Positions 1 through 64,000 of a stretch of 64,000 nt of DNA are shown here, one piece after another. The stretch is from positions 5,696,001 to 5,760,000 of the forward strand of contig CAVYRF010000002.1 of NCBI GenBank assembly GCA_963770895.1, in the 5' to 3' direction. Position 1 is the first letter of the stretch. The number at the start of each line of letters is the position of its first letter. The notes under the pieces are model-generated. The model did no database searches. It saw only the letters and a list, made by a program, of their open reading frames with translations, and was not told where the DNA came from. Origin of the DNA: an uncultured Acidobacteriota bacterium (GTDB lineage: Bacteria > Acidobacteriota > Thermoanaerobaculia > Multivoradales > UBA5704). A program made the translations under genes and the position numbers.

Positions 1-1425
1 GAGCTGCAGCAGCGTTTCGCGCAGATCGACAACGCCTACCTGCGGGAGCGCGGCACCGACATGACCGACGTCGCCCGGCATCTGCTGCGCAGCCTGCAGG
101 GCAGCCCCCACCCTGGGGCGTCCGCGGAGCTGCCGCCGGACGTGATCGTGATCGCCGACGACCTGACGCCGTCGGACACCATCCGCCTGGGACGCAATCG
201 CGTGCTGGGCTTCGCCATCGAGTCGGGCGGCCGCACGTCGCACACGACGATCATTGCCCGGTCGCTCAACCTGCCGGCGGTGGCGGGCCTGACCGGGGCG
301 ACACGGCTGGTGGCGGACGAAGCGCCGGTGATCGTGGATGGCGAGCAGGGGAAGATCATCGTATGCCCGAGCGAAGAGATCCTGGAGCAATACACCTTGC
401 GCCGTTTCGACCTGCAGTGCCGTGACCGCGACCTGATGAAGACGCGCGAGCTGGAATCGGTGAGCCGCGACGGGGTGCACGTGTCGCTGATGGCCAACAT
501 CGACCTGCCCGAAGAGGTGGAAGAAGGTGTCTGCTACGGCGCCGCCGGCATCGGCCTGTACCGCAGCGAATTTCTGTACATCGAAAAGAGCCCCAGCCTG
601 CCGACGGAAGACGAGCACCTGGCGCTCTACCGGCGGCTCATCGAGTCGGCGGCGCCGCACCCGGCGGTCATCCGCACCTACGACCTGGGCGGGCGCAAGC
701 TGGCGCGGGAAGTGATGGAGACGCACGAAGAAAACCCGGTGCTGGGTTTGCGCGGCGTCCGTCTCACCCTGGCGCGCCCCGACGTGTTCCGGACGCAGGT
801 GCGGGCGCTGCTGCGCGCCGGGCTGTTCGGCGACCTGTGGGTGATGCTGCCGCTGGTCAGCACTCTGGACGAGGTGCGGAGCTTCCGCGCCTTCGTGGCG
901 GAGATGTCGGCGGAGCTGGACAAGGAGGGGATCCCGTTCCGGCGCGACATGCACCTGGGGATCATGATCGAGGTGCCGGGCGCGGCGGTGATCGCCGACG
1001 TCCTGGCGCGCCACGTCGCCTTCTTCTCGATCGGCACCAACGACCTCATCCAGTACTCGCTGGCGGTGGACCGCAACAACGAGCACGTGGCCAGCCTCTA
1101 CCAGCCGCTGCACCCCGGCATCCTGCGCATGCTGCGCCACGTCATCGACAGCGCCCGCGCCGCCCAGATCGACGTCGGCCTGTGCGGCGAGATGGCCGCC
1201 GACACGCGCTGCGCCCTGCTGCTCATCGGCATGGGCATGCGCCGGCTGTCGATGAGCCCGCGGCGCATCCCCGAGATCAAGACCTGCATCCGGCGGATGG
1301 CGGTCTCCGACCTGGCCGACCTCGCCAACCGCTGCATGGGCTTCAGCACCGCGGCCGAAGTGCAGCAGGAAGTCGAAAGCTTTTTCGAAGCGGTCGCGGT
1401 CCCCTCGTCGGCAAGCGCCAGCTGA
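1..1425 (+). CDS. ptsI: Phosphoenolpyruvate-protein phosphotransferase (PTS enzyme I), 5' end outside window
   Basis: Phospho-His motif GGRTSHTTI; motifs GIGLYRSEFLY, ENPVLGLRGVR, FFSIGTNDLIQY and LCGEMA. Confidence 0.95.
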   Translation, partial: ELQQRFAQIDNAYLRERGTDMTDVARHLLRSLQGSPHPGASAELPPDVIVIADDLTPSDTIRLGRNRVLGFAIESGGRTSHTTIIARSLNLPAVAGLTGATRLVADEAPVIVDGEQGKIIVCPSEEILEQYTLRRFDLQCRDRDLMKTRELESVSRDGVHVSLMANIDLPEEVEEGVCYGAAGIGLYRSEFLYIEKSPSLPTEDEHLALYRRLIESAAPHPAVIRTYDLGGRKLAREVMETHEENPVLGLRGVRLTLARPDVFRTQVRALLRAGLFGDLWVMLPLVSTLDEVRSFRAFVAEMSAELDKEGIPFRRDMHLGIMIEVPGAAVIADVLARHVAFFSIGTNDLIQYSLAVDRNNEHVASLYQPLHPGILRMLRHVIDSARAAQIDVGLCGEMAADTRCALLLIGMGMRRLSMSPRRIPEIKTCIRRMAVSDLADLANRCMGFSTAAEVQQEVESFFEAVAVPSSASAS

Positions 1426-1541
1426 TCTGCGCCGGTCCGCGCGGCCTGCGGCAGCGCCCCTGTCAGCTCTCCCGTCCTGGCGATTTTTGCAGTCCGGAGT
1501 TGCACGTGCTGATGCTTGTTATGCGTCTATACTAGTGTGCC

Positions 1542-2099
1542 ATGGATACCACCCTGGGTAAGCTCACCTACGATTTCCTCGCTGCTCTGCCCGAAGACGG
1601 CAAGCTGCACGAGCTCATCGACGGCGAGCACTACGTGAGCCCGTCGCCGACGCTGCGCCACCAGCTGGTGCTGGGCAACCTTTACTCGGTGCTGCGGGCC
1701 CATGTCAGGTCACACGACCTCGGTCTCATCGTGTTCGCGCCGTTCGACGTGCTGCTGTCGCAGTTCGACGTCCTGGAACCGGACCTGCTGTTCGTCGCCA
1801 AGCGACGGCTGGACGTCGTCGAGGAGCGTTACGTGCACGGCGCTCCCGACCTGGCGATCGAGATCCTTTCGCCGTCCACGCGCCGCATCGACCTGACGAT
1901 CAAGAAGCGCACCTATCGCCGCTTCGGGGTGGCCGAATACTGGATCATCGACCCCAAGGTCGAAACCATCGATGTTTTCCGTGGCGACTCCGACTGGTCG
2001 GTGCCCGTCGCCAGGCTCCACCAGGGTGACGGCGAGCGGGGTCTGGAAAGCCCGGCATTCCCCGGCCTGCGGCTGAGCTGGCAGGACGTTTTCGTCTAG
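1542..2099 (+). CDS. Uma2 family (PD-(D/E)XK-like) endonuclease
   Basis: Motifs ELIDGE..SPSP..RHQ, EPDLLFV, GAPDLAIEILSPST and GVAEYWIIDP; TATACT -10 box at 1528-1533. Confidence 0.9.
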   Translation: MDTTLGKLTYDFLAALPEDGKLHELIDGEHYVSPSPTLRHQLVLGNLYSVLRAHVRSHDLGLIVFAPFDVLLSQFDVLEPDLLFVAKRRLDVVEERYVHGAPDLAIEILSPSTRRIDLTIKKRTYRRFGVAEYWIIDPKVETIDVFRGDSDWSVPVARLHQGDGERGLESPAFPGLRLSWQDVFV

Positions 2100-2161
2100 C
2101 CCCTAAGCCCGCGGCCCGTCACCGTCGCTTCTCTGCGACGCGACGTTCGGCTATCCTGTCG

Positions 2162-3466
2162 GTGGTGGAACCTTCCCTGCAGACAGAGCTTGGCATCCTG
2201 GTGCCGGTGCATGACCGCCCGCAAAGTGCGCGGTGTGCGGGACTTGGATTACGGCGGCCGCCGCCACGGCGCGTGTCGCGGATTGCCGTTGGTGGGGCAG
2301 GGCTCGGCCTGGCGCTCGCGGTCCTGGCCGCTGGCTGCTCGCAATCGCCGCAAGCGGTGACACGGAGGGACGGGTCCCAGCCGGTCGGCGGACCGACGAC
2401 CCCCGCGGGCAGCGGCTCGGCCGGCGCGTCCGCCAGCGGGTCCGGGCCGGCCCAGGCGGGGGGTGTCGCCCATGGGAGCGAAGCCGAACCCAAGGCCGCG
2501 CCGCTTGCCTCGGCGTCGGCTACAGCGCCGGCGGCGCCGGCGGGTCCCTCAACCAGTGGCGCCAGTGCTGGTTCTGCGCCGGGACAGGTGCCGCAAGGCG
2601 CCACGGCGCCGACGGGTGCGCCGTCGACAGGCATACCGGCGGCAGGCACGCAGACAACCTCCAGCGCCTCCATGGCGAGCGGCGGATCGCAACAGTCCGG
2701 TTCCGTCCCGGCGGCGGCGGCATCTCCCGCGGGTGGCACGGCGGCCGCCCCGCCCGCTCCGGCCGCGCCTGCCGCGGCGACGCCAGGCACGGTGATCCCG
2801 ATCGGCGGCGGCAACGCCGCCACCACAGATCCGTCGGTCGTGATCGTGGACGGTCCCGGAGTCGCGGCGGACTCGCAGCTGAGCCTGGCGGATGCCGCAA
2901 AGGCCGAGCGCGAGCGCAAGGCCGACGCGGTGCCGCCCCGCATCGTGATCAACGACAAGAATCTGCACAGCTACGCCAAGAAGGGCCAGATCACGGTGGC
3001 CGACCCCAAGAAGAAGAAAGCCGCCGCCACCCCGGCAGCGGCGCCGGCAGCGGGGGCGGGCACTGGTGCCGCGGCCGCCGCGACAGCGGAGCCGGTGCGC
3101 GACGAAAGCTATTGGCGGGCGCGGGCGCTGGAGATCCGCCAGCGGTGGCGCAAAGCGGCCGACCGTATCAAGGGTCTGGAAGCGGACGTCGCGGAATGGC
3201 GCCGGCGCTTCTATGCCCAGGACGACCCGTGGGTCCGCGACGGCCAGATCAAGCCGGCGTGGGACCACTCGCTGGAGGAGCTGCGCGACGCTCGCGCCAC
3301 GGCGGAGGTCGCCAAGAAGGAACTGGCAAGCTTCATGGAAGAGGGCCGCGCCGCCGGAGCGCTGCCCGGCTGGCTGCGGGAAGGGATCGACCTCGAACCC
3401 AAGGAAGACAAGCCTGTCGATCCTACCCAGTCCGTCGAAACTCCCATCTACAAAGACAACGGCTGA
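2162..3466 (+). CDS. Hypothetical (lipo)protein with long Ala/Pro/Gly/Ser-rich region and C-terminal coiled coil; start uncertain
   Basis: Hydrophobic stretch ending LAVLAAGC; C-terminal helical region ending in GALPGWLR; stop overlaps miaB start (TGATG). Confidence 0.7.
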   Translation: MVEPSLQTELGILVPVHDRPQSARCAGLGLRRPPPRRVSRIAVGGAGLGLALAVLAAGCSQSPQAVTRRDGSQPVGGPTTPAGSGSAGASASGSGPAQAGGVAHGSEAEPKAAPLASASATAPAAPAGPSTSGASAGSAPGQVPQGATAPTGAPSTGIPAAGTQTTSSASMASGGSQQSGSVPAAAASPAGGTAAAPPAPAAPAAATPGTVIPIGGGNAATTDPSVVIVDGPGVAADSQLSLADAAKAERERKADAVPPRIVINDKNLHSYAKKGQITVADPKKKKAAATPAAAPAAGAGTGAAAAATAEPVRDESYWRARALEIRQRWRKAADRIKGLEADVAEWRRRFYAQDDPWVRDGQIKPAWDHSLEELRDARATAEVAKKELASFMEEGRAAGALPGWLREGIDLEPKEDKPVDPTQSVETPIYKDNG

Positions 3467-4791
3467 TGATCCGGCAGGGCGCGCGACGCTTCTTCATCGA
3501 GACCTGGGGCTGCCAGATGAATGAGCTGGACACCCAGCGCATGGCAGGCCAGTTGATGCAGCAGGGGATGCTGCCGACGCGGGATCCCAACGATGCCGAT
3601 GTGATCCTGTTGAACTCTTGCAGCGTGCGCGAAAAGGCCGAGCAGAAGGTCTATTCGCGGCTGGGCGAATACCGTCTGCTCAAGAAGGATCGCCCGGACC
3701 TGCTCATCGGCCTCTGCGGCTGCGTGGCGCAGCAGGTCGGCGAAAAGGCTCTCAGCCGGGTGTCCGACCTCGACTTCGTGGTGGGCCCGGCGCGCGTCGG
3801 CGAGGTGAGGGACGTCATCGCCCAGGCCTCTGCCGGCCGGCGCGTCGTGCGCACCGGCTTTCCCGAGCAGCGCACCTACGACATCGACGCCGTGGCGCGC
3901 GAAGGCGAATACAAGGGCATGGTCACGATCATCGAAGGGTGCAACAAGAAGTGCACCTTCTGCATCGTGCCGCAGACCCGCGGCCCGGAGCGCAGCCGCC
4001 CGATTGGCGATATCGTCGCGGAAGTAGAGCACCTGCTGGAGTTTGGGTTCGTCGAAATCGAGCTGCTCGGCCAGACGGTCAACCACTGGCGTGATCCGGG
4101 CGGTGAGCTCGACTTTTCTCATCTGTTGGAGCGAGTGGCCACCATCCCCGATCTGCGGCGCCTGCGCTTTGTGACCTCCTACCCGCGTGACTTCACGCCG
4201 GCGATGGTCGAGCAGGTCGGCCGCCATGCGAACATCTGTCCGTATCTTCATCTGCCTGTGCAGTCCGGTTCCGACCGCCTGCTGCGGCGGATGGGGAGGG
4301 GCTACACCAGGGCCGAGTATCTCGACCTGGTCAGCCAGCTGCGCCAGGCGCGACCGGGCCTGGCCCTTTCGACCGATCTCATCGTCGGCTTCCCAGGCGA
4401 GACGGAAGAAGACTTCCAGGCGACTCTCGACCTGGTGAGCGAGGTGCGCTTCGCCTCCGTCTTCGCGTTCGCCTACTCACCGCGGCCGGGAACGGCAGCG
4501 CCCCGCCTCGATGGCGAGGTGCCGCGTGAGCTGGCAGCCGAGCGGCTGCAGCGGCTCTTCGCGCTCGAAGACGGCATCCAGCGCGTCCTGAACCAGGAAC
4601 TCATCGGCAACGAGATGGAAGTGCTGGTGACGGGATGGGGCAAGCAGCCCGGCTCGCAGACCGGCCGCACCTCGTGCCATCGCGTGGTGCACTTCCCGGC
4701 TGCGCCAGCCGCCGTGCCGCTCGGCCAGCTCACCCGCGTCCGCATCGAATCCGCCCTCTCCCATAGCCTGCACGCAGAGCGCGTTGCCTGA
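3466..4791 (+). CDS. miaB: tRNA-2-methylthio-N6-dimethylallyladenosine synthase MiaB
   Basis: Motifs ETWGCQMNE, NSCSVRE and GCVAQ; radical SAM CNKKCTFC; C-terminal TRAM domain; ATG at 3466. Confidence 0.95.
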   Translation: MIRQGARRFFIETWGCQMNELDTQRMAGQLMQQGMLPTRDPNDADVILLNSCSVREKAEQKVYSRLGEYRLLKKDRPDLLIGLCGCVAQQVGEKALSRVSDLDFVVGPARVGEVRDVIAQASAGRRVVRTGFPEQRTYDIDAVAREGEYKGMVTIIEGCNKKCTFCIVPQTRGPERSRPIGDIVAEVEHLLEFGFVEIELLGQTVNHWRDPGGELDFSHLLERVATIPDLRRLRFVTSYPRDFTPAMVEQVGRHANICPYLHLPVQSGSDRLLRRMGRGYTRAEYLDLVSQLRQARPGLALSTDLIVGFPGETEEDFQATLDLVSEVRFASVFAFAYSPRPGTAAPRLDGEVPRELAAERLQRLFALEDGIQRVLNQELIGNEMEVLVTGWGKQPGSQTGRTSCHRVVHFPAAPAAVPLGQLTRVRIESALSHSLHAERVA

Positions 4792-4877
4792 GCAGCGGGG
4801 GAGGAGGCGAGATCCGGCGCCGTTCAGGCGGCGTGGTTTTGCTTGACCTTCCCAGCGGCTGGGTCCCACAATAGGTC

Positions 4878-5378
4878 ATGAGCGACCCTGCGGCAGAGCT
4901 TCGCGTCGAGATCAAAGGCCTGATGCTGGACCCTTCTTCGGATGTGCCGATCGTGATCCTGCGCGACGTGGAGAACCAGCTGTTCCTGCCGATTTGGATC
5001 GGCGTACCCGAGGCGCAGGCGATCGCCGCCCACATCGAAGGGATCGAGTCGCCGCGCCCGATGACCCACGATCTGCTCCGCCAGCTTATCGACAGGCTGG
5101 GAGCCACCCTCGACAAGGTGGTCATCTCCGACCTCAAGGAGAACACCTTTTTTGCCAACCTCCACTTCCTGCAGGGCGAAAAGCACGTAGTGGTCGATGC
5201 GCGGCCGAGCGATGCCATCGCCCTGGCGCTACGCACGCAGGCGCCGATCTTCGTCCTGCAATCGGTGCTCGATCAGGCGCAGGCCGTGGACCGCGCCGCC
5301 AAGGTGCCAGATCAGGAGAAAATCAAGAAGTGGCTGGAAGAAGTGAGCCCAGAAGAGTTGGGCAAATGGACGATGTAG
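4878..5378 (+). CDS. Bifunctional nuclease family protein (DUF151)
   Basis: Motifs LPIWIG.PEA.AI, PRPMTHDL and DARPSDAIALALR. Confidence 0.9.
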   Translation: MSDPAAELRVEIKGLMLDPSSDVPIVILRDVENQLFLPIWIGVPEAQAIAAHIEGIESPRPMTHDLLRQLIDRLGATLDKVVISDLKENTFFANLHFLQGEKHVVVDARPSDAIALALRTQAPIFVLQSVLDQAQAVDRAAKVPDQEKIKKWLEEVSPEELGKWTM

Positions 5379-5426
5379 CCGCGGCGACTGCCGCCGGGTC
5401 GTCCCCGTCGATCGCTGTAACACACC

Positions 5427-5465
5427 TATAATCAATGCTTTGCGAGCCATGTCGGCGCGCCGACA
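5427..5465 (+). promoter_or_regulatory. TATAAT -10 box followed by a perfect 16-bp palindrome TGTCGGCGCGCCGACA (candidate parS/operator) upstream of parA
   Basis: TATAAT at 5427-5432 and palindrome at 5450-5465 read directly; function is inferred. Confidence 0.55.
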
Positions 5466-5547
5466 AAGGCGGGATACCATCAATGGAGCTGCGTCGCAAT
5501 CCCTTGACCCACCTCATGGTGTCTCTTAGACTGCTGATCGCATCCTC

Positions 5548-6306
5548 ATGATTATCGCGATCGCAAACCAGAAAGGTGGCGTCGGTAAAACGACCACCGC
5601 GATCAACTTGGCGGCGGGCCTGGCGAGCAAGGGCAGGCGGACGCTGCTCCTGGATCTGGACCCGCAAGCCAACAGCTCGATGTCCTTTCTGGACATCCGG
5701 CAGCTCAAGCTCTCGATCTACGACGCCCTCACGGACGACCAGATCCACCTGTCCGATGTCCTTGTCCCGGCGGAAAAGATCCCCAATCTGATGGTTGCCC
5801 CTTCGACCATCGCTCTGGCGAAGATCGAGGCAAAGCTGATCGGCGAGCTCGATAGCCACTACCGCCTCAAGGACGAGGTGGAGCGGGTTCAGGACTCCTT
5901 TGAGTACATCGTGATCGACACCCCGCCGACACTGGGAATCATCACCGTGAACGCGTTGGTCGCCGCCTCCCACGTGCTGATTCCCATCCAGGCCAGCTAC
6001 TTCGCCCTCGAGGGCACGGACGACCTGCTGGAGACGATCGACAAAATCAAGGTCCGGGCCAACCCCCAGCTGCAGATCCTGGGCGCACTCATCACGATGT
6101 ACGACAAACGGACTTTGCTGGCGAAGGACATCCTGGAGCAGATCCAATCCGTCTTCGGCGTCAAGGTGTTCAATACCATCATCACCAAGAGTGTTCGGCT
6201 CGAAGAGAGCCCGGCGTATCGAGAGTCGATTTTCTCGTTCGCTCCCAAGTCGACCGGAGCCTACGAGTACTACCGGCTCTCCGAGGAGGTCCTGAGTCGT
6301 GTCTGA
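5548..6306 (+). CDS. parA: ParA/Soj family ATPase
   Basis: Deviant Walker A NQKGGVGKTT; motifs DLDPQAN and IDTPP. Confidence 0.95.
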   Translation: MIIAIANQKGGVGKTTTAINLAAGLASKGRRTLLLDLDPQANSSMSFLDIRQLKLSIYDALTDDQIHLSDVLVPAEKIPNLMVAPSTIALAKIEAKLIGELDSHYRLKDEVERVQDSFEYIVIDTPPTLGIITVNALVAASHVLIPIQASYFALEGTDDLLETIDKIKVRANPQLQILGALITMYDKRTLLAKDILEQIQSVFGVKVFNTIITKSVRLEESPAYRESIFSFAPKSTGAYEYYRLSEEVLSRV

Positions 6307-7171
6307 CCCATCTCGCAAGCGCGGCCTCCCATTGCAGGTCAAAATGCGCCATGACACCCACTTTGTCGAGGAACTGGCAGCCCGCAGCGAGGCCCCGGTC
6401 GGCAGGATGGTTCCGCTCTCCGCGATCGAGCCCGACCCCAATCAGCCCAGGGGAACGTTGGGAGAGCTCCACGAATTGGTAGCCTCCATCCGCTCCAAGG
6501 GCGTTCTCGAGCCGATCCTGGTCCGGCCCCGGCCGCCCGCGCCCGGCGAAGAGGCGGTCGGCGTGGCCTACCGGATCATCTCCGGCGAGCGGCGCTATCG
6601 TGCGGCCCAGGAGGCCGGCCTCTACGAGGTTCCGGCGATCGAGATGGACGTCTCTGAAGAAGAGGCGTTAGAGATCGCCCTGATCGAAAATCTCCAGCGC
6701 AAAGACCTGACTCCCTTCGAAGAAGCCGAGGGCTTCCGCCGCCTGGCAGAGATCCACCGCTACACCCACGAAGACATCGCCGAGGCAGTGGGGAAGTCTC
6801 GCACCGTCGTGACCGAAAGCCTGTCGCTTCTCCAGATGTCCCCCCGCGTCCGCGACACGGTGCAAGCCCTGGGAATCAGCTCCAAGTCGCTCCTTCTGGA
6901 AGTCCTCAAGGCCGGCAACGAAGGCGAGATGATCAGCCTCCTGGAAGAGGTCGCGCGCCTCGGCCTCAACCGCGACGACCTGCGGCGCCGCCTCCGGCGA
7001 GCCGATCCCGCCAAGGGCACCAGCCGCAGGAAGCCCTACATCTTCCGCTTCAAGGCCCCCGACAAGACTTACTCGCTGGCCCTCACCTTCCGCCAGGCAG
7101 AAGTCGACCGCTCCGACCTCATTCAAGCCCTGGAAAAGATCCTCAGCCAGCTGAGATCCGACACCCGCTAG
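6299..7171 (+). CDS. parB: ParB/Spo0J family partition protein
   Basis: Motifs PNQPR, GVLEPI, GERRYRA and ENLQRKDL; HTH region; overlaps parA stop. Confidence 0.93.
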   Translation: MSDPSRKRGLPLQVKMRHDTHFVEELAARSEAPVGRMVPLSAIEPDPNQPRGTLGELHELVASIRSKGVLEPILVRPRPPAPGEEAVGVAYRIISGERRYRAAQEAGLYEVPAIEMDVSEEEALEIALIENLQRKDLTPFEEAEGFRRLAEIHRYTHEDIAEAVGKSRTVVTESLSLLQMSPRVRDTVQALGISSKSLLLEVLKAGNEGEMISLLEEVARLGLNRDDLRRRLRRADPAKGTSRRKPYIFRFKAPDKTYSLALTFRQAEVDRSDLIQALEKILSQLRSDTR

Positions 7172-7267
7172 CAAGGTTGTCGTCGTCCTGGATGGGGAGT
7201 GTTCGCCCCCCGGGAGCTCGCCTTCCCAACAGGGCCAGGTTCAGGTGGTCCGACCAGCCCGGCCGAC

Positions 7268-7855
7268 TCAGGGGATGCGATGGAATTCGGAGATCCAGTT
7301 GGTCTCCCACGTCTTGCCACGATCCGGTGAGAATGCCTGCTCCCAATGGGCAGAGTCGCGCGTGATCCTTGACCAGATATAGCGCGTAGTGACCGGCTTG
7401 CCGCGCAGGCTGTAGTCGGCGTAGAAAGTGCCCACACCGTCCTTGAAGCGCCCGATGTTGGGCGCATCCATCTGCTCCAAGGGATGCCGGGCATCGAGCC
7501 ACCAGAGCGCCCACTGGCCGGTTGCGGGATCGTAGGCCCGCACGCTCACTCCCCGATACACACCGTCAGGAAGGTTGAGCACGTTGTCGTCCGCGTTGCC
7601 ATAGCCGTCCATCGTCTTCCACCAAGTTTGGGTGCCATCGAACTCTTCCCATTGATGGCTACCCATAAGGCGCTCCTTCAGGCGCCGATTGTGCACTTGC
7701 CAATGCCCCACACGCAGATCAAAGGCATGCAAACCGCTCAAGTCAGGAGCCGAGCTCGGCTTTGCACCATTCGGCGCAGAGTGCACGCGGACCAGGGATC
7801 CAAGGCCAACCAGCAAGACCAGGCCAACCATCAGAACTGCGCGCAAGCGTCTCAT
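7268..7855 (-). CDS. Exported DUF1579-like protein
   Basis: Signal peptide; motifs FD..VG.W.V.NRRL and WEQAFSPD.GKTWETNW. Confidence 0.75.
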   Translation of the reverse strand: MRRLRAVLMVGLVLLVGLGSLVRVHSAPNGAKPSSAPDLSGLHAFDLRVGHWQVHNRRLKERLMGSHQWEEFDGTQTWWKTMDGYGNADDNVLNLPDGVYRGVSVRAYDPATGQWALWWLDARHPLEQMDAPNIGRFKDGVGTFYADYSLRGKPVTTRYIWSRITRDSAHWEQAFSPDRGKTWETNWISEFHRIP

Positions 7856-8227
7856 GATTCATATCTCCTCTCGCCGCAGACCGCGGCCGTTGATTCCTTC
7901 AGGTTCAGGCGCTTCGCCACCTGCCGTGTGTCAGGGAACGCCCCAGAGTAAAACGCCAGCGTTTGCTGCCGCCCAGAGTTGGCCGTGGCCGTTTGTGCCA
8001 GTCCAGCCGGGTCAGGCCGGCTCCAAACCAGCTCCCCGAACCCTCTTGCATTCATCCACTCTGCGCCGTGCCTCACGAAACGATCCTTGGCCGGATCAAC
8101 CCGGAAGGCAAGTCAACATTGGCTCTCTGGCGAGCCCACACAATGTCTCTGACCGGCGTGACCCAGCGTCTCCCGCAAATGACCCAGAGGAGCACCACAT
8201 CAAGCAGGGCGGGCTGCGGGCGAGGGA

Positions 8228-8595
8228 CTTTCTCCCGCCGTTGGAGGGGGTGGGCGCCGGTACAGGGATGGGCTTGATTGCAGGCCCGCGCCGGGCGCCC
8301 GGCAAATGCTTGCGATCAAGCCGAGCCGGACCGGCGCCCGTCTCGGCCGTTGGGAGCAAGGCCACCGCCGTTCCGGCCTCGCGCCAGTGTTGACGCGGGG
8401 CCGGAACGGCGTATCTGACGACGCCATGCCTCTGGCGCGGGGCAGATGGGCGGGAGCGGTTTCAAGGGCCGGTGTTGCGCCGTGCACCCCGCGGTGCGAT
8501 CAGAGCAGGCACCAGCACAGCCTTGCCGCGGGGGCATGGCGCTGGAGGCCTTCTCTCGCCGTTGGTGGCGGGCGCCGGTGGCGGGGGGGTGGGCT
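8228..8595. repeat. Tandem ~320-bp hairpin-rich repeat array, left part (copy 1 and start of copy 2)
   Basis: Blocks GCCGGGCGCCCGGCAA, GCGATCAAG, GCCGTTGG(G)AGCAAGGC and GCCGTTCCGGCC recur at 11373-11900. Confidence 0.85.
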
Positions 8596-8737
8596 TGTCA
8601 AGACGACGCCAAATTTCCCCCCGCGCGCGACGTTAATTTTCCCCCCTCCCTGGGTTAGTGGACCTGTCCCGGCAGGGACAGGTCTCGGGTAAACGTCAGG
8701 GGCTGTTGCCTTTGCTTCTTAAAGACTGAGTATCCCT

Positions 8738-8943
8738 TCGTCGCCGGGGCTGTGGGAGGGGTGGAAAGCGGCGAGGGTGGGTGGGTGGAGGGCGGGCGCG
8801 TGTGGGGGGCCGGGAGCCGGTTTCCAAGGGTCTGCGGAAACGGCGGACCGGGGGCCGCGGTGGGCGGGGGCCGTGGAGCGCAGCGACACGGGCGGCCCCT
8901 GTTGGGTCCGCGGTTTCCGCAGACCCGGCGCCTTCCATAGCCC
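8738..8943 (-). ncRNA. Candidate structured RNA/DNA element downstream of istB
   Basis: Nested stems and conserved blocks shared with 13269-13401, with compensatory changes. Confidence 0.45.
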
Positions 8944-9102
8944 ATGCTTGCGTTGGGTGGGCGGCGGGGTTGAGAGGACGGCCGGCGCCGTGACCTTCCG
9001 GGCTCGGCACCGAGATCCCCCCCTTCCAGGCGCGTAGCGCGCGCCCGCCACGGTGGCGCGTCAGGCGGTCGATCGTTGCCGGCTCACTTCTTCGCAGCAT
9101 GA

Positions 9103-9915
9103 TCAGCTTGCCTCCTCGACGGAGAGCGCTTCGGCGACGTGGGGCTCGCTGCGCGTCAGCAGGCCTGCCTTGCGCTTTTCCTTCAGCCGGTAGCTCTCGC
9201 CTTTGATGTTGACGATCGTCGAGTGGTGCAGCAGGCGGTCGAGAATCGCCGTCGCGATCACCTGGTCGCCGAAGACCTGGCCCCAGCCGGCCAGACTCTG
9301 GTTGGACGTGATGAGAATCGAGCCCCGTTCGTACCGGCGCGACACCAGTTGGAAGAGTAGATTCGCACCGAGACGGTCCAGCGGTAGATACCCGATCTCG
9401 TCTATTACCAATAGCTTGGGCTGGATGAGCTGCTTCAGCTTTTCCTCCAAGCGGTTCTCCTGGTGCGCCCGCGTCAAGGTGTTGACCAGCGCCGTCGCCG
9501 TCGCGAAGGCCGTGCGGTAGCCGGCAGCGCAGGCCTTCAGTCCCAGGGCTACCGACAGGTGCGTCTTGCCGACGCCGGGCGGCCCCAGCAGCAGTACGTT
9601 GTCGGCGTCAGCGATGAAACGACAGGTGGCGAGCTCGCGGATCACCTTGGGCTCGATCGACGGCTGAAACTTGAAGTCGAAGCTCTCCAGCGTCTTGTGG
9701 AACGGGAAGCGCGCCATGCTCGTCTTCATCGCCGTGTGGCGCTCCTGCTTGGCCGCCAGTTCCCGACCCAGCAGATCCTCGAGCATGTCGGTGTAGGGCA
9801 GATCCTTCTTGCTCGCCTCCTGTAACAGCGCCGGCAGCTGGTCGGCAGTGCGCACCAGTTTCAGGCGCCGAAGCTGCTCTTGGAGCCGATCGATCTGGAC
9901 CGCACCGGCGGTCAT
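9103..9915 (-). CDS. istB: IS21 transposition helper ATPase IstB
   Basis: Walker A GPPGVGKT; motifs LLVIDEIGY and AILDRLLHH. Confidence 0.95.
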   Translation of the reverse strand: MTAGAVQIDRLQEQLRRLKLVRTADQLPALLQEASKKDLPYTDMLEDLLGRELAAKQERHTAMKTSMARFPFHKTLESFDFKFQPSIEPKVIRELATCRFIADADNVLLLGPPGVGKTHLSVALGLKACAAGYRTAFATATALVNTLTRAHQENRLEEKLKQLIQPKLLVIDEIGYLPLDRLGANLLFQLVSRRYERGSILITSNQSLAGWGQVFGDQVIATAILDRLLHHSTIVNIKGESYRLKEKRKAGLLTRSEPHVAEALSVEEAS

Positions 9916-11300
9916 GAGCGCACCTCACTGAGCAGCCCTTCGTAGCGACCGAGTGGCCGGACCTCGACCTCGCCGATCCGCTCGACGTAGGCTGGATCGA
10001 AGCGCGGCGGCCCCATGGCCGGCTCGGGGGCGGCGCGCCGCGGAACCTCCCGTCCTGGACCGTTCCAGCGCGCCACTTGGTACTTGCCCGTGAGCCGGAC
10101 GTGGCGGATGGGATCGACCCCGGGACGGTGAATCCAAATCTCCTCGGACAAAATGCGCACTTCCACCACCGCACCTGCCCACTCCAGCGACACCGGATAG
10201 CGGTTGGACTCCACCGCCACGTAGCCGTCGCGCGGCACGCGCCGGCTCTCGACGCGCTCCCGCGGTGGCGGCGACCGGCGGTCCACCGGGATGAGCCGCT
10301 CGGCCCGAGCGAAGCGCTCCGCCGGCTTCTCATGCGTCGTGCCGTGCACCCGCTGGTCAGCCACCTCGACGCACCAGCCCAAAAGGTAGTCGTTGAGTGA
10401 CTCGAAGCTGGCGAAACGACGACCCGCCAACGCATTGCCCTTGATGTATTTGACACCGCTCTCCACCTTGCCTTTCGTTTGAGCCCGGTAGTAGCGGCAC
10501 AGCTGCACCTTGACTCCGTAGAAGTCCATGCGATCCTTGAACGTGGCGTTTCAGCTCACACGGCCCGTGGCCTCGTCTTTGGCAATGACGATCGTCCGCG
10601 GGTTGTCGTAGAGCAAGCTCTCCGGCCGACCGCCAAAGTGAGCAAATGCCGCCGCATGAGCCTCCAGCAACGACTCCAAACCCTCATTGCAGTAGGCTTT
10701 GGCGAACAACCGCCGGCTGAAGCCCAGTACCATGGTGAACAGGTGCACCCGTACCTGCTGCTCGCCGAGATAGATCCAGGTGCTGCCCCAGTCCACCTGG
10801 CCTTGCTTACCTGGCTCGGTCTCGAAGCGCACCGTCGACTCGGCCGGCCGCTGCGCCGCCCGCCACGACGCGATGTACTTCGCCACCGTCGAGGCGCTGC
10901 ACCGCTGGCCAAGATGCGCCAGCTCACGACTCAGCACCACGCTGTTGAACCCCACCTCCGGGGCTCGCACCCGCAAGAACGGCACCCAACGGTCCAGGAC
11001 ACGCCCCCGCCGCCGACGGTGCTGCACCTGCCAGACCCGCGCCCACCACTTCCGCACGGTCTTTACGTCGAGGCCGAGCTGCCGCGCAATCGCCTTCTTC
11101 GCCACTCCACGCTCCCGCAAAGCGGCGATCGCTCCCCACATCCCCTCGTCGACCAACTCGCCCTCCTGGGCGCCTCCAGGCGCCGCAGAGAGCATGTCCG
11201 ACTCCGGTGCCGGCAACGGCGCCGGCTCCTGCTCCGCATGCACCTCGGCCGCCGGCACGCCGGCCGCCGCCACTTCGCTGCTGCTGCTTGTTTCGCTCAT
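9912..11300 (-). pseudogene. istA: IS21 transposase IstA interrupted by in-frame TGA at 10551-10553
   Basis: Motifs RFETEPGKQGQVDW, LYDN and KGKVE; the two ORFs are in the same frame and read ...GRVS*NATFKDRMDFYG. Confidence 0.88.
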
Positions 11301-11372
11301 TCCCTTCCTCCGTGCGGAGGGGGGGGGAATTTTAGCGTCCAGCATGGGGGGAATTTAGGCGTCTCGCTGACA

Positions 11373-11900
11373 CGGCTTGACCGCAGGCCCGCGCCGGGCG
11401 CCCGGCAATACTGCGATCAAGCCAAGCTGGATCGGCGCCCGCCTCAGCCGTTGGGAGCAAGGCCTGCGCCGTTCCGGCCCGCGTCAGTCTTGACGCGGGC
11501 CGGAACGGCGCATCTGGCGATGCCTTGCCTCTGGCGCGGGCCAGATGGGCAGGAGCAGTTCCGAGGGCCGCTGTTGGCCGCGCCCCTCGCGTCAAGGTCG
11601 TGCTGGTGTCTGGTGTGATCGCGCCGCGGGGGGGCAGCGGCGCTGGAGGCTTCTCTCCCGCCGTTGGCGGCGGGCGCCGACCCCGATGGGCTCGACCGGC
11701 GCGCTCTCGCCAGGCAAGCCCGTGCCGGGCGCCCGGCAATGCTTGCGATCAAGTCGAGCCGGACCAGCGGCCCCGTCTCAGCCGTTGGAGCAAGGCTCCC
11801 GCCGTTCCGGCCCGCGCCAGTCTTGACGAGGGGCCAGAACGGGCAAGCCGACGACAGGCCTGGCCTCCGACGCGGGGGGGCCTTTCTCCCGCCTTTCGGG
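11373..11900. repeat. Tandem hairpin-rich repeat array, right part (rest of copy 2, copy 3 and start of a fourth)
   Basis: Unit starts TT(C)TCTCCCGCC at about 8229, 8551, 11651 and 11883. Confidence 0.85.
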
Positions 11901-12027
11901 CGGCCAGGACCTTGCCGAGCTGGGCCAAGGTCTGCTTACCGTCGATCTTGTTCCCCGAGGATGCAGAAGGAGTAGGGGAGGCCAAGGGGCGGCGCGGTGG
12001 GGAAGCCGGCCGCCCTCCGGGGGGCGG

Positions 12028-12804
12028 TCAGATTTGGGCGGGAGATGCGTACATCAGGGAGCCGGGGGTGGTGAGCAGCTCGCCGGTTTCGAGCAGGGTC
12101 TTGAGGCCCGACAGGATCATGGGCCAGCCACCATAGAGCTGCGCGTTGGCGCCTTCGCGCATCTGGTCGTGGGTCACGGTCAACCGGCATGAATCTTTGA
12201 TCTGCTCGATTTCCCAGGTCACTCGCGAAGCGCCTTCACTCTTCACATCGTCGCCCCAGAGAGCGGTGAAGGTCTGCACCAGACGGCGGGGAGGGTCGAC
12301 TTCCAGGTTGTCGCCTTCGCACAGGAGGCCGGGTGCGTTGGGGGCGCGGCCCACATAGTGAGAGCCGGGCGTCCAATCGGATTCGGCAGCCATGCCGAAG
12401 CTGTACTTGCGCCTCAGGTCAGGGTTGGTGATCGCCTCCCAAAGGCGCTCAGGGGTTGTCTTGATGTAGATCTCGAACACCTTTTCCATGGTTCTGCCCT
12501 CCAAATCGTGTTTAAGGTCGCTCAGGCCAGCGGCCCAAGGCTCGGCGTATTTGCTCACCCAGCGGTCATGGACCAACCGGATCGGGACCGGGTTCAGGAA
12601 ATGCAGTTTTTCGCGGCCCCGCCGTTTGGTGACAACCAACCCAGCCTCTTCAAGCACCCGCAGGTGCTTCATCACCCCAAATCGAGTCATCGGCAGCCGC
12701 TGCTCTAATGCGTTCAACGTCACTCCGTCTTCTACGAAAAGCGCATCCAGCAGGCTTCGACGTGCCGCATTTGCCAGTGCCCTGAACACGTTGTCCTCAT
12801 TCAT
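12028..12804 (-). CDS. ArsR/SmtB regulator fused to SRPBCC (AHSA1-like) domain
   Basis: N-terminal VFRALA...RR..L and KHLRVLEEAGLV; C-terminal TPERLWEAIT and GWPMILSGLKTLLETG. Confidence 0.92.
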   Translation of the reverse strand: MNEDNVFRALANAARRSLLDALFVEDGVTLNALEQRLPMTRFGVMKHLRVLEEAGLVVTKRRGREKLHFLNPVPIRLVHDRWVSKYAEPWAAGLSDLKHDLEGRTMEKVFEIYIKTTPERLWEAITNPDLRRKYSFGMAAESDWTPGSHYVGRAPNAPGLLCEGDNLEVDPPRRLVQTFTALWGDDVKSEGASRVTWEIEQIKDSCRLTVTHDQMREGANAQLYGGWPMILSGLKTLLETGELLTTPGSLMYASPAQI

Positions 12805-12810
12805 GCCGCA

Positions 12811-12840
12811 ATAATAGGTGACTAATTAGTCACCTGTCAA
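12811..12840 (-). promoter_or_regulatory. Sigma70 promoter TTGACA-18-TATTAT (leaderless) with perfect 20-bp operator palindrome AGGTGACTAATTAGTCACCT
   Basis: Palindrome at 12816-12835 fills the spacer; ATG lies 6 nt after the -10 box. Confidence 0.85.
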
Positions 12841-13268
12841 CACACCAACGATCCCGTCATGTGAGCCCCAGCCGCAGGCCCGGTCGGCCAGCGTGGCCCA
12901 AACCTGCGCCGCGGCCCATTGGATCTACCCAGCCGCCGCTCCGTTCCTGGCACAAAGAGCCCCCCCCCCCGCGCTAAGGGGCTTGGTGCCGCATGTCGAG
13001 AGAGCGGCGCCGCCAAGGTCCATGTGTTCCGTATCCAGGAAGGAGGCGCCCTGGAGAATTCGAGAGCTTCGATTTCCTGGCACCTCCAAAGAGCTACGCG
13101 GTGCCTCCGCATAAGATCGAGCCACGGTTGCGTATTCCGGTCGAAGGCGACCATGCCCGGCGTCAACTACACTTGTGCGGCGACGACAATTACACCTGTG
13201 CACCGTGGTAGGGGGCGGGGCGTAGCCCCGCGGGCTTTTTCTTGCTTCAAATTCAGGTAGATATCTCC

Positions 13269-13401
13269 TCGTCGTCGGTCCTGTGGGAGGTGTGCGAAAC
13301 GCGGGTGGGAGGACAGGGGGGCGTTTTGCAAGTCCTGTGGGAAACTGGGAGGGGGTGCGGGTGGGGGACCCAGTTTTCCACAGGGCGTCACCTTCCATAG
13401 G
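13269..13401 (-). ncRNA. Candidate structured element downstream of istB, homologous to 8738-8943
   Basis: CTATGGAAGG...GGAAA..TTTCC..CTTGCAAAA..TTTCGCAC..CCTCCCACAG..CGACGA architecture. Confidence 0.45.
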
Positions 13402-13430
13402 ACGCGCGCCGGCCGATGGAGCGCCAAGTC

Positions 13431-14195
13431 TCATGATTTCTTGGCTTCGGCGCCGCGGGCGGCTGCCTCTTCGGACCGCATACTCGGACCTGTCATCTCC
13501 AGAATGACGGCGTGATGCACCAAGCGGTCGATCGCGGCGGCAGTGGTCATCGGGTTCTTGAAGATCTGATCCCACTGCGAGAAGACCAGATTGCTGGTGA
13601 TCAGGACGCTCTTGCGCTCGTAGCGCTCGGCGAGGAAGGTGAAGAGCACCTCCATCTCCTCGCGGTCTTGCTGGACGTAGCCGAGGTCGTCGACCAGGAC
13701 GGCGTCGAAGGCGTCGAGGCGCCGCAGCTCGGCATCGAGGGCGAGGTCGCGTTTGGCGACCAACAGCCGTTGAACCAGCCGAAAGGCCGGCGTGAAGAGC
13801 ACTTTGTAGCCGCGCTGGACCAGCTCGTGACCGACGGCACACAAGGCGTGGGATTTTCCCCTTCCTGGCAGCCCAAAGGCCAAGAGATTCTCCGCCCGCT
13901 CGACAAAGCCGCCCTCGCACAGGCTTGGCAGAACTCGTCGTACCTTGGCGGGAAGACGGGACAAATCCAGTGTTGTCAGCGTCTTTTCGGCGGGTAGTTG
14001 CGAAGCCCGCCGCAGCCGATCGAGCTTGCGCTGTTGCCGCTCGTCGAGCTCGAGCTGCGTCAAATGGGCCAGGTAGTTTTGGAAGGGCCATCCTCCCTGC
14101 TCAGCCCTCTTCGCCACCTCGTCGTGGTAGGTCACGAACGCCGGCAGCTTGAGCTCTCGCAGCTGGATCGGGAGGCCCGCTGGCGTCGCACTCAT
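13431..14195 (-). CDS. istB: IS21 helper ATPase IstB
   Basis: Motifs GLPGRGKS, VDDLGY and AAIDRLVHH. Confidence 0.95.
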   Translation of the reverse strand: MSATPAGLPIQLRELKLPAFVTYHDEVAKRAEQGGWPFQNYLAHLTQLELDERQQRKLDRLRRASQLPAEKTLTTLDLSRLPAKVRRVLPSLCEGGFVERAENLLAFGLPGRGKSHALCAVGHELVQRGYKVLFTPAFRLVQRLLVAKRDLALDAELRRLDAFDAVLVDDLGYVQQDREEMEVLFTFLAERYERKSVLITSNLVFSQWDQIFKNPMTTAAAIDRLVHHAVILEMTGPSMRSEEAAARGAEAKKS

Positions 14196-15670
14196 GACGC
14201 CACCTGCGCCAGCAGGGCATCGTAGCTGTGGAGGTCGACGACCGGCATCGCAACCTCTGGCACAGTCAGCGACGTCCGTGCCGGTTGCACCAAGCTCTTG
14301 ACGCGCTCGTACAGCGGCACCTCTTCGCTCAACAGATCCAGCGCCGCCTCTACCTCGGACTCCATCGTCGAGGCGGCCAAATGCAGAATCCGCAGATACT
14401 CCAGGTCGGCCCGCGCCGTGGCCTGCGCGCCGTGGAGCTGGTCGTAGGCGCGGCGAAACGCCGGCGTCGGGAACAACTCCTCACGGTACCGGTACCGCGC
14501 GAAGGCGCCGGGCTTGCGCACCAGCGACCAAATCACGTGCCGGTAGTCGATACGGTGACCGTTTTCGCCGCGACGCCGCTCGATCGTCAGCTGGTGCCGG
14601 CCGCCATGGAAGACCTCCAGCCTGGCGTCGAAGATCCGCACGCGCACTCGCTCGCCCTGGAGCCGCGACGGCACCGAGTAGGCGTTGTGTTTGACTCGGA
14701 TCGTGCTCCAGCCGCTGACTCCAACTTCAACCTCGCTGTACTCGGGGAGACGCTCCACGCGCAGCTGGCGCATCGCATCGAGCTCCACCGTCAGCCGCCG
14801 GCTCCGCAGCCGGTTGGCTTTCTCCGTCACCTGCTCAAGCCAAGACTCGTACGCCTCCTGGCTGCCAAACTCACGGCTGCCCCGCAACAGCAGGTGCTGC
14901 TCAAGCCGCCGCTTGAGGGCGCCGTTGAGAGCCTCCACATCGCCATTCTGATGCTTCTGTCCCGGCTCGATAGTCCGCGGCTCCATCCCCAAATGACGCA
15001 TCAACGCCTCGTATTCAGCGTTGAAGCCCCGCTTGCCCGTCCGCAAATCGTGCGTCGCCGCCGTCGAGTTGTCGGTCTGGTGAAAGTGCGCCACCCGACC
15101 CAGCCGGAACACCGCGGCCTGGACGCCGCGGCGCAGCGCCGCCAACGACTCCGAAAAACACACCGTCGGCCACGACCAATTTGAGTACGGCAGCACGACA
15201 TGGCACAGCTGGTGCGGAAACGCCTCTCCGCCGATCGTGATCGCCAACTCCTTGGCCCAGGTGAAGTCGCTCTGTAGCGCCTCCCCTGGACGATGCTCCT
15301 GCGCGAAAAAGACCTCCTTGGCCGGGCCTTCCTGCGCCCGCCATGCCTTCACCCGGCGCTGAAACGTCCGCACCTGGCCAGGCTCGTAGCGGCCCGGCCG
15401 CCGCGACAGCAGATCCTCGAACAGCACCTTCGCCTCCAGCTCCGGCGCATCGGCCAGGCGCTCCACCACCGCCGGCCAATCCTCCACGAACGGGTCGTCC
15501 CGCGTCCGCCACGACCGCGGCTCCTTGACCTCCGAGGGCACCTTGCCCAGGTCCCGGTATCGCCTCGCGGTGTTGCGGTGCAGACCCGCCCGAAGGGCGG
15601 ACAAGCCCACCTTGCCATGTCGCTCCAGCTCTTCCATGAGTCGCCTCACCTGTGCGTCGCTTGTGATCAA
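14192..15670 (-). CDS. istA: IS21 transposase IstA
   Basis: Motifs HRPGEALQSDFT, QTDNS and NGDVE; overlaps istB start. Confidence 0.93.
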   Translation of the reverse strand: MITSDAQVRRLMEELERHGKVGLSALRAGLHRNTARRYRDLGKVPSEVKEPRSWRTRDDPFVEDWPAVVERLADAPELEAKVLFEDLLSRRPGRYEPGQVRTFQRRVKAWRAQEGPAKEVFFAQEHRPGEALQSDFTWAKELAITIGGEAFPHQLCHVVLPYSNWSWPTVCFSESLAALRRGVQAAVFRLGRVAHFHQTDNSTAATHDLRTGKRGFNAEYEALMRHLGMEPRTIEPGQKHQNGDVEALNGALKRRLEQHLLLRGSREFGSQEAYESWLEQVTEKANRLRSRRLTVELDAMRQLRVERLPEYSEVEVGVSGWSTIRVKHNAYSVPSRLQGERVRVRIFDARLEVFHGGRHQLTIERRRGENGHRIDYRHVIWSLVRKPGAFARYRYREELFPTPAFRRAYDQLHGAQATARADLEYLRILHLAASTMESEVEAALDLLSEEVPLYERVKSLVQPARTSLTVPEVAMPVVDLHSYDALLAQVAS

Positions 15671-16004
15671 GCAGCCTCCTCCCCGGCCGCCGGGGGTACG
15701 AGCCTGCCAACCACTTTACGCGCTGCTTAAATTGCACAGGTGTAGTTGTCGCCAGTGCACAGGAGTAATTGTCGCCGAGCACGACCACCCATTCCGGTCC
15801 AAGGCGACCACTGATTCCGTTTGAAGGCGACCACCCGTTCCAGGCTGAAGGCGACCGTTTTTCGCCTGGCGCCGGAAGGGTGGTCGGGATCACCGGAAGG
15901 GTGGTCGCCATCGAACGGAATCGCCCCTGAAAAGAGCTGCGACGATGAGCAGAGGCTCCTTACCTCTGGCATCCTGGTCCTTCATCGGAGATGGGGGGGG
16001 TGGG

Positions 16005-16090
16005 ATGCCGGCACGGAGAGTGAGCGTGAGAAAGATACGAGAGCTGTTGCGATTGCTATGGGAGTGCGGCCTGAGCCAGCGCCAGGCGCA
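16005..16090 (+). pseudogene. 5' fragment of an IS21 istA
   Basis: MPARRVSVRKIRELLRLLWECGLSQRQA resembles an IstA N-terminal HTH start; similarity stops after about 28 codons. Confidence 0.7.
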
Positions 16091-16237
16091 CGGGACAGCG
16101 CAGATGGTGGCAGCAGGGAGGAGGGTGAGGGTGGGTGACCACTCAGGGGACCAGGCGGTCGGTAGACTGGGGCCGAGAGGAATCCGGCAACGGGAACGCC
16201 ATTCGGCAGCGGTCCGCGCCAGCGCTCCACGGCGGTT

Positions 16238-16265
16238 AGTTTACATAATATATCTTATCGGACGT
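16238..16265 (-). other. dif: dif site (XerCD chromosome dimer resolution site)
   Basis: Reverse strand ACGTCCGATAA-GATATA-TTATGTAAACT has the 11-6-11 layout with a canonical XerD arm; AT-rich island; KOPS mostly converge on it. Confidence 0.88.
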
Positions 16266-16282
16266 TGAATCCGGAAGCTAAA

Positions 16283-16413
16283 GGTGGCTGGATCGAACTC
16301 TCCCTCCTCATCCAAGCGACCCCCAGTTCCGGTTCCTTTGGTCCGCGCCCCGACTGCTGGTGGCTGGATCGACTCTCCTGATCCAAGCGCCCAGTTCCTT
16401 TGGTCCGCGCCCC
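16283..16413. repeat. Two imperfect direct repeats (~70 and ~55 bp) adjacent to dif
   Basis: GGTGGCTGGATCGA..CTCTCC...ATCCAAGCG..CCCAGTTCC..TTTGGTCCGCGCCC at 16283 and 16359. Confidence 0.8.
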
Positions 16414-16567
16414 GGGAGGGCAACTCGGTCCCGACTTCGCCTCAGCGTACAGCCAATTGCCCGCCACCTATCCTGTCCGCAGCGTGCCCCCCCTCCCGTC
16501 TGGGTGGGCAGCAAGACGTCATGTTGAGAGGGCGGCAGCGGTCAGCCAGCCGGGTGGATGCGGAGAT

Positions 16568-17080
16568 TTATGGGCGGGTGTCCTCGAGGTGCCATTCGGC
16601 GGCGAGGTCTTCGTCTTCTTCGAGGCGCAGACGGAGGAGGTCGAGGGTTGGCGGCAGGGCGTTGGCGAGCTGGGATTGGATCCAGGTGACCAGGGCTTCG
16701 CTGGAGGGATTGGTGCGGCTGGGGGCGAAGTCGGGGATGGCGGAGTTGAGGTGCTGGTGGTCTAGGCGATCCAGGACTTTTTGCGCGACCAGGGTGTCGA
16801 GCCAGCCCAGATCGACTAGAAAGGAGGTCTGCGGGTCGGGGGTGCCGCGCAGGGTGACGAAGAGGCGGTAGTTGTGGCCGTGGCCTGGGAGGTTGGCGCA
16901 CTTGCCGAAGTGCTTGCGGTTCTGCTCTTCGGTCCAATCCGGGCGCCGGTAGATGTGGCTGGCGCTGAAGCGATAGCGGCGCTCCAGGCGCACCTTGGCG
17001 GCGCCGCCCTGGGAAGCGGTGCCGATCTGGGACGAGGCGTCATCGGACTGCCGGGCCAGGGGGCGGGATGGATCGCTCAG
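16568..17080 (-). CDS. 6-pyruvoyl-tetrahydropterin synthase/QueD family protein (start CTG 17080 or GTG 16993)
   Basis: Motifs FSASH, CANLPGHGHNY, LDH..LN and PSSE. Confidence 0.85.
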   Translation of the reverse strand: MSDPSRPLARQSDDASSQIGTASQGGAAKVRLERRYRFSASHIYRRPDWTEEQNRKHFGKCANLPGHGHNYRLFVTLRGTPDPQTSFLVDLGWLDTLVAQKVLDRLDHQHLNSAIPDFAPSRTNPSSEALVTWIQSQLANALPPTLDLLRLRLEEDEDLAAEWHLEDTRP

Positions 17081-17889
17081 GATTCCTCCTTGGCCGGATC
17101 CGAGGCGCCGGGTGCTGCCTGGCCGCGCCAGAGCTGGGAGCCGCCGGTGACTTCGATCCAGGCGCCGGTGACGTAATCGCAGCGTAAGAGGAATTCGACG
17201 GCTTGGGCGATGTGGGCTGGGCTGCCGAGGCGCTTGAGCAGGGTGCGCTCGCGGATCTTTTCCAGCTCGGCCGGGGGGGTCTGGTCGACGGGGAGGACGG
17301 GTCCAGGGATGACGCCGTTGACGCGGTAGTGCGGAGCGAGGGCGCGGGCCAGGCCCTTGACCAGGGGGATGAGGGCTGCCTTGGAGACGGCATGGGCCAG
17401 GTAGCCGGTCCATAGCTCCAGGGCCGCCGAGTCGCCGATGGCGATCAGGACTCCTCCCCTATCGCCGCGGCGGCGGGCCAGCTCCTGGGCAAGGAGGAAA
17501 AAGGAGCGGACGTTGAGGGCCTGGGCACCGTCCCAGTCGGCGACGCTGGTGGCGAGCAGGGGGCGGTTGAGGAACGAGGCGGCGGAATGGACGATGACGT
17601 CCGGCAGCTCGCCGGCCGCGGCGCACAGGTCGAGCAGGCGCTTGGGACCGGCGGGGTCCGTCAGGTCGGCGCAGAAGGCGGCGCCGCCGGCTGGCAGGCT
17701 GGCCACCAGGTCGGTCGCTTCCCAGGCGCTGCGGTGGTAGTGGACCAGCACCTTGGCCCCGAGGCGCCCGAGGTGGCGGCTGATCTCGCCGCCGACGCGG
17801 TGGGCTCCCCCGGTGACCAGGACGGTGTGACGCCCCAAGGGGGGCTCGACCGGAGCCGAGGACGGCAGATCCTGGTCGGGAGGTCCCAC
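17077..17889 (-). CDS. Pteridine reductase-like short-chain dehydrogenase (FolM/PTR1 type)
   Basis: Motifs VTGGAHRVG, VHYHRS, RVNGVIPGPVL and YVTG..I.V.GG; start estimated. Confidence 0.85.
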   Translation of the reverse strand: MGPPDQDLPSSAPVEPPLGRHTVLVTGGAHRVGGEISRHLGRLGAKVLVHYHRSAWEATDLVASLPAGGAAFCADLTDPAGPKRLLDLCAAAGELPDVIVHSAASFLNRPLLATSVADWDGAQALNVRSFFLLAQELARRRGDRGGVLIAIGDSAALELWTGYLAHAVSKAALIPLVKGLARALAPHYRVNGVIPGPVLPVDQTPPAELEKIRERTLLKRLGSPAHIAQAVEFLLRCDYVTGAWIEVTGGSQLWRGQAAPGASDPAKEES

Positions 17890-17959
17890 GGCGGCTGTCT
17901 CTCCTTCCCTGCTGGGAGGTTGGCGCCCATCGGCCACGCGGCGTCCATATAATGCAGCT

Positions 17960-20350
17960 GTGCGCGTCCGCATCAACCGCTACGTCATCACTGAGATCTT
18001 CGGGCCGATGGGCCTTGGGTTCCTAGTCTATACCTTCATCCTGCTGCTCCGATTCCTGTTCCAGTCGGCCGAGATGATCATCCGGCGGGGGCTGCCGGTC
18101 TCCGTGGTGGGCAAGCTCCTGCTGGTGACGCTGCCCAACATCGTGGTCTTGACGCTGCCGATGTCGCTGCTGTTCGGCATCCTGATCGCGGTCGGCCGCC
18201 TTTCGTCGGATAGCGAGCTGACGGCGATGCGCTCGTGCGGCATCAGCCTGGCGTCGCTCTACCGCCCGGTCCTGCTGGTGTCCGGCGTCTTCACCATCTT
18301 GAACGCTCTGCTGATGATCTACGTGCTGCCCTGGGGCAACCACGCGCTGCAGGAGCTGCGGCTGGAGATTCTGACCCAGACCATGTCGCAGCAGGTCGAG
18401 CCGCGGGTCTTCTACCAGGAGTGGGTCGGCAAGTCGATCTACGTGTTCGAGGCTCCCCCGCCGGGCCGGCGCTGGAAGGGCGTCTTCCTGGCCGAGACGG
18501 ACCCCAATACCACCAAGAGCCAGATCACGGTGGCGGATTGGGGCGAGATCAAGGTCGATCCGACCGGCGAGCATGTCGTGCTGTCGCTGACCAACGCGGT
18601 CCGGCACACGGTCGATCTCAACCGTCCTTCGAGCTACGAGATCAGCCGCCACAAGGAGCTGAGCGTCGTCCTGGAGGACCAGTTCACCAGCGAGCAGAAG
18701 GCGAAGATGGCGGCTTCGAAGGGGGTGCGCGAGCTGAGCATGGCAGAGCTGCGCCGCCTGAACCGCAACCGCAACGCTCCCTCCGAGGCGCGCAACCTGG
18801 CCCTGGTGGAGCTCCACAAGAAGTTCTCCATTCCGTTTGCCTGCATGGTGTTCGGCCTGTTCGCCCTGCCTCTGGGGATCAACAATCGCCGCGGCGGCAA
18901 GACCTCGGGGTTTGCCATCTCGATCGGCATCATCGTCGTCTACTACATCATGCTCAACAACGGCGAGGAGGGGGCGCGCTTCGGCAAGTTCCCGCCGTGG
19001 CTTGCGATGTGGATGCCCAACATCCTGCTGACCGTCATCGGTATCTTCATCCTCATCCGCCGCAACGCCGACAAGGGGCTGCTGATCGGCCGCCTGGACC
19101 GCTGGGTGCGCACCGACCTGTGGAGCCGCCTGGCGTGGCTCAAACGCAAGCGGTCCGAGCCGCGGCAGGAGCGGCCGCCGGGCGAGGAGCGCCGCCAGCG
19201 CGCCAGGGCTCCCGCCGCGGGGCCGCGGCTGCTGCTGCGGCTGCCCCGCCTGCGCATCACGTTTCCCAGCCTGCTGGACCGCTACGTGGCATCGGCGTTC
19301 GCGCGGGTCTTCGTGCTGGTCCTGCTGTCGGGCGTGACGATCTTTGTGATCTTCGACCTGACCGAGCGGCTGGACGACATCATCAAGAACAAGGTCGCCC
19401 TGTCGCTGGTCATGAAGTACTACAAGTACCTGTCCATTCAGATCGTGTACCAGATCTCGCCGATCGTGGTGCTGGTGACGACGCTCATGACGTTCGCCCT
19501 GCTCAGCCGCACCAGCGAGATCGTCGCCTGCAAGGCGCTCGGCATCAGCCTGTACCGTCTGTCGCTGCCGGCGCTGGTGGCGGCCCTCCTGATCACGGGC
19601 TTTTCGGGGTACCTGGAGTCCGGCAAGATCCTGGCCGCCGCCAACGAGAAGGTCGCCCAGACCAAGGACCGCATCCAGGGGCGCACCGAAACCCGCTCGT
19701 ACCGGCGCGCCGATCGCCAGTGGCTGTTCGGCCAGGGCCGCTACATCTACAACTACCTCAACTACGACTCCGGCACGACCAGCCTGCAGCGCTTGCAGGT
19801 GTTCGATTTCGATCCGGCGCACCACCTGATCCGCCGCCTGTTCACCGAGAAGGCCAGCTACGTCGGGGACGCCTGGGTGTTCACCAAGGGCTGGGCGCGC
19901 ACCTTCGGGGGCAACTTCCGCATCCGCTACGAACCCTTCGACCAGCCGCGCATCGTGCGCTATCCCGAGACGCCGGCGTACTTCAACTCCGAGATCAAGC
20001 CTCCCGACGAGATGGGCTACCACGAGCTGCAGGACTACATCGACGAGATGGCCGAGAGCGGGCAGCCCGAGCCCGAGCTGCTGGTCAGCCTCTACCAGAA
20101 GGTCGCCTATCCGGTGATCTCCCTGGTCATGGCGCTGGTGGCCCTGCCCTTCGCCTTCCGCCTGGGACGGCAGGGGGCGCTCTACGGAATCGGCCTGTCG
20201 GTGATCCTGGGCTTCGTCTTCATGGCGATCTACGCCTTCTTCACCAAGATCGGCGAAGCCGGCGCGCTCCCGGCCCTGATCGCCGTCTGGAGCCCTGGGA
20301 CCGTCTTCGGCATCCTGTCGGTCTACCTGTTCCTGGGCGTCCGCACCTGA
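17960..20350 (+). CDS. lptF: LPS export ABC transporter permease, LptF-LptG fusion
   Basis: Two YjgP/YjgQ-like halves (GRLSSDSELTAMRSCG and LSRTSEIVACKALG); TATAAT 6 nt before the GTG. Confidence 0.92.
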   Translation: MRVRINRYVITEIFGPMGLGFLVYTFILLLRFLFQSAEMIIRRGLPVSVVGKLLLVTLPNIVVLTLPMSLLFGILIAVGRLSSDSELTAMRSCGISLASLYRPVLLVSGVFTILNALLMIYVLPWGNHALQELRLEILTQTMSQQVEPRVFYQEWVGKSIYVFEAPPPGRRWKGVFLAETDPNTTKSQITVADWGEIKVDPTGEHVVLSLTNAVRHTVDLNRPSSYEISRHKELSVVLEDQFTSEQKAKMAASKGVRELSMAELRRLNRNRNAPSEARNLALVELHKKFSIPFACMVFGLFALPLGINNRRGGKTSGFAISIGIIVVYYIMLNNGEEGARFGKFPPWLAMWMPNILLTVIGIFILIRRNADKGLLIGRLDRWVRTDLWSRLAWLKRKRSEPRQERPPGEERRQRARAPAAGPRLLLRLPRLRITFPSLLDRYVASAFARVFVLVLLSGVTIFVIFDLTERLDDIIKNKVALSLVMKYYKYLSIQIVYQISPIVVLVTTLMTFALLSRTSEIVACKALGISLYRLSLPALVAALLITGFSGYLESGKILAAANEKVAQTKDRIQGRTETRSYRRADRQWLFGQGRYIYNYLNYDSGTTSLQRLQVFDFDPAHHLIRRLFTEKASYVGDAWVFTKGWARTFGGNFRIRYEPFDQPRIVRYPETPAYFNSEIKPPDEMGYHELQDYIDEMAESGQPEPELLVSLYQKVAYPVISLVMALVALPFAFRLGRQGALYGIGLSVILGFVFMAIYAFFTKIGEAGALPALIAVWSPGTVFGILSVYLFLGVRT

Positions 20351-20537
20351 AGCCCGCGGCGGCCTGACGGCACTCCCCTCCCCCGCTACCCCCTGCGACT
20401 CTGCAGACTACGGAAACCAGGGGGGGCCTTTGGCAGGCCCGGAGCGAGGGACGGAGCTTGGCCGAGCTTTCAGGAAATAGACCGGGACTTGGGGAAAGGC
20501 TCCAAAGAAAGAAGCCCGGAGAGCCTTCAGGTTCAGT

Positions 20538-22553
20538 TCAGGTCTTGCTGGGCGTGAAGCGCATGCTGGGGGCGTTGCGGGCCTGCTGGAGGAAGGAGGA
20601 GACTTCCCGGACCAGGTTGAGGCCGGCCTGGTCGGCGCGGGCGGCGTCGCAGAAGACGAGATAGGCGGCCATGGCTTCGCGGTGCAGCTGGCGCGCCTCG
20701 AAGAAGTTGACCATCTGGTGGGCAAGCAGGCGCATCTCCGCGGTCTTGCCTTGCTGTGCAAGGATGACTGCCAGGTCGAGGCTGGCCAGTGCTGCGTCGT
20801 AGGCGTGGCCGCCTTCGACGAACGCTTCGCTCACTTCGCGGTAGGCTGCTTCGGCCTGGTCCAGGCGATTCATGCCGTGGGCGACCTGGCCTTCGACCCA
20901 GCGCAAGCGCAGCAGGCTCCAGCGGTCGCCCATTTTGAGGTAGAGCGGGCGGGTGTGGAACAGCAGCGCAAACGCCTCCCGCGGACAGCCGTCGGCGAGC
21001 AGGGTGACGATGATGTTGTGGCGCACGGCCAGGAACCAGCGCGCATCCGTCTGCGGATCGATCAGGTTGAGCGCGCGCTGCAGCAGGGCCAACCTGCCTT
21101 TGAGGTCTCCCTGGTGGCCCAGCACGATCGCCTTGAGGTTGAGCGCGCGGCCCAGCAGGCCCCGCTGCCCCAGCCTGCCGTAGATGGCGATGACGCGATC
21201 CAATAGCCGGGCGGACGTTTCGAGCTGCCGCAGCCCCAGGTAGAAGGACGCTTGCAGGTCGAGCACCCGCGCCTTGTCGAGCGGACCGATCGACGGATAC
21301 GCCACCAGCTGTGCCTCCGCCGCTTCGAACGCCTTGCCAGCGCCGTCCATGTCCGTCAGGACGCGCAACGCGTTGCCGAACTGGGCATGGGCGCGAGCGG
21401 CAAGGCCGGCCAGCAGCGCCAGGTCGCCAGCGGGACAGAGGGCGAAGGCATCGTGAGCGCAGTCGCCGTCGATGTCGTCGGCGGTGGTCATTGCAGGGAG
21501 TGCCGCCAACGCCGACGTCGGCAGCGGCTCCGGGCGGTCTTGCCGATCGCGCTGCACCGCTTGCCTTGCCGCGAGGATGCGCCCCGAGATCTCCACCGCC
21601 AGCTGTGCCAGGTGGGCGCTGCCGGTGCCGTCGCGGAAGACTTCGTCGCGGCTGGCGTTGAGCAGCTCTTCGCACAGGAACCGGTCGCTGAAGCGGGCGC
21701 TGTTGCGCACCAGGAGACCCTGCCGCGTCGGCGGATGCTGCATCAACTCTTCGAAGAGCTCGCGCCCACGCCGGCGCGAAGCTTCGATGACCGCTTCGGC
21801 GGGAGTGACGCGAGAGAAGACGCGATCGAGCACCTGATCGTAGGAGGTGTTGTGCGAGGTCGCGGCAGGCTGCGGCGATGGAATCGATGGAGCGTTTGCC
21901 GCACCAGCGGCCGCCAGGCCTGGCCGTCGCCGGATTGGCTCATCCTGCCTGACCAGCGCGGCTCTGGCGCGCGTGGGACCGGTGGCGCCGGTGGCGCCGG
22001 CCGTGCCGTTGACGGCCCGGTCGAGACGCGAGAAGCCACCGCGGCGAACCGACGCAGCTGCGACGCTGCCCAACTCGGCAAAGGCGCGCGGCAGGGCAAG
22101 CGGCCCCGGCGCGCTCAGCGAGCCGGCCGCGGTCAGCGCGGCCATCGCAGTGGTGGCAGCCGTGGCGGTGATCGCGATGTTTGCGACGTTTGCGGGGATC
22201 GCGCTCAACTCAGCCGGCGCTTCGACCGTGCCATCGGCGCCCTGAACTGCAAGGCCGCCTGACAGTTCGAGCACCGCGGCGATTGCCGGCGGGTCGAGGT
22301 TCCACACTTCGCGGGCCTGCGCCTGGCATGGGAGGCACCCTGCCAACAGGTGGCGCAGCACCTGCTGCACTTCCCCCGCGGGGAGGGTCCCCAGCATGAA
22401 ACCGCGCAACGCCTGCACCTGGACGTGCACCGCCAGGTCGACGGCTGGCGCATCTTCGCGGTCAGGCGATGTCGGAGGGGGCGGGGGCGAGGCCAGGAGC
22501 GAGGCCGGCGGCAGGGCCGGGGGCGGTGACGCCAGCTTGGAATCGTCGATCAT
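20538..22553 (-). CDS. Soluble protein with N-terminal ZAS-like zinc anti-sigma motif, low-complexity linker and C-terminal TPR array
   Basis: H-x24-H-x4-C-x2-C (HV...RHLLAGCLPC); Ala/Leu-rich helical repeats; ATG overlaps the sigma stop codon. Confidence 0.75.
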   Translation of the reverse strand: MIDDSKLASPPPALPPASLLASPPPPPTSPDREDAPAVDLAVHVQVQALRGFMLGTLPAGEVQQVLRHLLAGCLPCQAQAREVWNLDPPAIAAVLELSGGLAVQGADGTVEAPAELSAIPANVANIAITATAATTAMAALTAAGSLSAPGPLALPRAFAELGSVAAASVRRGGFSRLDRAVNGTAGATGATGPTRARAALVRQDEPIRRRPGLAAAGAANAPSIPSPQPAATSHNTSYDQVLDRVFSRVTPAEAVIEASRRRGRELFEELMQHPPTRQGLLVRNSARFSDRFLCEELLNASRDEVFRDGTGSAHLAQLAVEISGRILAARQAVQRDRQDRPEPLPTSALAALPAMTTADDIDGDCAHDAFALCPAGDLALLAGLAARAHAQFGNALRVLTDMDGAGKAFEAAEAQLVAYPSIGPLDKARVLDLQASFYLGLRQLETSARLLDRVIAIYGRLGQRGLLGRALNLKAIVLGHQGDLKGRLALLQRALNLIDPQTDARWFLAVRHNIIVTLLADGCPREAFALLFHTRPLYLKMGDRWSLLRLRWVEGQVAHGMNRLDQAEAAYREVSEAFVEGGHAYDAALASLDLAVILAQQGKTAEMRLLAHQMVNFFEARQLHREAMAAYLVFCDAARADQAGLNLVREVSSFLQQARNAPSMRFTPSKT

Positions 22554-23080
22554 GAGGTCTTCTTGCCGGCCATTCCGGTGGCGGTGAGTTGGCGGGTCAG
22601 GGCAGCGAGGCAGCGATTGGTGGTCTTGCTGATGCTGGTGGGGCTGTACCCCAGACGCTTTGCCAGTTCCGGCGGCTCATAGCCCTGGCTGTAGCGCAGC
22701 AGCAACAGGGCGCGGCAGCGGGTCGGCAAACGTTCGATCGCCATGATCAGATCGCGCCGCAGATCGGCGTCTTCCTGCTCGGGAGCCATCGGCTCGGCCA
22801 TGAATTCAAGCACTGCAGCATCGACGGCATCATATAATTTACGGCGATGCTCGCGCCAGTACAGCAGGCACTTATTTCTAAGTGTGCCGATCAGCCATGC
22901 CTCGTGGTCACGGATCGCGTGCCGCTGGTAGACCAGCGCGAGCAAGGCCTGCTGCAGGATGTCTTCGGTGTCCTGCGGGGGAATGCGGTAATGCGCGAAC
23001 AGCGCCTTCATCCGCGGGCGGACGGATTTCAGAAACTGATCGAAGCTGGTTTCGGCTTCAGAGATATCGGCTGCGCTCAT
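22550..23080 (-). CDS. ECF-type sigma-70 factor, paralog 1
   Basis: Region 2 QDTEDILQ..AWL...NKC..YWR; region 4 RCRALLLLRY.QGY...ELA..LG. Confidence 0.88.
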   Translation of the reverse strand: MSAADISEAETSFDQFLKSVRPRMKALFAHYRIPPQDTEDILQQALLALVYQRHAIRDHEAWLIGTLRNKCLLYWREHRRKLYDAVDAAVLEFMAEPMAPEQEDADLRRDLIMAIERLPTRCRALLLLRYSQGYEPPELAKRLGYSPTSISKTTNRCLAALTRQLTATGMAGKKTS

Positions 23081-23267
23081 AAACAAACACGTCTAAATTG
23101 TGCCCACCATAGCATCTGTGGGGAGCCGTGTCCAGAAGACACAGCTCTCCCCATCTCGACGCGATGCGAACGCCGCAGAGTCTCTTCAAGAGCTACGGGA
23201 CGGCGAGGAGCACCGGGTCGGCGGTCAGCCCACCTCCGCCCTCCCCTCACCGGAGAAGGAGGGGGAA

Positions 23268-23471
23268 CTAGCCGCCGCCGTTGGGGTCCATGCTGATCCC
23301 GAAATCGGAGAACATGTTGGCCAGGCCGTTGATCACGCTGGCCAGCTGCTGCATCAGGCGGGAGCCGGCACTGGCCGCGGTCGGCCGATGGGTGCCGCAG
23401 AACGCGGAAGCAGGGGCGAGGGCGGCGACCAGGGTGACGATGGCAACGGTACGGCGCAAGGAAGTCTTCAT
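23268..23471 (-). CDS. Small secreted peptide (67 aa) ending GISMDPNGGG
   Basis: Strong RBS GAGGAG; Sec signal MKTSLRR-TVAIVTLVAALAP-ASA; GC3-rich codons. Confidence 0.8.
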   Translation of the reverse strand: MKTSLRRTVAIVTLVAALAPASAFCGTHRPTAASAGSRLMQQLASVINGLANMFSDFGISMDPNGGG

Positions 23472-23570
23472 GACTTGATACTCCTCTGGGGTTTCCCGAC
23501 GCTTCAGGCGCCGGTAAATAGCAATCTAGCTCTAAGCTACGTTGCCGCTGGACCATCCGGAGAGACAGAC

Positions 23571-23910
23571 ATGTGGTCACAGCCTGGTGGCCAAGCGTCG
23601 CCAGCCCTGGCCCGACGCGCCGTCCACCGCCACAAGCTACCCTCCTTGCAAGCCGAAGACCTGATCCTGCAATGGTTTGCAAGAGGCAAGGCGCTCCAGA
23701 AGGGTTTGCGGGCGGCGAGGCGCGCTCTGGGGGAGGCTTGGCGGGCGCTACCGGGCTCGCGAACCGAGAACGCCGACGGCGCCAATCGGCATGCTGGTCC
23801 CGTTCGGCCTGCGGTTCAACGGGCTGGCGGCCAAGGTGAACCACCTGGCGCTGCTTGTGGTCGTAGCCATGGACTTCCGCATCGAGTTTCGCGACGTGCC
23901 GGTGACGTGA
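23571..23910 (+). pseudogene. Possible small frameshifted gene divergent from the peptide gene
   Basis: GGAG RBS before ATG 23571; gene-like codon usage switches frame near 23785. Confidence 0.35.
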
Positions 23911-24085
23911 CCACCCTGACAGGGCGCCCCTGGCGCACCGCTCACAGGCACAGTGATCGCCGGCGGGCGCGGCAGCGTGCCAGCGAACGATCGGCTGATC
24001 TACGGATTTTGGTCAGGCGGAAAGCGCAGACTCGCCCCTACAGGCCCATTGAGGGTCTGGATCGTAGGGGCGAGGCACCGCGGGT

Positions 24086-24649
24086 CTAGTCGTCCTTGAG
24101 AGCGGCTTCCGGCTGCGAATGGAAGCGTGCCCCAAGGAGGCGCTCTGAGAGCGCGGCGAGACAACGATGGGTCACCTTGCGAATGCTCGACTGGCGATAG
24201 CCCGTCCGTTCGGCGGCCTCGGCGGTGCTGCAGCCCAGCCCATAACGCAGGCGCAGGACCGAACGACAACGGTCCGGGAGCTGGGACAGCAGGGTGTCGA
24301 GATCGGCGCGAAGATCGGAACGATCCTGGGCGGGCGTTTCTGCCTCGGCCAGGAGCTCCAGGATGGTGCTGTCCACCAGGTCCCAGAGACGGCTGCGATG
24401 CTTTCGCCAGTAGATGATGCAGCGGTTGGCCAGCGTTGCCAGCAGCCACGCTTCGGGATTACGGATGCTGCCTGACTTCGAGACCATGATCAGGAAGGTC
24501 TCTTGCAGGAGGTCGTCCGCGTCCTGAAGCGGGATGCGATGGCGCCACAATACCCTCTTCAGCTTCGGCTCTACGTTGTGGAGGATCTGCTCCAGAGAGG
24601 GCTCCTCCACAGGTGGCACTTGGTAGCTCATGCTAGTAGTGAAAACCAT
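24086..24649 (-). CDS. ECF-type sigma-70 factor, paralog 2 (start may be 24631)
   Basis: Motifs QDADDLLQ, NRCIIYWR, RCRSVLRLRYGLG and HRCLAAL. Confidence 0.88.
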   Translation of the reverse strand: MVFTTSMSYQVPPVEEPSLEQILHNVEPKLKRVLWRHRIPLQDADDLLQETFLIMVSKSGSIRNPEAWLLATLANRCIIYWRKHRSRLWDLVDSTILELLAEAETPAQDRSDLRADLDTLLSQLPDRCRSVLRLRYGLGCSTAEAAERTGYRQSSIRKVTHRCLAALSERLLGARFHSQPEAALKDD

Positions 24650-24817
24650 CTATACATGAAAATGTACCAAGGTTTTCCCTCCAATGTCTAGGGGGACGCT
24701 CCGACAGGATCGTAACACTTTGTTGGCAGCTCTGGGCGACCCGACGCCGGGGCGCGAGGGATGCGCAGGATGCCGCATCGGGAATCGTCGCTGAGGCAGC
24801 TTTTGCGGCGATCGGAG

Positions 24818-25342
24818 TCATGGCTTCCGCTCGTAGCCGACGGCCAGCAGCTGGCGGGTCAAGGCTGCCAGGCACCGGTTGGTCACCTTGCGGATGCTGG
24901 ACGACCGGTAGCCCATCCGCTCCGCCACTTCGTTGGGTCCGTACCCCAGGCCGTACCGCAGGCACAGCAGCGAGCGGCAGCGGGTCGACAGCCGCGACAG
25001 CACGCGATTGAGGTCGAGCGTCAGGTCGTCTTTCTCCTGACGCGGCGCCTCGGGGGTCGAGATCAGATCCAGGATGGCGGCATCCACCGCCTCGCAAAGG
25101 CTGCCCCGCCGTTTGCGCCAGTACATGATGCACTTCTTCTTGACAGTGCCGACCAGCCAGTTCTCGGGGCTGTGGATCTTTTCCCATTTGTAGAGCAGCG
25201 TCAGCTGGGCATCCTGCAAGATGTCTTCGGCGTCTTCGGGCGGAATCTCAAACCCCCGCAGCACCCGCTCCAAACGCGGACGAGTGCTCTTGAGGAGGTT
25301 ATTGAGCGATTCCCGCAGCTCTGGATGGTCCAGGGTCGTCAT
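24818..25342 (-). CDS. ECF-type sigma-70 factor, paralog 3
   Basis: Motifs EDAEDILQ, KKCIMYWR, RCRSLLCLRYGLGY and NRCLAAL. Confidence 0.88.
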   Translation of the reverse strand: MTTLDHPELRESLNNLLKSTRPRLERVLRGFEIPPEDAEDILQDAQLTLLYKWEKIHSPENWLVGTVKKKCIMYWRKRRGSLCEAVDAAILDLISTPEAPRQEKDDLTLDLNRVLSRLSTRCRSLLCLRYGLGYGPNEVAERMGYRSSSIRKVTNRCLAALTRQLLAVGYERKP

Positions 25343-25717
25343 GTCACCCTAAATCTGAGTCTTCGTGCATTGGTAGGCTAACACCTGCATCGCACCCTTG
25401 TCTACCTTTTTGAGGCCTCACGGCCACCAAGTAGCCGCTTTTTTGGGTCACGTCGGGCCACTGGCCGTCGCACCTGGGCTCCGAAACTGGATGCCCTTAG
25501 GGGTTAACCCGATCGACGGGTGTGACAACTGCTCCTTGGGTGACCAGCGGCGGCGCCGTCCTGGCGACGGGCAGCCACCGCGTGGTCCGGGCGCGGCGGG
25601 GACCGCCAGCGGCTGCGTGGGCTCCCCCGGGGCGCTTCCACGACGGCCCCGAGGCGCGCACACCGCGGGGCCGTCTCTGCTGCGATGCCCGCCGCCCTGC
25701 GGCGGCGAGCCGCTGGA

Positions 25718-27001
<1,284 letters not shown>

Positions 27002-27179
27002 CTACGGCATTGCAATGGATGGTTGGAAGGCACAGGTGCCGGCGGGCGCCAACGAGGGAACCGCCGCGCCAAGCGGCTCGGCTCCGTCGCGCACCTGATC
27101 GCCGCCTTGCAGCTGCCGCGGCGCGCGGTCCGGCGACTGGGTGTTGCAGCCGCCGGCTTGCCGCGTCGTCGCGGTCAAA

Positions 27180-28373
<1,194 letters not shown>

Positions 28374-28522
28374 ACCTCAGAGCTGCCATTGTGGTGCTCG
28401 GCGGCAATCACCGCTCGCCTAGCTCGGATACGGAAAGGTAAGAGGTCCAGGAACCCCGGACAGGCGGCCGCCTATGGTACCACGCAGGCGCACCGTGGGG
28501 CGCGTGGCGGTGTTCAGCGGGT

Positions 28523-29110
28523 TCAGCGGCCGGGGCGGCTCTCGATGACGCCGTAAAACAGGCTGGCGACGGCGTGCAGGGTCGAGGAGGCGACCGCCTT
28601 GCGGCGATTTTCCAGCTGGCCGGTGAGCGAGCTGATCATGCCGCCGCGCTTGCGGGTGCCGGGAACGGCGAACGGGATCTGCTCGCTGTCGAGGCCGTGG
28701 ACCAGGCGTTCGGGCAGCTGGATCGAGCCGCTGGAACCCCACGCTTCGCCGACGGGGCCGCGCACCACCGTCCAGTAGCGCACGAAGTAGCGGGTGCAGC
28801 CGTCGAGGTCGATCGAGTGCAGGCCGGCTTCGCTGGCGACGTAGAAATGATAGTTGTCGGTCAGCGCCCGCTCCAGCGCCATGGCGCGCTCGCGAGTGAG
28901 GCGGATCACTTCGGCGTCCGAGATCAACAGGCCCAGCGGCGCCTCTTCCATGGCCTGCGGCACCACCGCCACCGACACCGCCCGTTCGAGCCCGTCGCGG
29001 AAATAGCGCAGGAACCCGTCCCTCACCCCCAGCATCTTGTCGGGAGAGGGACCGGCTACCGCCACCTCGACGCCAGTTTGGAGGCGCTGCCAGAACGCCT
29101 TAGTATCCAT
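28523..29110 (-). CDS. YjjX/DUF84-like inosine/xanthosine triphosphatase family protein
   Basis: Motifs VAGPSPDK, YVASEAG, SGSIQLP and GGMISSLT..LENR. Confidence 0.65.
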   Translation of the reverse strand: MDTKAFWQRLQTGVEVAVAGPSPDKMLGVRDGFLRYFRDGLERAVSVAVVPQAMEEAPLGLLISDAEVIRLTRERAMALERALTDNYHFYVASEAGLHSIDLDGCTRYFVRYWTVVRGPVGEAWGSSGSIQLPERLVHGLDSEQIPFAVPGTRKRGGMISSLTGQLENRRKAVASSTLHAVASLFYGVIESRPGR

Positions 29111-29117
29111 GATCATA

Positions 29118-29930
29118 ATGATTGCGAGCCGCCAGAATCGGACGCTCAAGGATATTCGTCGCCTCCGCCGAAGTAAAGGCGAGCACGCGCTGCTCGAGGG
29201 CCCGCACCTGGTGGCGGAAGCGCTGGCAGCCGGCCTGCAGCTCGACTGCATCCTGACCACCGCGGATTTTCTGGCATCGCCGGCGGGCAGGAGCCTGGTC
29301 GACCGCTTCCCCATCGCGCCGCTGGCGGTCGAGGAGCGGCTGCTCGACGAGCTGGCGGACGCCGACTCGCCGCGCGGGCTGCTGGCGGTGGCGCGCCTGC
29401 CGCGCGGCGGCGGCGTCGCGGCGCTGCCGGTCCACCCTGCCGGCGTCTACGTGTTCGTCGAAGGGATCCAGGACCCGGGCAACCTGGGCGCCCTGGCGCG
29501 TGTCGCGGAGGCGGCGGGGGCGGCCGGCATGGCGCTCGCCGGCGGCACCGCCCATCCCAACCATCCGCGGGCGCTGCGCGCCTCGGCCGGGAGCCTGCTG
29601 CGGCTCCCCGTGGCGCTCGGCGTCGAGGCCGCCGACCTGGATCGCCACCTGCTGGCGGCGCCGGGCGGGCAGCCCGTCACCTGGGCGGCGCTGGTGCCGC
29701 GCGACGGCCTGGACCTCTACGCAGAGGGCGACGGGGCCGCGGCGGGCAGTCTTGCCGGCATGCTCGTGCTGGCGCTGGGCGCCGAGGGGCCCGGCCTGTC
29801 GCGGGCGCTGCTCGACCGCGCCGGCCTGCGGCTGACCATCCCGGTCGCCCCGCCGGTCGAATCGCTCAATGCTACGGTTGCCGCGGCGCTCGCCCTGTAC
29901 GAGCTCCGCCGCCGCCGGCTCAGACGGTAG
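29118..29930 (+). CDS. TrmH/SpoU family RNA methyltransferase
   Basis: Motifs IASRQN, EG..LV.EAL, QDPGNLG, GAEGPG and VESLNA. Confidence 0.92.
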   Translation: MIASRQNRTLKDIRRLRRSKGEHALLEGPHLVAEALAAGLQLDCILTTADFLASPAGRSLVDRFPIAPLAVEERLLDELADADSPRGLLAVARLPRGGGVAALPVHPAGVYVFVEGIQDPGNLGALARVAEAAGAAGMALAGGTAHPNHPRALRASAGSLLRLPVALGVEAADLDRHLLAAPGGQPVTWAALVPRDGLDLYAEGDGAAAGSLAGMLVLALGAEGPGLSRALLDRAGLRLTIPVAPPVESLNATVAAALALYELRRRRLRR

Positions 29931-29988
29931 AATCGAACGTTGTGGCACGCGAACGGCATCGGCCGGACCGCGAGAGGGAGAGCGCAGC

Positions 29989-30420
29989 ATGAAGATCGCC
30001 ATCGGCTCCGATCACGCCGGCTTCCAGTACAAGGAAGCGATCAAAGATTTCCTGCACGCCCAGGGTCACGAGGTACAGGACCTGGGGACCTATGCGGCCG
30101 AGCCCCCGGTCGACTACCCGCGCTACATCCGCCCGGTGGCCGAGGCGGTGGCGGCCGGCACGGCGGAGCGCGGGGTGGTGCTGGGCGGTTCGGGCAACGG
30201 CGAGGCGATCGTCGCCAACCGCGTGCGCGGCGTGCGGTGCGCGCTCTGCTGGAACGCCGACTCGGCACGGCTGGGGCGCCAGCATAACGACGCCAACGTG
30301 ATCTCGCTCGGCGAGCGCATGATGCCCGTCGAAGAAGCGCTGGAGCTGGTGCGGATCTGGCTCGAGACGCCGTTCGAAGGCGGTCGCCACGTGGCCCGCC
30401 TGGCGATGATCGACGCCTGA
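29989..30420 (+). CDS. rpiB: Ribose-5-phosphate isomerase B
   Basis: Motifs IGSDHAG, DYP, GGSGNG, HNDAN and FEGGRH. Confidence 0.95.
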   Translation: MKIAIGSDHAGFQYKEAIKDFLHAQGHEVQDLGTYAAEPPVDYPRYIRPVAEAVAAGTAERGVVLGGSGNGEAIVANRVRGVRCALCWNADSARLGRQHNDANVISLGERMMPVEEALELVRIWLETPFEGGRHVARLAMIDA

Positions 30421-31386
30421 GTGGCGCTGAGTGCCGCGATGCCGGACTCCCCCGCCGCTCGGCTCGCGGCGCTGGCGCACGACCTGGGCGAAGCACGTGT
30501 GCGGCGCGACGTTCCCCTGGCGCCCCTCACCACCTTCGGCATCGGCGGCCCCGCCGACCTGCTGGTCCAGGTCGAAAGCGCCGACGAGCTGGCCGCGGCG
30601 ATCGGCGCCGCTGCGCGTCGTGGGGTGCCGTACTTTCGCCTGGGCCTGGGCGCCAACATCCTGGTCGGCGACGGCGGCTTTCGCGGCCTGGTGATCCGCA
30701 ACCGCGCCCGCCACGCCGAGCTGGCCGGCTCGCTGCTGCGCGCGGAGAGCGGCGCCGTGGTGTACCCCGACCTGATCGAGCTGGCGATCGCGCGCGGCCT
30801 GTCCGGTCTGGAACACTATGCCGGCATCCCTTCGACGGTCGGCGGCGCGATCTGGCAGAACCTGCACTTCCTGTCGCCCGCACCGCGCCGCGAGCGCACC
30901 ATGTTCATCGCCGAGGTGACGCGCGAAGCGGAGCTGCTGGACGCGGCGGGAGGGCGCCGCACCGTGGGGGCGGCGGAGCTGGCCTTCGGCTACGACACCT
31001 CGATCCTGCATCACCGTCCGGACACGGTGCTGAGCGTGACCTTCGAGCTGACCCCCGCCGAGCCCGCGGCCCTGCGCCAGGTCGTCGCCGAAAACCTCGC
31101 CTGGCGCGCCGGGCGCCATCCGCCCCTGGCCACCGAGCCCAGCGCCGGCTCCATCTTCAAGAAGATCGCCGGCCTCGGCGCCGGGCGCCTGATCGAAGAG
31201 TGCGGCTTGAAGGGCGCCGCGCGCGGCGGCGCCGTGGTCACCCAGCGCCACGCCAATATCATCGTCAACCGCGGCGGCGCCACGGCCGCCGACGTCCGCG
31301 GCCTGATCGAGCACGTCCAGGAGGTCGTCGCGCTGCGCACCGGCCAGCACCTCGACCCCGAGATCCAGATGGTCGGCGAATTCTGA
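30421..31386 (+). CDS. murB: UDP-N-acetylmuramate dehydrogenase
   Basis: Motifs TTFGIGGPA, GANILV, GIPSTVGGA, SAGSIFK and HANIIVN. Confidence 0.92.
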   Translation: MALSAAMPDSPAARLAALAHDLGEARVRRDVPLAPLTTFGIGGPADLLVQVESADELAAAIGAAARRGVPYFRLGLGANILVGDGGFRGLVIRNRARHAELAGSLLRAESGAVVYPDLIELAIARGLSGLEHYAGIPSTVGGAIWQNLHFLSPAPRRERTMFIAEVTREAELLDAAGGRRTVGAAELAFGYDTSILHHRPDTVLSVTFELTPAEPAALRQVVAENLAWRAGRHPPLATEPSAGSIFKKIAGLGAGRLIEECGLKGAARGGAVVTQRHANIIVNRGGATAADVRGLIEHVQEVVALRTGQHLDPEIQMVGEF

Positions 31387-31446
31387 CCGCCGGCGCCGGC
31401 AGCGCCGCCGGGGCGGCCGGAGACGACCTGTCGGGCGGCGCGCTGG

Positions 31447-34053
31447 TCATTGGTGAAGCCGGAAGGTGAAAGGCAGCTCGGTCCACATCTTGCCGGGGAT
31501 GCCGTCGCGGGTGGCGGGATTGAATTGCGCCTGCATCGCGGCCTGGCGGGCGGCGACGTTGAAGCCCAGGCTGCCGGGGTCGTCGGTTTTCTTGACGATG
31601 GTCTGGATGACGTGGCCGGTTTCGTCGACCAACACCAGGATCAACACCTCGGCCTCCACCTGCCGCCGCCGCGCCCGGTCGGGATAGGTCGGCTCGGGCC
31701 GGCTGACCAGCCGCGGCGGCACGGCGCCCGGAGCGCCGGGCTCGATGAGGTCGCCGCGAGCCATCGGGCGGTGCGCCGCCGCGCCGTCCGTGGCGCCGGC
31801 CGCGCTGCCCGCACCGCCCATGCCGCCATGAACGCCGGCGTCCGGCGATGCCGCCGCTCGCGCCGCGGTCTCGGCGCCGGGGCCGGGCGCGGTCCCGGCG
31901 GCAGGATTTGCCGGCGGCGGCGGGGCACCGCCATCGGCGCCGCCGCTGCGCATCGGCGGCGCCGGACCCGCCAGACCCGCCAACCGTTCGAACGGCAGGC
32001 TGTTGGAGGCGCTGTCGGCGCCATCGCCGGCGGCCGTATTGGCGCCTCGCGGCGCGGACGCGCCGCCCGCCACCCGATCCGCACCGACCGGCTGCGCGGC
32101 GGCGGCCGGCGGGCGACTCGACCCTGCCTGCGGCGCCAGCACCGACGGCAGCAGCGCATGGCCGCCCTGCGGCAGGCTCTCCATCCGCGGCGCCGCCGCC
32201 GCGCCTGGCACCACCGGTGCCGGCCGCGCCGGGACCGGCGCCGCTGCGGTCGACGCCTGCCCCGCGGCAACCGGCCTGGCCCCGGCCGGCGCCGGTCCGC
32301 CGGGCGTCGTGCCCGGCTGCACCGGGGCTCCGCCCGCGCCGGGGCTGCCGGGCGGGCCGGACCTGGCCGCTGTGCCCGGCGGCTCCGCCGTGCCCGCGCC
32401 GCCGCCTGGCTGCGGCCCTGCGCCGACAGTGCCGGACGGGTCCGTCCCTCCCCCGCCGGGGCGGTCGGCGACCTGTCCCGCACCGCCAGCCGCGGATGCC
32501 GCCGGCACCGGCGCTGGTCCGCGCCGCCACAGCCGCCAACCCGAGCCGCCCATCGCCACGGCGAGGATGGCCGCCGCCGCGACGGCAGTCCCGATCACCG
32601 CCCGCCGGCCGCGCCGGCCGCCCCTCGCGGCCCCGGCGATGGCCGCGTCCACACGATCGTCGCCGGCTGCCCGACGGGACGCGGGCGATGCTGCCGCCGC
32701 TTCCGCAGCGCCTGGCTGCGCCAACGCCAGGTCTACCGCCGACCGGCCGCTCCTGGTGGGCCGATGGAACCCCGGCACAGCCGTCGCCACTGTCGGCGCC
32801 GGCTGCTCGGCATGCCCATCCGCCGGCGTCGCCGGCGCTGGCGCCGCGACCGCACCGGACACGGGCGCGCCGGCGCGCGATGCCGCCGGACCGACCGGCG
32901 CGGCTGGCGCGACCGGCCCGTTGCCTCCGGCGATCGCGGCGGACCCCGCCGCCTGCGCGGCCGCCACTGCGCCGCTGGTGGCGGCGGCGCCGGCGACCAG
33001 GAAGGCGCCCGAGCGCAGGGCTTCGATTTCGGGTTCGATGGCGGCGACGACGACGCCGAAGCTTGCGGGCCGCAGCGCCGGGTCCTTGGCCAGGCAGCGG
33101 CTGGCCAGGTCGGCGATGGCCGCGCCGCAGGTGGGGGCGAGGCTGGCCAGCGCCTGCGGCTCTTCGTTGAGCAGCCGGTAGGACACCTCGGAGAAGGTGC
33201 TGCCCTTGAAGGGGCGCTCGTAGGACATCAGCTCGTAGATCAGGACGCCGAAGGAAAAGATGTCGGTGCGCTGGTTCACTTCGTCGCCGCGCAGCTGCTC
33301 GGGGGCGAGGTAGCCCACGGTGCCCAGGGTGACCCCCTGGGTGGTGACGTCGGAGACTTCGTGCAGCAGCTTGGCGATGCCGAAGTCCATGATCTTGACA
33401 CCGCCGGCCGGCAGGCTGCGGATGTTGGCCGGCTTGATGTCGCGGTGCAGCACCCCCTGGGCGTGCGCGTACTCCAGGCCGCGCGCCACCTGCACCAGGA
33501 TGTCGAGCCGCTGCAAGGCGGTGAGCGGCTCGCGCCGGCCGATCTTGTGGTGGAGGTCTTCGCCCTCGAGGAATTCCTGTACCAGGTAGGGGATGCCGCG
33601 CTCGACGCCGAGGTCGTGGACGGTGGTGATGTTGGGGTGCTGCAGGGCGGCGGCGATCTGCCCTTCGCGAAAAAACCGCCGGCGCAGCTTCTCGTTGCTC
33701 GACGAGCAGGTCTTGACCGCGACGTAGCGTTGCAGCACCGGGTCGCGGCCCTTGTAGACGATGCCGAAACCGCCTTCGCCGATGCGCCCCAGGATCTCGT
33801 ACTTGCCGATCTTGCCGATCGCCTCCAGCTCATCCGGCTTTTCGGCCAGCAGCAGGTCCGAGCCGCGCCGGATGGCCTTCTCGATGAAGGTGCCCGCTTC
33901 GACGTCCGAGCGCAGCAGGCTCTCCACCTCCTGCCGCAGTGGGCCGTCGCCGCCGCACTCGCGGGCCAGGAACGCCTGCTGCTCGGCAGGCGCCAGGTCG
34001 GCGGCGGCCTCGAACAGCTCCTGCACCCGCGCCCAGCGCTCGCCCCCGATCAC
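31447..34053 (-). CDS. Membrane Ser/Thr protein kinase with C-terminal TonB_C domain
   Basis: Kinase motifs GEGGFG, VAVK, HRDIKPAN, DFG and YLAPE; one transmembrane helix; C-terminal PEPTYP..ARR..VEAEV...VDETG...FNPA..DG.P; GTG overlaps the ECF stop codon. Confidence 0.9.
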   Translation of the reverse strand: MIGGERWARVQELFEAAADLAPAEQQAFLARECGGDGPLRQEVESLLRSDVEAGTFIEKAIRRGSDLLLAEKPDELEAIGKIGKYEILGRIGEGGFGIVYKGRDPVLQRYVAVKTCSSSNEKLRRRFFREGQIAAALQHPNITTVHDLGVERGIPYLVQEFLEGEDLHHKIGRREPLTALQRLDILVQVARGLEYAHAQGVLHRDIKPANIRSLPAGGVKIMDFGIAKLLHEVSDVTTQGVTLGTVGYLAPEQLRGDEVNQRTDIFSFGVLIYELMSYERPFKGSTFSEVSYRLLNEEPQALASLAPTCGAAIADLASRCLAKDPALRPASFGVVVAAIEPEIEALRSGAFLVAGAAATSGAVAAAQAAGSAAIAGGNGPVAPAAPVGPAASRAGAPVSGAVAAPAPATPADGHAEQPAPTVATAVPGFHRPTRSGRSAVDLALAQPGAAEAAAASPASRRAAGDDRVDAAIAGAARGGRRGRRAVIGTAVAAAAILAVAMGGSGWRLWRRGPAPVPAASAAGGAGQVADRPGGGGTDPSGTVGAGPQPGGGAGTAEPPGTAARSGPPGSPGAGGAPVQPGTTPGGPAPAGARPVAAGQASTAAAPVPARPAPVVPGAAAAPRMESLPQGGHALLPSVLAPQAGSSRPPAAAAQPVGADRVAGGASAPRGANTAAGDGADSASNSLPFERLAGLAGPAPPMRSGGADGGAPPPPANPAAGTAPGPGAETAARAAASPDAGVHGGMGGAGSAAGATDGAAAHRPMARGDLIEPGAPGAVPPRLVSRPEPTYPDRARRRQVEAEVLILVLVDETGHVIQTIVKKTDDPGSLGFNVAARQAAMQAQFNPATRDGIPGKMWTELPFTFRLHQ

Positions 34054-34655
34054 GGCCGCGCCGGCTCCGCGGGCTGCGGCGCGGGCGCGCCGCGCGCGAT
34101 CTGACTGTGCAGCCAGGCGCGCGCCAGCCGCGTCTCCTTGACCACGGTGGGCACCGAGATGCCCAGGACCGCAGCGGTTTCGTCGAGGGTCAGGCCGCCG
34201 AAGAAGCGCAGCTCGACGATGCGGCTCTTGCGCGGGTCGAGCACCTCCAGGCTGCGCAGGGCGTCGTCCAGGGCGACCACGTCGGCACCGGTTTCCACGG
34301 CGGGGTCCTGGGTCTCTTCGAGCGACACCTTGACCACGCTGCCGCCGCGCTTTTCGGCGCCGCGGCTGCGCGCGTGGTCGACCAGCACGCGGCGCATCAT
34401 CTGCGCCGCCACCGCATAGAAGTGCACCCGGTCGTTCCAGTGCAGCTCGCTGCCGCCGGCCAGGCGCAGGTAGACCTCGTGGACCAGCGCGGTGGCTTCC
34501 AGCGTATGGCCGGCGCGCTCGGCGCGCAGATGCCGGCGGGCGATGCGCCGCAGCTCGCCGTAGATCAGCGGCAGGAGCTGCTCGCTCGCCTCCTGGTCGC
34601 CCTGCTGCCAGCGGTGCAGCAGCTGGGTGACCCCTTCCTGATTTCGTACGCGCAT
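34050..34655 (-). CDS. ECF sigma factor, kinase-associated (TIGR02999-like)
   Basis: Motifs VTQLL..W..GD, HTLEATALVHEVYLRL, MRRVLVDHAR..A.KRGG and ELRFFGGLT. Confidence 0.92.
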   Translation of the reverse strand: MRVRNQEGVTQLLHRWQQGDQEASEQLLPLIYGELRRIARRHLRAERAGHTLEATALVHEVYLRLAGGSELHWNDRVHFYAVAAQMMRRVLVDHARSRGAEKRGGSVVKVSLEETQDPAVETGADVVALDDALRSLEVLDPRKSRIVELRFFGGLTLDETAAVLGISVPTVVKETRLARAWLHSQIARGAPAPQPAEPARP

Positions 34656-34771
34656 GCGCTTCGGGCCTGCGGCGGCGACGGGCTGAGGTGCCGCGACGGT
34701 CGCCTTGCGGCGACGCAATACTACCCCCGGCCGGCACGCGCGCGCAGCGCGCGGATGGTTTCCAGCTATAG

Positions 34772-37700
34772 CTAGAAGCGCAGGCCCAGGGTCAGACGGT
34801 AGGTGCGCGGCGTCTGCAGGTCGAGGATCGAGGTCGCCTTGCCGAAGGTGTCGCCGTTGACGATCGGGTCCACGTACAGGATCTGCTTCTGGTCGGTGAC
34901 GTTGAACACTTCCGCCTTCACCTCGACCGCGAGGCCGCTTTGCATCAGCTGCACCTCGCCGCCCAGCGCCAGGTCGAGCTGCACCACGTCCCCCAGCCGT
35001 TGCGAACCGCGCGGCGTCAGGAACAGCAGGCCCAGCGTCTCCGCCTCCTCCATCTGGTATGGCAGACCGCTCTCGTAGAGAATCGACGAACCGAACGACA
35101 GGTTGACCCGCCGCCACAGCCAGCGGTAGATGTTGAGCACCTTGATCTGGTCGCGCCGGTCGTAGGGCGCCAGGCCGTAGCGGTTGGTGAGGTTGACGTC
35201 CGAGGTGCTGCTGAAGCTGCCGAAGTCGCTCGGGTCCTGGCCGGTGTCGTCGAACAGGTTGCCCTCGGTGCGGCTGCGGGTGTAGCTGCCCAGCAGCTGC
35301 CAGTGGTCCGCGTAGCGCTTCTGCACCAGCAGCTGCAGCGACTGCTGCTGGCGCCGGGCGTTGGGCAGGTTTTCCACTTGCGAGGTGGTGCCGATCAGGT
35401 TGCCCTTGCCGTCGAAGACCCCCTGCTCCACGTCGTCCCACAGGTCGTGCCAGCGCCGGTGGATGTAGTACAGGCTGACCCCCACGGTGCTGGTGACCTG
35501 GCGCTCGAAGCCCAGGGTGAGCTCGTCCAGCCACGAACGGTGCAGGTCGCTTTCGGGCGCTCCGGTGACGGTGCGCGTGAAGCCGACCGGCGTCCCCGCC
35601 ACCCAGCATGGCGAGGCCAGGTTGCCCGGGTCCTGGCCCGCGCACGCGGCGCTGGCCTGGTTCCAGACGTAGGGCGTGTAGCCCGACAGCGGCTGCTGGC
35701 TGCTGAACAGGTCCAGGTAGCTGTGCAGGAACGGCTCGTAGTACCGGCCGTAGGTGCTGGTCAGCAGCACCTTGCGGTCGCCGCTCGCGTCATAGGTGAC
35801 GGCGAGGCGAGGCGCCATGGTGTTGGAGTCGAGCAGCGGTCCCAGCTGGCTGTCGTTGGCCCGCACCGCCTCGAAGCGGCCGCCGATCGAGACCAGCCAG
35901 CGCTCGACGGCGATGGCGTCGCTCAGATAGAAGGCCAGGGTCTGCTCGTTGGTGACGGTCGTCGGGCGAGCCCAGAACTGGTCCAGCTGGTAGGGCTGAA
36001 AGGCGCCGGTTGCGGGATTGAACGCCGGACACGTCGCCGGGTCGCAGCCTGGCACCTGGTTCATGTCGACGAACAGCTGGCCCGCGACCGGCCTGCCGGT
36101 GGCCGGGTCGATGCCGGCCTGGCCGGGAAAGTTGAAGGAGCGCTGCGACGCGGTGCGCTGAAAATCGACTCCCGCCTTGAGCTCGTTGTCGGTGGGGCCC
36201 AGCTGGACGAAGCCGTCCAGAACCAGGTTGCCCTGCCGGCGCGGCCGCCGCTCGTAGCCCTGGTCGGTGATGCCGTTGTAGAGCACGGCGTCGCGCAGGG
36301 CACCCGGCGCCGCCGCGTCGGTGGGCAGCGACGAACCGTCGGTCACCACCAGGTGCGGCGCGCCGGCGTCGAGCCCGCGGCTGTTGAGCGGCTGACGGGT
36401 GAGGTCGCGGCTCTGATCCGCCAGGGTCATCTCCGCCGACATGTCCTGGCGCAGGGCGCTGTTCCACTGTAGCTTCTCGAAGCGGCCGTCCTGGGCCTGG
36501 TGCTCCAGGGAGTAGATATCGCCGGGAACCGGCGACACCAGCGTGCCCGCGAGCGGCGCCACCGTGCCGACCATCAGGTTCTCGGCGTCGCCGCGATCGA
36601 AGGGGTCGAAGGCCGCGAAGCTGGTCGAGTCGCTGGTGAACTGGCCGACCACGGTGTTGCTGGGGTCCACCTGCCAGGTCGCCTTGGCGGCCGAGCTTTC
36701 GATCTCGGAGCCGCGGTTCCACGTCGTGCCCTGCACGGTGGGACCCAGGAAGCTGCTCTGGCTGTCGTCGTAGGCGCCGAAAAACCACAGCCGGTCGCGC
36801 AGCAGCGGACCGCCCAGCGACAGCGCCAGCTCGGGATCGATCTTGTTCGGCGTGGCGTTGGCGGCGTCGATCTCGGGAGCGATCTGCGCCACCTCGCGCG
36901 ACGGAAAACCGTAGCGGCTGTTCCACCCCGGGTTGGTCGCCAGAAAGCGCGTGATCCCCTGAAACTCGTTGGTGGCCGACCGCGTCACGACGTTGACCAC
37001 GCCGCCCGAGGAGCGTCCATACTCGGCGGGCGCCGCGGCGGCGGTGACGCTCACTTCCTGAATGGCCTGATAGGCGAGGTTGAGCCCGAACAGGCCGGTC
37101 GCCGGATCCGTGGTGTCCACGCCGTCGATCAGGAACTGGTTGTCGGTGCGCAAGGCGCCGTTGACGTTGGGGTTGCCGTCCATGGTGGTGACGCTGACGC
37201 CCGGCAGGAGCAGCGCGACGGCCTGGTAGGCGCGCGGCAGCGGCAGCGCGTCGATGAAGTCGAAACCGATGCTGTTGCCGACGCGGGTGGCGAAGCGGTC
37301 GATGACCGATGGTTCGGCGACCACCTGGATCGACTCCTGGGAGGTGAGCTCGCCGGCCTCGCCGACCCCGCCGGCCCCGCCGGACGGCGACCCCGCCGCA
37401 GTGCCGGCCGCCGCCGGCGGCGCGGCCTTTTGCGCCGGTCCGATCAGGCGCAGGCGCACCTCGGCCGTCCTGCCGATCGAAAGGTGGACGCCATGCTGGT
37501 CGACGGCAAGGCCGAGCAGCTCGGCGTGCAGGTCGTAGGTGCCGACGCCCAGCGCCGGAAAGCGAAACCGCCCCTGGTCGTCCGCCACCTCTGTGCGCCG
37601 GATCTGCGGCCCGCTCACCGTCACCTGCACCGCGGCGACGCCGGCCCCCGCCGCGTCCACCACCTGGCCGGTGATCAGGCCGGTCTGCGAGCCGTCCGCG

Positions 37701-37801
37701 AACGCCGCCCGCGGCGCCAGGGCCAGCGCTGCCAGCAACAGCAGGGCGGCGCCGCCGGCTACCTGGCAGCGGCGACCAGAACGCGTTCGGGTTTTCGGCA
37801 C
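34772..37801 (-). CDS. TonB-dependent outer membrane receptor (Oar-like, N-terminal carboxypeptidase-regulatory-like domain)
   Basis: Signal peptide; motifs IDGVDTTDP and EYGRSSGGVVNVVTRS; C-terminal PRTYRLTLGLRF. Confidence 0.9.
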   Translation of the reverse strand: MPKTRTRSGRRCQVAGGAALLLLAALALAPRAAFADGSQTGLITGQVVDAAGAGVAAVQVTVSGPQIRRTEVADDQGRFRFPALGVGTYDLHAELLGLAVDQHGVHLSIGRTAEVRLRLIGPAQKAAPPAAAGTAAGSPSGGAGGVGEAGELTSQESIQVVAEPSVIDRFATRVGNSIGFDFIDALPLPRAYQAVALLLPGVSVTTMDGNPNVNGALRTDNQFLIDGVDTTDPATGLFGLNLAYQAIQEVSVTAAAAPAEYGRSSGGVVNVVTRSATNEFQGITRFLATNPGWNSRYGFPSREVAQIAPEIDAANATPNKIDPELALSLGGPLLRDRLWFFGAYDDSQSSFLGPTVQGTTWNRGSEIESSAAKATWQVDPSNTVVGQFTSDSTSFAAFDPFDRGDAENLMVGTVAPLAGTLVSPVPGDIYSLEHQAQDGRFEKLQWNSALRQDMSAEMTLADQSRDLTRQPLNSRGLDAGAPHLVVTDGSSLPTDAAAPGALRDAVLYNGITDQGYERRPRRQGNLVLDGFVQLGPTDNELKAGVDFQRTASQRSFNFPGQAGIDPATGRPVAGQLFVDMNQVPGCDPATCPAFNPATGAFQPYQLDQFWARPTTVTNEQTLAFYLSDAIAVERWLVSIGGRFEAVRANDSQLGPLLDSNTMAPRLAVTYDASGDRKVLLTSTYGRYYEPFLHSYLDLFSSQQPLSGYTPYVWNQASAACAGQDPGNLASPCWVAGTPVGFTRTVTGAPESDLHRSWLDELTLGFERQVTSTVGVSLYYIHRRWHDLWDDVEQGVFDGKGNLIGTTSQVENLPNARRQQQSLQLLVQKRYADHWQLLGSYTRSRTEGNLFDDTGQDPSDFGSFSSTSDVNLTNRYGLAPYDRRDQIKVLNIYRWLWRRVNLSFGSSILYESGLPYQMEEAETLGLLFLTPRGSQRLGDVVQLDLALGGEVQLMQSGLAVEVKAEVFNVTDQKQILYVDPIVNGDTFGKATSILDLQTPRTYRLTLGLRF

Positions 37802-37902
37802 CGGGGCATTTTATGCGAAGCCGCTTGCTGCCCCGACGAATACCCTCGATGCATGTTTTCGTGCCCGCTTTGCGTCTTGTATAATGAGGCCGGGGGCAAC
37901 GC

Positions 37903-38469
37903 ATGGATCTAACCAGCGGTAAAAAGTTGCTGACCAGGGCCGAATATCACGAGCTCGGCCGCCTGGGCATCCTCACGGAGGACGATCGGGTCGAGCTGAT
38001 CGAGGGCGAGGTGATCCGCATGGCCCCGATCGGCCTCCGTCATACGGGGTGCTGCCGATACCTGAACCATCTGCTGGGCCAGTACCTGGGCAGGCGGGCG
38101 CTCGTGGACGTGCAGAACCCGATCGTCTTGAGCGACATCACCGAGCCGCAACCCGACGTGACGCTGCTGCGCTGGCGCGACGATTTCTATCGGTCCGTGG
38201 AGCCCCAGGCCGCCGACGTCCTGGCGCTGGTCGAGCTGGTCGATACCACGCACGCCCACGACCGGCGCAAGGCGCGCCTGTACGGCGCCGCCGGCGTCGC
38301 CGAAGTCTGGCTGGTCGACCTGCGCAACAAGCTGGTGGAAATCAGGCGCCAGCCCACGCCCCAGGGCTATGCGCTGATCGAGCTGCACCACCCGGGCGAG
38401 CAGGTCGCCTTTGCAGCGTTCCCCGATCTGCCCATCGCGGTGTCCGACCTGTTGGACGTCCGCCCGTAG
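37903..38469 (+). CDS. Uma2 family endonuclease
   Basis: Motifs RVELIEGE..MAPIG..H, EPQPD and K..LY..AGV.EVWLVDL. Confidence 0.9.
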   Translation: MDLTSGKKLLTRAEYHELGRLGILTEDDRVELIEGEVIRMAPIGLRHTGCCRYLNHLLGQYLGRRALVDVQNPIVLSDITEPQPDVTLLRWRDDFYRSVEPQAADVLALVELVDTTHAHDRRKARLYGAAGVAEVWLVDLRNKLVEIRRQPTPQGYALIELHHPGEQVAFAAFPDLPIAVSDLLDVRP

Positions 38470-38589
38470 CCGCACGCCGTAGTCGCACACCGGCCTGGCG
38501 CCTCCGGCTCCCGTCGCCAGTGACCGCCGGTGGCCTGCACCGGCAACATGCGACGTGCCGGCGCCGGTGCCTGCCCCGGTCCTGCCCCC

Positions 38590-39160
38590 CTAGCCGGGCC
38601 GGCTGCCGGGCTTTTCGGGGCTGCCGCCGGCCTGGCACTGCGGGCAGTCGGCGGGGGCGAAGGACGGCAGGGGCAGCACCATCAGCGAGCGGAAGGGGAC
38701 GTCGAAGGGGTGCTGGCCGTCGGTGCGGTCGATGATGGCGCCGATGGCGACGACGCGGGCGCCGCGGCCGGTGGCCAGGGCGGCGGTTTCGAGGGTCGAC
38801 CGGCCGGTGGTCACGACGTCTTCGACGATGACCACGCGCTCGCCCTGGCGCAGACTGAAACCGCGCCGCAGCCCCAGCTCCTCGCTCTTGCGTTCGGCGA
38901 AGCGGAAGGGCACCCCCAGCGCCGCCGCCACCTCGTGGCCGATGATGATGCCGCCGAGCGCCGGCGACAGCACCGAATCGGGATGGAAGGAGCGCAGCTC
39001 TTCTGCCAGCTGCGCGCCGACGGCGCGCGAACGCACCGGGTCTTCCAGCAGCAGCGCGCACTGCACGTAGGAGGGCGAATGCCGCCCCGACGACAGCAGG
39101 AAGTGGCCGCGGCGCAGCGCGCCGCTCTCCTCCAGAAGGCGTGTCACCAGCGGCGTGCGG

Positions 39161-39171
<11 letters not shown>
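38590..39171 (-). CDS. pyrE: Orotate phosphoribosyltransferase
   Basis: Motifs GHFLLSSGRHS and VEDVVTTGRS. Confidence 0.93.
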
Positions 39172-40555
<1,384 letters not shown>

Positions 40556-40758
40556 GGGCGGAGTCTATCGTGGGAGCCGCCCAAGCGCGCGGGGCCGCGG
40601 CACATCCTGGCACTTCGCGCAGGAGCTTCCCAGGGCTATGGCGGAAAAGCAGGAGCGTGAGGGACCGGAACGGCTCGGGTGGGGCGCCGAAAACGGCCAG
40701 CCCCCTCTCTGCCGTAAAGCGCAGGGAGGGGGCTGGAGAAGGAGATCGGAAGGGTGGG

Positions 40759-42348
40759 TTAGGGAACCTGGACGACCGCGAAGAACGGCGGCAGGCTTTC
40801 GCCGCGGCGGCCGAAGCGCAGGGTGTACAGCCGGATGTAGGACTTGGACTTGGCGCTCTGCACCGCGCGCTCGAAGTCCGCGACGTTCTTGACCGGCTGG
40901 CCGTTGACCTCGCTGATGATGTTGCCGGGCCGCACCGCCTGGTCGTACAGCGGGCTGGTGGCGGCGACGTCGGTGACCAGCACGCCGCTGACGCCGGCCG
41001 GCAGGCTGTAGGTGGAACGGATGCTCTGCGAGATGTCCTGGTACTGCAGTCCCAGCCAGTTGATGCCGCTGTTGCCGTCCTGCTTTTCCTCGGTGCTGGC
41101 CTGCTGGTTGAGCGGCGGCCGCTCGCTGAGCTTGACGTCGTGGTTGGCGCTCTTGCCGTCGCGCAGCACGGTGAGGGTCACCGTCGCGTGCGGGCCCTTG
41201 GCGGCGACGTATTCGATCAGGTCGCGGGTGGTCTTGATGTGATGCCCGTCGACCGCGGTGATGATGTCGCCATGCTGGATGCCGGCGTCAGCCGCCGGGG
41301 TGCCGCTCACCACGTCGCCGACCAGCGCGCCGTCGGTCGAGGTCAGCCCGAACGCCTGGGCGTGCGGCCAGTCGAGATTCATGATGCTGATGCCCAGGTA
41401 GCCGCGGCTCACCTTCCCCTTGTCGCGAAGCTGCGGCAGGATTTCCTTGAGCGTGTTGACCGGCACGGCAAAGCCGATGTTTTCAGCGCCGTAGTTGATG
41501 GCGCTCGCGACGCCCACCACCTGGCCCTGGAGGTTGACCAGCGGCCCGCCGGAGTTGCCGAAGTTGATGGCGGCGTCGGTCTGCAGGAAGTTTTCAAACG
41601 ACACGTCGTTGATGCCGAGCGACCGCCCCTTGGCGCTGATCACGCCGGTGGTCACGGTCTTGTTGAGGTTGAGCGGGTTGCCGATGACCATCACCCAGTC
41701 GCCGACCCGCGCGCGGTCGCTGTCGCCCAGCTCCAGGTACTTGAGCGAGCTGCCGGCGTCGATCTTGAGCAGCGCCAGATCGGTCGCCGCGTCGGCGCCC
41801 TTGACCTTGGCGGTGTAGTCGCGATCGCCCAGGTGGACCTTGATGTCGGACGCGCCTTCGATCACGTGGTTGTTGGTGACGATCAGCCCGTCACGCGAGA
41901 TCACGAAGCCGCTGCCGCCGGCTTCGGACCGGTAGTCTTCGGGTTGCTGCTGCTGCTGGGGCTGGGCGCCGTCGTCGTCCTGGCCCTGACCCCGGCCGCG
42001 CGGGCCGAAGAAGAACTCAAACGGATCGATGCCGTTCTGTCCGCCCTGCCCACCCTGACCGCCCTGACCCCGACGGCTGCCGCGTCCGCGCGTCGCCTTC
42101 TCGATGGTCGAGGCCTGGATGGAAACGATGGCCGGATCGACCGCCTCCGCCAGATCGGCGAAGCTGGGCAGGCCATGGGTCGTCGTCGCGGTGTTTTCGG
42201 CGGCGTGCGTAGCCGAGAGCGTGGTGTCAGATTGCTGCGTCATCCCTGGCACCGTCATGCCCAGGCCACCCGCCAGGACCATTCCAAAGACAACCGCTCC
42301 CAAGACCAGCAAGAACGTTGAGACTTGGCGATTGCGGATCGTGCTCAT
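40759..42348 (-). CDS. degP: Do/DegP family serine protease with two PDZ domains
   Basis: Motifs GSGF, TNNHV, DLAL and INFGNSGGP. Confidence 0.9.
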   Translation of the reverse strand: MSTIRNRQVSTFLLVLGAVVFGMVLAGGLGMTVPGMTQQSDTTLSATHAAENTATTTHGLPSFADLAEAVDPAIVSIQASTIEKATRGRGSRRGQGGQGGQGGQNGIDPFEFFFGPRGRGQGQDDDGAQPQQQQQPEDYRSEAGGSGFVISRDGLIVTNNHVIEGASDIKVHLGDRDYTAKVKGADAATDLALLKIDAGSSLKYLELGDSDRARVGDWVMVIGNPLNLNKTVTTGVISAKGRSLGINDVSFENFLQTDAAINFGNSGGPLVNLQGQVVGVASAINYGAENIGFAVPVNTLKEILPQLRDKGKVSRGYLGISIMNLDWPHAQAFGLTSTDGALVGDVVSGTPAADAGIQHGDIITAVDGHHIKTTRDLIEYVAAKGPHATVTLTVLRDGKSANHDVKLSERPPLNQQASTEEKQDGNSGINWLGLQYQDISQSIRSTYSLPAGVSGVLVTDVAATSPLYDQAVRPGNIISEVNGQPVKNVADFERAVQSAKSKSYIRLYTLRFGRRGESLPPFFAVVQVP

Positions 42349-42713
42349 GAGTGCTGCGATCTCCTTTCCGTCTTCATGCTCCTGCCCACTACAAGCAAAT
42401 GATCTGCCAGGCATATTTCAGAGGGAAAGCCCCAACCCTGGGCCAGAATTGCGCCGTTTTGGCACATGCCGGATCGTTTTCCCCTGTCGGCACAGCTGGA
42501 AAGGACAGCGCGAAGGGTCGGGATCGTCCGTTTTGGGGATCGTCAACGGATCCGCTGACCGCCCGCGAAACCGTGGGTAGTCCTTTGGGATGAAACCTGG
42601 GGCGCCGCCGCGCACCCGAGTCGCTCGCCGGGTTTTGGCGCGGTGGTCAGGTGGTGTATCATGGGCGAGCGCTCGCTGTGTCGAGCGGGGGCAAGGCATT
42701 CGGTCCAAGCAAC

Positions 42714-42742
42714 TTGTAGGCGCAGCCGGAAGCTCCTATACT
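42714..42742 (+). promoter_or_regulatory. Probable promoter of the rimP-nusA operon (TTGTAG-17-TATACT)
   Basis: Hexamers and spacing read directly. Confidence 0.6.
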
Positions 42743-42784
42743 TCACGATGGGAGCTTGCCCCGGTCCCGTGAGGGATCGGCTCG

Positions 42785-42810
42785 AAGTGGGCCTCACGCC
42801 CACTTTTTTT
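42785..42810 (+). terminator. rimP leader terminator/attenuator hairpin AAGTGGGC-CTCAC-GCCCACTT-T-tract
   Basis: Perfect stem plus U-tract in the 5' leader of rimP, as commonly seen for this operon. Confidence 0.75.
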
Positions 42811-42849
42811 GTTGGGGCAAAGGAAATCCGCGAGGACAAAACGTAGACT

Positions 42850-43671
42850 GTGCGAGCACGCAAATCCATCGAGAACGCGCATGGCGGCGACAGCGGCCGG
42901 GCGTCGGTCCACGCCCTGACTCCTGAAATCGAAGCGGAGCTGCGCGATATCGCGGAGGCAACGGGCTGCGAGCTGCTGCACGCCGAATGGAAGGGTGGCA
43001 TCCTGCGGCTGATCCTGGATCGGGCGGACGGTGAGGCACCCGCCGCCCCAGGCGCTCCCGCTGCACCCGCCGCCCCCTCTGCTTGGACAGCCCCGCCGCT
43101 CGCTTCGATCGCATCGCCCTTCCCCATCGCCCTTGCCGCCGTCGCCGCGGGCACCCAGGAAGCCGACGCGTCGGCGGCTCTGGCCGATTCTGCGCTCGAC
43201 GCGGCCGCGGGCGCCGCCGGCGCGCCCTCTCAGCAGGGCGTTTCGCTGGGCGACTGCGAACTGGTCGCCAAACTGGCTGGGGCTTTCCTCGACGTGCTGG
43301 ATTTCGGCAATGGGCGCTATACGCTGGAGGTTTCGTCGCCGGGCCTGGATCGCCAGCTGTACAGCGCGCGCGACTACCAGCGCTTCGTGGGCAGGCTGGC
43401 CAAGGTCACCTTCGAGCTGCCCGGCTCCCCTGCCGCGGCCGCGTCGGGTGCAGGGTCGCGGGCCGTGCAGGCGGTGCGTCCCGCGCGCCGCACCGTGGTG
43501 GCCCGGCTGGCGGAGTTCCGCCGGCCCGCAGGCGCCGCCCCCGCCACCCCTGCAGGCAGCGCCGACACCGCGCAACTGGGCGAAGTGACGCTGCTGGACG
43601 AGCGGACGGGCGAACGCCTGACGTTGCCGCTCTCGAGCATCCGCCTGGCCCGTCTGGAGGTCGAGCTGTGA
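42850..43671 (+). CDS. rimP: Ribosome maturation factor RimP with large low-complexity insertions
   Basis: Motifs GVSLGDC and YTLEVSSPGLDR; position upstream of nusA. Confidence 0.9.
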   Translation: MRARKSIENAHGGDSGRASVHALTPEIEAELRDIAEATGCELLHAEWKGGILRLILDRADGEAPAAPGAPAAPAAPSAWTAPPLASIASPFPIALAAVAAGTQEADASAALADSALDAAAGAAGAPSQQGVSLGDCELVAKLAGAFLDVLDFGNGRYTLEVSSPGLDRQLYSARDYQRFVGRLAKVTFELPGSPAAAASGAGSRAVQAVRPARRTVVARLAEFRRPAGAAPATPAGSADTAQLGEVTLLDERTGERLTLPLSSIRLARLEVEL

Positions 43672-43784
43672 GGGGCCGATCGCTGTGCCGGCGCCTTGCC
43701 GTGCGGCCCGAAGCCGCTATCGAATCGTGTCATGATCACACGCTTGCCGCCTTCACAGGTTGGATCAGCAGATAGGAAACCGAC

Positions 43785-45404
<1,620 letters not shown>

Positions 45405-45503
45405 AACCCGCACGGACGCGGCGCGGACGACGCGCGCCGCCGCGGGTGAGGTGACGCAGGTACGGCGCAGGCGCAAGGGATATCGACAGGAGCTCCAAAG
45501 AAT

Positions 45504-48458
45504 ATGGGAAAAGTTCGCGTACAGGACCTCGCTCGGATGATGGGGATCTCCAACCAGGACCTCGTCTTCAAGCTGAAGTCCATCGGTGTCCGCGTCGAAG
45601 GCGATGACGCTCACATCGACACCGACATCATTTCGGCGATTCTGCAGGGCAAGAAGCTGCCCCATCCGCGCGAGGTCATCCTGCGCGACGAGCCGGCAGC
45701 CCCCGAATCGCCTGCGGCGGCACGCCGCCGCGCGCCGGTCGCTCCCGCGCCGCGCCGCCCGCCTGCCAATCCGCTGCGGCCCAACCGGCCCCGCACGCTG
45801 ATCCAGAAGGTGGAGCCGCGCATCCAGACGATGCCCGCCTCCGAGCGCCCCGCCACCATGGCCGGCGGTGCCCTCCTGCCGGGCGGCGCTTCCCCCGCCG
45901 GCATGGCGCTGGGCGGCGGCACCCCCGCGGCACACGCCGGGTCCGCTCCGGCGGCGCTGGGCGGCGCCACGTCGGCCGCCGCCACCAACGGCCCGGCTGC
46001 CTTTGGCGGCTACGCCGGCGCCACCAGCTCGCAGCACGCTCCCGAGGCGAACCCGGCGCACCCGGCGAACCCGGCGAGCGTTGCGGCGCCCGCCCACGCC
46101 GCCCTCGGCGCCGTGGCGCAGCCGGCCGCCCCCAGGCCGCCGGTGGCGACGCACGCACCCCACGCCCCGAGCGGCGCCGCATCGCCGGGGTTTGGCGGCG
46201 GTTACCAGGGCGACCCCGCCCGCTCCGCCATGCGTCCCGGCAGCGGCGCCCCGGCGCGCCCCACAGGGCCCGGTTCGTCACCGTCCCAGGTTTCGGCGCC
46301 GGGCGGCTACCGCGGCGCCGGCGCCGCCACGGCGACGTCCGGCCGTCCGGGCGGCCCGCCCTCCTCGCAACCCGGCGGCGGGATGCGTCCCGGCGGCGCC
46401 ACCGCGCCCGCTCCGGGCGACCTGCGCCGCCGCCCCGAGCGCGTCATCGAGTCGCCGCCCAAGCAGGACAAGAACAAGAAGAAGCCAGGAAAGGGCGTCA
46501 AGAAGCCCGGTGTGCGCCCCGCCGAAGAGGAAGATCTGAAGGCCTACAAGGGCACGATCGAGGACGACATCGACGGCGTCGAAGAGGGCGTCGAAGGCGC
46601 CGCCGGCCGCCGCCGCCGCCGCGCCCTGCGCAAGGAAGACGAAGAGCGCGAGGGTGGCAAGCTCCTCACCTTCAAGAAGGCGCCGCCGCAAGGCACGGTG
46701 ATGATCGGCGAGGGCATGACGCTGCGCGAGTTCGCCGAAAAGCTCGGCGTCAAGTCGCGCGACCTCATCAAGGCGCTGTTCGATCGCGGCATCATGGCCA
46801 ACATCAACCAGGTGATCGATACCGAGCTGGCGCAGCAGCTGGCCAAGGACCTGGGTGTCGAAACCATGGTGGTGTCGTTCGAAGAAGAGGTGCAGCTCAA
46901 GGAAGAGCAAGCCGGCAACGCCCGCGAGCAGGTGGTCGAAGGCCGCGTGCCGCGCGCTCCGGTCGTCACCATCATGGGCCACGTCGATCACGGCAAGACG
47001 TCGCTGCTCGACGTCATCCGCTCCTCGAAGGTCACCGAAAGCGAGTTCGGCGGCATCACCCAGCACATCGGCGCCTACCACGTGGGCGTGCACGGCCGCC
47101 AGGTGGTGTTCCTGGATACGCCGGGCCACGAGGCCTTCACCATGATGCGCGCCCGCGGCGCCCGCGTCACCGACATCGTGGTCCTGGTGGTGGCGGCCGA
47201 CGACGGCGTGATGCCGCAGACCGTCGAAGCCATCGACCACGCGCGCGCCGCCGGCGTGCCGATCGTCGTGGCGATCAACAAGATCGACAAGGCCAACGCC
47301 AACCCCGACCGGGTGAAGCGCGAGCTGTCCGATCGCGGCCTGATGCCCGAGGATTGGGGCGGCGACACGGTGATGGTGCCGGTGTCGGCGCTCAAGAAGC
47401 AGGGCATCCAGGAGCTGCTGGAGATGATCCTGCTGACCGCCGACATCCTGGAGCTCAAGGCCAGCCCCGAGATCCAGGCGCAGGGCGCGGTGCTCGAAGC
47501 GCGCAAGGAGGTCGGCCGCGGCATCGTCGCCACCGTCCTGGTGCAGAACGGCACGCTCAAGGTGGGCGACGTCTTTGTCTCCGGCGCCACCTGGGGCCGC
47601 ATCCGCTCGATGAGCGACGACCTCGGCCAGCGGGCGCAAAAGGCCGGCCCCTCGACGCCGGTCGAAGCCACCGGCTTCAACGACCTGCCGGACGCCGGCG
47701 ACCTGCTGCAGGTGGTGGACGACGAATCGCGGGCGCGCGGCATCGCCGAGTACCGGGCGCAGGAGGTGCGCAGCCGCGACCTCAACCCCACCCAGGGGCG
47801 GCTGTCGCTCGAGCAGCTCTTCGACCGCATCCAGGAGGGCGAGGTCAAGGAGCTGCCGGTGGTGCTCAAGGCCGACGTGCAAGGGTCGGTCGAAGTGCTG
47901 CGCGAAGCGCTGGCCAAGATCAACACCGATCGGGTCAAGGTGCAGGTGATCCACGCCGGCGTCGGCGCCATCTCGACCAACGACGTGCTGCTCGCCTCGG
48001 CGTCGCGTGCCGTCGTCGTCGGCTTCAACGTCCGCCCCGAGCGCGCCGCCACCGAGCTGGCGGAAAAAGAGCAGATCGACATCCGCCTGCACACCGTCAT
48101 CTACGAGCTGCTCGACGAGCTGCGCAAGGCGATGACCGGCCTGCTCGATCCCACCTTCCGCGAGGTGGCCACCGGGCGCGCCGAAGTGCGCGACACCTTC
48201 AAGGTGCCCAAGGTGGGGACGATCGGCGGCTGCCACGTGGTCGAAGGAATCATCCCCCGTCACGCCGCCGTCCGCCTGGTGCGCGACAACCGCGTGATGT
48301 ACGAAGGCAAGATCTCGTCGCTGCGCCGTTTCAAGGACGACGTGTCCGAGGTGCGCGTGGGCTTCGACTGCGGCATCGGCCTGGAACGCTTCCAGGACCT
48401 CAAGCCCGGCGACTTCATCGAGGCCCACGTTCGCGAAGAGGTGGCGCCGGTGCTCTGA
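45504..48458 (+). CDS. infB: Translation initiation factor IF-2
   Basis: Motifs MGHVDHGKTS, DTPGH and NKID. Confidence 0.97.
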   Translation: MGKVRVQDLARMMGISNQDLVFKLKSIGVRVEGDDAHIDTDIISAILQGKKLPHPREVILRDEPAAPESPAAARRRAPVAPAPRRPPANPLRPNRPRTLIQKVEPRIQTMPASERPATMAGGALLPGGASPAGMALGGGTPAAHAGSAPAALGGATSAAATNGPAAFGGYAGATSSQHAPEANPAHPANPASVAAPAHAALGAVAQPAAPRPPVATHAPHAPSGAASPGFGGGYQGDPARSAMRPGSGAPARPTGPGSSPSQVSAPGGYRGAGAATATSGRPGGPPSSQPGGGMRPGGATAPAPGDLRRRPERVIESPPKQDKNKKKPGKGVKKPGVRPAEEEDLKAYKGTIEDDIDGVEEGVEGAAGRRRRRALRKEDEEREGGKLLTFKKAPPQGTVMIGEGMTLREFAEKLGVKSRDLIKALFDRGIMANINQVIDTELAQQLAKDLGVETMVVSFEEEVQLKEEQAGNAREQVVEGRVPRAPVVTIMGHVDHGKTSLLDVIRSSKVTESEFGGITQHIGAYHVGVHGRQVVFLDTPGHEAFTMMRARGARVTDIVVLVVAADDGVMPQTVEAIDHARAAGVPIVVAINKIDKANANPDRVKRELSDRGLMPEDWGGDTVMVPVSALKKQGIQELLEMILLTADILELKASPEIQAQGAVLEARKEVGRGIVATVLVQNGTLKVGDVFVSGATWGRIRSMSDDLGQRAQKAGPSTPVEATGFNDLPDAGDLLQVVDDESRARGIAEYRAQEVRSRDLNPTQGRLSLEQLFDRIQEGEVKELPVVLKADVQGSVEVLREALAKINTDRVKVQVIHAGVGAISTNDVLLASASRAVVVGFNVRPERAATELAEKEQIDIRLHTVIYELLDELRKAMTGLLDPTFREVATGRAEVRDTFKVPKVGTIGGCHVVEGIIPRHAAVRLVRDNRVMYEGKISSLRRFKDDVSEVRVGFDCGIGLERFQDLKPGDFIEAHVREEVAPVL

Positions 48459-48525
48459 CCCCGCGGGACCTGACGGTTCCGCCGCGCCAGAGCTCGCGCA
48501 CCCTTTCCCTGCCGAGGTGCCGCCG

Positions 48526-48819
48526 ATGGTCGTCGGAATCGTCAGTTTCGAGCTGCATCTGCCCGAAAGCCGCAGCCTCAAGGACAAGCGGCGGGTTCTC
48601 AAGTCGCTGATCGATCGGGTATTTCAACGCTACCGGGTGTCGATCGCCGAGACCGCCTTCCACGACCTCCACCAGCGGGCGGAGATCTCGATCGCGGCGG
48701 TGACGGTCAAAGAGGTGGAGATGGAGACGTTGATGGAGAACGTCAGGGGCCTGGTGGAGAGCCTCCACGAGGCCTACCTCACGCGCTGGGATCCGCAGCT
48801 GCTGGAGGCGGCACCGTGA
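48526..48819 (+). CDS. DUF503 (YlxP-like) protein
   Basis: Motif SLKDKRR..KS; conserved position after infB. Confidence 0.88.
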   Translation: MVVGIVSFELHLPESRSLKDKRRVLKSLIDRVFQRYRVSIAETAFHDLHQRAEISIAAVTVKEVEMETLMENVRGLVESLHEAYLTRWDPQLLEAAP

Positions 48820-49178
48820 GCCGGCGCACCGATCGCATCGCCGACCAGCTGCGGCTTGAGCTGTCCGACCTGGTGCGGCGGGAAGTGCATGACCCGCGCC
48901 TCCGCCAGGCCAGCCTGGTGGGGATCATGGACATCGACGTTTCGCCCGACCTGCGCCGCGCGGTGGTGAAGGTTTCGGCGCTGGGCGAAGAGCAGGATCG
49001 CCTGGCGACGATAGCCGCCCTGCAGCACGCGCGCGGTTTCCTGCGTTCCGAGCTGGCCCGCCGCCTGCGGCTGCGGGTCACCCCGGAGCTTCATTTCGAG
49101 CTCGACCGCGGCGCCGAGCACAGCCAGTCCATCGCGGACCTCTTGGAGAGCCTCCATGGCCGGAACCAAAGCTCCTGA
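48816..49178 (+). CDS. rbfA: 30S ribosome-binding factor RbfA
   Basis: Motifs DPRL, VSPDL, GFLRSEL and TPELHF..D. Confidence 0.93.
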   Translation: MSRRTDRIADQLRLELSDLVRREVHDPRLRQASLVGIMDIDVSPDLRRAVVKVSALGEEQDRLATIAALQHARGFLRSELARRLRLRVTPELHFELDRGAEHSQSIADLLESLHGRNQSS

Positions 49179-50259
49179 AGACCTGCTACGTAAGATCCGG
49201 CAAGGAAATCGCTTCCTGCTGACCAGCCATATCAACCCCGACGGTGACGCCATCGGTTCCGAGCTCGGTCTGGCGCGCATGCTGCGCCAGCTGGGCAAGG
49301 GCGCGGTGGTGTGGAACCGCGACGAAACGCCGGCGATCTATCGCCCGCTGCCGGGCAGCGACCGGGTGCACGTCGGCGCCGAGCCTCCCGCCGGCTTCCC
49401 CGACAAGTTCGACGCCCTGATCATCCTGGAGTGCCCGAGCCCCGACCGCACCGGCCTCGAGCAGCACCTGACCGCGCTGCCGGTGCTCAATATCGACCAC
49501 CACCTGGGCAACCAGCACTACGGCGTCGTCAACTGGGTGGACTCGGCGGCGCCGGCGGTGGGAGAAATGGTGTTCCGTCTGGCGCAGGCGCTCAAGGTGG
49601 CGCTCGAGCCGGACGTCGCCAGCTGCCTGTACCTGACGCTGGTGACCGACACCGGCGGTTTCCGCTTCTCGAACGCCACGCCGGCCGCCTTCGAAGCAGC
49701 CGCCGCGCTGGTGCGCGAGGGGGCGCATCCCGAGCAGGTGGCGCAGTGGCTGTACGAGAGCCAACCGGAGTCGGTGGTGCGGCTGCTGGGGGAAATGCTG
49801 CGCACGTTGCGGCTGCACGATGGCGGGCGCATCGCTACCGTCCACCTGGACCCCGCCATGTTCGAGCGCGCCGGCGCCAGCGCCGGCGATTCCGAAGGGT
49901 TGATCGACCAGCCGCGTTCGATCGCCGGCGTCGATGCCGTGGCGCTGATCCGCCAGCGGCCCGACGGCAGCTGCAAGGTGTCGCTGCGCAGCCGCGGCGA
50001 AGTGGACGTCGAAAAGATCGCCCGCCACCACGGCGGCGGCGGCCATCGCAACGCCGCCGGCTACGCGGTGGCGGACGCATCGCCGGCAGCGGTGGAAGAG
50101 CAGGCGGTGCAGGCGCTTTCGGGTCTGCTCGCGGCGCCGGCCGACGGTGGTGACGGCGCGCCGGCCGACGGTGGTGACGGCGCGCCTGCCGACACCGCCG
50201 GCGACGACGGCGCGGCCGCGGCATCGTCCCCCGCAGCGGGCACCGCTGCCGCCAGCTGA
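49156..50259 (+). CDS. nrnA: Bifunctional oligoribonuclease/PAP phosphatase NrnA (DHH family)
   Basis: Motifs HINPDGDAIG, IDHH, TDTG.F and GGGGH..AAG. Confidence 0.92.
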   Translation: MAGTKAPEDLLRKIRQGNRFLLTSHINPDGDAIGSELGLARMLRQLGKGAVVWNRDETPAIYRPLPGSDRVHVGAEPPAGFPDKFDALIILECPSPDRTGLEQHLTALPVLNIDHHLGNQHYGVVNWVDSAAPAVGEMVFRLAQALKVALEPDVASCLYLTLVTDTGGFRFSNATPAAFEAAAALVREGAHPEQVAQWLYESQPESVVRLLGEMLRTLRLHDGGRIATVHLDPAMFERAGASAGDSEGLIDQPRSIAGVDAVALIRQRPDGSCKVSLRSRGEVDVEKIARHHGGGGHRNAAGYAVADASPAAVEEQAVQALSGLLAAPADGGDGAPADGGDGAPADTAGDDGAAAASSPAAGTAAAS

Positions 50260-50275
50260 GGCAGGCAGGCGCACG

Positions 50276-51397
50276 ATGAAAGACGGACTTCTCCTGATCG
50301 ACAAGGAGCCGGGCCTGACGTCGCACGACGTCGTGCAGCGGGCCCGGCGCCTGCTCAAGCAGAAAAAGATCGGCCATTGCGGCACGCTCGATCCGGACGC
50401 CACCGGTCTGCTGCTGCTCACGCTGGGCACCGCCACCCGGCTGACGCGCTTCCTCATCCGGGCGCCCAAGATCTACCACGGGGTCATACGCTTCGGCTTC
50501 ACCACCGACACCTACGACGCGACCGGCAAGGTGGTGCGCCAGGCCGCGCCGGGCGAAGTGGAGGCGCTGACCCAGGCGCAGGTGGCCGGCGCCATGCGCA
50601 CCTTCGTCGGCGCCATCGAGCAGCGGCCGCCCGCCTATTCGGCCAAAAAGGTCAACGGCGTCAAGTTCTACGAGATGGCGCGGCGCGGCGAAGAGGTTCC
50701 CGAGGAACCCAAGGAGGTCACGGTCTACGAGTTCGAGGCGACCGCCGACCTGGCGGAGGGGCGCCTGGCGTTCCGGCTGGGCTGCTCGTCGGGAACCTAC
50801 GCGCGGGCGCTGGCGCACGATCTGGGCAACCTCCTGGGCCCCGGCGCCCACCTGGCGGAGCTGCGCCGCATCAAGATCGGCGGCTTCCACGTCGATGCGG
50901 CGCTCACCCTGGCCCAGCTGCACGCCGCGCTCGCCCCCCCGTCCGCACCCTCCGTGGCACCGGCGCCGGCGGCGCCAGGCCAGGCGGCGGGCGCGGGCGC
51001 CCAGGCCGCCTCGGCGGCGGTGCCGGCTGCTGAAACCCCGCAGGCGTCGCCGGCCGCGGCCGCTACGACGGCGCCGCCGACTCCGCCGGCGCCGCTGGCG
51101 CCAGGCGCCGCGCCGGACGGCGGCCCGGCCGTGCCGTCGCTGCGCGGCCTGCCGCCCGGTTCGTGGATGCCGTTCGACGACATCCCGCTGCCGTTCGGCG
51201 AGGTGACCACCGATTCGCAGCAGGAGCTGCGCATCCTGCACGGACAGACGGTGCTGGTGCGCGAGCTGGCGGGCGACGAAGGGGATTGGGTCAAGCTGGT
51301 CAACCGGCGGCGGCAGTTCATCGCCATCGGCACCGTCATCGAGAAGATCGGCGGCGCCGGCGTCGGCATCGTCCAGCCCAAGGTCGTCTTCCGCTGA
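50276..51397 (+). CDS. truB: tRNA pseudouridine(55) synthase TruB
   Basis: Motifs DK..G.TSHDVV, GHCGTLDP, PP.YSA.K and GTY.RALA. Confidence 0.95.
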   Translation: MKDGLLLIDKEPGLTSHDVVQRARRLLKQKKIGHCGTLDPDATGLLLLTLGTATRLTRFLIRAPKIYHGVIRFGFTTDTYDATGKVVRQAAPGEVEALTQAQVAGAMRTFVGAIEQRPPAYSAKKVNGVKFYEMARRGEEVPEEPKEVTVYEFEATADLAEGRLAFRLGCSSGTYARALAHDLGNLLGPGAHLAELRRIKIGGFHVDAALTLAQLHAALAPPSAPSVAPAPAAPGQAAGAGAQAASAAVPAAETPQASPAAAATTAPPTPPAPLAPGAAPDGGPAVPSLRGLPPGSWMPFDDIPLPFGEVTTDSQQELRILHGQTVLVRELAGDEGDWVKLVNRRRQFIAIGTVIEKIGGAGVGIVQPKVVFR

Positions 51398-51539
51398 CCC
51401 GCCCAGCCCCGGCCGGCCTCCCCCACTCCCGCCCGGCGCCGGACCCCTGGCGGGTATGACGCAGGCGGCGGGCGCGACGCGGACAGCCTGCGTTATGCTA
51501 GACTTGCAGGCGGAATGATATGAGAGGAAGGAGTTTGCA

Positions 51540-51809
51540 TTGGCGCAAAGTACCCAAATGAAGCAGCTGGTCATCCAAGACTACCGGCTGCACGAGCGCG
51601 ACAGCGGGTCTCCCGAGGTGCAAGTGGCCCTGCTCACCAACCGCATCACCGAGCTGACGGACCACTTCAAGACCCATACCAAGGACCATCACAGCCGCCG
51701 CGGACTGCTCAAGCTGGTCGGACGGCGGCGTCGCCTGCTCGACTACCTCAAGGGGCAGGACGTCGAGCGCTATCGCGCCACGATCGAGCGCCTCGGGATC
51801 CGTAAATAG
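51540..51809 (+). CDS. rpsO: 30S ribosomal protein S15
   Basis: Motifs [13 protein letters not shown] and [10 protein letters not shown]; TTG start with AAGGAG RBS. Confidence 0.97.
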
Positions 51810-52095
51810 GTCCCCGGCGGCTCTCGGCCCCCTCGCCCCCCTGGCGCCGCGGCATCGCGGCACCAGGTGCCTCGGCGGCTCTCAGCGGCTCCTGGCAGAC
51901 CCCGGCAGGTCCCGGCGCATGCGACGTTCCGGCGTGTCCGGATTCCGTTGCCCGCCGGTTGGCAGCCAAGCCGGAGGTGCCGGCCACCTGGCGGCGGCTC
52001 GCAGCTAGTGGCGGGACACTAGAGCCGCCCGTGGCCGTTTGTGCGCGCGCACGCATCGTGAACAGCGGAACTAGACCAGAGAGAAGACAGAAACC

Positions 52096-54359
<2,264 letters not shown>

Positions 54360-54360
<1 letters not shown>

Positions 54361-55166
54361 TGGCGGCGGCGGCAGCGGCGGGCTCCCCCGCCGACGACGG
54401 CCAGGGCGGCATCGCACTGCACGCCCTGGTCGCCTACCTGGACGAACTGCTGGAAGCCCGCAAGGGGGCCGACTTCGGCCCCAACGGCCTGCAGGTGGAG
54501 GGGCGCGAGCGGGTGCGCAAGGTGGTCACCGGCGTCTCGGCGTGCAGCGAGCTGTTCGAGCGCGCGCACGCCGCCGGCGCCGATGCCGTGCTGGTGCATC
54601 ACGGCCTGTTCTGGAAGGGGCCGCCGCTGCCGCTGACCGGCATCCGCTACCGGCGGGTGGCGCAGCTCATCCACTCCGGCATGAGCCTGATCGCCTACCA
54701 CCTGCCTTTGGACCGCGATCCCAAGCTGGGCAACAACGCCCTGGCCGCGCGCGCCTTCGGCCTGGGCGAGCTGGAACCGTTCGCGATGCACGACGGCCTG
54801 CCGATCGGCTGCAAGGGGAAATTTGCCGAGCCGGTGCCTGCCGGCCGCCTGGTCGAGCTGTGCCGTCAGGTCTTCGGTCAGGAGCCGCTGGCCTTTCTTA
54901 CCGGCCGCGCCCAGGTTGAGACGCTCGGCATGGTGAGCGGCGGCGGCCAGCGCGAGCTGTACCAGGCGATCGACGAAGGTCTGGACGCCTACGTCACCGG
55001 CGAATCGACCGAGTGGGTGATGAACGTCGCGCGCGAAGCCGGCATCCACTTTCTGGCCGCCGGCCACTACGCGACCGAGCGCCTGGGCGTGCGGGCGCTG
55101 GGCGAGCACGTCGCCCAGCGTTTTGCGGTCCAGGTGGAATTCATCGACGTGCCCAACCCGGTCTGA
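54360..55166 (+). CDS. Nif3-like (DUF34) dinuclear metal center protein
   Basis: Motifs NGLQVEG, VHHG, YHLPLD and GHYATE. Confidence 0.92.
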
Positions 55167-55177
55167 CCGGCCCCCCC

Positions 55178-57079
55178 CTACACCAGGTCGCGCAGCACGG
55201 CGACCACCTCCGTGCGCTGGCCGCCGCGCTCGACGGTGAGCCGCACGCGGGTGCCCGGCGTGTCGGTGCGCAGGCGCTCGCGCAGGGCGGGCAGCCGCAG
55301 GTCGCCGGCCGGCGTGCCGTCCACGGCGACGACGCGGTCTCCCTGGCGCAGCCCGGCATCCGCGGCCGGCGAGCCGGCATAGACGTCGACGACGTCCAAG
55401 GCGCCGCCGGATTCCGCCAGGTTCAGCCAGGCGCCCAGGCGATCGAAGGCGGCGGGCTGGCCGGTGCGCGCGTTGCGCTCGAAGATGATCTGCTGGCGCG
55501 AGTAGTCGAAAGTGACGTTGTACAGCCGCAGCAGCCCGGCGCCGACGTTGCCGGCCACGTACTGGTCGGCGAAGGCGCCCTTCTTCTGCAGCGACAGTTC
55601 CACCACCGGCCGGTCGAATTCGACGCCGCCCAGGCGCAGCACCTGGGCGCGCGCAAACTCCGAACGCGCCGCGCCGCCGGCCCCCCAGCCCGACACGCCG
55701 GCCAGCTTGGGAGCGTAGCGGGCGTGCAGGCCGTGCTGATCGACGAACGGCCCCATCAGGTCGAGCGTCGAGCGGCTGCCGGTGTCGATGTCGAAGGTGC
55801 CGGGGATGCCGTCGATCGAGCCCTGCACCTGCGGGATGTGCTCGTTGAACGTGAACGGCACCACCTCGCCGTCGCCGTGGTACGCGAAGGCGGACGGCAG
55901 GGTGAGCGTCAGCGCGCTGTGCTCGTAGTCGACCTTGACCACGAAGCGGCGGAAGATCTCGTAACCGATGAGGCCGTTCTGCTCCACCCCTTCGACGCGA
56001 TCGAAGTCGGCCAGCGGCAGGACGGCGAACAGCGGGTCGTGCAATACCACGCCGCCCACCTCCAGGGAATCCATCTTGACCAGCGCCACGTCCTCGGCCC
56101 TTTCGCCCACGCCGCCGCCCTGCAACGCCCCTACCGGCTTCAAGCCGAGCGTCGCGGCAAGCTTGGGAAACACGATCGCCAGGCCGCCGGTGTCGCACAG
56201 CATGCGGAACGGCCCCTTGCCGTTGAGCTTCACGTCGACGTAGATGTGGTTGTTGAGCAGCTGGAACGGCACGGTCACCGACGTTGCGCCGGCCGGCATG
56301 GCGAAGTCGGGCGGCGGCGCCGCCGGCAGCGCGAACACCGACGGTGGCAGCGGCTGGTTGAAGGTGGTCTGCTCCACGGTCGTCACCACGTCGTACTTGC
56401 TTTCACCGGTGCCGCTGCGCTGCATGTAGGGGAGCTTCACCCCGTCCACCAGGCGGTAGTCGGAAAGATGGATGGTGGTGGTCTGCGTGCCGCCCACTTC
56501 GACGATGCGGTCTGCCAGCGACGTTGCCGCGTCCACCCACAGCTCGAACGGCCTGCCGTCGCGCGGGCTGATGCGCAGCACGTCGAAAGCGCGGCCCTGG
56601 TCCTGGCGCCGGCCGAGCGATTCGATGCGCGCCGGCCACCGCTCGGGATACCAGTAGGCGAGCGCCCGCCGGTAGCCTTCGTCCACCGCGCCCAGCCGCG
56701 CGTCGTCGGCGGCTTCGACGCGCGGTTGGCCCGACGCGTCCTGGCTCCAGGTCGTGGTGCCGTCGAAGCCCTGCATGCCCTTCATCGGTCCCAGCTGAAA
56801 ATGGTCGACGAACTTTCCGCTCCGCAGGTCGTCCAGCGATCCGGCGGTGCCGTCCAGGCCGGCGGTGTGGATCTTTACCGTCTGTTGCAGCGTCGTCTTG
56901 GAATCCCAGGCGGTGCCGCCGGCGGCCTCCTTGGCGCGCGCCAGGACGGCCGCCGCCTCCGGGCTGATGGCGGCGGCGCCGCTCGGGTCGCCGGCGGTGG
57001 CGGAGGTGGCGGCGGCGGCGCCGGTGACCAGCGCAAGGGCCAGGACGGAGACAAGCAGAATCGATGCAGCGCGGCGCAT
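55178..57079 (-). CDS. Exported aspartyl protease family protein (two retropepsin-like domains plus PDZ)
   Basis: Signal peptide; CDTGG and IDTGS motifs; C-terminal GSPA..AGL..GD PDZ. Confidence 0.85.
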   Translation of the reverse strand: MRRAASILLVSVLALALVTGAAAATSATAGDPSGAAAISPEAAAVLARAKEAAGGTAWDSKTTLQQTVKIHTAGLDGTAGSLDDLRSGKFVDHFQLGPMKGMQGFDGTTTWSQDASGQPRVEAADDARLGAVDEGYRRALAYWYPERWPARIESLGRRQDQGRAFDVLRISPRDGRPFELWVDAATSLADRIVEVGGTQTTTIHLSDYRLVDGVKLPYMQRSGTGESKYDVVTTVEQTTFNQPLPPSVFALPAAPPPDFAMPAGATSVTVPFQLLNNHIYVDVKLNGKGPFRMLCDTGGLAIVFPKLAATLGLKPVGALQGGGVGERAEDVALVKMDSLEVGGVVLHDPLFAVLPLADFDRVEGVEQNGLIGYEIFRRFVVKVDYEHSALTLTLPSAFAYHGDGEVVPFTFNEHIPQVQGSIDGIPGTFDIDTGSRSTLDLMGPFVDQHGLHARYAPKLAGVSGWGAGGAARSEFARAQVLRLGGVEFDRPVVELSLQKKGAFADQYVAGNVGAGLLRLYNVTFDYSRQQIIFERNARTGQPAAFDRLGAWLNLAESGGALDVVDVYAGSPAADAGLRQGDRVVAVDGTPAGDLRLPALRERLRTDTPGTRVRLTVERGGQRTEVVAVLRDLV

Positions 57080-57274
57080 GGAAAACCTCCCTGTCGCGGC
57101 GCCGCCTGCCATGCAGGCGCGCCCAGTGTGGCTGCTTTCCTTACGCCACGGGTGTCGAATGGTTGCAGGCCTTGCGGGTGGTCCGTTGGGCGCCCTGCGC
57201 CCTGGCCTTGCGGCTGGTTGTAGAGTGCGCCGAACCCGCGCGCGGCGCCGGTGTTTTGATACGCTGCGGCCTCC

Positions 57275-58684
57275 ATGTCCAGTCGAGAGTACACCGTTGG
57301 TCTGACCGGCACGTTCGACGTCGCCAACTACGGCGACCTGATGTTCCCCCTGCTGGCGCAGCGCGAGCTGGCCGATCGCCTGGGTCCGGTGAAGGTCGTC
57401 GCGTTTTCCTACGGCGCCAGGAGCGAACCGGAATGGCCCTTCCCGGTGACCTCGGTTGCCGAGCTGCCGCGGCTCGCCGGCACGCTGGACGCGCTGCTGG
57501 TCGGCGGCGGCTACCTGGTGCGCTTCGACAAGGACGTCGCCCCCGGCTACGCGCCGCCGACGGCGCAGATCCACCACCCGACGGGCTACTGGCTGACGCC
57601 GGCGCTGCTCGCCCTGCAACACGGCGTGCCGCTGCTGTGGAACGCGCCGGGCAGCAACCACGACGACCTGCCGGCGTGGGCCGAGCCGCTGTTGCAGCTG
57701 GTGTTTTCGCAGAGCTCCTACATCGCGGTGCGCGACGAGCCGTCGCGCGCGGCGGTGGCGCGCTACGCCGGCGCGCAGCAGGTGCAGCTGGTGCCGGATA
57801 CGGTGTTCGGGCTGATGCGCTGGCTGCCCGAGCATCCGACCTTCGACTTCAACCGGCTGCGCGACGCCTGCGGCTTGACCGGGCCGTACATCGTCATCCA
57901 GGGCGTGCGCGGCCTCGAAGGCTGCTACCGCTTCCTGCAACGGCATGCCGACCGCCTGCGCGGCTACCGCTTCCTCGCCCTGCCGATCGGCCCGGTCAAC
58001 GGCGACGACGACACGCGCCCGGACGCCGACCTGCCGGGCCTGGTGCGGCTGCCGGTCTGGCCCCACCCGTTCGTGCTCGCCGAGCTGATCCGTCAGTCGG
58101 CGGCGGTGATCGGTCCCAGCTACCACCTGGCGATCACGGCGCTCAACTCCGGCGTGTCGGTGTTCACCCCGGCGGATCTCAACCTCGGCAAGTTTCCCGG
58201 CCTGGCCGGCTTCGACGGGCTCTATCCCCTGCCCGCGGACCCGGCCAGCCCAGGCAGCTCGGCGGCGGACGAGGACCAGGACGTGGACAGCTTCGTCGCC
58301 CGCCTGCAAAGAGCGCCCGTCGCGCCGCGCGTGACCGCGGCGGCCGAGCGCGTCGGCGCACACTGGGACCAGGTCGCCCAGGTCGTGCGCGGCGGCAGAA
58401 CCGAAGGTGCGGTCGCCATCGGGCGGTTCTGGCAGTCGCTGCCCGGGCTGCTCGAAGGGCATGCCTCGCAGACCGCCGGCGCGGTCGCGGCGCTCGCCGC
58501 GCGCGGCGAACGGGCGGCGGAGCGCGAACGCAGCAAGAGCCGCATCGCCGAGCTCACCCGCCTGGTCGCCCTGGCGCGCGGCGAGATCGCGGCGCGGGAC
58601 CGGCGCATCGCGCAGTTTCTCGCCTCGACCTCCTGGAAGCTCACCGCCCCCATGCGGTTTGTCGGCAAGCGCCTGGGGCGGTAG
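57275..58684 (+). CDS. Polysaccharide pyruvyl transferase family protein with C-terminal coiled coil
   Basis: Motifs NYGD, GGG, VRD..S, VPD and SYH; tail SWKLTAPMR. Confidence 0.8.
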   Translation: MSSREYTVGLTGTFDVANYGDLMFPLLAQRELADRLGPVKVVAFSYGARSEPEWPFPVTSVAELPRLAGTLDALLVGGGYLVRFDKDVAPGYAPPTAQIHHPTGYWLTPALLALQHGVPLLWNAPGSNHDDLPAWAEPLLQLVFSQSSYIAVRDEPSRAAVARYAGAQQVQLVPDTVFGLMRWLPEHPTFDFNRLRDACGLTGPYIVIQGVRGLEGCYRFLQRHADRLRGYRFLALPIGPVNGDDDTRPDADLPGLVRLPVWPHPFVLAELIRQSAAVIGPSYHLAITALNSGVSVFTPADLNLGKFPGLAGFDGLYPLPADPASPGSSAADEDQDVDSFVARLQRAPVAPRVTAAAERVGAHWDQVAQVVRGGRTEGAVAIGRFWQSLPGLLEGHASQTAGAVAALAARGERAAERERSKSRIAELTRLVALARGEIAARDRRIAQFLASTSWKLTAPMRFVGKRLGR

Positions 58685-58768
58685 GCGCCGGCACGGTCGA
58701 GAGCGAGCAGGGCAGGTAGAGCAGGTCGAGCAAGAGCAACACGACGCGGCAGAACCAAGAGGACACCG

Positions 58769-59470
58769 ATGCTGGACGTCACCGCCATTTCCCGCAGCAA
58801 CCTCAACAGCGAACCTTACTCCTGGGCCGAGGTCGGCGGCCTGTATTCGCCCAAGGGCGCAGCGGCGCTCGCCCAGACCTACCCGCGCGACCACTTCAAG
58901 ACCCTATCGGGGCACGACGGCGAAAAGCAGTTCCTCTATGAGTCGCGCTCGCTGGTCGGCATGGGGGCGGCCACCGCCTCGTTCGCCGGCGAGCTGAGCA
59001 AGGCCTGGCTGGAGCTGGCGCAGGACCTGCTGTCGCCGGAGTACCGCAGCGCCATGTCGCTGCTCACCGGCTACGACCTGACCGCCACGGCCATCGAGGC
59101 CAACGTCTTCCACTACGGGCCGGGTTCGTCCCTGGGACCGCACCTGGACCTGCCGGCCAAGCTGGTCACCCACGTGCTCTACTTCAATCGCACCTGGAAC
59201 GCCGCCGACGGCGGCTGCCTGAGCATCCTGCGCTCCAAGAACCCCGACGACCAGGCCGCCACCATCCTGCCCCTGGTCGGCAACTCCTCCATCCTGGTCC
59301 GCTCCGACTGCTCCTGGCACGCCGTCCAGCCCGTCGTCCCCGGCAGCCGCAAGTCCCGCCGCAGCGTCACGGTCACCTTCTACCGCACCGGCGCCGTGAG
59401 CACCATGTGGCCGCCCGGCGACAACACCCCGCTGCACACCTACGACCCCGCCGGGCTCGACCCCGATTGA
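58769..59470 (+). CDS. 2OG-Fe(II) oxygenase family protein
   Basis: HLD...H...R catalytic pattern (PHLD, SWHAV, RRS); motif W...DGG.L. Confidence 0.85.
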   Translation: MLDVTAISRSNLNSEPYSWAEVGGLYSPKGAAALAQTYPRDHFKTLSGHDGEKQFLYESRSLVGMGAATASFAGELSKAWLELAQDLLSPEYRSAMSLLTGYDLTATAIEANVFHYGPGSSLGPHLDLPAKLVTHVLYFNRTWNAADGGCLSILRSKNPDDQAATILPLVGNSSILVRSDCSWHAVQPVVPGSRKSRRSVTVTFYRTGAVSTMWPPGDNTPLHTYDPAGLDPD

Positions 59471-59494
59471 CCGCCGGCAGTGCTGGCGGCGCCG

Positions 59495-59896
59495 TCAGCG
59501 CAGCAGCGCGAAGCCGGCGGCGCCGCGCAGCTTGCGGTCGAAGGTGACCGTCTCGGAGCAACCGGCCTGACGGCATTGCCAGCCCAGCAGGTAGTCGGGA
59601 AAATCGGCGCCGCCGCGGCGAAAATCGGCCAGCGCGCGGCGGACGGAGGCGCGGTCCTGCACCTCGAACAGACGGGTATCCAGGATGCGCTCGATGACGC
59701 TCGCGGCCTGATTGCGGTCGAGGCCGTACGGCTGGCCGCGCAGCGTCCAGCTCAGCTCGCACAGGGCGATAGTGCTGATGAAGAACGATTCGCCAGCGTC
59801 TTCGGCGGCGGCAAACAGAGTGGCGACCTGCTGCGTCTGCTGCGCATCGTCGGCGGTGACGAAGCGCAGCAGGACGTTGGTATCCAGACCCTTCAC
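59495..59896 (-). CDS. VapC/PIN domain toxin
   Basis: Motifs LDTNVLLR, E..W.L, ADF.D and TFD. Confidence 0.92.
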   Translation of the reverse strand: MKGLDTNVLLRFVTADDAQQTQQVATLFAAAEDAGESFFISTIALCELSWTLRGQPYGLDRNQAASVIERILDTRLFEVQDRASVRRALADFRRGGADFPDYLLGWQCRQAGCSETVTFDRKLRGAAGFALLR

Positions 59897-60162
59897 GCCT
59901 GTCCGCGGCGGATGCGCTGGTCGTCGTCCACCAGCAGGCGAGTCAGCTCGCTGTCCAGGTCCTCATCCGAAGGCTTTGCACGATCGGGCTGGTGGACCAT
60001 GCCCCGGAGCTCGCGGAACGAGCCGCCGACCGACTGCACGTGCACGGTACCGTCGCGGCGGATCACGAACTCCAGGCGGTCGCCTTCGTCCAGATGAAGG
60101 TGCTGCCGTACCTCCTTGGGAAGCGTGATCTGTCCTTTGCTGGTCAAGGTCGCAATGACCAT
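59893..60162 (-). CDS. AbrB/MazE/SpoVT family antitoxin
   Basis: Motif TSKGQITLPKEVR..L....GD; GGAGG RBS; overlaps toxin start. Confidence 0.92.
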   Translation of the reverse strand: MVIATLTSKGQITLPKEVRQHLHLDEGDRLEFVIRRDGTVHVQSVGGSFRELRGMVHQPDRAKPSDEDLDSELTRLLVDDDQRIRRGQA

Positions 60163-60164
60163 GG

Positions 60165-60183
60165 TCCTTACCTCCAGTAAGGA
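60165..60183. promoter_or_regulatory. Toxin-antitoxin operator palindrome TCCTTAC-N5-GTAAGGA overlapping the antitoxin RBS
   Basis: Inverted repeat read directly; AbrB-type antitoxins typically autorepress. Confidence 0.7.
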
Positions 60184-60232
60184 GGATAACATGAGTCTGC
60201 GATAGGGTGGCAGGCCTCGCCGGCGGCTGGGG

Positions 60233-61108
60233 TCAGGCGGCGGCTTTGGCGAACAGGCGGAAGAAGTTCTGGCGGGTGCGGTCGGTGACGGTGGCCAGGG
60301 GGGTGCCGGTGGCGGCGGCCAGGGCGGCGGCCACTTCGACGACGTAGGCGGGTTGGTTGGGCTGGCCGCGGTGGGGGACGGGGGCCAGGTACGGGGTGTC
60401 GGTTTCGACCAGGGCGCGGTCGGCGGGGAGGACGGCGAGCACCTCGCGGACGTTGGCCGCCTTGGGGAAGGTGATCATGCCGGACAGGCCGAGATAGAAG
60501 CCGCGGGCGACCAGGTCGCGGGCCATGGCCAGACCGCCGGCGAAGGAGTGGAAGTCGGCGGACAGGGCGGCGAACTCGGGCTCGGCGACGACGGCGAGCA
60601 TGGCGTCGTTGCTGTCGCGGTTGTGCACGACGACCGGCAGGCCGAGGTCGAGGGCGACCCTCCACTGCTGGCGCAGGACCTGGCCCTGCACGTCGCGGGG
60701 CGCGCGGTCGTAGTGGAAATCCAGGCCGCACTCCCCCACTGCCACGGCCTTGGGGTCGGCGAGCAGCGACCGCAGCCGCTCGGCGTCGCCGGGGCGCCAG
60801 CTGGCGGCCTCGTGCGGGTGGACGCCCAGGGCGCACCAGACGTCGGCGTGGCGGTGGCAGAGGGCAAGGATGTCGTCGGCTTCGTCGAGGCGGATCGCCG
60901 GCACCAGGAACCCGCGCACGCCGCGCTCGCGCGCCGCATCCAGCGCGCGCTCGCGCGCGTCGGCGGGCAGCGACTGCAAATGGCAGTGCGAATCGACGAT
61001 GCCGGCGGCGAGGGTGGCGCCGGCCGGCGGCAGCGATGGCGGCAGCGGATGAGCGCCGGAGCCGGCGAGGGCGGCGGGCGTCTGGCCGGGGGGCGCCGGC
61101 TGGCTCAT
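60233..61108 (-). CDS. tatD: TatD family hydrolase
   Basis: Motifs DSHCH, GVHPH, GECGLD, VHNR and ETDTPYL. Confidence 0.92.
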   Translation of the reverse strand: MSQPAPPGQTPAALAGSGAHPLPPSLPPAGATLAAGIVDSHCHLQSLPADARERALDAARERGVRGFLVPAIRLDEADDILALCHRHADVWCALGVHPHEAASWRPGDAERLRSLLADPKAVAVGECGLDFHYDRAPRDVQGQVLRQQWRVALDLGLPVVVHNRDSNDAMLAVVAEPEFAALSADFHSFAGGLAMARDLVARGFYLGLSGMITFPKAANVREVLAVLPADRALVETDTPYLAPVPHRGQPNQPAYVVEVAAALAAATGTPLATVTDRTRQNFFRLFAKAAA

Positions 61109-63165
61109 CGCACCTCGGAGCCGGAGGGCACCGGCTCCAGCGGCCGCAGCAGCACGGGCTTGCCGTCGACGGTGGCGGCCAGCACCATGCCTTGCGAGGA
61201 GACGCCCATCAAGGTCGCCGGCTCCAGGTTGGCGATCATCACCACCTGATTGCCGATCAGCTCTTCGGGCCGGTAGGCGAGCGCGATGCCGGCCACCACC
61301 GTGCGCGTCTCGCCGCCCAGGTCCAGGGTCAGCTTGAGCAGCTTCTTGGACTTGGGGACCGGCTCGGCGGCGCGCACCGTCGCCACCCTCAGCTGCACCT
61401 CCTTGAAACGGTCGATCGAGATGCGCGGCGCGGCGGCGTCAGGCGATGGCGCGCCGCCGGGCGGCGCGGGCGCGGCGGCGGGTGGTGGCGCCGGCGCCGC
61501 GGGCGAGGTACCGGCCGCCGGCGACGCGGCCGGCGGTGCAGGCGCCGCCGGCGCGGCGGATGATCCGGACGATGCCGGCGATGCCGGTGATGCGGGTGCG
61601 GGGGACGTCGCTTCGGCCACGTAGGCCTCCTTGTCGATACGCGGAAAGATGGGCGCCGGAGCGGCCAGCGGCACGCCGGTGGGCAGGCCGCCCCAGGCCA
61701 TGGCGTCGAGCCGATCGGGCACCTGGGCGCCCACGGCATGGAGCACCTGGGCCGCGGTGCGGGGCATCACCGGCAGCAGGCCGACGGCGACGATGCGGGT
61801 CGCTTCGAGCGCGTTCCACAGGATGCGGGACAGCGTTTCGGTCGGGCCTTCGGTCTTGATCAGCTTCCACGGCGCGCGCGTCACCAGGTACTGGTTGACC
61901 TCGGCCAGCAGGCGCCACAGGCTTTCCAGGGCGCGCTGAAACGCCAGCTCGTCCATCGCCGCGCGATAGTCGGCAGTGGCCTGGGCTGCGGCGGCGATCA
62001 GCGGATTGTCGCCGCAGGCGTGCGGCGGGGTGCGGCCGTCGAAGGCGCTGCGCGAGAGCGTCACGGCGCGGCTCACGGTGTTGCCCAGGTCGTTGGCCAG
62101 GTCGTTGTTGTAGCGATCGATCACCGCTTCGTCGGAAAAACTGGCGTCCTGACCGAACGCCATCTCACGCAGCAGGAAGTAGCGCACGCTGTCGGCGCCG
62201 AAGCGGGCGATCAGGTCGTCGGGGCGGACGACGTTGCCGGCCGACTTGGACACCTTGCGGCCGTCGCGCTGCCACCAGCCGTGCGCCCACACCGTGGTCG
62301 GCAGCGGCAGGCCGGCCGACATCAGGAAGGCCGGCCAGTAGACGGCGTGGAAGCGCAGGATGTCCTTGCCCACCATGTGCAGGCGGACGTCGCCGTCGGC
62401 CCAGAAGTGGCGGTACAGCTCGCGCTGGGCAGGGTCGTCCGCGCCCAGGCCCAGGGCGCTGATGTAGTTGGTCAGCGCGTCGAGCCAGACGTAGACCGTC
62501 TGCCCCGGCCGGCCGGGAAAGGGGATGCCCCATTCGAGGTTGGCGCGGCTCACCGACAGGTCGCGCAGCCCCCCGGCGACGAACGACCGCACCTCGTTGG
62601 CGCGGCTCTGCGGGCGCACCGGCTCGGGGCGGCTGTCGTACCAGTCGAGCAGGCGCTGCTGGTAGCGCGACAGGCGAAAGAAAATGTTTTCTTCCGACTT
62701 CCACTCCACCGGCGTTTCGTGCACCGGGCACAGGCGCCCCGGCAGCAGCTCCTTTTCGGTGTAAAACGTTTCGCACGGCGAGCAGTACCAGCCCTCGTGC
62801 ACCGCCGCGTACAGGTCGCCGGCGGCGTCCAGCAGGCGGATCATCTCCTGCACGCCGCGCTCGTGGCGCGGCTCCGAGGTGCGCACAAAGTCGTCGTAGG
62901 AAAAATCCAGCCGCCCGCGCAGCTCGCGGTAGTGGCCCACCACGCGATCGGCCAGCTGGATCGGCAGGATGCCTTCGCGCTTGGCGGCGCGCTCGATGTT
63001 CTGGCCGTGCTCGTCGGTGCCGGTCAGGAAGCGCACGTCCTCCCCCAGCATGCGGTGGTAGCGCGCCAGGGCGTCGCAGATCGTGGTGGTGAAGATGTGC
63101 CCGATGTGGGGCAGATCGTTCACGTAGTAGATCGGCGTGGTGACGTAGTAGGTCGGTCTGGGCAT
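61105..63165 (-). CDS. metG: Methionine--tRNA ligase with C-terminal tRNA-binding domain
   Basis: Motifs YVTTPIYYVN..HIGH, GTDEHG, YVWLDAL and KVSKS. Confidence 0.96.
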   Translation of the reverse strand: MPRPTYYVTTPIYYVNDLPHIGHIFTTTICDALARYHRMLGEDVRFLTGTDEHGQNIERAAKREGILPIQLADRVVGHYRELRGRLDFSYDDFVRTSEPRHERGVQEMIRLLDAAGDLYAAVHEGWYCSPCETFYTEKELLPGRLCPVHETPVEWKSEENIFFRLSRYQQRLLDWYDSRPEPVRPQSRANEVRSFVAGGLRDLSVSRANLEWGIPFPGRPGQTVYVWLDALTNYISALGLGADDPAQRELYRHFWADGDVRLHMVGKDILRFHAVYWPAFLMSAGLPLPTTVWAHGWWQRDGRKVSKSAGNVVRPDDLIARFGADSVRYFLLREMAFGQDASFSDEAVIDRYNNDLANDLGNTVSRAVTLSRSAFDGRTPPHACGDNPLIAAAAQATADYRAAMDELAFQRALESLWRLLAEVNQYLVTRAPWKLIKTEGPTETLSRILWNALEATRIVAVGLLPVMPRTAAQVLHAVGAQVPDRLDAMAWGGLPTGVPLAAPAPIFPRIDKEAYVAEATSPAPASPASPASSGSSAAPAAPAPPAASPAAGTSPAAPAPPPAAAPAPPGGAPSPDAAAPRISIDRFKEVQLRVATVRAAEPVPKSKKLLKLTLDLGGETRTVVAGIALAYRPEELIGNQVVMIANLEPATLMGVSSQGMVLAATVDGKPVLLRPLEPVPSGSEVR

Positions 63166-63205
63166 TCTGGCATCTCCCCCACCCGCGGCGCGGTCGCCTG
63201 CAACT

Positions 63206-64000
63206 CTACTGGACCGGCGGCGCCACTTCTTCGGCGGTGAACCGGTAATGGTTGCCGCAGAAGACGCAATCCGCCTCGATCGCGCCGTCTTCTTCGGCCA
63301 GGTACTGGCGGTCGTCGTCCGACAGAAACACCAGGGTCTCGAGCAGGCGCGCGCGGCTGCAGCGGCAGCGGTAGCGCAGCGGCGCCGTCTCCTTGAGCTC
63401 GCGCTCGAAGCCGTCGAGCACCGCGTCCAGCGCCGCCTCCAGGCCGCCGTCTTCGAGCAGCCAGCTGACCCCGGCGATGGCGGCGACGTTGCGCTCCAGG
63501 CGGGCGATCGCCTCCTCGGAGGCGCCGGGCAGGATCTCGACGATGATGCCGCCCGCCGCCGCGACCCCCGTCTGCCGGCCGAGCACGCCCACCAGCACGG
63601 CCGAGCGGGTCTGCACGCTCTGCTCCAGGTAGTGGGCCACGTCGTCGCCGATCTCGCCCGAAACCAGCTGCACGTGGCTGTGATAGCTGCCGCCGTCGCC
63701 AAGCTCGCGCAAGACCCGCAGGTGGCCGGCGCCGACGGCGCGGCCCACGGCCAGCTTGCCGTTGGGGAGGTCCGGCACCTGGACGTGGGGGTCGCCGACG
63801 GTGGCGCGGATGTTGCCGTCCTGGTCCACCTCGACGATCACCCGCCGCAGCGGCCCGTCGCCGCGGATGTCCAGCACCAGCCGGCTGGTCGTCTTGGTCG
63901 CCAGCCGCTGCAGCATCGCCGCCGCGGCGATCGACCGCCCCAGCGCCGCGGCGGCCACCGGGCTGAGATCCAGGCGCTCGGTCACTTCGCGCACGATCGC
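63206..64000 (-). CDS. hslO: Hsp33 redox-regulated chaperone, 5' end outside window
   Basis: Motifs G.GPL, SGEIGDD and QS.QT; C-terminal CRCS...CVFC zinc motif. Confidence 0.93.
   Translation of the reverse strand, partial: AIVREVTERLDLSPVAAAALGRSIAAAAMLQRLATKTTSRLVLDIRGDGPLRRVIVEVDQDGNIRATVGDPHVQVPDLPNGKLAVGRAVGAGHLRVLRELGDGGSYHSHVQLVSGEIGDDVAHYLEQSVQTRSAVLVGVLGRQTGVAAAGGIIVEILPGASEEAIARLERNVAAIAGVSWLLEDGGLEAALDAVLDGFERELKETAPLRYRCRCSRARLLETLVFLSDDDRQYLAEEDGAIEADCVFCGNHYRFTAEEVAPPVQ

Follow-up and report, generated by a model that had tools for sequence, protein, structure and literature searches.

A conserved ECF sigma factor cluster of Thermoanaerobaculia with the features of a candidate peptide-signalling switch

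In the stretch of DNA analysed here (the window, 64,000 nucleotides), five minus-strand genes form a cluster that appears to be an ECF signalling variant not described before and looks like a candidate peptide-signalling switch, in which three ECF sigma factors are accompanied by a small pro-peptide and by a soluble protein with a ZAS-like anti-sigma domain and a TPR superhelix. To our knowledge, peptide-signalling switches of such a kind have so far been described only in Gram-positive bacteria. The conserved features of the cluster are not a chance effect, and its reading as a peptide-sensing ECF switch is plausible, with a probability of about 0.4.

Conservation of the cluster and its two promoter classes

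The sequence-only reading had placed sigma3, sigma2, a 67-aa peptide, sigma1 and a 671-aa protein in one minus-strand cluster, and the ORF listing of the window confirms all five genes in that order and at those positions (Table 1). The arrangement recurs in related loci (n = 65) from Thermoanaerobaculia genomes, the recurring order being sigma3-(TPRb)-sigma2-peptide-sigma1-TPRa-(TPRc). The cluster is flanked by housekeeping genes (metK, ahcY, lptFG and parAB, for example), and the order is kept in locus L010 despite different flanks, where a sigma-54 activator gene lies upstream and BREX genes lie downstream. The flanking genes of the loci inspected include no conserved oligopeptide importer, exporter or protease. 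The module is chromosomal and regulatory and, judging by the named records, almost wholly limited to the class Thermoanaerobaculia; much of the co-occurrence reflects its inheritance at a single chromosomal site within this class. The hosts belong to one class of soil Acidobacteria. The terminator-like hairpin beyond the last gene is weak evidence, since 3.3 such sites are expected in the region and the scan finds three.

Table 1. Features of the cluster, in window coordinates
Feature	Position	Strand	Basis
Terminator-like hairpin and T-rich run	20512..20526	-	Just 3' of the anti-sigma stop; sequence scan
671-aa soluble ZAS-like/TPR protein, putative anti-sigma of sigma1	20538..22553	-	ORF listing, homologue alignment
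TPR-like superhelical putative sensor domain, residues 232-658	20580..21860	-	AlphaFold2, Foldseek
Low-complexity, variable linker, residues 99-229	21867..22259	-	pLDDT <50
ZAS-like anti-sigma domain, residues 43-97 (H43, H68, C73, C76; four predicted helices)	22263..22427	-	Invariant ligands, profile, AlphaFold2
sigma1, ECF sigma factor, 178 aa, translationally coupled to the anti-sigma gene	22550..23086	-	Pfam r2 + r4; NCBIfam sigma70-ECF
Sigma-70-type promoter-like site before sigma1	23106..23134	-	TGGACA-17-TATGGT, with TG; consensus scan
67-aa pro-peptide: RR n-region, hydrophobic h-region, ASA|F-like cleavage site, variable middle, tail ...GISMDPNGGG	23268..23471	-	ORF listing, family alignment
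Shine-Dalgarno GAGGAG	23481..23486	-	9 nt before the peptide ATG
Bipartite motif TGTCTC-N14-CGGCAAC, candidate alternative-sigma promoter	23541..23567	-	69 nt before the peptide ATG; exact match
sigma2, ECF sigma factor, 187 aa, without adjoining anti-sigma gene	24086..24649	-	Pfam r2 + r4; NCBIfam sigma70-ECF
Sigma-70-type promoter-like site before sigma2	24661..24690	-	TAGACA-18-TACATT, with TG; consensus scan
sigma3, ECF sigma factor, 174 aa	24818..25342	-	Pfam r2 + r4; TIGR02937 58 bits vs 42.9 cut-off
Sigma-70-type promoter-like site before sigma3	25375..25404	-	TAGACA-18-TAGCCT, TGn before second hexamer; read from sequence

The three sigma genes had been read as ECF paralogs, and this holds: each product has Pfam matches to Sigma70_r2 and r4 and scores 58-69.7 bits with the NCBIfam sigma70-ECF superfamily, above the cut-off of 42.9, with pairwise identities of 47-51%. 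They represent three old, cleanly separated orthogroups, with 49 rows for sigma3 (SH-like support 99), 42 for sigma2 (99) and 57 for sigma1 (98). The best conserved is sigma2, which is 97% identical to the copy in locus L058, while sigma3 has in most relatives a ZAS-TPR gene of its own (TPRb) behind it, a gene absent from the window. For sigma1, the longest ORF begins with TTG, an ATG lying two codons further in, and the sole solved relative found by sequence is CnrH (4cxf_A, E 4e-4).

Two promoter classes are present in the cluster. Each sigma orthogroup lies behind a sigma-70-type extended -10 promoter: the pattern T[GAT]GAC[AT]-N16-19-TAnnnT occurs upstream of 49/49 sigma3, 37/43 sigma2 and 56/57 sigma1 orthologues, that is, 142 of 149 sigma genes as against none of 46 peptide genes. 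The peptide genes have a private motif instead, as TGTC[TC]-N14-16-CGGnAAC is found within 120 nt upstream of 44 of the 46 and upstream of a single sigma gene among the 149. Elsewhere it occurs in only five places in 927,217 bases (both strands), three of which precede peptide genes missed at first pass. The motif matches none of the sigma consensuses tested, and a CGT-like -10 element 14-19 nt after AAC is seen at 2-5 of 44 sites, which is the chance level. Since it has this bipartite motif and no housekeeping-type promoter, the peptide gene between sigma2 and sigma1 would most likely be a target of at least one of these sigma factors.

The peptide gene and its linkage to the TPR genes

In 66%-GC DNA the length of the 67-aa ORF alone is not significant; it is overlapped by numerous spurious ORFs of comparable or larger size, and the peptide matches no family in Pfam or NCBIfam, as might be expected of a chance, untranslated ORF in GC-rich spacer DNA. 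Such an origin is nevertheless extremely improbable, as conservation contradicts it. Indeed, the ORF is significant because of its recurrence in 46 ORFs of related loci with a Shine-Dalgarno sequence, a signal-peptide-like N-terminus and the tail motif, because its GC3 is 0.88, where the long ORFs that overlap it have 0.54-0.62, and because of its dedicated, conserved upstream motif. In particular, AAGGAG is present in 39 of 45 non-redundant upstream regions, M1, D62 and G65 are invariant in the family alignment (A2) with the RR pair at least 90% conserved, and pN/pS is 0.27-0.52 in the four comparable pairs. In parallel, other annotators have called 38 related database proteins as genes, all of them either unnamed or labelled 'hypothetical'. 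Judged from its sequence, the small ORF with a D-x-N-G tail is a real gene family, as had been proposed, and its export is predicted from the signal peptide.

The C-terminal tail appears to be a functional unit. Its D and G are invariant, 21 of 44 candidate peptide ORFs stop exactly at the Gly of the motif, and in 12 loci the unit [I/M/W]-D-x-[N/D/E]-G is repeated two to three times in tandem, the tail unit only being multiplied. Ahead of the tail, the alignment indicates an amphipathic-looking helix with a conserved Trp in the mature region.

The neighbourhood linkage that the sequence-only reading had suggested checking is borne out, the peptide gene being found in 48 of the 57 loci that cover its site and a peptide-like ORF lying directly upstream of all four distant TPR homologues that have no full-length ECF sigma gene beside them. 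Outside the main arrangement, the order is sigma-54 activator, peptide and ZAS-TPR in loci L061 and L062, and peptide and then ZAS-TPR in L065. In L063, a peptide with its tail unit in three copies precedes a short sigma-like ORF and then the TPR gene, while L023 and L025 have extra peptide-like ORFs ahead of sigma3-TPRb. Taken with the tail multiplication and the private motif, this adjacency would fit a signalling pro-peptide. One clade of nine species (support 99) has deleted the peptide gene together with its motif and retains sigma3-TPRb-sigma2-sigma1-TPRa; therefore, the switch can exist without a locally encoded peptide.

These data also bear on a possible, if rather doubtful, alternative, in which the sigma/anti-sigma pairs are real and the peptide gene is a regulated target whose product would work beyond the cytoplasm, perhaps as a signal for a membrane receptor, an antimicrobial or surface-active peptide, or a periplasmic factor, and would not be the TPR ligand. 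The private motif makes the gene target-like, and regulators commonly adjoin their own targets, which would explain the peptide-TPR adjacency, including that in L061, L062 and L065. The nine-species clade, the amphipathic-looking helix with its Trp and the inspected flanks, which contain no importer gene, point in the same direction. However, the 12 repeat loci multiply the short tail and not the helix, which agrees better with a released signal than with a peptide of structural or lytic function, and where no full-length ECF sigma gene adjoins, the peptide ORF still stays upstream of ZAS-TPR, with a receptor-like protein as its neighbour.

The two-domain partner of sigma1

The ATG of the 671-aa ORF overlaps the sigma1 TGA (ATGA), and coupling is a family trait: a sigma gene immediately precedes 82 of 87 such genes, and 72 of these pairs overlap at the sigma stop while 10 lie within 15 nt. 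The protein is composed of the ZAS-like domain, a disordered linker, unconserved in length and sequence and missing in homologues P0052 and P0053, and a TPR superhelix of about 430 aa. A Kyte-Doolittle scan of the protein and 53 homologues finds no conserved hydrophobic segment; the highest 19-residue mean is 1.46 in the window protein, and the eight homologues above 1.6 peak always in TPR helices with charged residues or in Ala/Pro-rich linkers. Both the overlap and the lack of a membrane segment had been claimed earlier and stand.

The metal-ligand motif, H43-x24-H68-x4-C73-x2-C76, is present as first written. Among 27 homologues, H68, L69, L70, C73, C76 and W84 show no variation and conservation of H43 is at least 90%; H-x~24-H-x4-C-x2-C is found in 87 of 117 family ORFs. 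AlphaFold2 predicts helices at 46-53, 59-71, 74-84 and 88-97 (pLDDT about 80). Searched against the PDB, the N-terminal profile (A3) aligns to DdvA (8rlz_A, E 2.9e-4), RslA (3hug_B, 0.012) and ChrR (2q1z_B, 0.016), all three alignments having a one-residue gap at HLL-xC; its five best matches are all ZAS anti-sigma chains, with modest E-values (2.9e-4 to 0.017), and the alignments cover helices 1-3 including the ligand residues. The canonical H-x3-C-x2-C is found in 26 of 145 relatives and precomputed PF13490 on four, while Pfam zf-HC2 has no match in the window's N-terminal fragment and sub-threshold matches only in 22 of 35 relatives. Of the earlier ZAS assignment, the anti-sigma-like N-terminus stands; its motif is not the canonical ZAS one.

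This departure, the unmatched zf-HC2 and the modest E-values would suit a protein that is not an anti-sigma factor, its His/Cys residues forming a structural zinc knuckle in a TPR scaffold or co-activator that shares the sigma1 operon, as would the ZAS-TPR genes of L061, L062 and L065, which have no adjoining sigma gene. We regard this as distinctly unlikely, given that the five best matches are ZAS chains only, that 72 of 82 family pairs are translationally coupled to an ECF sigma gene, that some family members carry the canonical motif or PF13490, and that the first-His spacing is that of ChrR (PMC6852236).

The TPR-like helices expected after this domain are recovered by AlphaFold2, which models residues 232-658 as a confident all-helical repeat domain (pLDDT mostly >90), rich in residues invariant among homologues (e.g. 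REAFALLF.TRPLYL); Pfam TPR matches in the window protein are sub-threshold only. Foldseek matches include LGN/Pins TPR (E 1.2e-6) and Rap proteins (4gyo_A, TM by target 0.63; 4i1a_B; 3ulq_A; 8rte_B; E 7.5e-5 to 4.5e-4), with LGN and designed TPRs outscoring Rap; TM by target is 0.5-0.63 in these comparisons. The modelled likeness to peptide-binding superhelices, including Rap-Phr complexes, seems generic and unspecific, and a sequence search with the TPR protein finds no RRNPP receptor; a relation to RRNPP receptors beyond the generic TPR fold is not supported. Were the peptide an output only, the input to the TPR domain would be a protein partner, a small molecule, as for MalT-type TPR sensors, or redox state read through the Cys pair, as for RsrA; precomputed PF17874 (MalT-like TPR region) on many relatives would agree with this. 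A comparison of tail residues with TPR columns for covariation comprises 4-6 independent pairs and is underpowered.

The proposed switch and known systems

In the peptide-sensing switch, each sigma factor would be transcribed from its own housekeeping-type (sigma-70, extended -10) promoter, and sigma1 would be co-made with a soluble, cytoplasmic two-domain anti-sigma factor, whose N-terminal His/Cys (ZAS-like) helical domain, probably zinc-binding, would hold the sigma factor, with the large TPR superhelix on its flexible linker as the sensor. The pro-peptide would be exported through its signal peptide and processed, its functional part being the C-terminal unit ...G-x-[R/Q]-[I/M]-D-x-N-G. 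The released short peptide would most likely re-enter the cell and bind the TPR domain, altering the hold of the anti-sigma domain on sigma1, perhaps towards its release; since the peptide gene would itself be sigma-dependent, autoinduction would follow. Export by Sec or Tat delivers a peptide to the periplasm in a diderm cell; for cell-to-cell signalling, further steps are needed.

Because the receptor and the newly made peptide share the cytoplasm, no import step would be needed if the TPR domain bound the pro-peptide there, at its tail or its twin-arginine signal region; a build-up of unexported precursor would then signal a Sec or Tat block and free the sigma factor. The RR pair, nearly invariant in the n-region, and the importer-free flanks agree with such export monitoring, yet it is unlikely: the tandem tail copies and the ORFs that stop right at ...NG suggest processing, and positive feedback would be unexpected in a stress reporter.

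Among known systems, the 671-aa protein differs from canonical ZAS proteins in having H-x4-C where these have H-x3-C, and its TPR domain resembles RRNPP/Rap receptors in superhelical fold (Foldseek), but not by any sequence kinship found. ChrR has His6, His31, Cys35 and Cys38 as zinc ligands and an ASD joined by a flexible linker to a C-terminal sensor domain, a layout shared by the 671-aa protein along with the x24 spacing (PMC6852236). Likewise, the tail repeats are similar to the tandem cores known in pheromone pro-peptides of RRNPPA systems (PMC11343458).

The gene cluster and its conservation

The ORF listing of the window contains, at the same positions, all five co-directional minus-strand genes that the sequence-only reading had proposed, namely those of three sigma factors, a 67-aa peptide and a 671-aa protein (see the table below). 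The description of the three sigma proteins as ECF paralogues holds as well: each has Pfam matches to Sigma70_r2 and r4 or r4_2, comprises regions 2 and 4 only, and exceeds the cut-off of the NCBIfam model TIGR02937 (58, 69.7 and 63 bits; cut-off 42.9). This ECF superfamily model is the only one passed, as no NCBIfam subfamily model reaches its cut-off for sigma1-3. Pairwise identity among the three is 47-51%, no further copy of their kind occurs in the 64-kb window, and CnrH is the sole solved relative of sigma1 by sequence (E 4e-4). The best identities of the window copies to the related loci in other genomes (L001-L065) are 97% for sigma2 (L058), 89% for sigma3 (L005) and 85% for sigma1 (L001). 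The most conserved sigma factor, sigma2, is encoded directly upstream of the peptide gene; an adjacent anti-sigma gene is absent for sigma2 and, in the window, for sigma3. None of the five cluster proteins matches a PADLOC defence model. The source organism is a diderm (GC content about 68%), and the window carries lptFG, a TonB_C domain and an outer-membrane barrel, as well as parB, metK, ahcY, nusA and infB.

Coordinates of the features discussed, in the window or in the related locus named
Feature	Source	Position	Strand	Length	Remark
sigma3	window	24818-25342	-	174 aa	
sigma2	window	24086-24649	-	187 aa	
Spacer, sigma2 stop to peptide promoter	window	23568-24085			~300 nt longer than in relatives
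Peptide-gene promoter motif	window	23541-23567			exact match
Peptide ORF	window	23268-23471	-	67 aa	
sigma1	window	22550-23086	-	178 aa	
ZAS-like/TPR ORF	window	20538-22553	-	671 aa	ATG overlaps sigma1 stop (ATGA)
LptF-LptG fusion	window	17960-20350	+	796 aa	one permease, two LptF_LptG stretches
Kinase-TonB_C protein	window	31447-34737	-	1096 aa	Ser/Thr protein kinase with C-terminal TonB_C, an unusual pairing
Aspartyl protease-PDZ protein	window	55178-58894	-	1238 aa	retropepsin-like domain, C-terminal PDZ
Mu-transposase-like ORF	window	12925-15670	-		matches Mu-transposase C-terminal domain
Region with several ORFs without family	window	7689-14091			
ORF within this region	window	12028-12804			matches AHSA1 and HTH_20
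Minimal peptide-TPR module	L061	6185-9386			sigma-54 enhancer-binding protein, peptide-like ORF, ZAS-TPR
Minimal peptide-TPR module	L062	5-2840			same three genes
Subtilase	L062	6611-9400	-	929 aa	Peptidase_S8
TPRc	L012 and others	about 9400-10900			downstream of TPRa

A fusion of LptF with LptG also lies beside the cluster in L003, L005, L016, L022, L031 and L035 (802-921 aa). The stretch that contains the Mu-transposase match and its neighbouring ORFs separates parB from the PTPS/lptFG block and probably represents an inserted mobile element.

The 65 related loci come from one scan of species-representative genomes, and the window proteins were mapped onto them. The order sigma3-(TPRb)-sigma2-gap-sigma1-TPRa-(TPRc) recurs, where TPRa stands for the orthologues of the 671-aa protein and TPRb and TPRc for two paralogues. 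In a FastTree phylogeny of 148 sigma proteins, the three sigma factors form orthogroups of 57, 49 and 42 rows, with SH-like support of 98-99 each. The His/Cys motif of the 671-aa family is found in 87/117 family ORFs and is present both in TPRa, which follows sigma1, and in TPRb, which follows sigma3. A sigma gene lies directly upstream of 82 of these 87 genes; in 72 of the 82 pairs the start overlaps the sigma stop, usually by 4 or 8 nt, and in the other 10 the distance is 15 nt at most. The N-terminal part of TPRc is a homologue of the ZAS-like domain (hhalign 98.2%, E 4.8e-14) in which the His/Cys ligands are replaced (R..LL..W), and TPRc has no preceding sigma gene. It is found downstream of TPRa in L012, L016, L017, L035, L036, L037 and others, and also in L047, L048, L052 and L053. 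The clade of the window is devoid of TPRb and TPRc, which leaves one anti-sigma-like protein to three sigma factors. In most loci the cluster is flanked by housekeeping genes whose order is conserved (metK, NDH2, lptFG, PTPS, parAB), and thus much of the linkage represents vertical inheritance at one site. In L010 the module is kept with different flanks, including a sigma-54 activator upstream and BREX genes.

The 671-aa protein

The alignment of homologues divides the 671-aa protein into three parts: an N-terminal block, a variable low-complexity linker that is missing from some family members, and a strongly conserved C-terminal domain of ~430 aa. Among 27 homologues H68, L69, L70, C73, C76 and W84 are invariant and H43 is at least 90% conserved; in a profile built from 35 N-terminal fragments H43 is invariant. 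The ligand spacing H-x24-H-x4-C-x2-C, previously read from a single sequence, is exactly that of the alignment, and H-x4-C-x2-C is constant in the 27 homologues and the 35 fragments. The accompanying claim of a ZAS anti-sigma factor stands in one part and yields in another. Indeed, the fourth-ligand histidine, H43, lies 24 residues ahead of H68, inside the ZAS range of 23-26, whereas the remaining motif is one residue longer than the canonical H-x3-C-x2-C; judged by this motif rule, the protein falls outside the canonical ZAS set. A sample of 145 more distant representatives contains 81 with the x4 spacing, about 26-29 with the canonical x3 and 35 with neither.

Comparison of the fragment profile with the PDB gave ZAS anti-sigma chains as all of the top five matches, namely the N-terminal domain of DdvA (E 2.9e-4), full-length DdvA (0.0074), RslA (0.012) and ChrR (0.016 and 0.017), and beyond these only unrelated zinc fingers at E>0.7. 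Each of the four displayed HMMER alignments to DdvA, RslA and ChrR contains a one-residue gap at HL-xxC. Pfam zf-HC2 matches 22/35 fragments below threshold (best 0.0037) and the window fragment not at all, while PF13490 is precomputed for four relatives of the family. In the AlphaFold2 model four helices occupy residues 46-97 with a pLDDT of about 80. Such a domain may bind zinc and capture a sigma factor. The non-canonical metal motif counts against the peptide-sensing switch that we propose below, and would suit a TPR protein with some role other than that of an anti-sigma factor; beside the ZAS matches and the coupling to sigma genes, such a role appears distinctly improbable.

The whole AlphaFold2 model has a mean pLDDT of 73.4, with residues 99-229 disordered and helical repeats at 232-658, mostly above 90, arranged as helix pairs at 374-658. 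Foldseek returned 71 PDB matches at E<=0.001, and those listed are TPR proteins: LGN/Pins is the top match (E 1.2e-6), Rap proteins rank below generic TPR proteins (E 7.5e-5 to 4.5e-4), and the RapJ-peptide complex 4gyo has a TM by target of up to 0.63. As far as the predicted model goes, the fold similarity is of a generic kind. In the window protein Pfam TPR_16 and TPR_12 stay below threshold, PF13424 is precomputed for most homologues, and no CHAT domain is detected by Pfam. The protein had been described as soluble and free of obvious transmembrane segments, and this is borne out, as neither it nor its homologues contain a conserved hydrophobic segment.

The family is large. An exhaustive profile search retrieved 7,955 representative clusters at E<=0.001, among them 2,545 with E<=1e-30, the taxonomy of the latter resting solely on the names returned for two sets of relatives. 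A word-indexed search gave 53 relatives; where a source name is attached it reads 'TPR repeat protein' or 'hypothetical protein', and any organism stated is a Thermoanaerobaculia or Acidobacteria MAG; the names around one more distant member are almost all Thermoanaerobaculia, plus one Gemmatimonadales bin.

The peptide family and its promoter

In nearly every locus the gap before sigma1 contains a plus-strand ORF with a signal-peptide-like start, assigned by inspection, and a C-terminal tail of the form [IMW]-D-x-[NDE]-G. A regular expression for this tail matched 97/8,076 ORFs, 44 of which (from 43 sources) are at the expected site and have the motif close to their C-terminal end. With an HMM of these 44 candidates, 47 ORFs were recovered at E<0.02, and in 46 of them the start codon has a Shine-Dalgarno sequence 5-18 nt upstream; AAGGAG occurs in 39/45 non-redundant peptide upstream regions. 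Three extra main-site genes (L028, L043, L025) were found through the promoter motif, and the gene of L009 is cut by a contig end. Among the 66 sources formed by the window and the 65 loci, a main-site peptide gene is present in 48 and deleted in 9, the site is not covered in 5 (L014, L042, L055, L059, L064), and 4 are distant TPR loci. The neighbourhood co-occurrence anticipated by the sequence-only reading is therefore seen in 48/57 covering loci, in which the pro-peptide gene is near the TPR gene with sigma1 in between. The nine deletions form a single clade on the TPRa tree (support 99), with a sigma2-sigma1 spacer of 75-109 nt that contains the sigma1 promoter alone, and the existence of one clade with no peptide gene weighs against a peptide-sensing switch.

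In the alignment of the peptide family M1, D62 and G65 are invariant and an RR pair is near-invariant. The latter (columns 6-7; R6 and R7 in the window) is a twin-arginine pair in the n-region of the putative signal peptide, a sequence feature by which the peptide could be exported by Tat instead of Sec. A peptide system that works as an export monitor would make use of such a signal, and we regard it as improbable; the conserved features of the family also include the opposite end of the peptide. Indeed, 21/44 candidate ORFs stop exactly at the motif Gly, and in 12 loci the tail unit alone is duplicated in tandem, in two or three copies, as in L044 with SKLGVRIDDNG three times. The variable residue x of D-x-N-G has undergone at least 11 changes on the TPRa tree. 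Covariation of x (G vs not G) with TPRa columns comprised 4-6 independent pairs, a number with which p 0.05 is unreachable, and this underpowered comparison is a further weak point of the peptide-sensing switch.

Searches of Pfam and NCBIfam gave nothing meaningful for the peptide, and its 38 database relatives are all unnamed or 'hypothetical', with no Pfam domain. The GC3 of the peptide ORF is 0.88, vs 0.75-0.94 in real window genes and 0.54-0.62 in overlapping long ORFs, and pN/pS is 0.27-0.52 in the four comparable peptide pairs; that the 67-aa ORF is spurious is hardly credible. The stability of a hairpin that follows the peptide stop does not exceed that of its shuffles (z = -0.37). Two other readings of the peptide were set aside: a RiPP, as the flanks of 7 loci and the window show no conserved gene for a modifying enzyme, a transporter or a protease, and a Ca-binding D-G-N-G (RTX/EF-hand), as periodicity and ligand positions misfit on inspection. 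Residues 61-65 of the window peptide are MDPNG, and the tails of all loci contain Asp-Pro or Asp-Gly plus Asn-Gly bonds. These bonds are among the chemically most labile, being subject to acid cleavage and succinimide formation. It is pure speculation that spontaneous or assisted N/G cleavage could free the repeat units.

A similar association is present outside the main cluster. Four distant TPR homologues (L061, L062, L063, L065), with 28-37% identity and all with the x4 motif, have directly upstream a signal-peptide-like ORF with such a tail, so that the linkage check extends to these loci in 4/4 cases. The tails are ...TIDPNA...AADPNGAL in L061, ...SVDPWG in L062, ...SMLDPNG in L065 and three DNRGxIDP[DN]G units in L063. 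In L061, L062 and L065 the peptide ORF directly adjoins the TPR gene and no full ECF sigma gene of this family is found alongside. In L061 and L062 the gene of a sigma-54 enhancer-binding protein lies upstream and completes a minimal module, and a similar sigma-54 activator is directly upstream of the full cluster in L010; additional peptide-like ORFs are found ahead of sigma3-TPRb in L023 and L025. Thus, a small, putatively exported peptide together with a ZAS-TPR protein represents the recurring core. A subtilase gene lies 3.8 kb downstream of the minimal pair of L062 and is not conserved in the other loci; Bacillus Phr peptides are matured by subtilisin-type proteases.

Sigma genes and peptide genes have different promoters. 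A sigma-70-type pattern (T[GAT]GAC[AT]-N16-19-TAnnnT, TGn ahead) precedes 49/49 sigma3, 37/43 sigma2 and 56/57 sigma1 genes (142/149 in all) and 0/46 peptide genes, whereas TGTCY...CGGnAAC precedes 44/46 peptide genes and 1/149 sigma genes. The 142 sites are drawn from 160 occurrences of the pattern in the loci, on both strands, and in the window an independent consensus scan recovers the sites ahead of sigma2 and sigma1. Since an extended -10 is a feature of the housekeeping sigma, the sigma genes look constitutively transcribed and not autoregulated. Positive autoregulation from an ECF-type promoter is common, albeit not universal, among ECF sigma genes, and it is not evident for those studied here.

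The peptide motif, TGTC[TC]-N14-16-CGGnAAC, ends 52-83 nt ahead of the ATG and has five other occurrences in 927,217 bases, both strands, three of which precede peptide genes first missed. With one mismatch allowed, its count in the window alone equals the chance expectation, and its significance derives from cross-locus conservation. Reading CGGnAAC as a canonical ECF -35 with a CGT-type -10 is not supported, as CGT or C[AG]TC is found 14-19 nt downstream in 2-5/44 cases, at chance level; a sigma-54 reading (GG-N10-GC) misfits the sequence logo on inspection. Rfam has no family at 20000-26000, with one sub-threshold miRNA chance match, and RNAalifold predicts 0 pairs on 24 leaders. The distance from sigma2 to the peptide ATG is 615 nt in the window vs ~150-380 nt in relatives, and this spacer is not homologous to any of the related loci or to other parts of the window. 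Most economically, we infer that the peptide gene would be the target of a co-encoded ECF sigma specific for this motif.

A possible peptide switch and its relation to known systems

With a probability of roughly 0.4, we prefer a reading in which a sigma/anti-sigma switch responds, through its TPR sensor, to the tail of the peptide after processing and re-import, the peptide gene being under sigma control. The peptide would be exported, cleaved, imported and bound by the TPR domain, and the response may be release of the sigma factor. The generic fold match and the lack of a linked transporter or protease gene are further points against it. The main rival keeps the switch and makes the peptide its output only, which would agree with the lack of an importer gene nearby and with the dedicated promoter; set beside the peptide-TPR pairs of the distant loci, it appears somewhat less likely. 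A more specific form of the sensing switch, possible but tentative, is a peptide-pheromone autoinduction circuit in a diderm outside Bacillota, that is, a convergent RRNPP logic on an ECF chassis. Rather than being a transcription factor or phosphatase, the TPR receptor of such a circuit would serve a soluble zinc-finger anti-sigma as its sensor domain, so that ECF sigma availability would respond directly to the imported peptide. The freed sigma would transcribe the gene of a pro-peptide with one to three cores ending in D-x-N-G, and the frequently changing x would define pherotypes.

Bacteria rely on ECF sigma factors as a major means of signal transduction. To our knowledge, the signal is unknown for most ECF groups and few soluble anti-sigma factors are understood. 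The 2,545 clusters at E<=1e-30 constitute a large, uncharacterised family for which a neighbouring gene encodes a well-defined candidate ligand that is inexpensive to synthesise; what the anti-sigma senses thus becomes a directly testable question. If the peptide is the ligand, quorum sensing by re-imported ribosomal oligopeptides would extend beyond Gram-positive Bacillota to soil Acidobacteriota, which are abundant and hard to culture, and synthetic biology would gain an orthogonal sigma/anti-sigma/peptide switch. If the peptide is output only, it would represent a new secreted-peptide family with repeated cores, a motif-defined promoter and alternative-sigma control. In the parts of the sources consulted, this kind of peptide signalling is described for Bacillota only (PMC11343458; PMC10075063). 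A literature search, supplements being outside it, found no published description of this module and nothing linking Thermoanaerobaculia and sigma factors; for RRNPP combined with an ECF sigma, C. difficile work alone was found. In the portion of the ECF reclassification available, TPR is mentioned in two contexts only, namely a C-terminal extension in ECF42 and a FecR-like protein of ECF267, and Casas-Pastor et al. consider soluble anti-sigma variants probably under-detected (PMC7826278).

The gene logic of RRNPP systems, as outlined in the text cited, is that of adjacent pro-peptide and intracellular receptor genes (PMC10075063), and tandem cores are known for Phr pro-peptides (PMC11343458). 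Similarities to RRNPP(A) systems (Rap-Phr, NprR-NprX, PlcR-PapR, ComR-XIP, AimR-AimP) include a small pro-peptide gene beside a cytoplasmic TPR protein, an export signal (predicted here) with a conserved C-terminal unit, tandemly duplicated units in some members (PMC11343458; PMC10075063), a peptide gene with its own regulated promoter (putative here) and Rap structures among the fold matches. A streptococcal system of this type controls an alternative sigma factor through XIP, the 'sigX inducing peptide' (PMC4497675). The suggestion of an RRNPP-type receptor is thus retained for the TPR superhelix and lost for homology and output domain: no RRNPP receptor chain (Rap/Rgg/NprR/PlcR/PrgX/AimR) is among the sequence matches of the 671-aa protein, and the RRNPP(A) output is an HTH or a phosphatase/anti-activator, whereas here it would be a ZAS-like anti-sigma domain. 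In addition, RRNPP(A) hosts are Bacillota and the present one is a diderm acidobacterium, and no importer gene is found near the cluster, in flanks or window. By sequence homology and output domain, then, the module is not an RRNPP member.

Among anti-sigma factors, RsrA of the redox-sensing RsrA-sigmaR pair (ECF12) is likewise soluble, of ZAS type and devoid of a membrane anchor (PMC4960319). By analogy, oxidation could conceivably be sensed by the Cys pair of the 671-aa protein; RsrA consists of one small domain, whereas here a large, well-conserved TPR domain is added. DdvA of the Myxococcus xanthus DdvA-DdvS pair is the best solved relative of the N-terminal domain (8rlz_A), and both proteins combine an anti-sigma domain, zinc-bound in DdvA and ZAS-like here, with a TPR-containing sensor (PMC11506125). 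According to the sections cited, DdvA is a single-pass membrane protein with a periplasmic TPR-CHAT part, thought to be subject to regulated proteolysis (PMC11506125); unlike DdvA, the 671-aa protein has no membrane segment and no CHAT domain, and its TPR domain would be cytoplasmic.

The architecture is most like that of ChrR-sigmaE (Rhodobacter sphaeroides, ECF11), with a soluble anti-sigma domain followed by a sensor domain. In both cases a soluble cytoplasmic anti-sigma (a putative one here) is encoded with its ECF sigma. ChrR has a four-helix anti-sigma domain with zinc ligands His6, His31, Cys35 and Cys38, and its first spacing, His6-x24-His31, equals that of H43-x24-H68 (PMC6852236). 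In ChrR, as in the 671-aa protein, a flexible linker leads to a C-terminal sensor, which in ChrR is described as required for release (PMC6852236). The two differ in the motif, H-x3-C-x2-C in ChrR vs H-x4-C-x2-C here, in the sigma genes, which here have sigma-70-type promoters with no evident autoregulated ECF promoter, and in the sensor, a cupin in ChrR and a ~430-aa TPR superhelix here, for which the candidate signal is an exported peptide.
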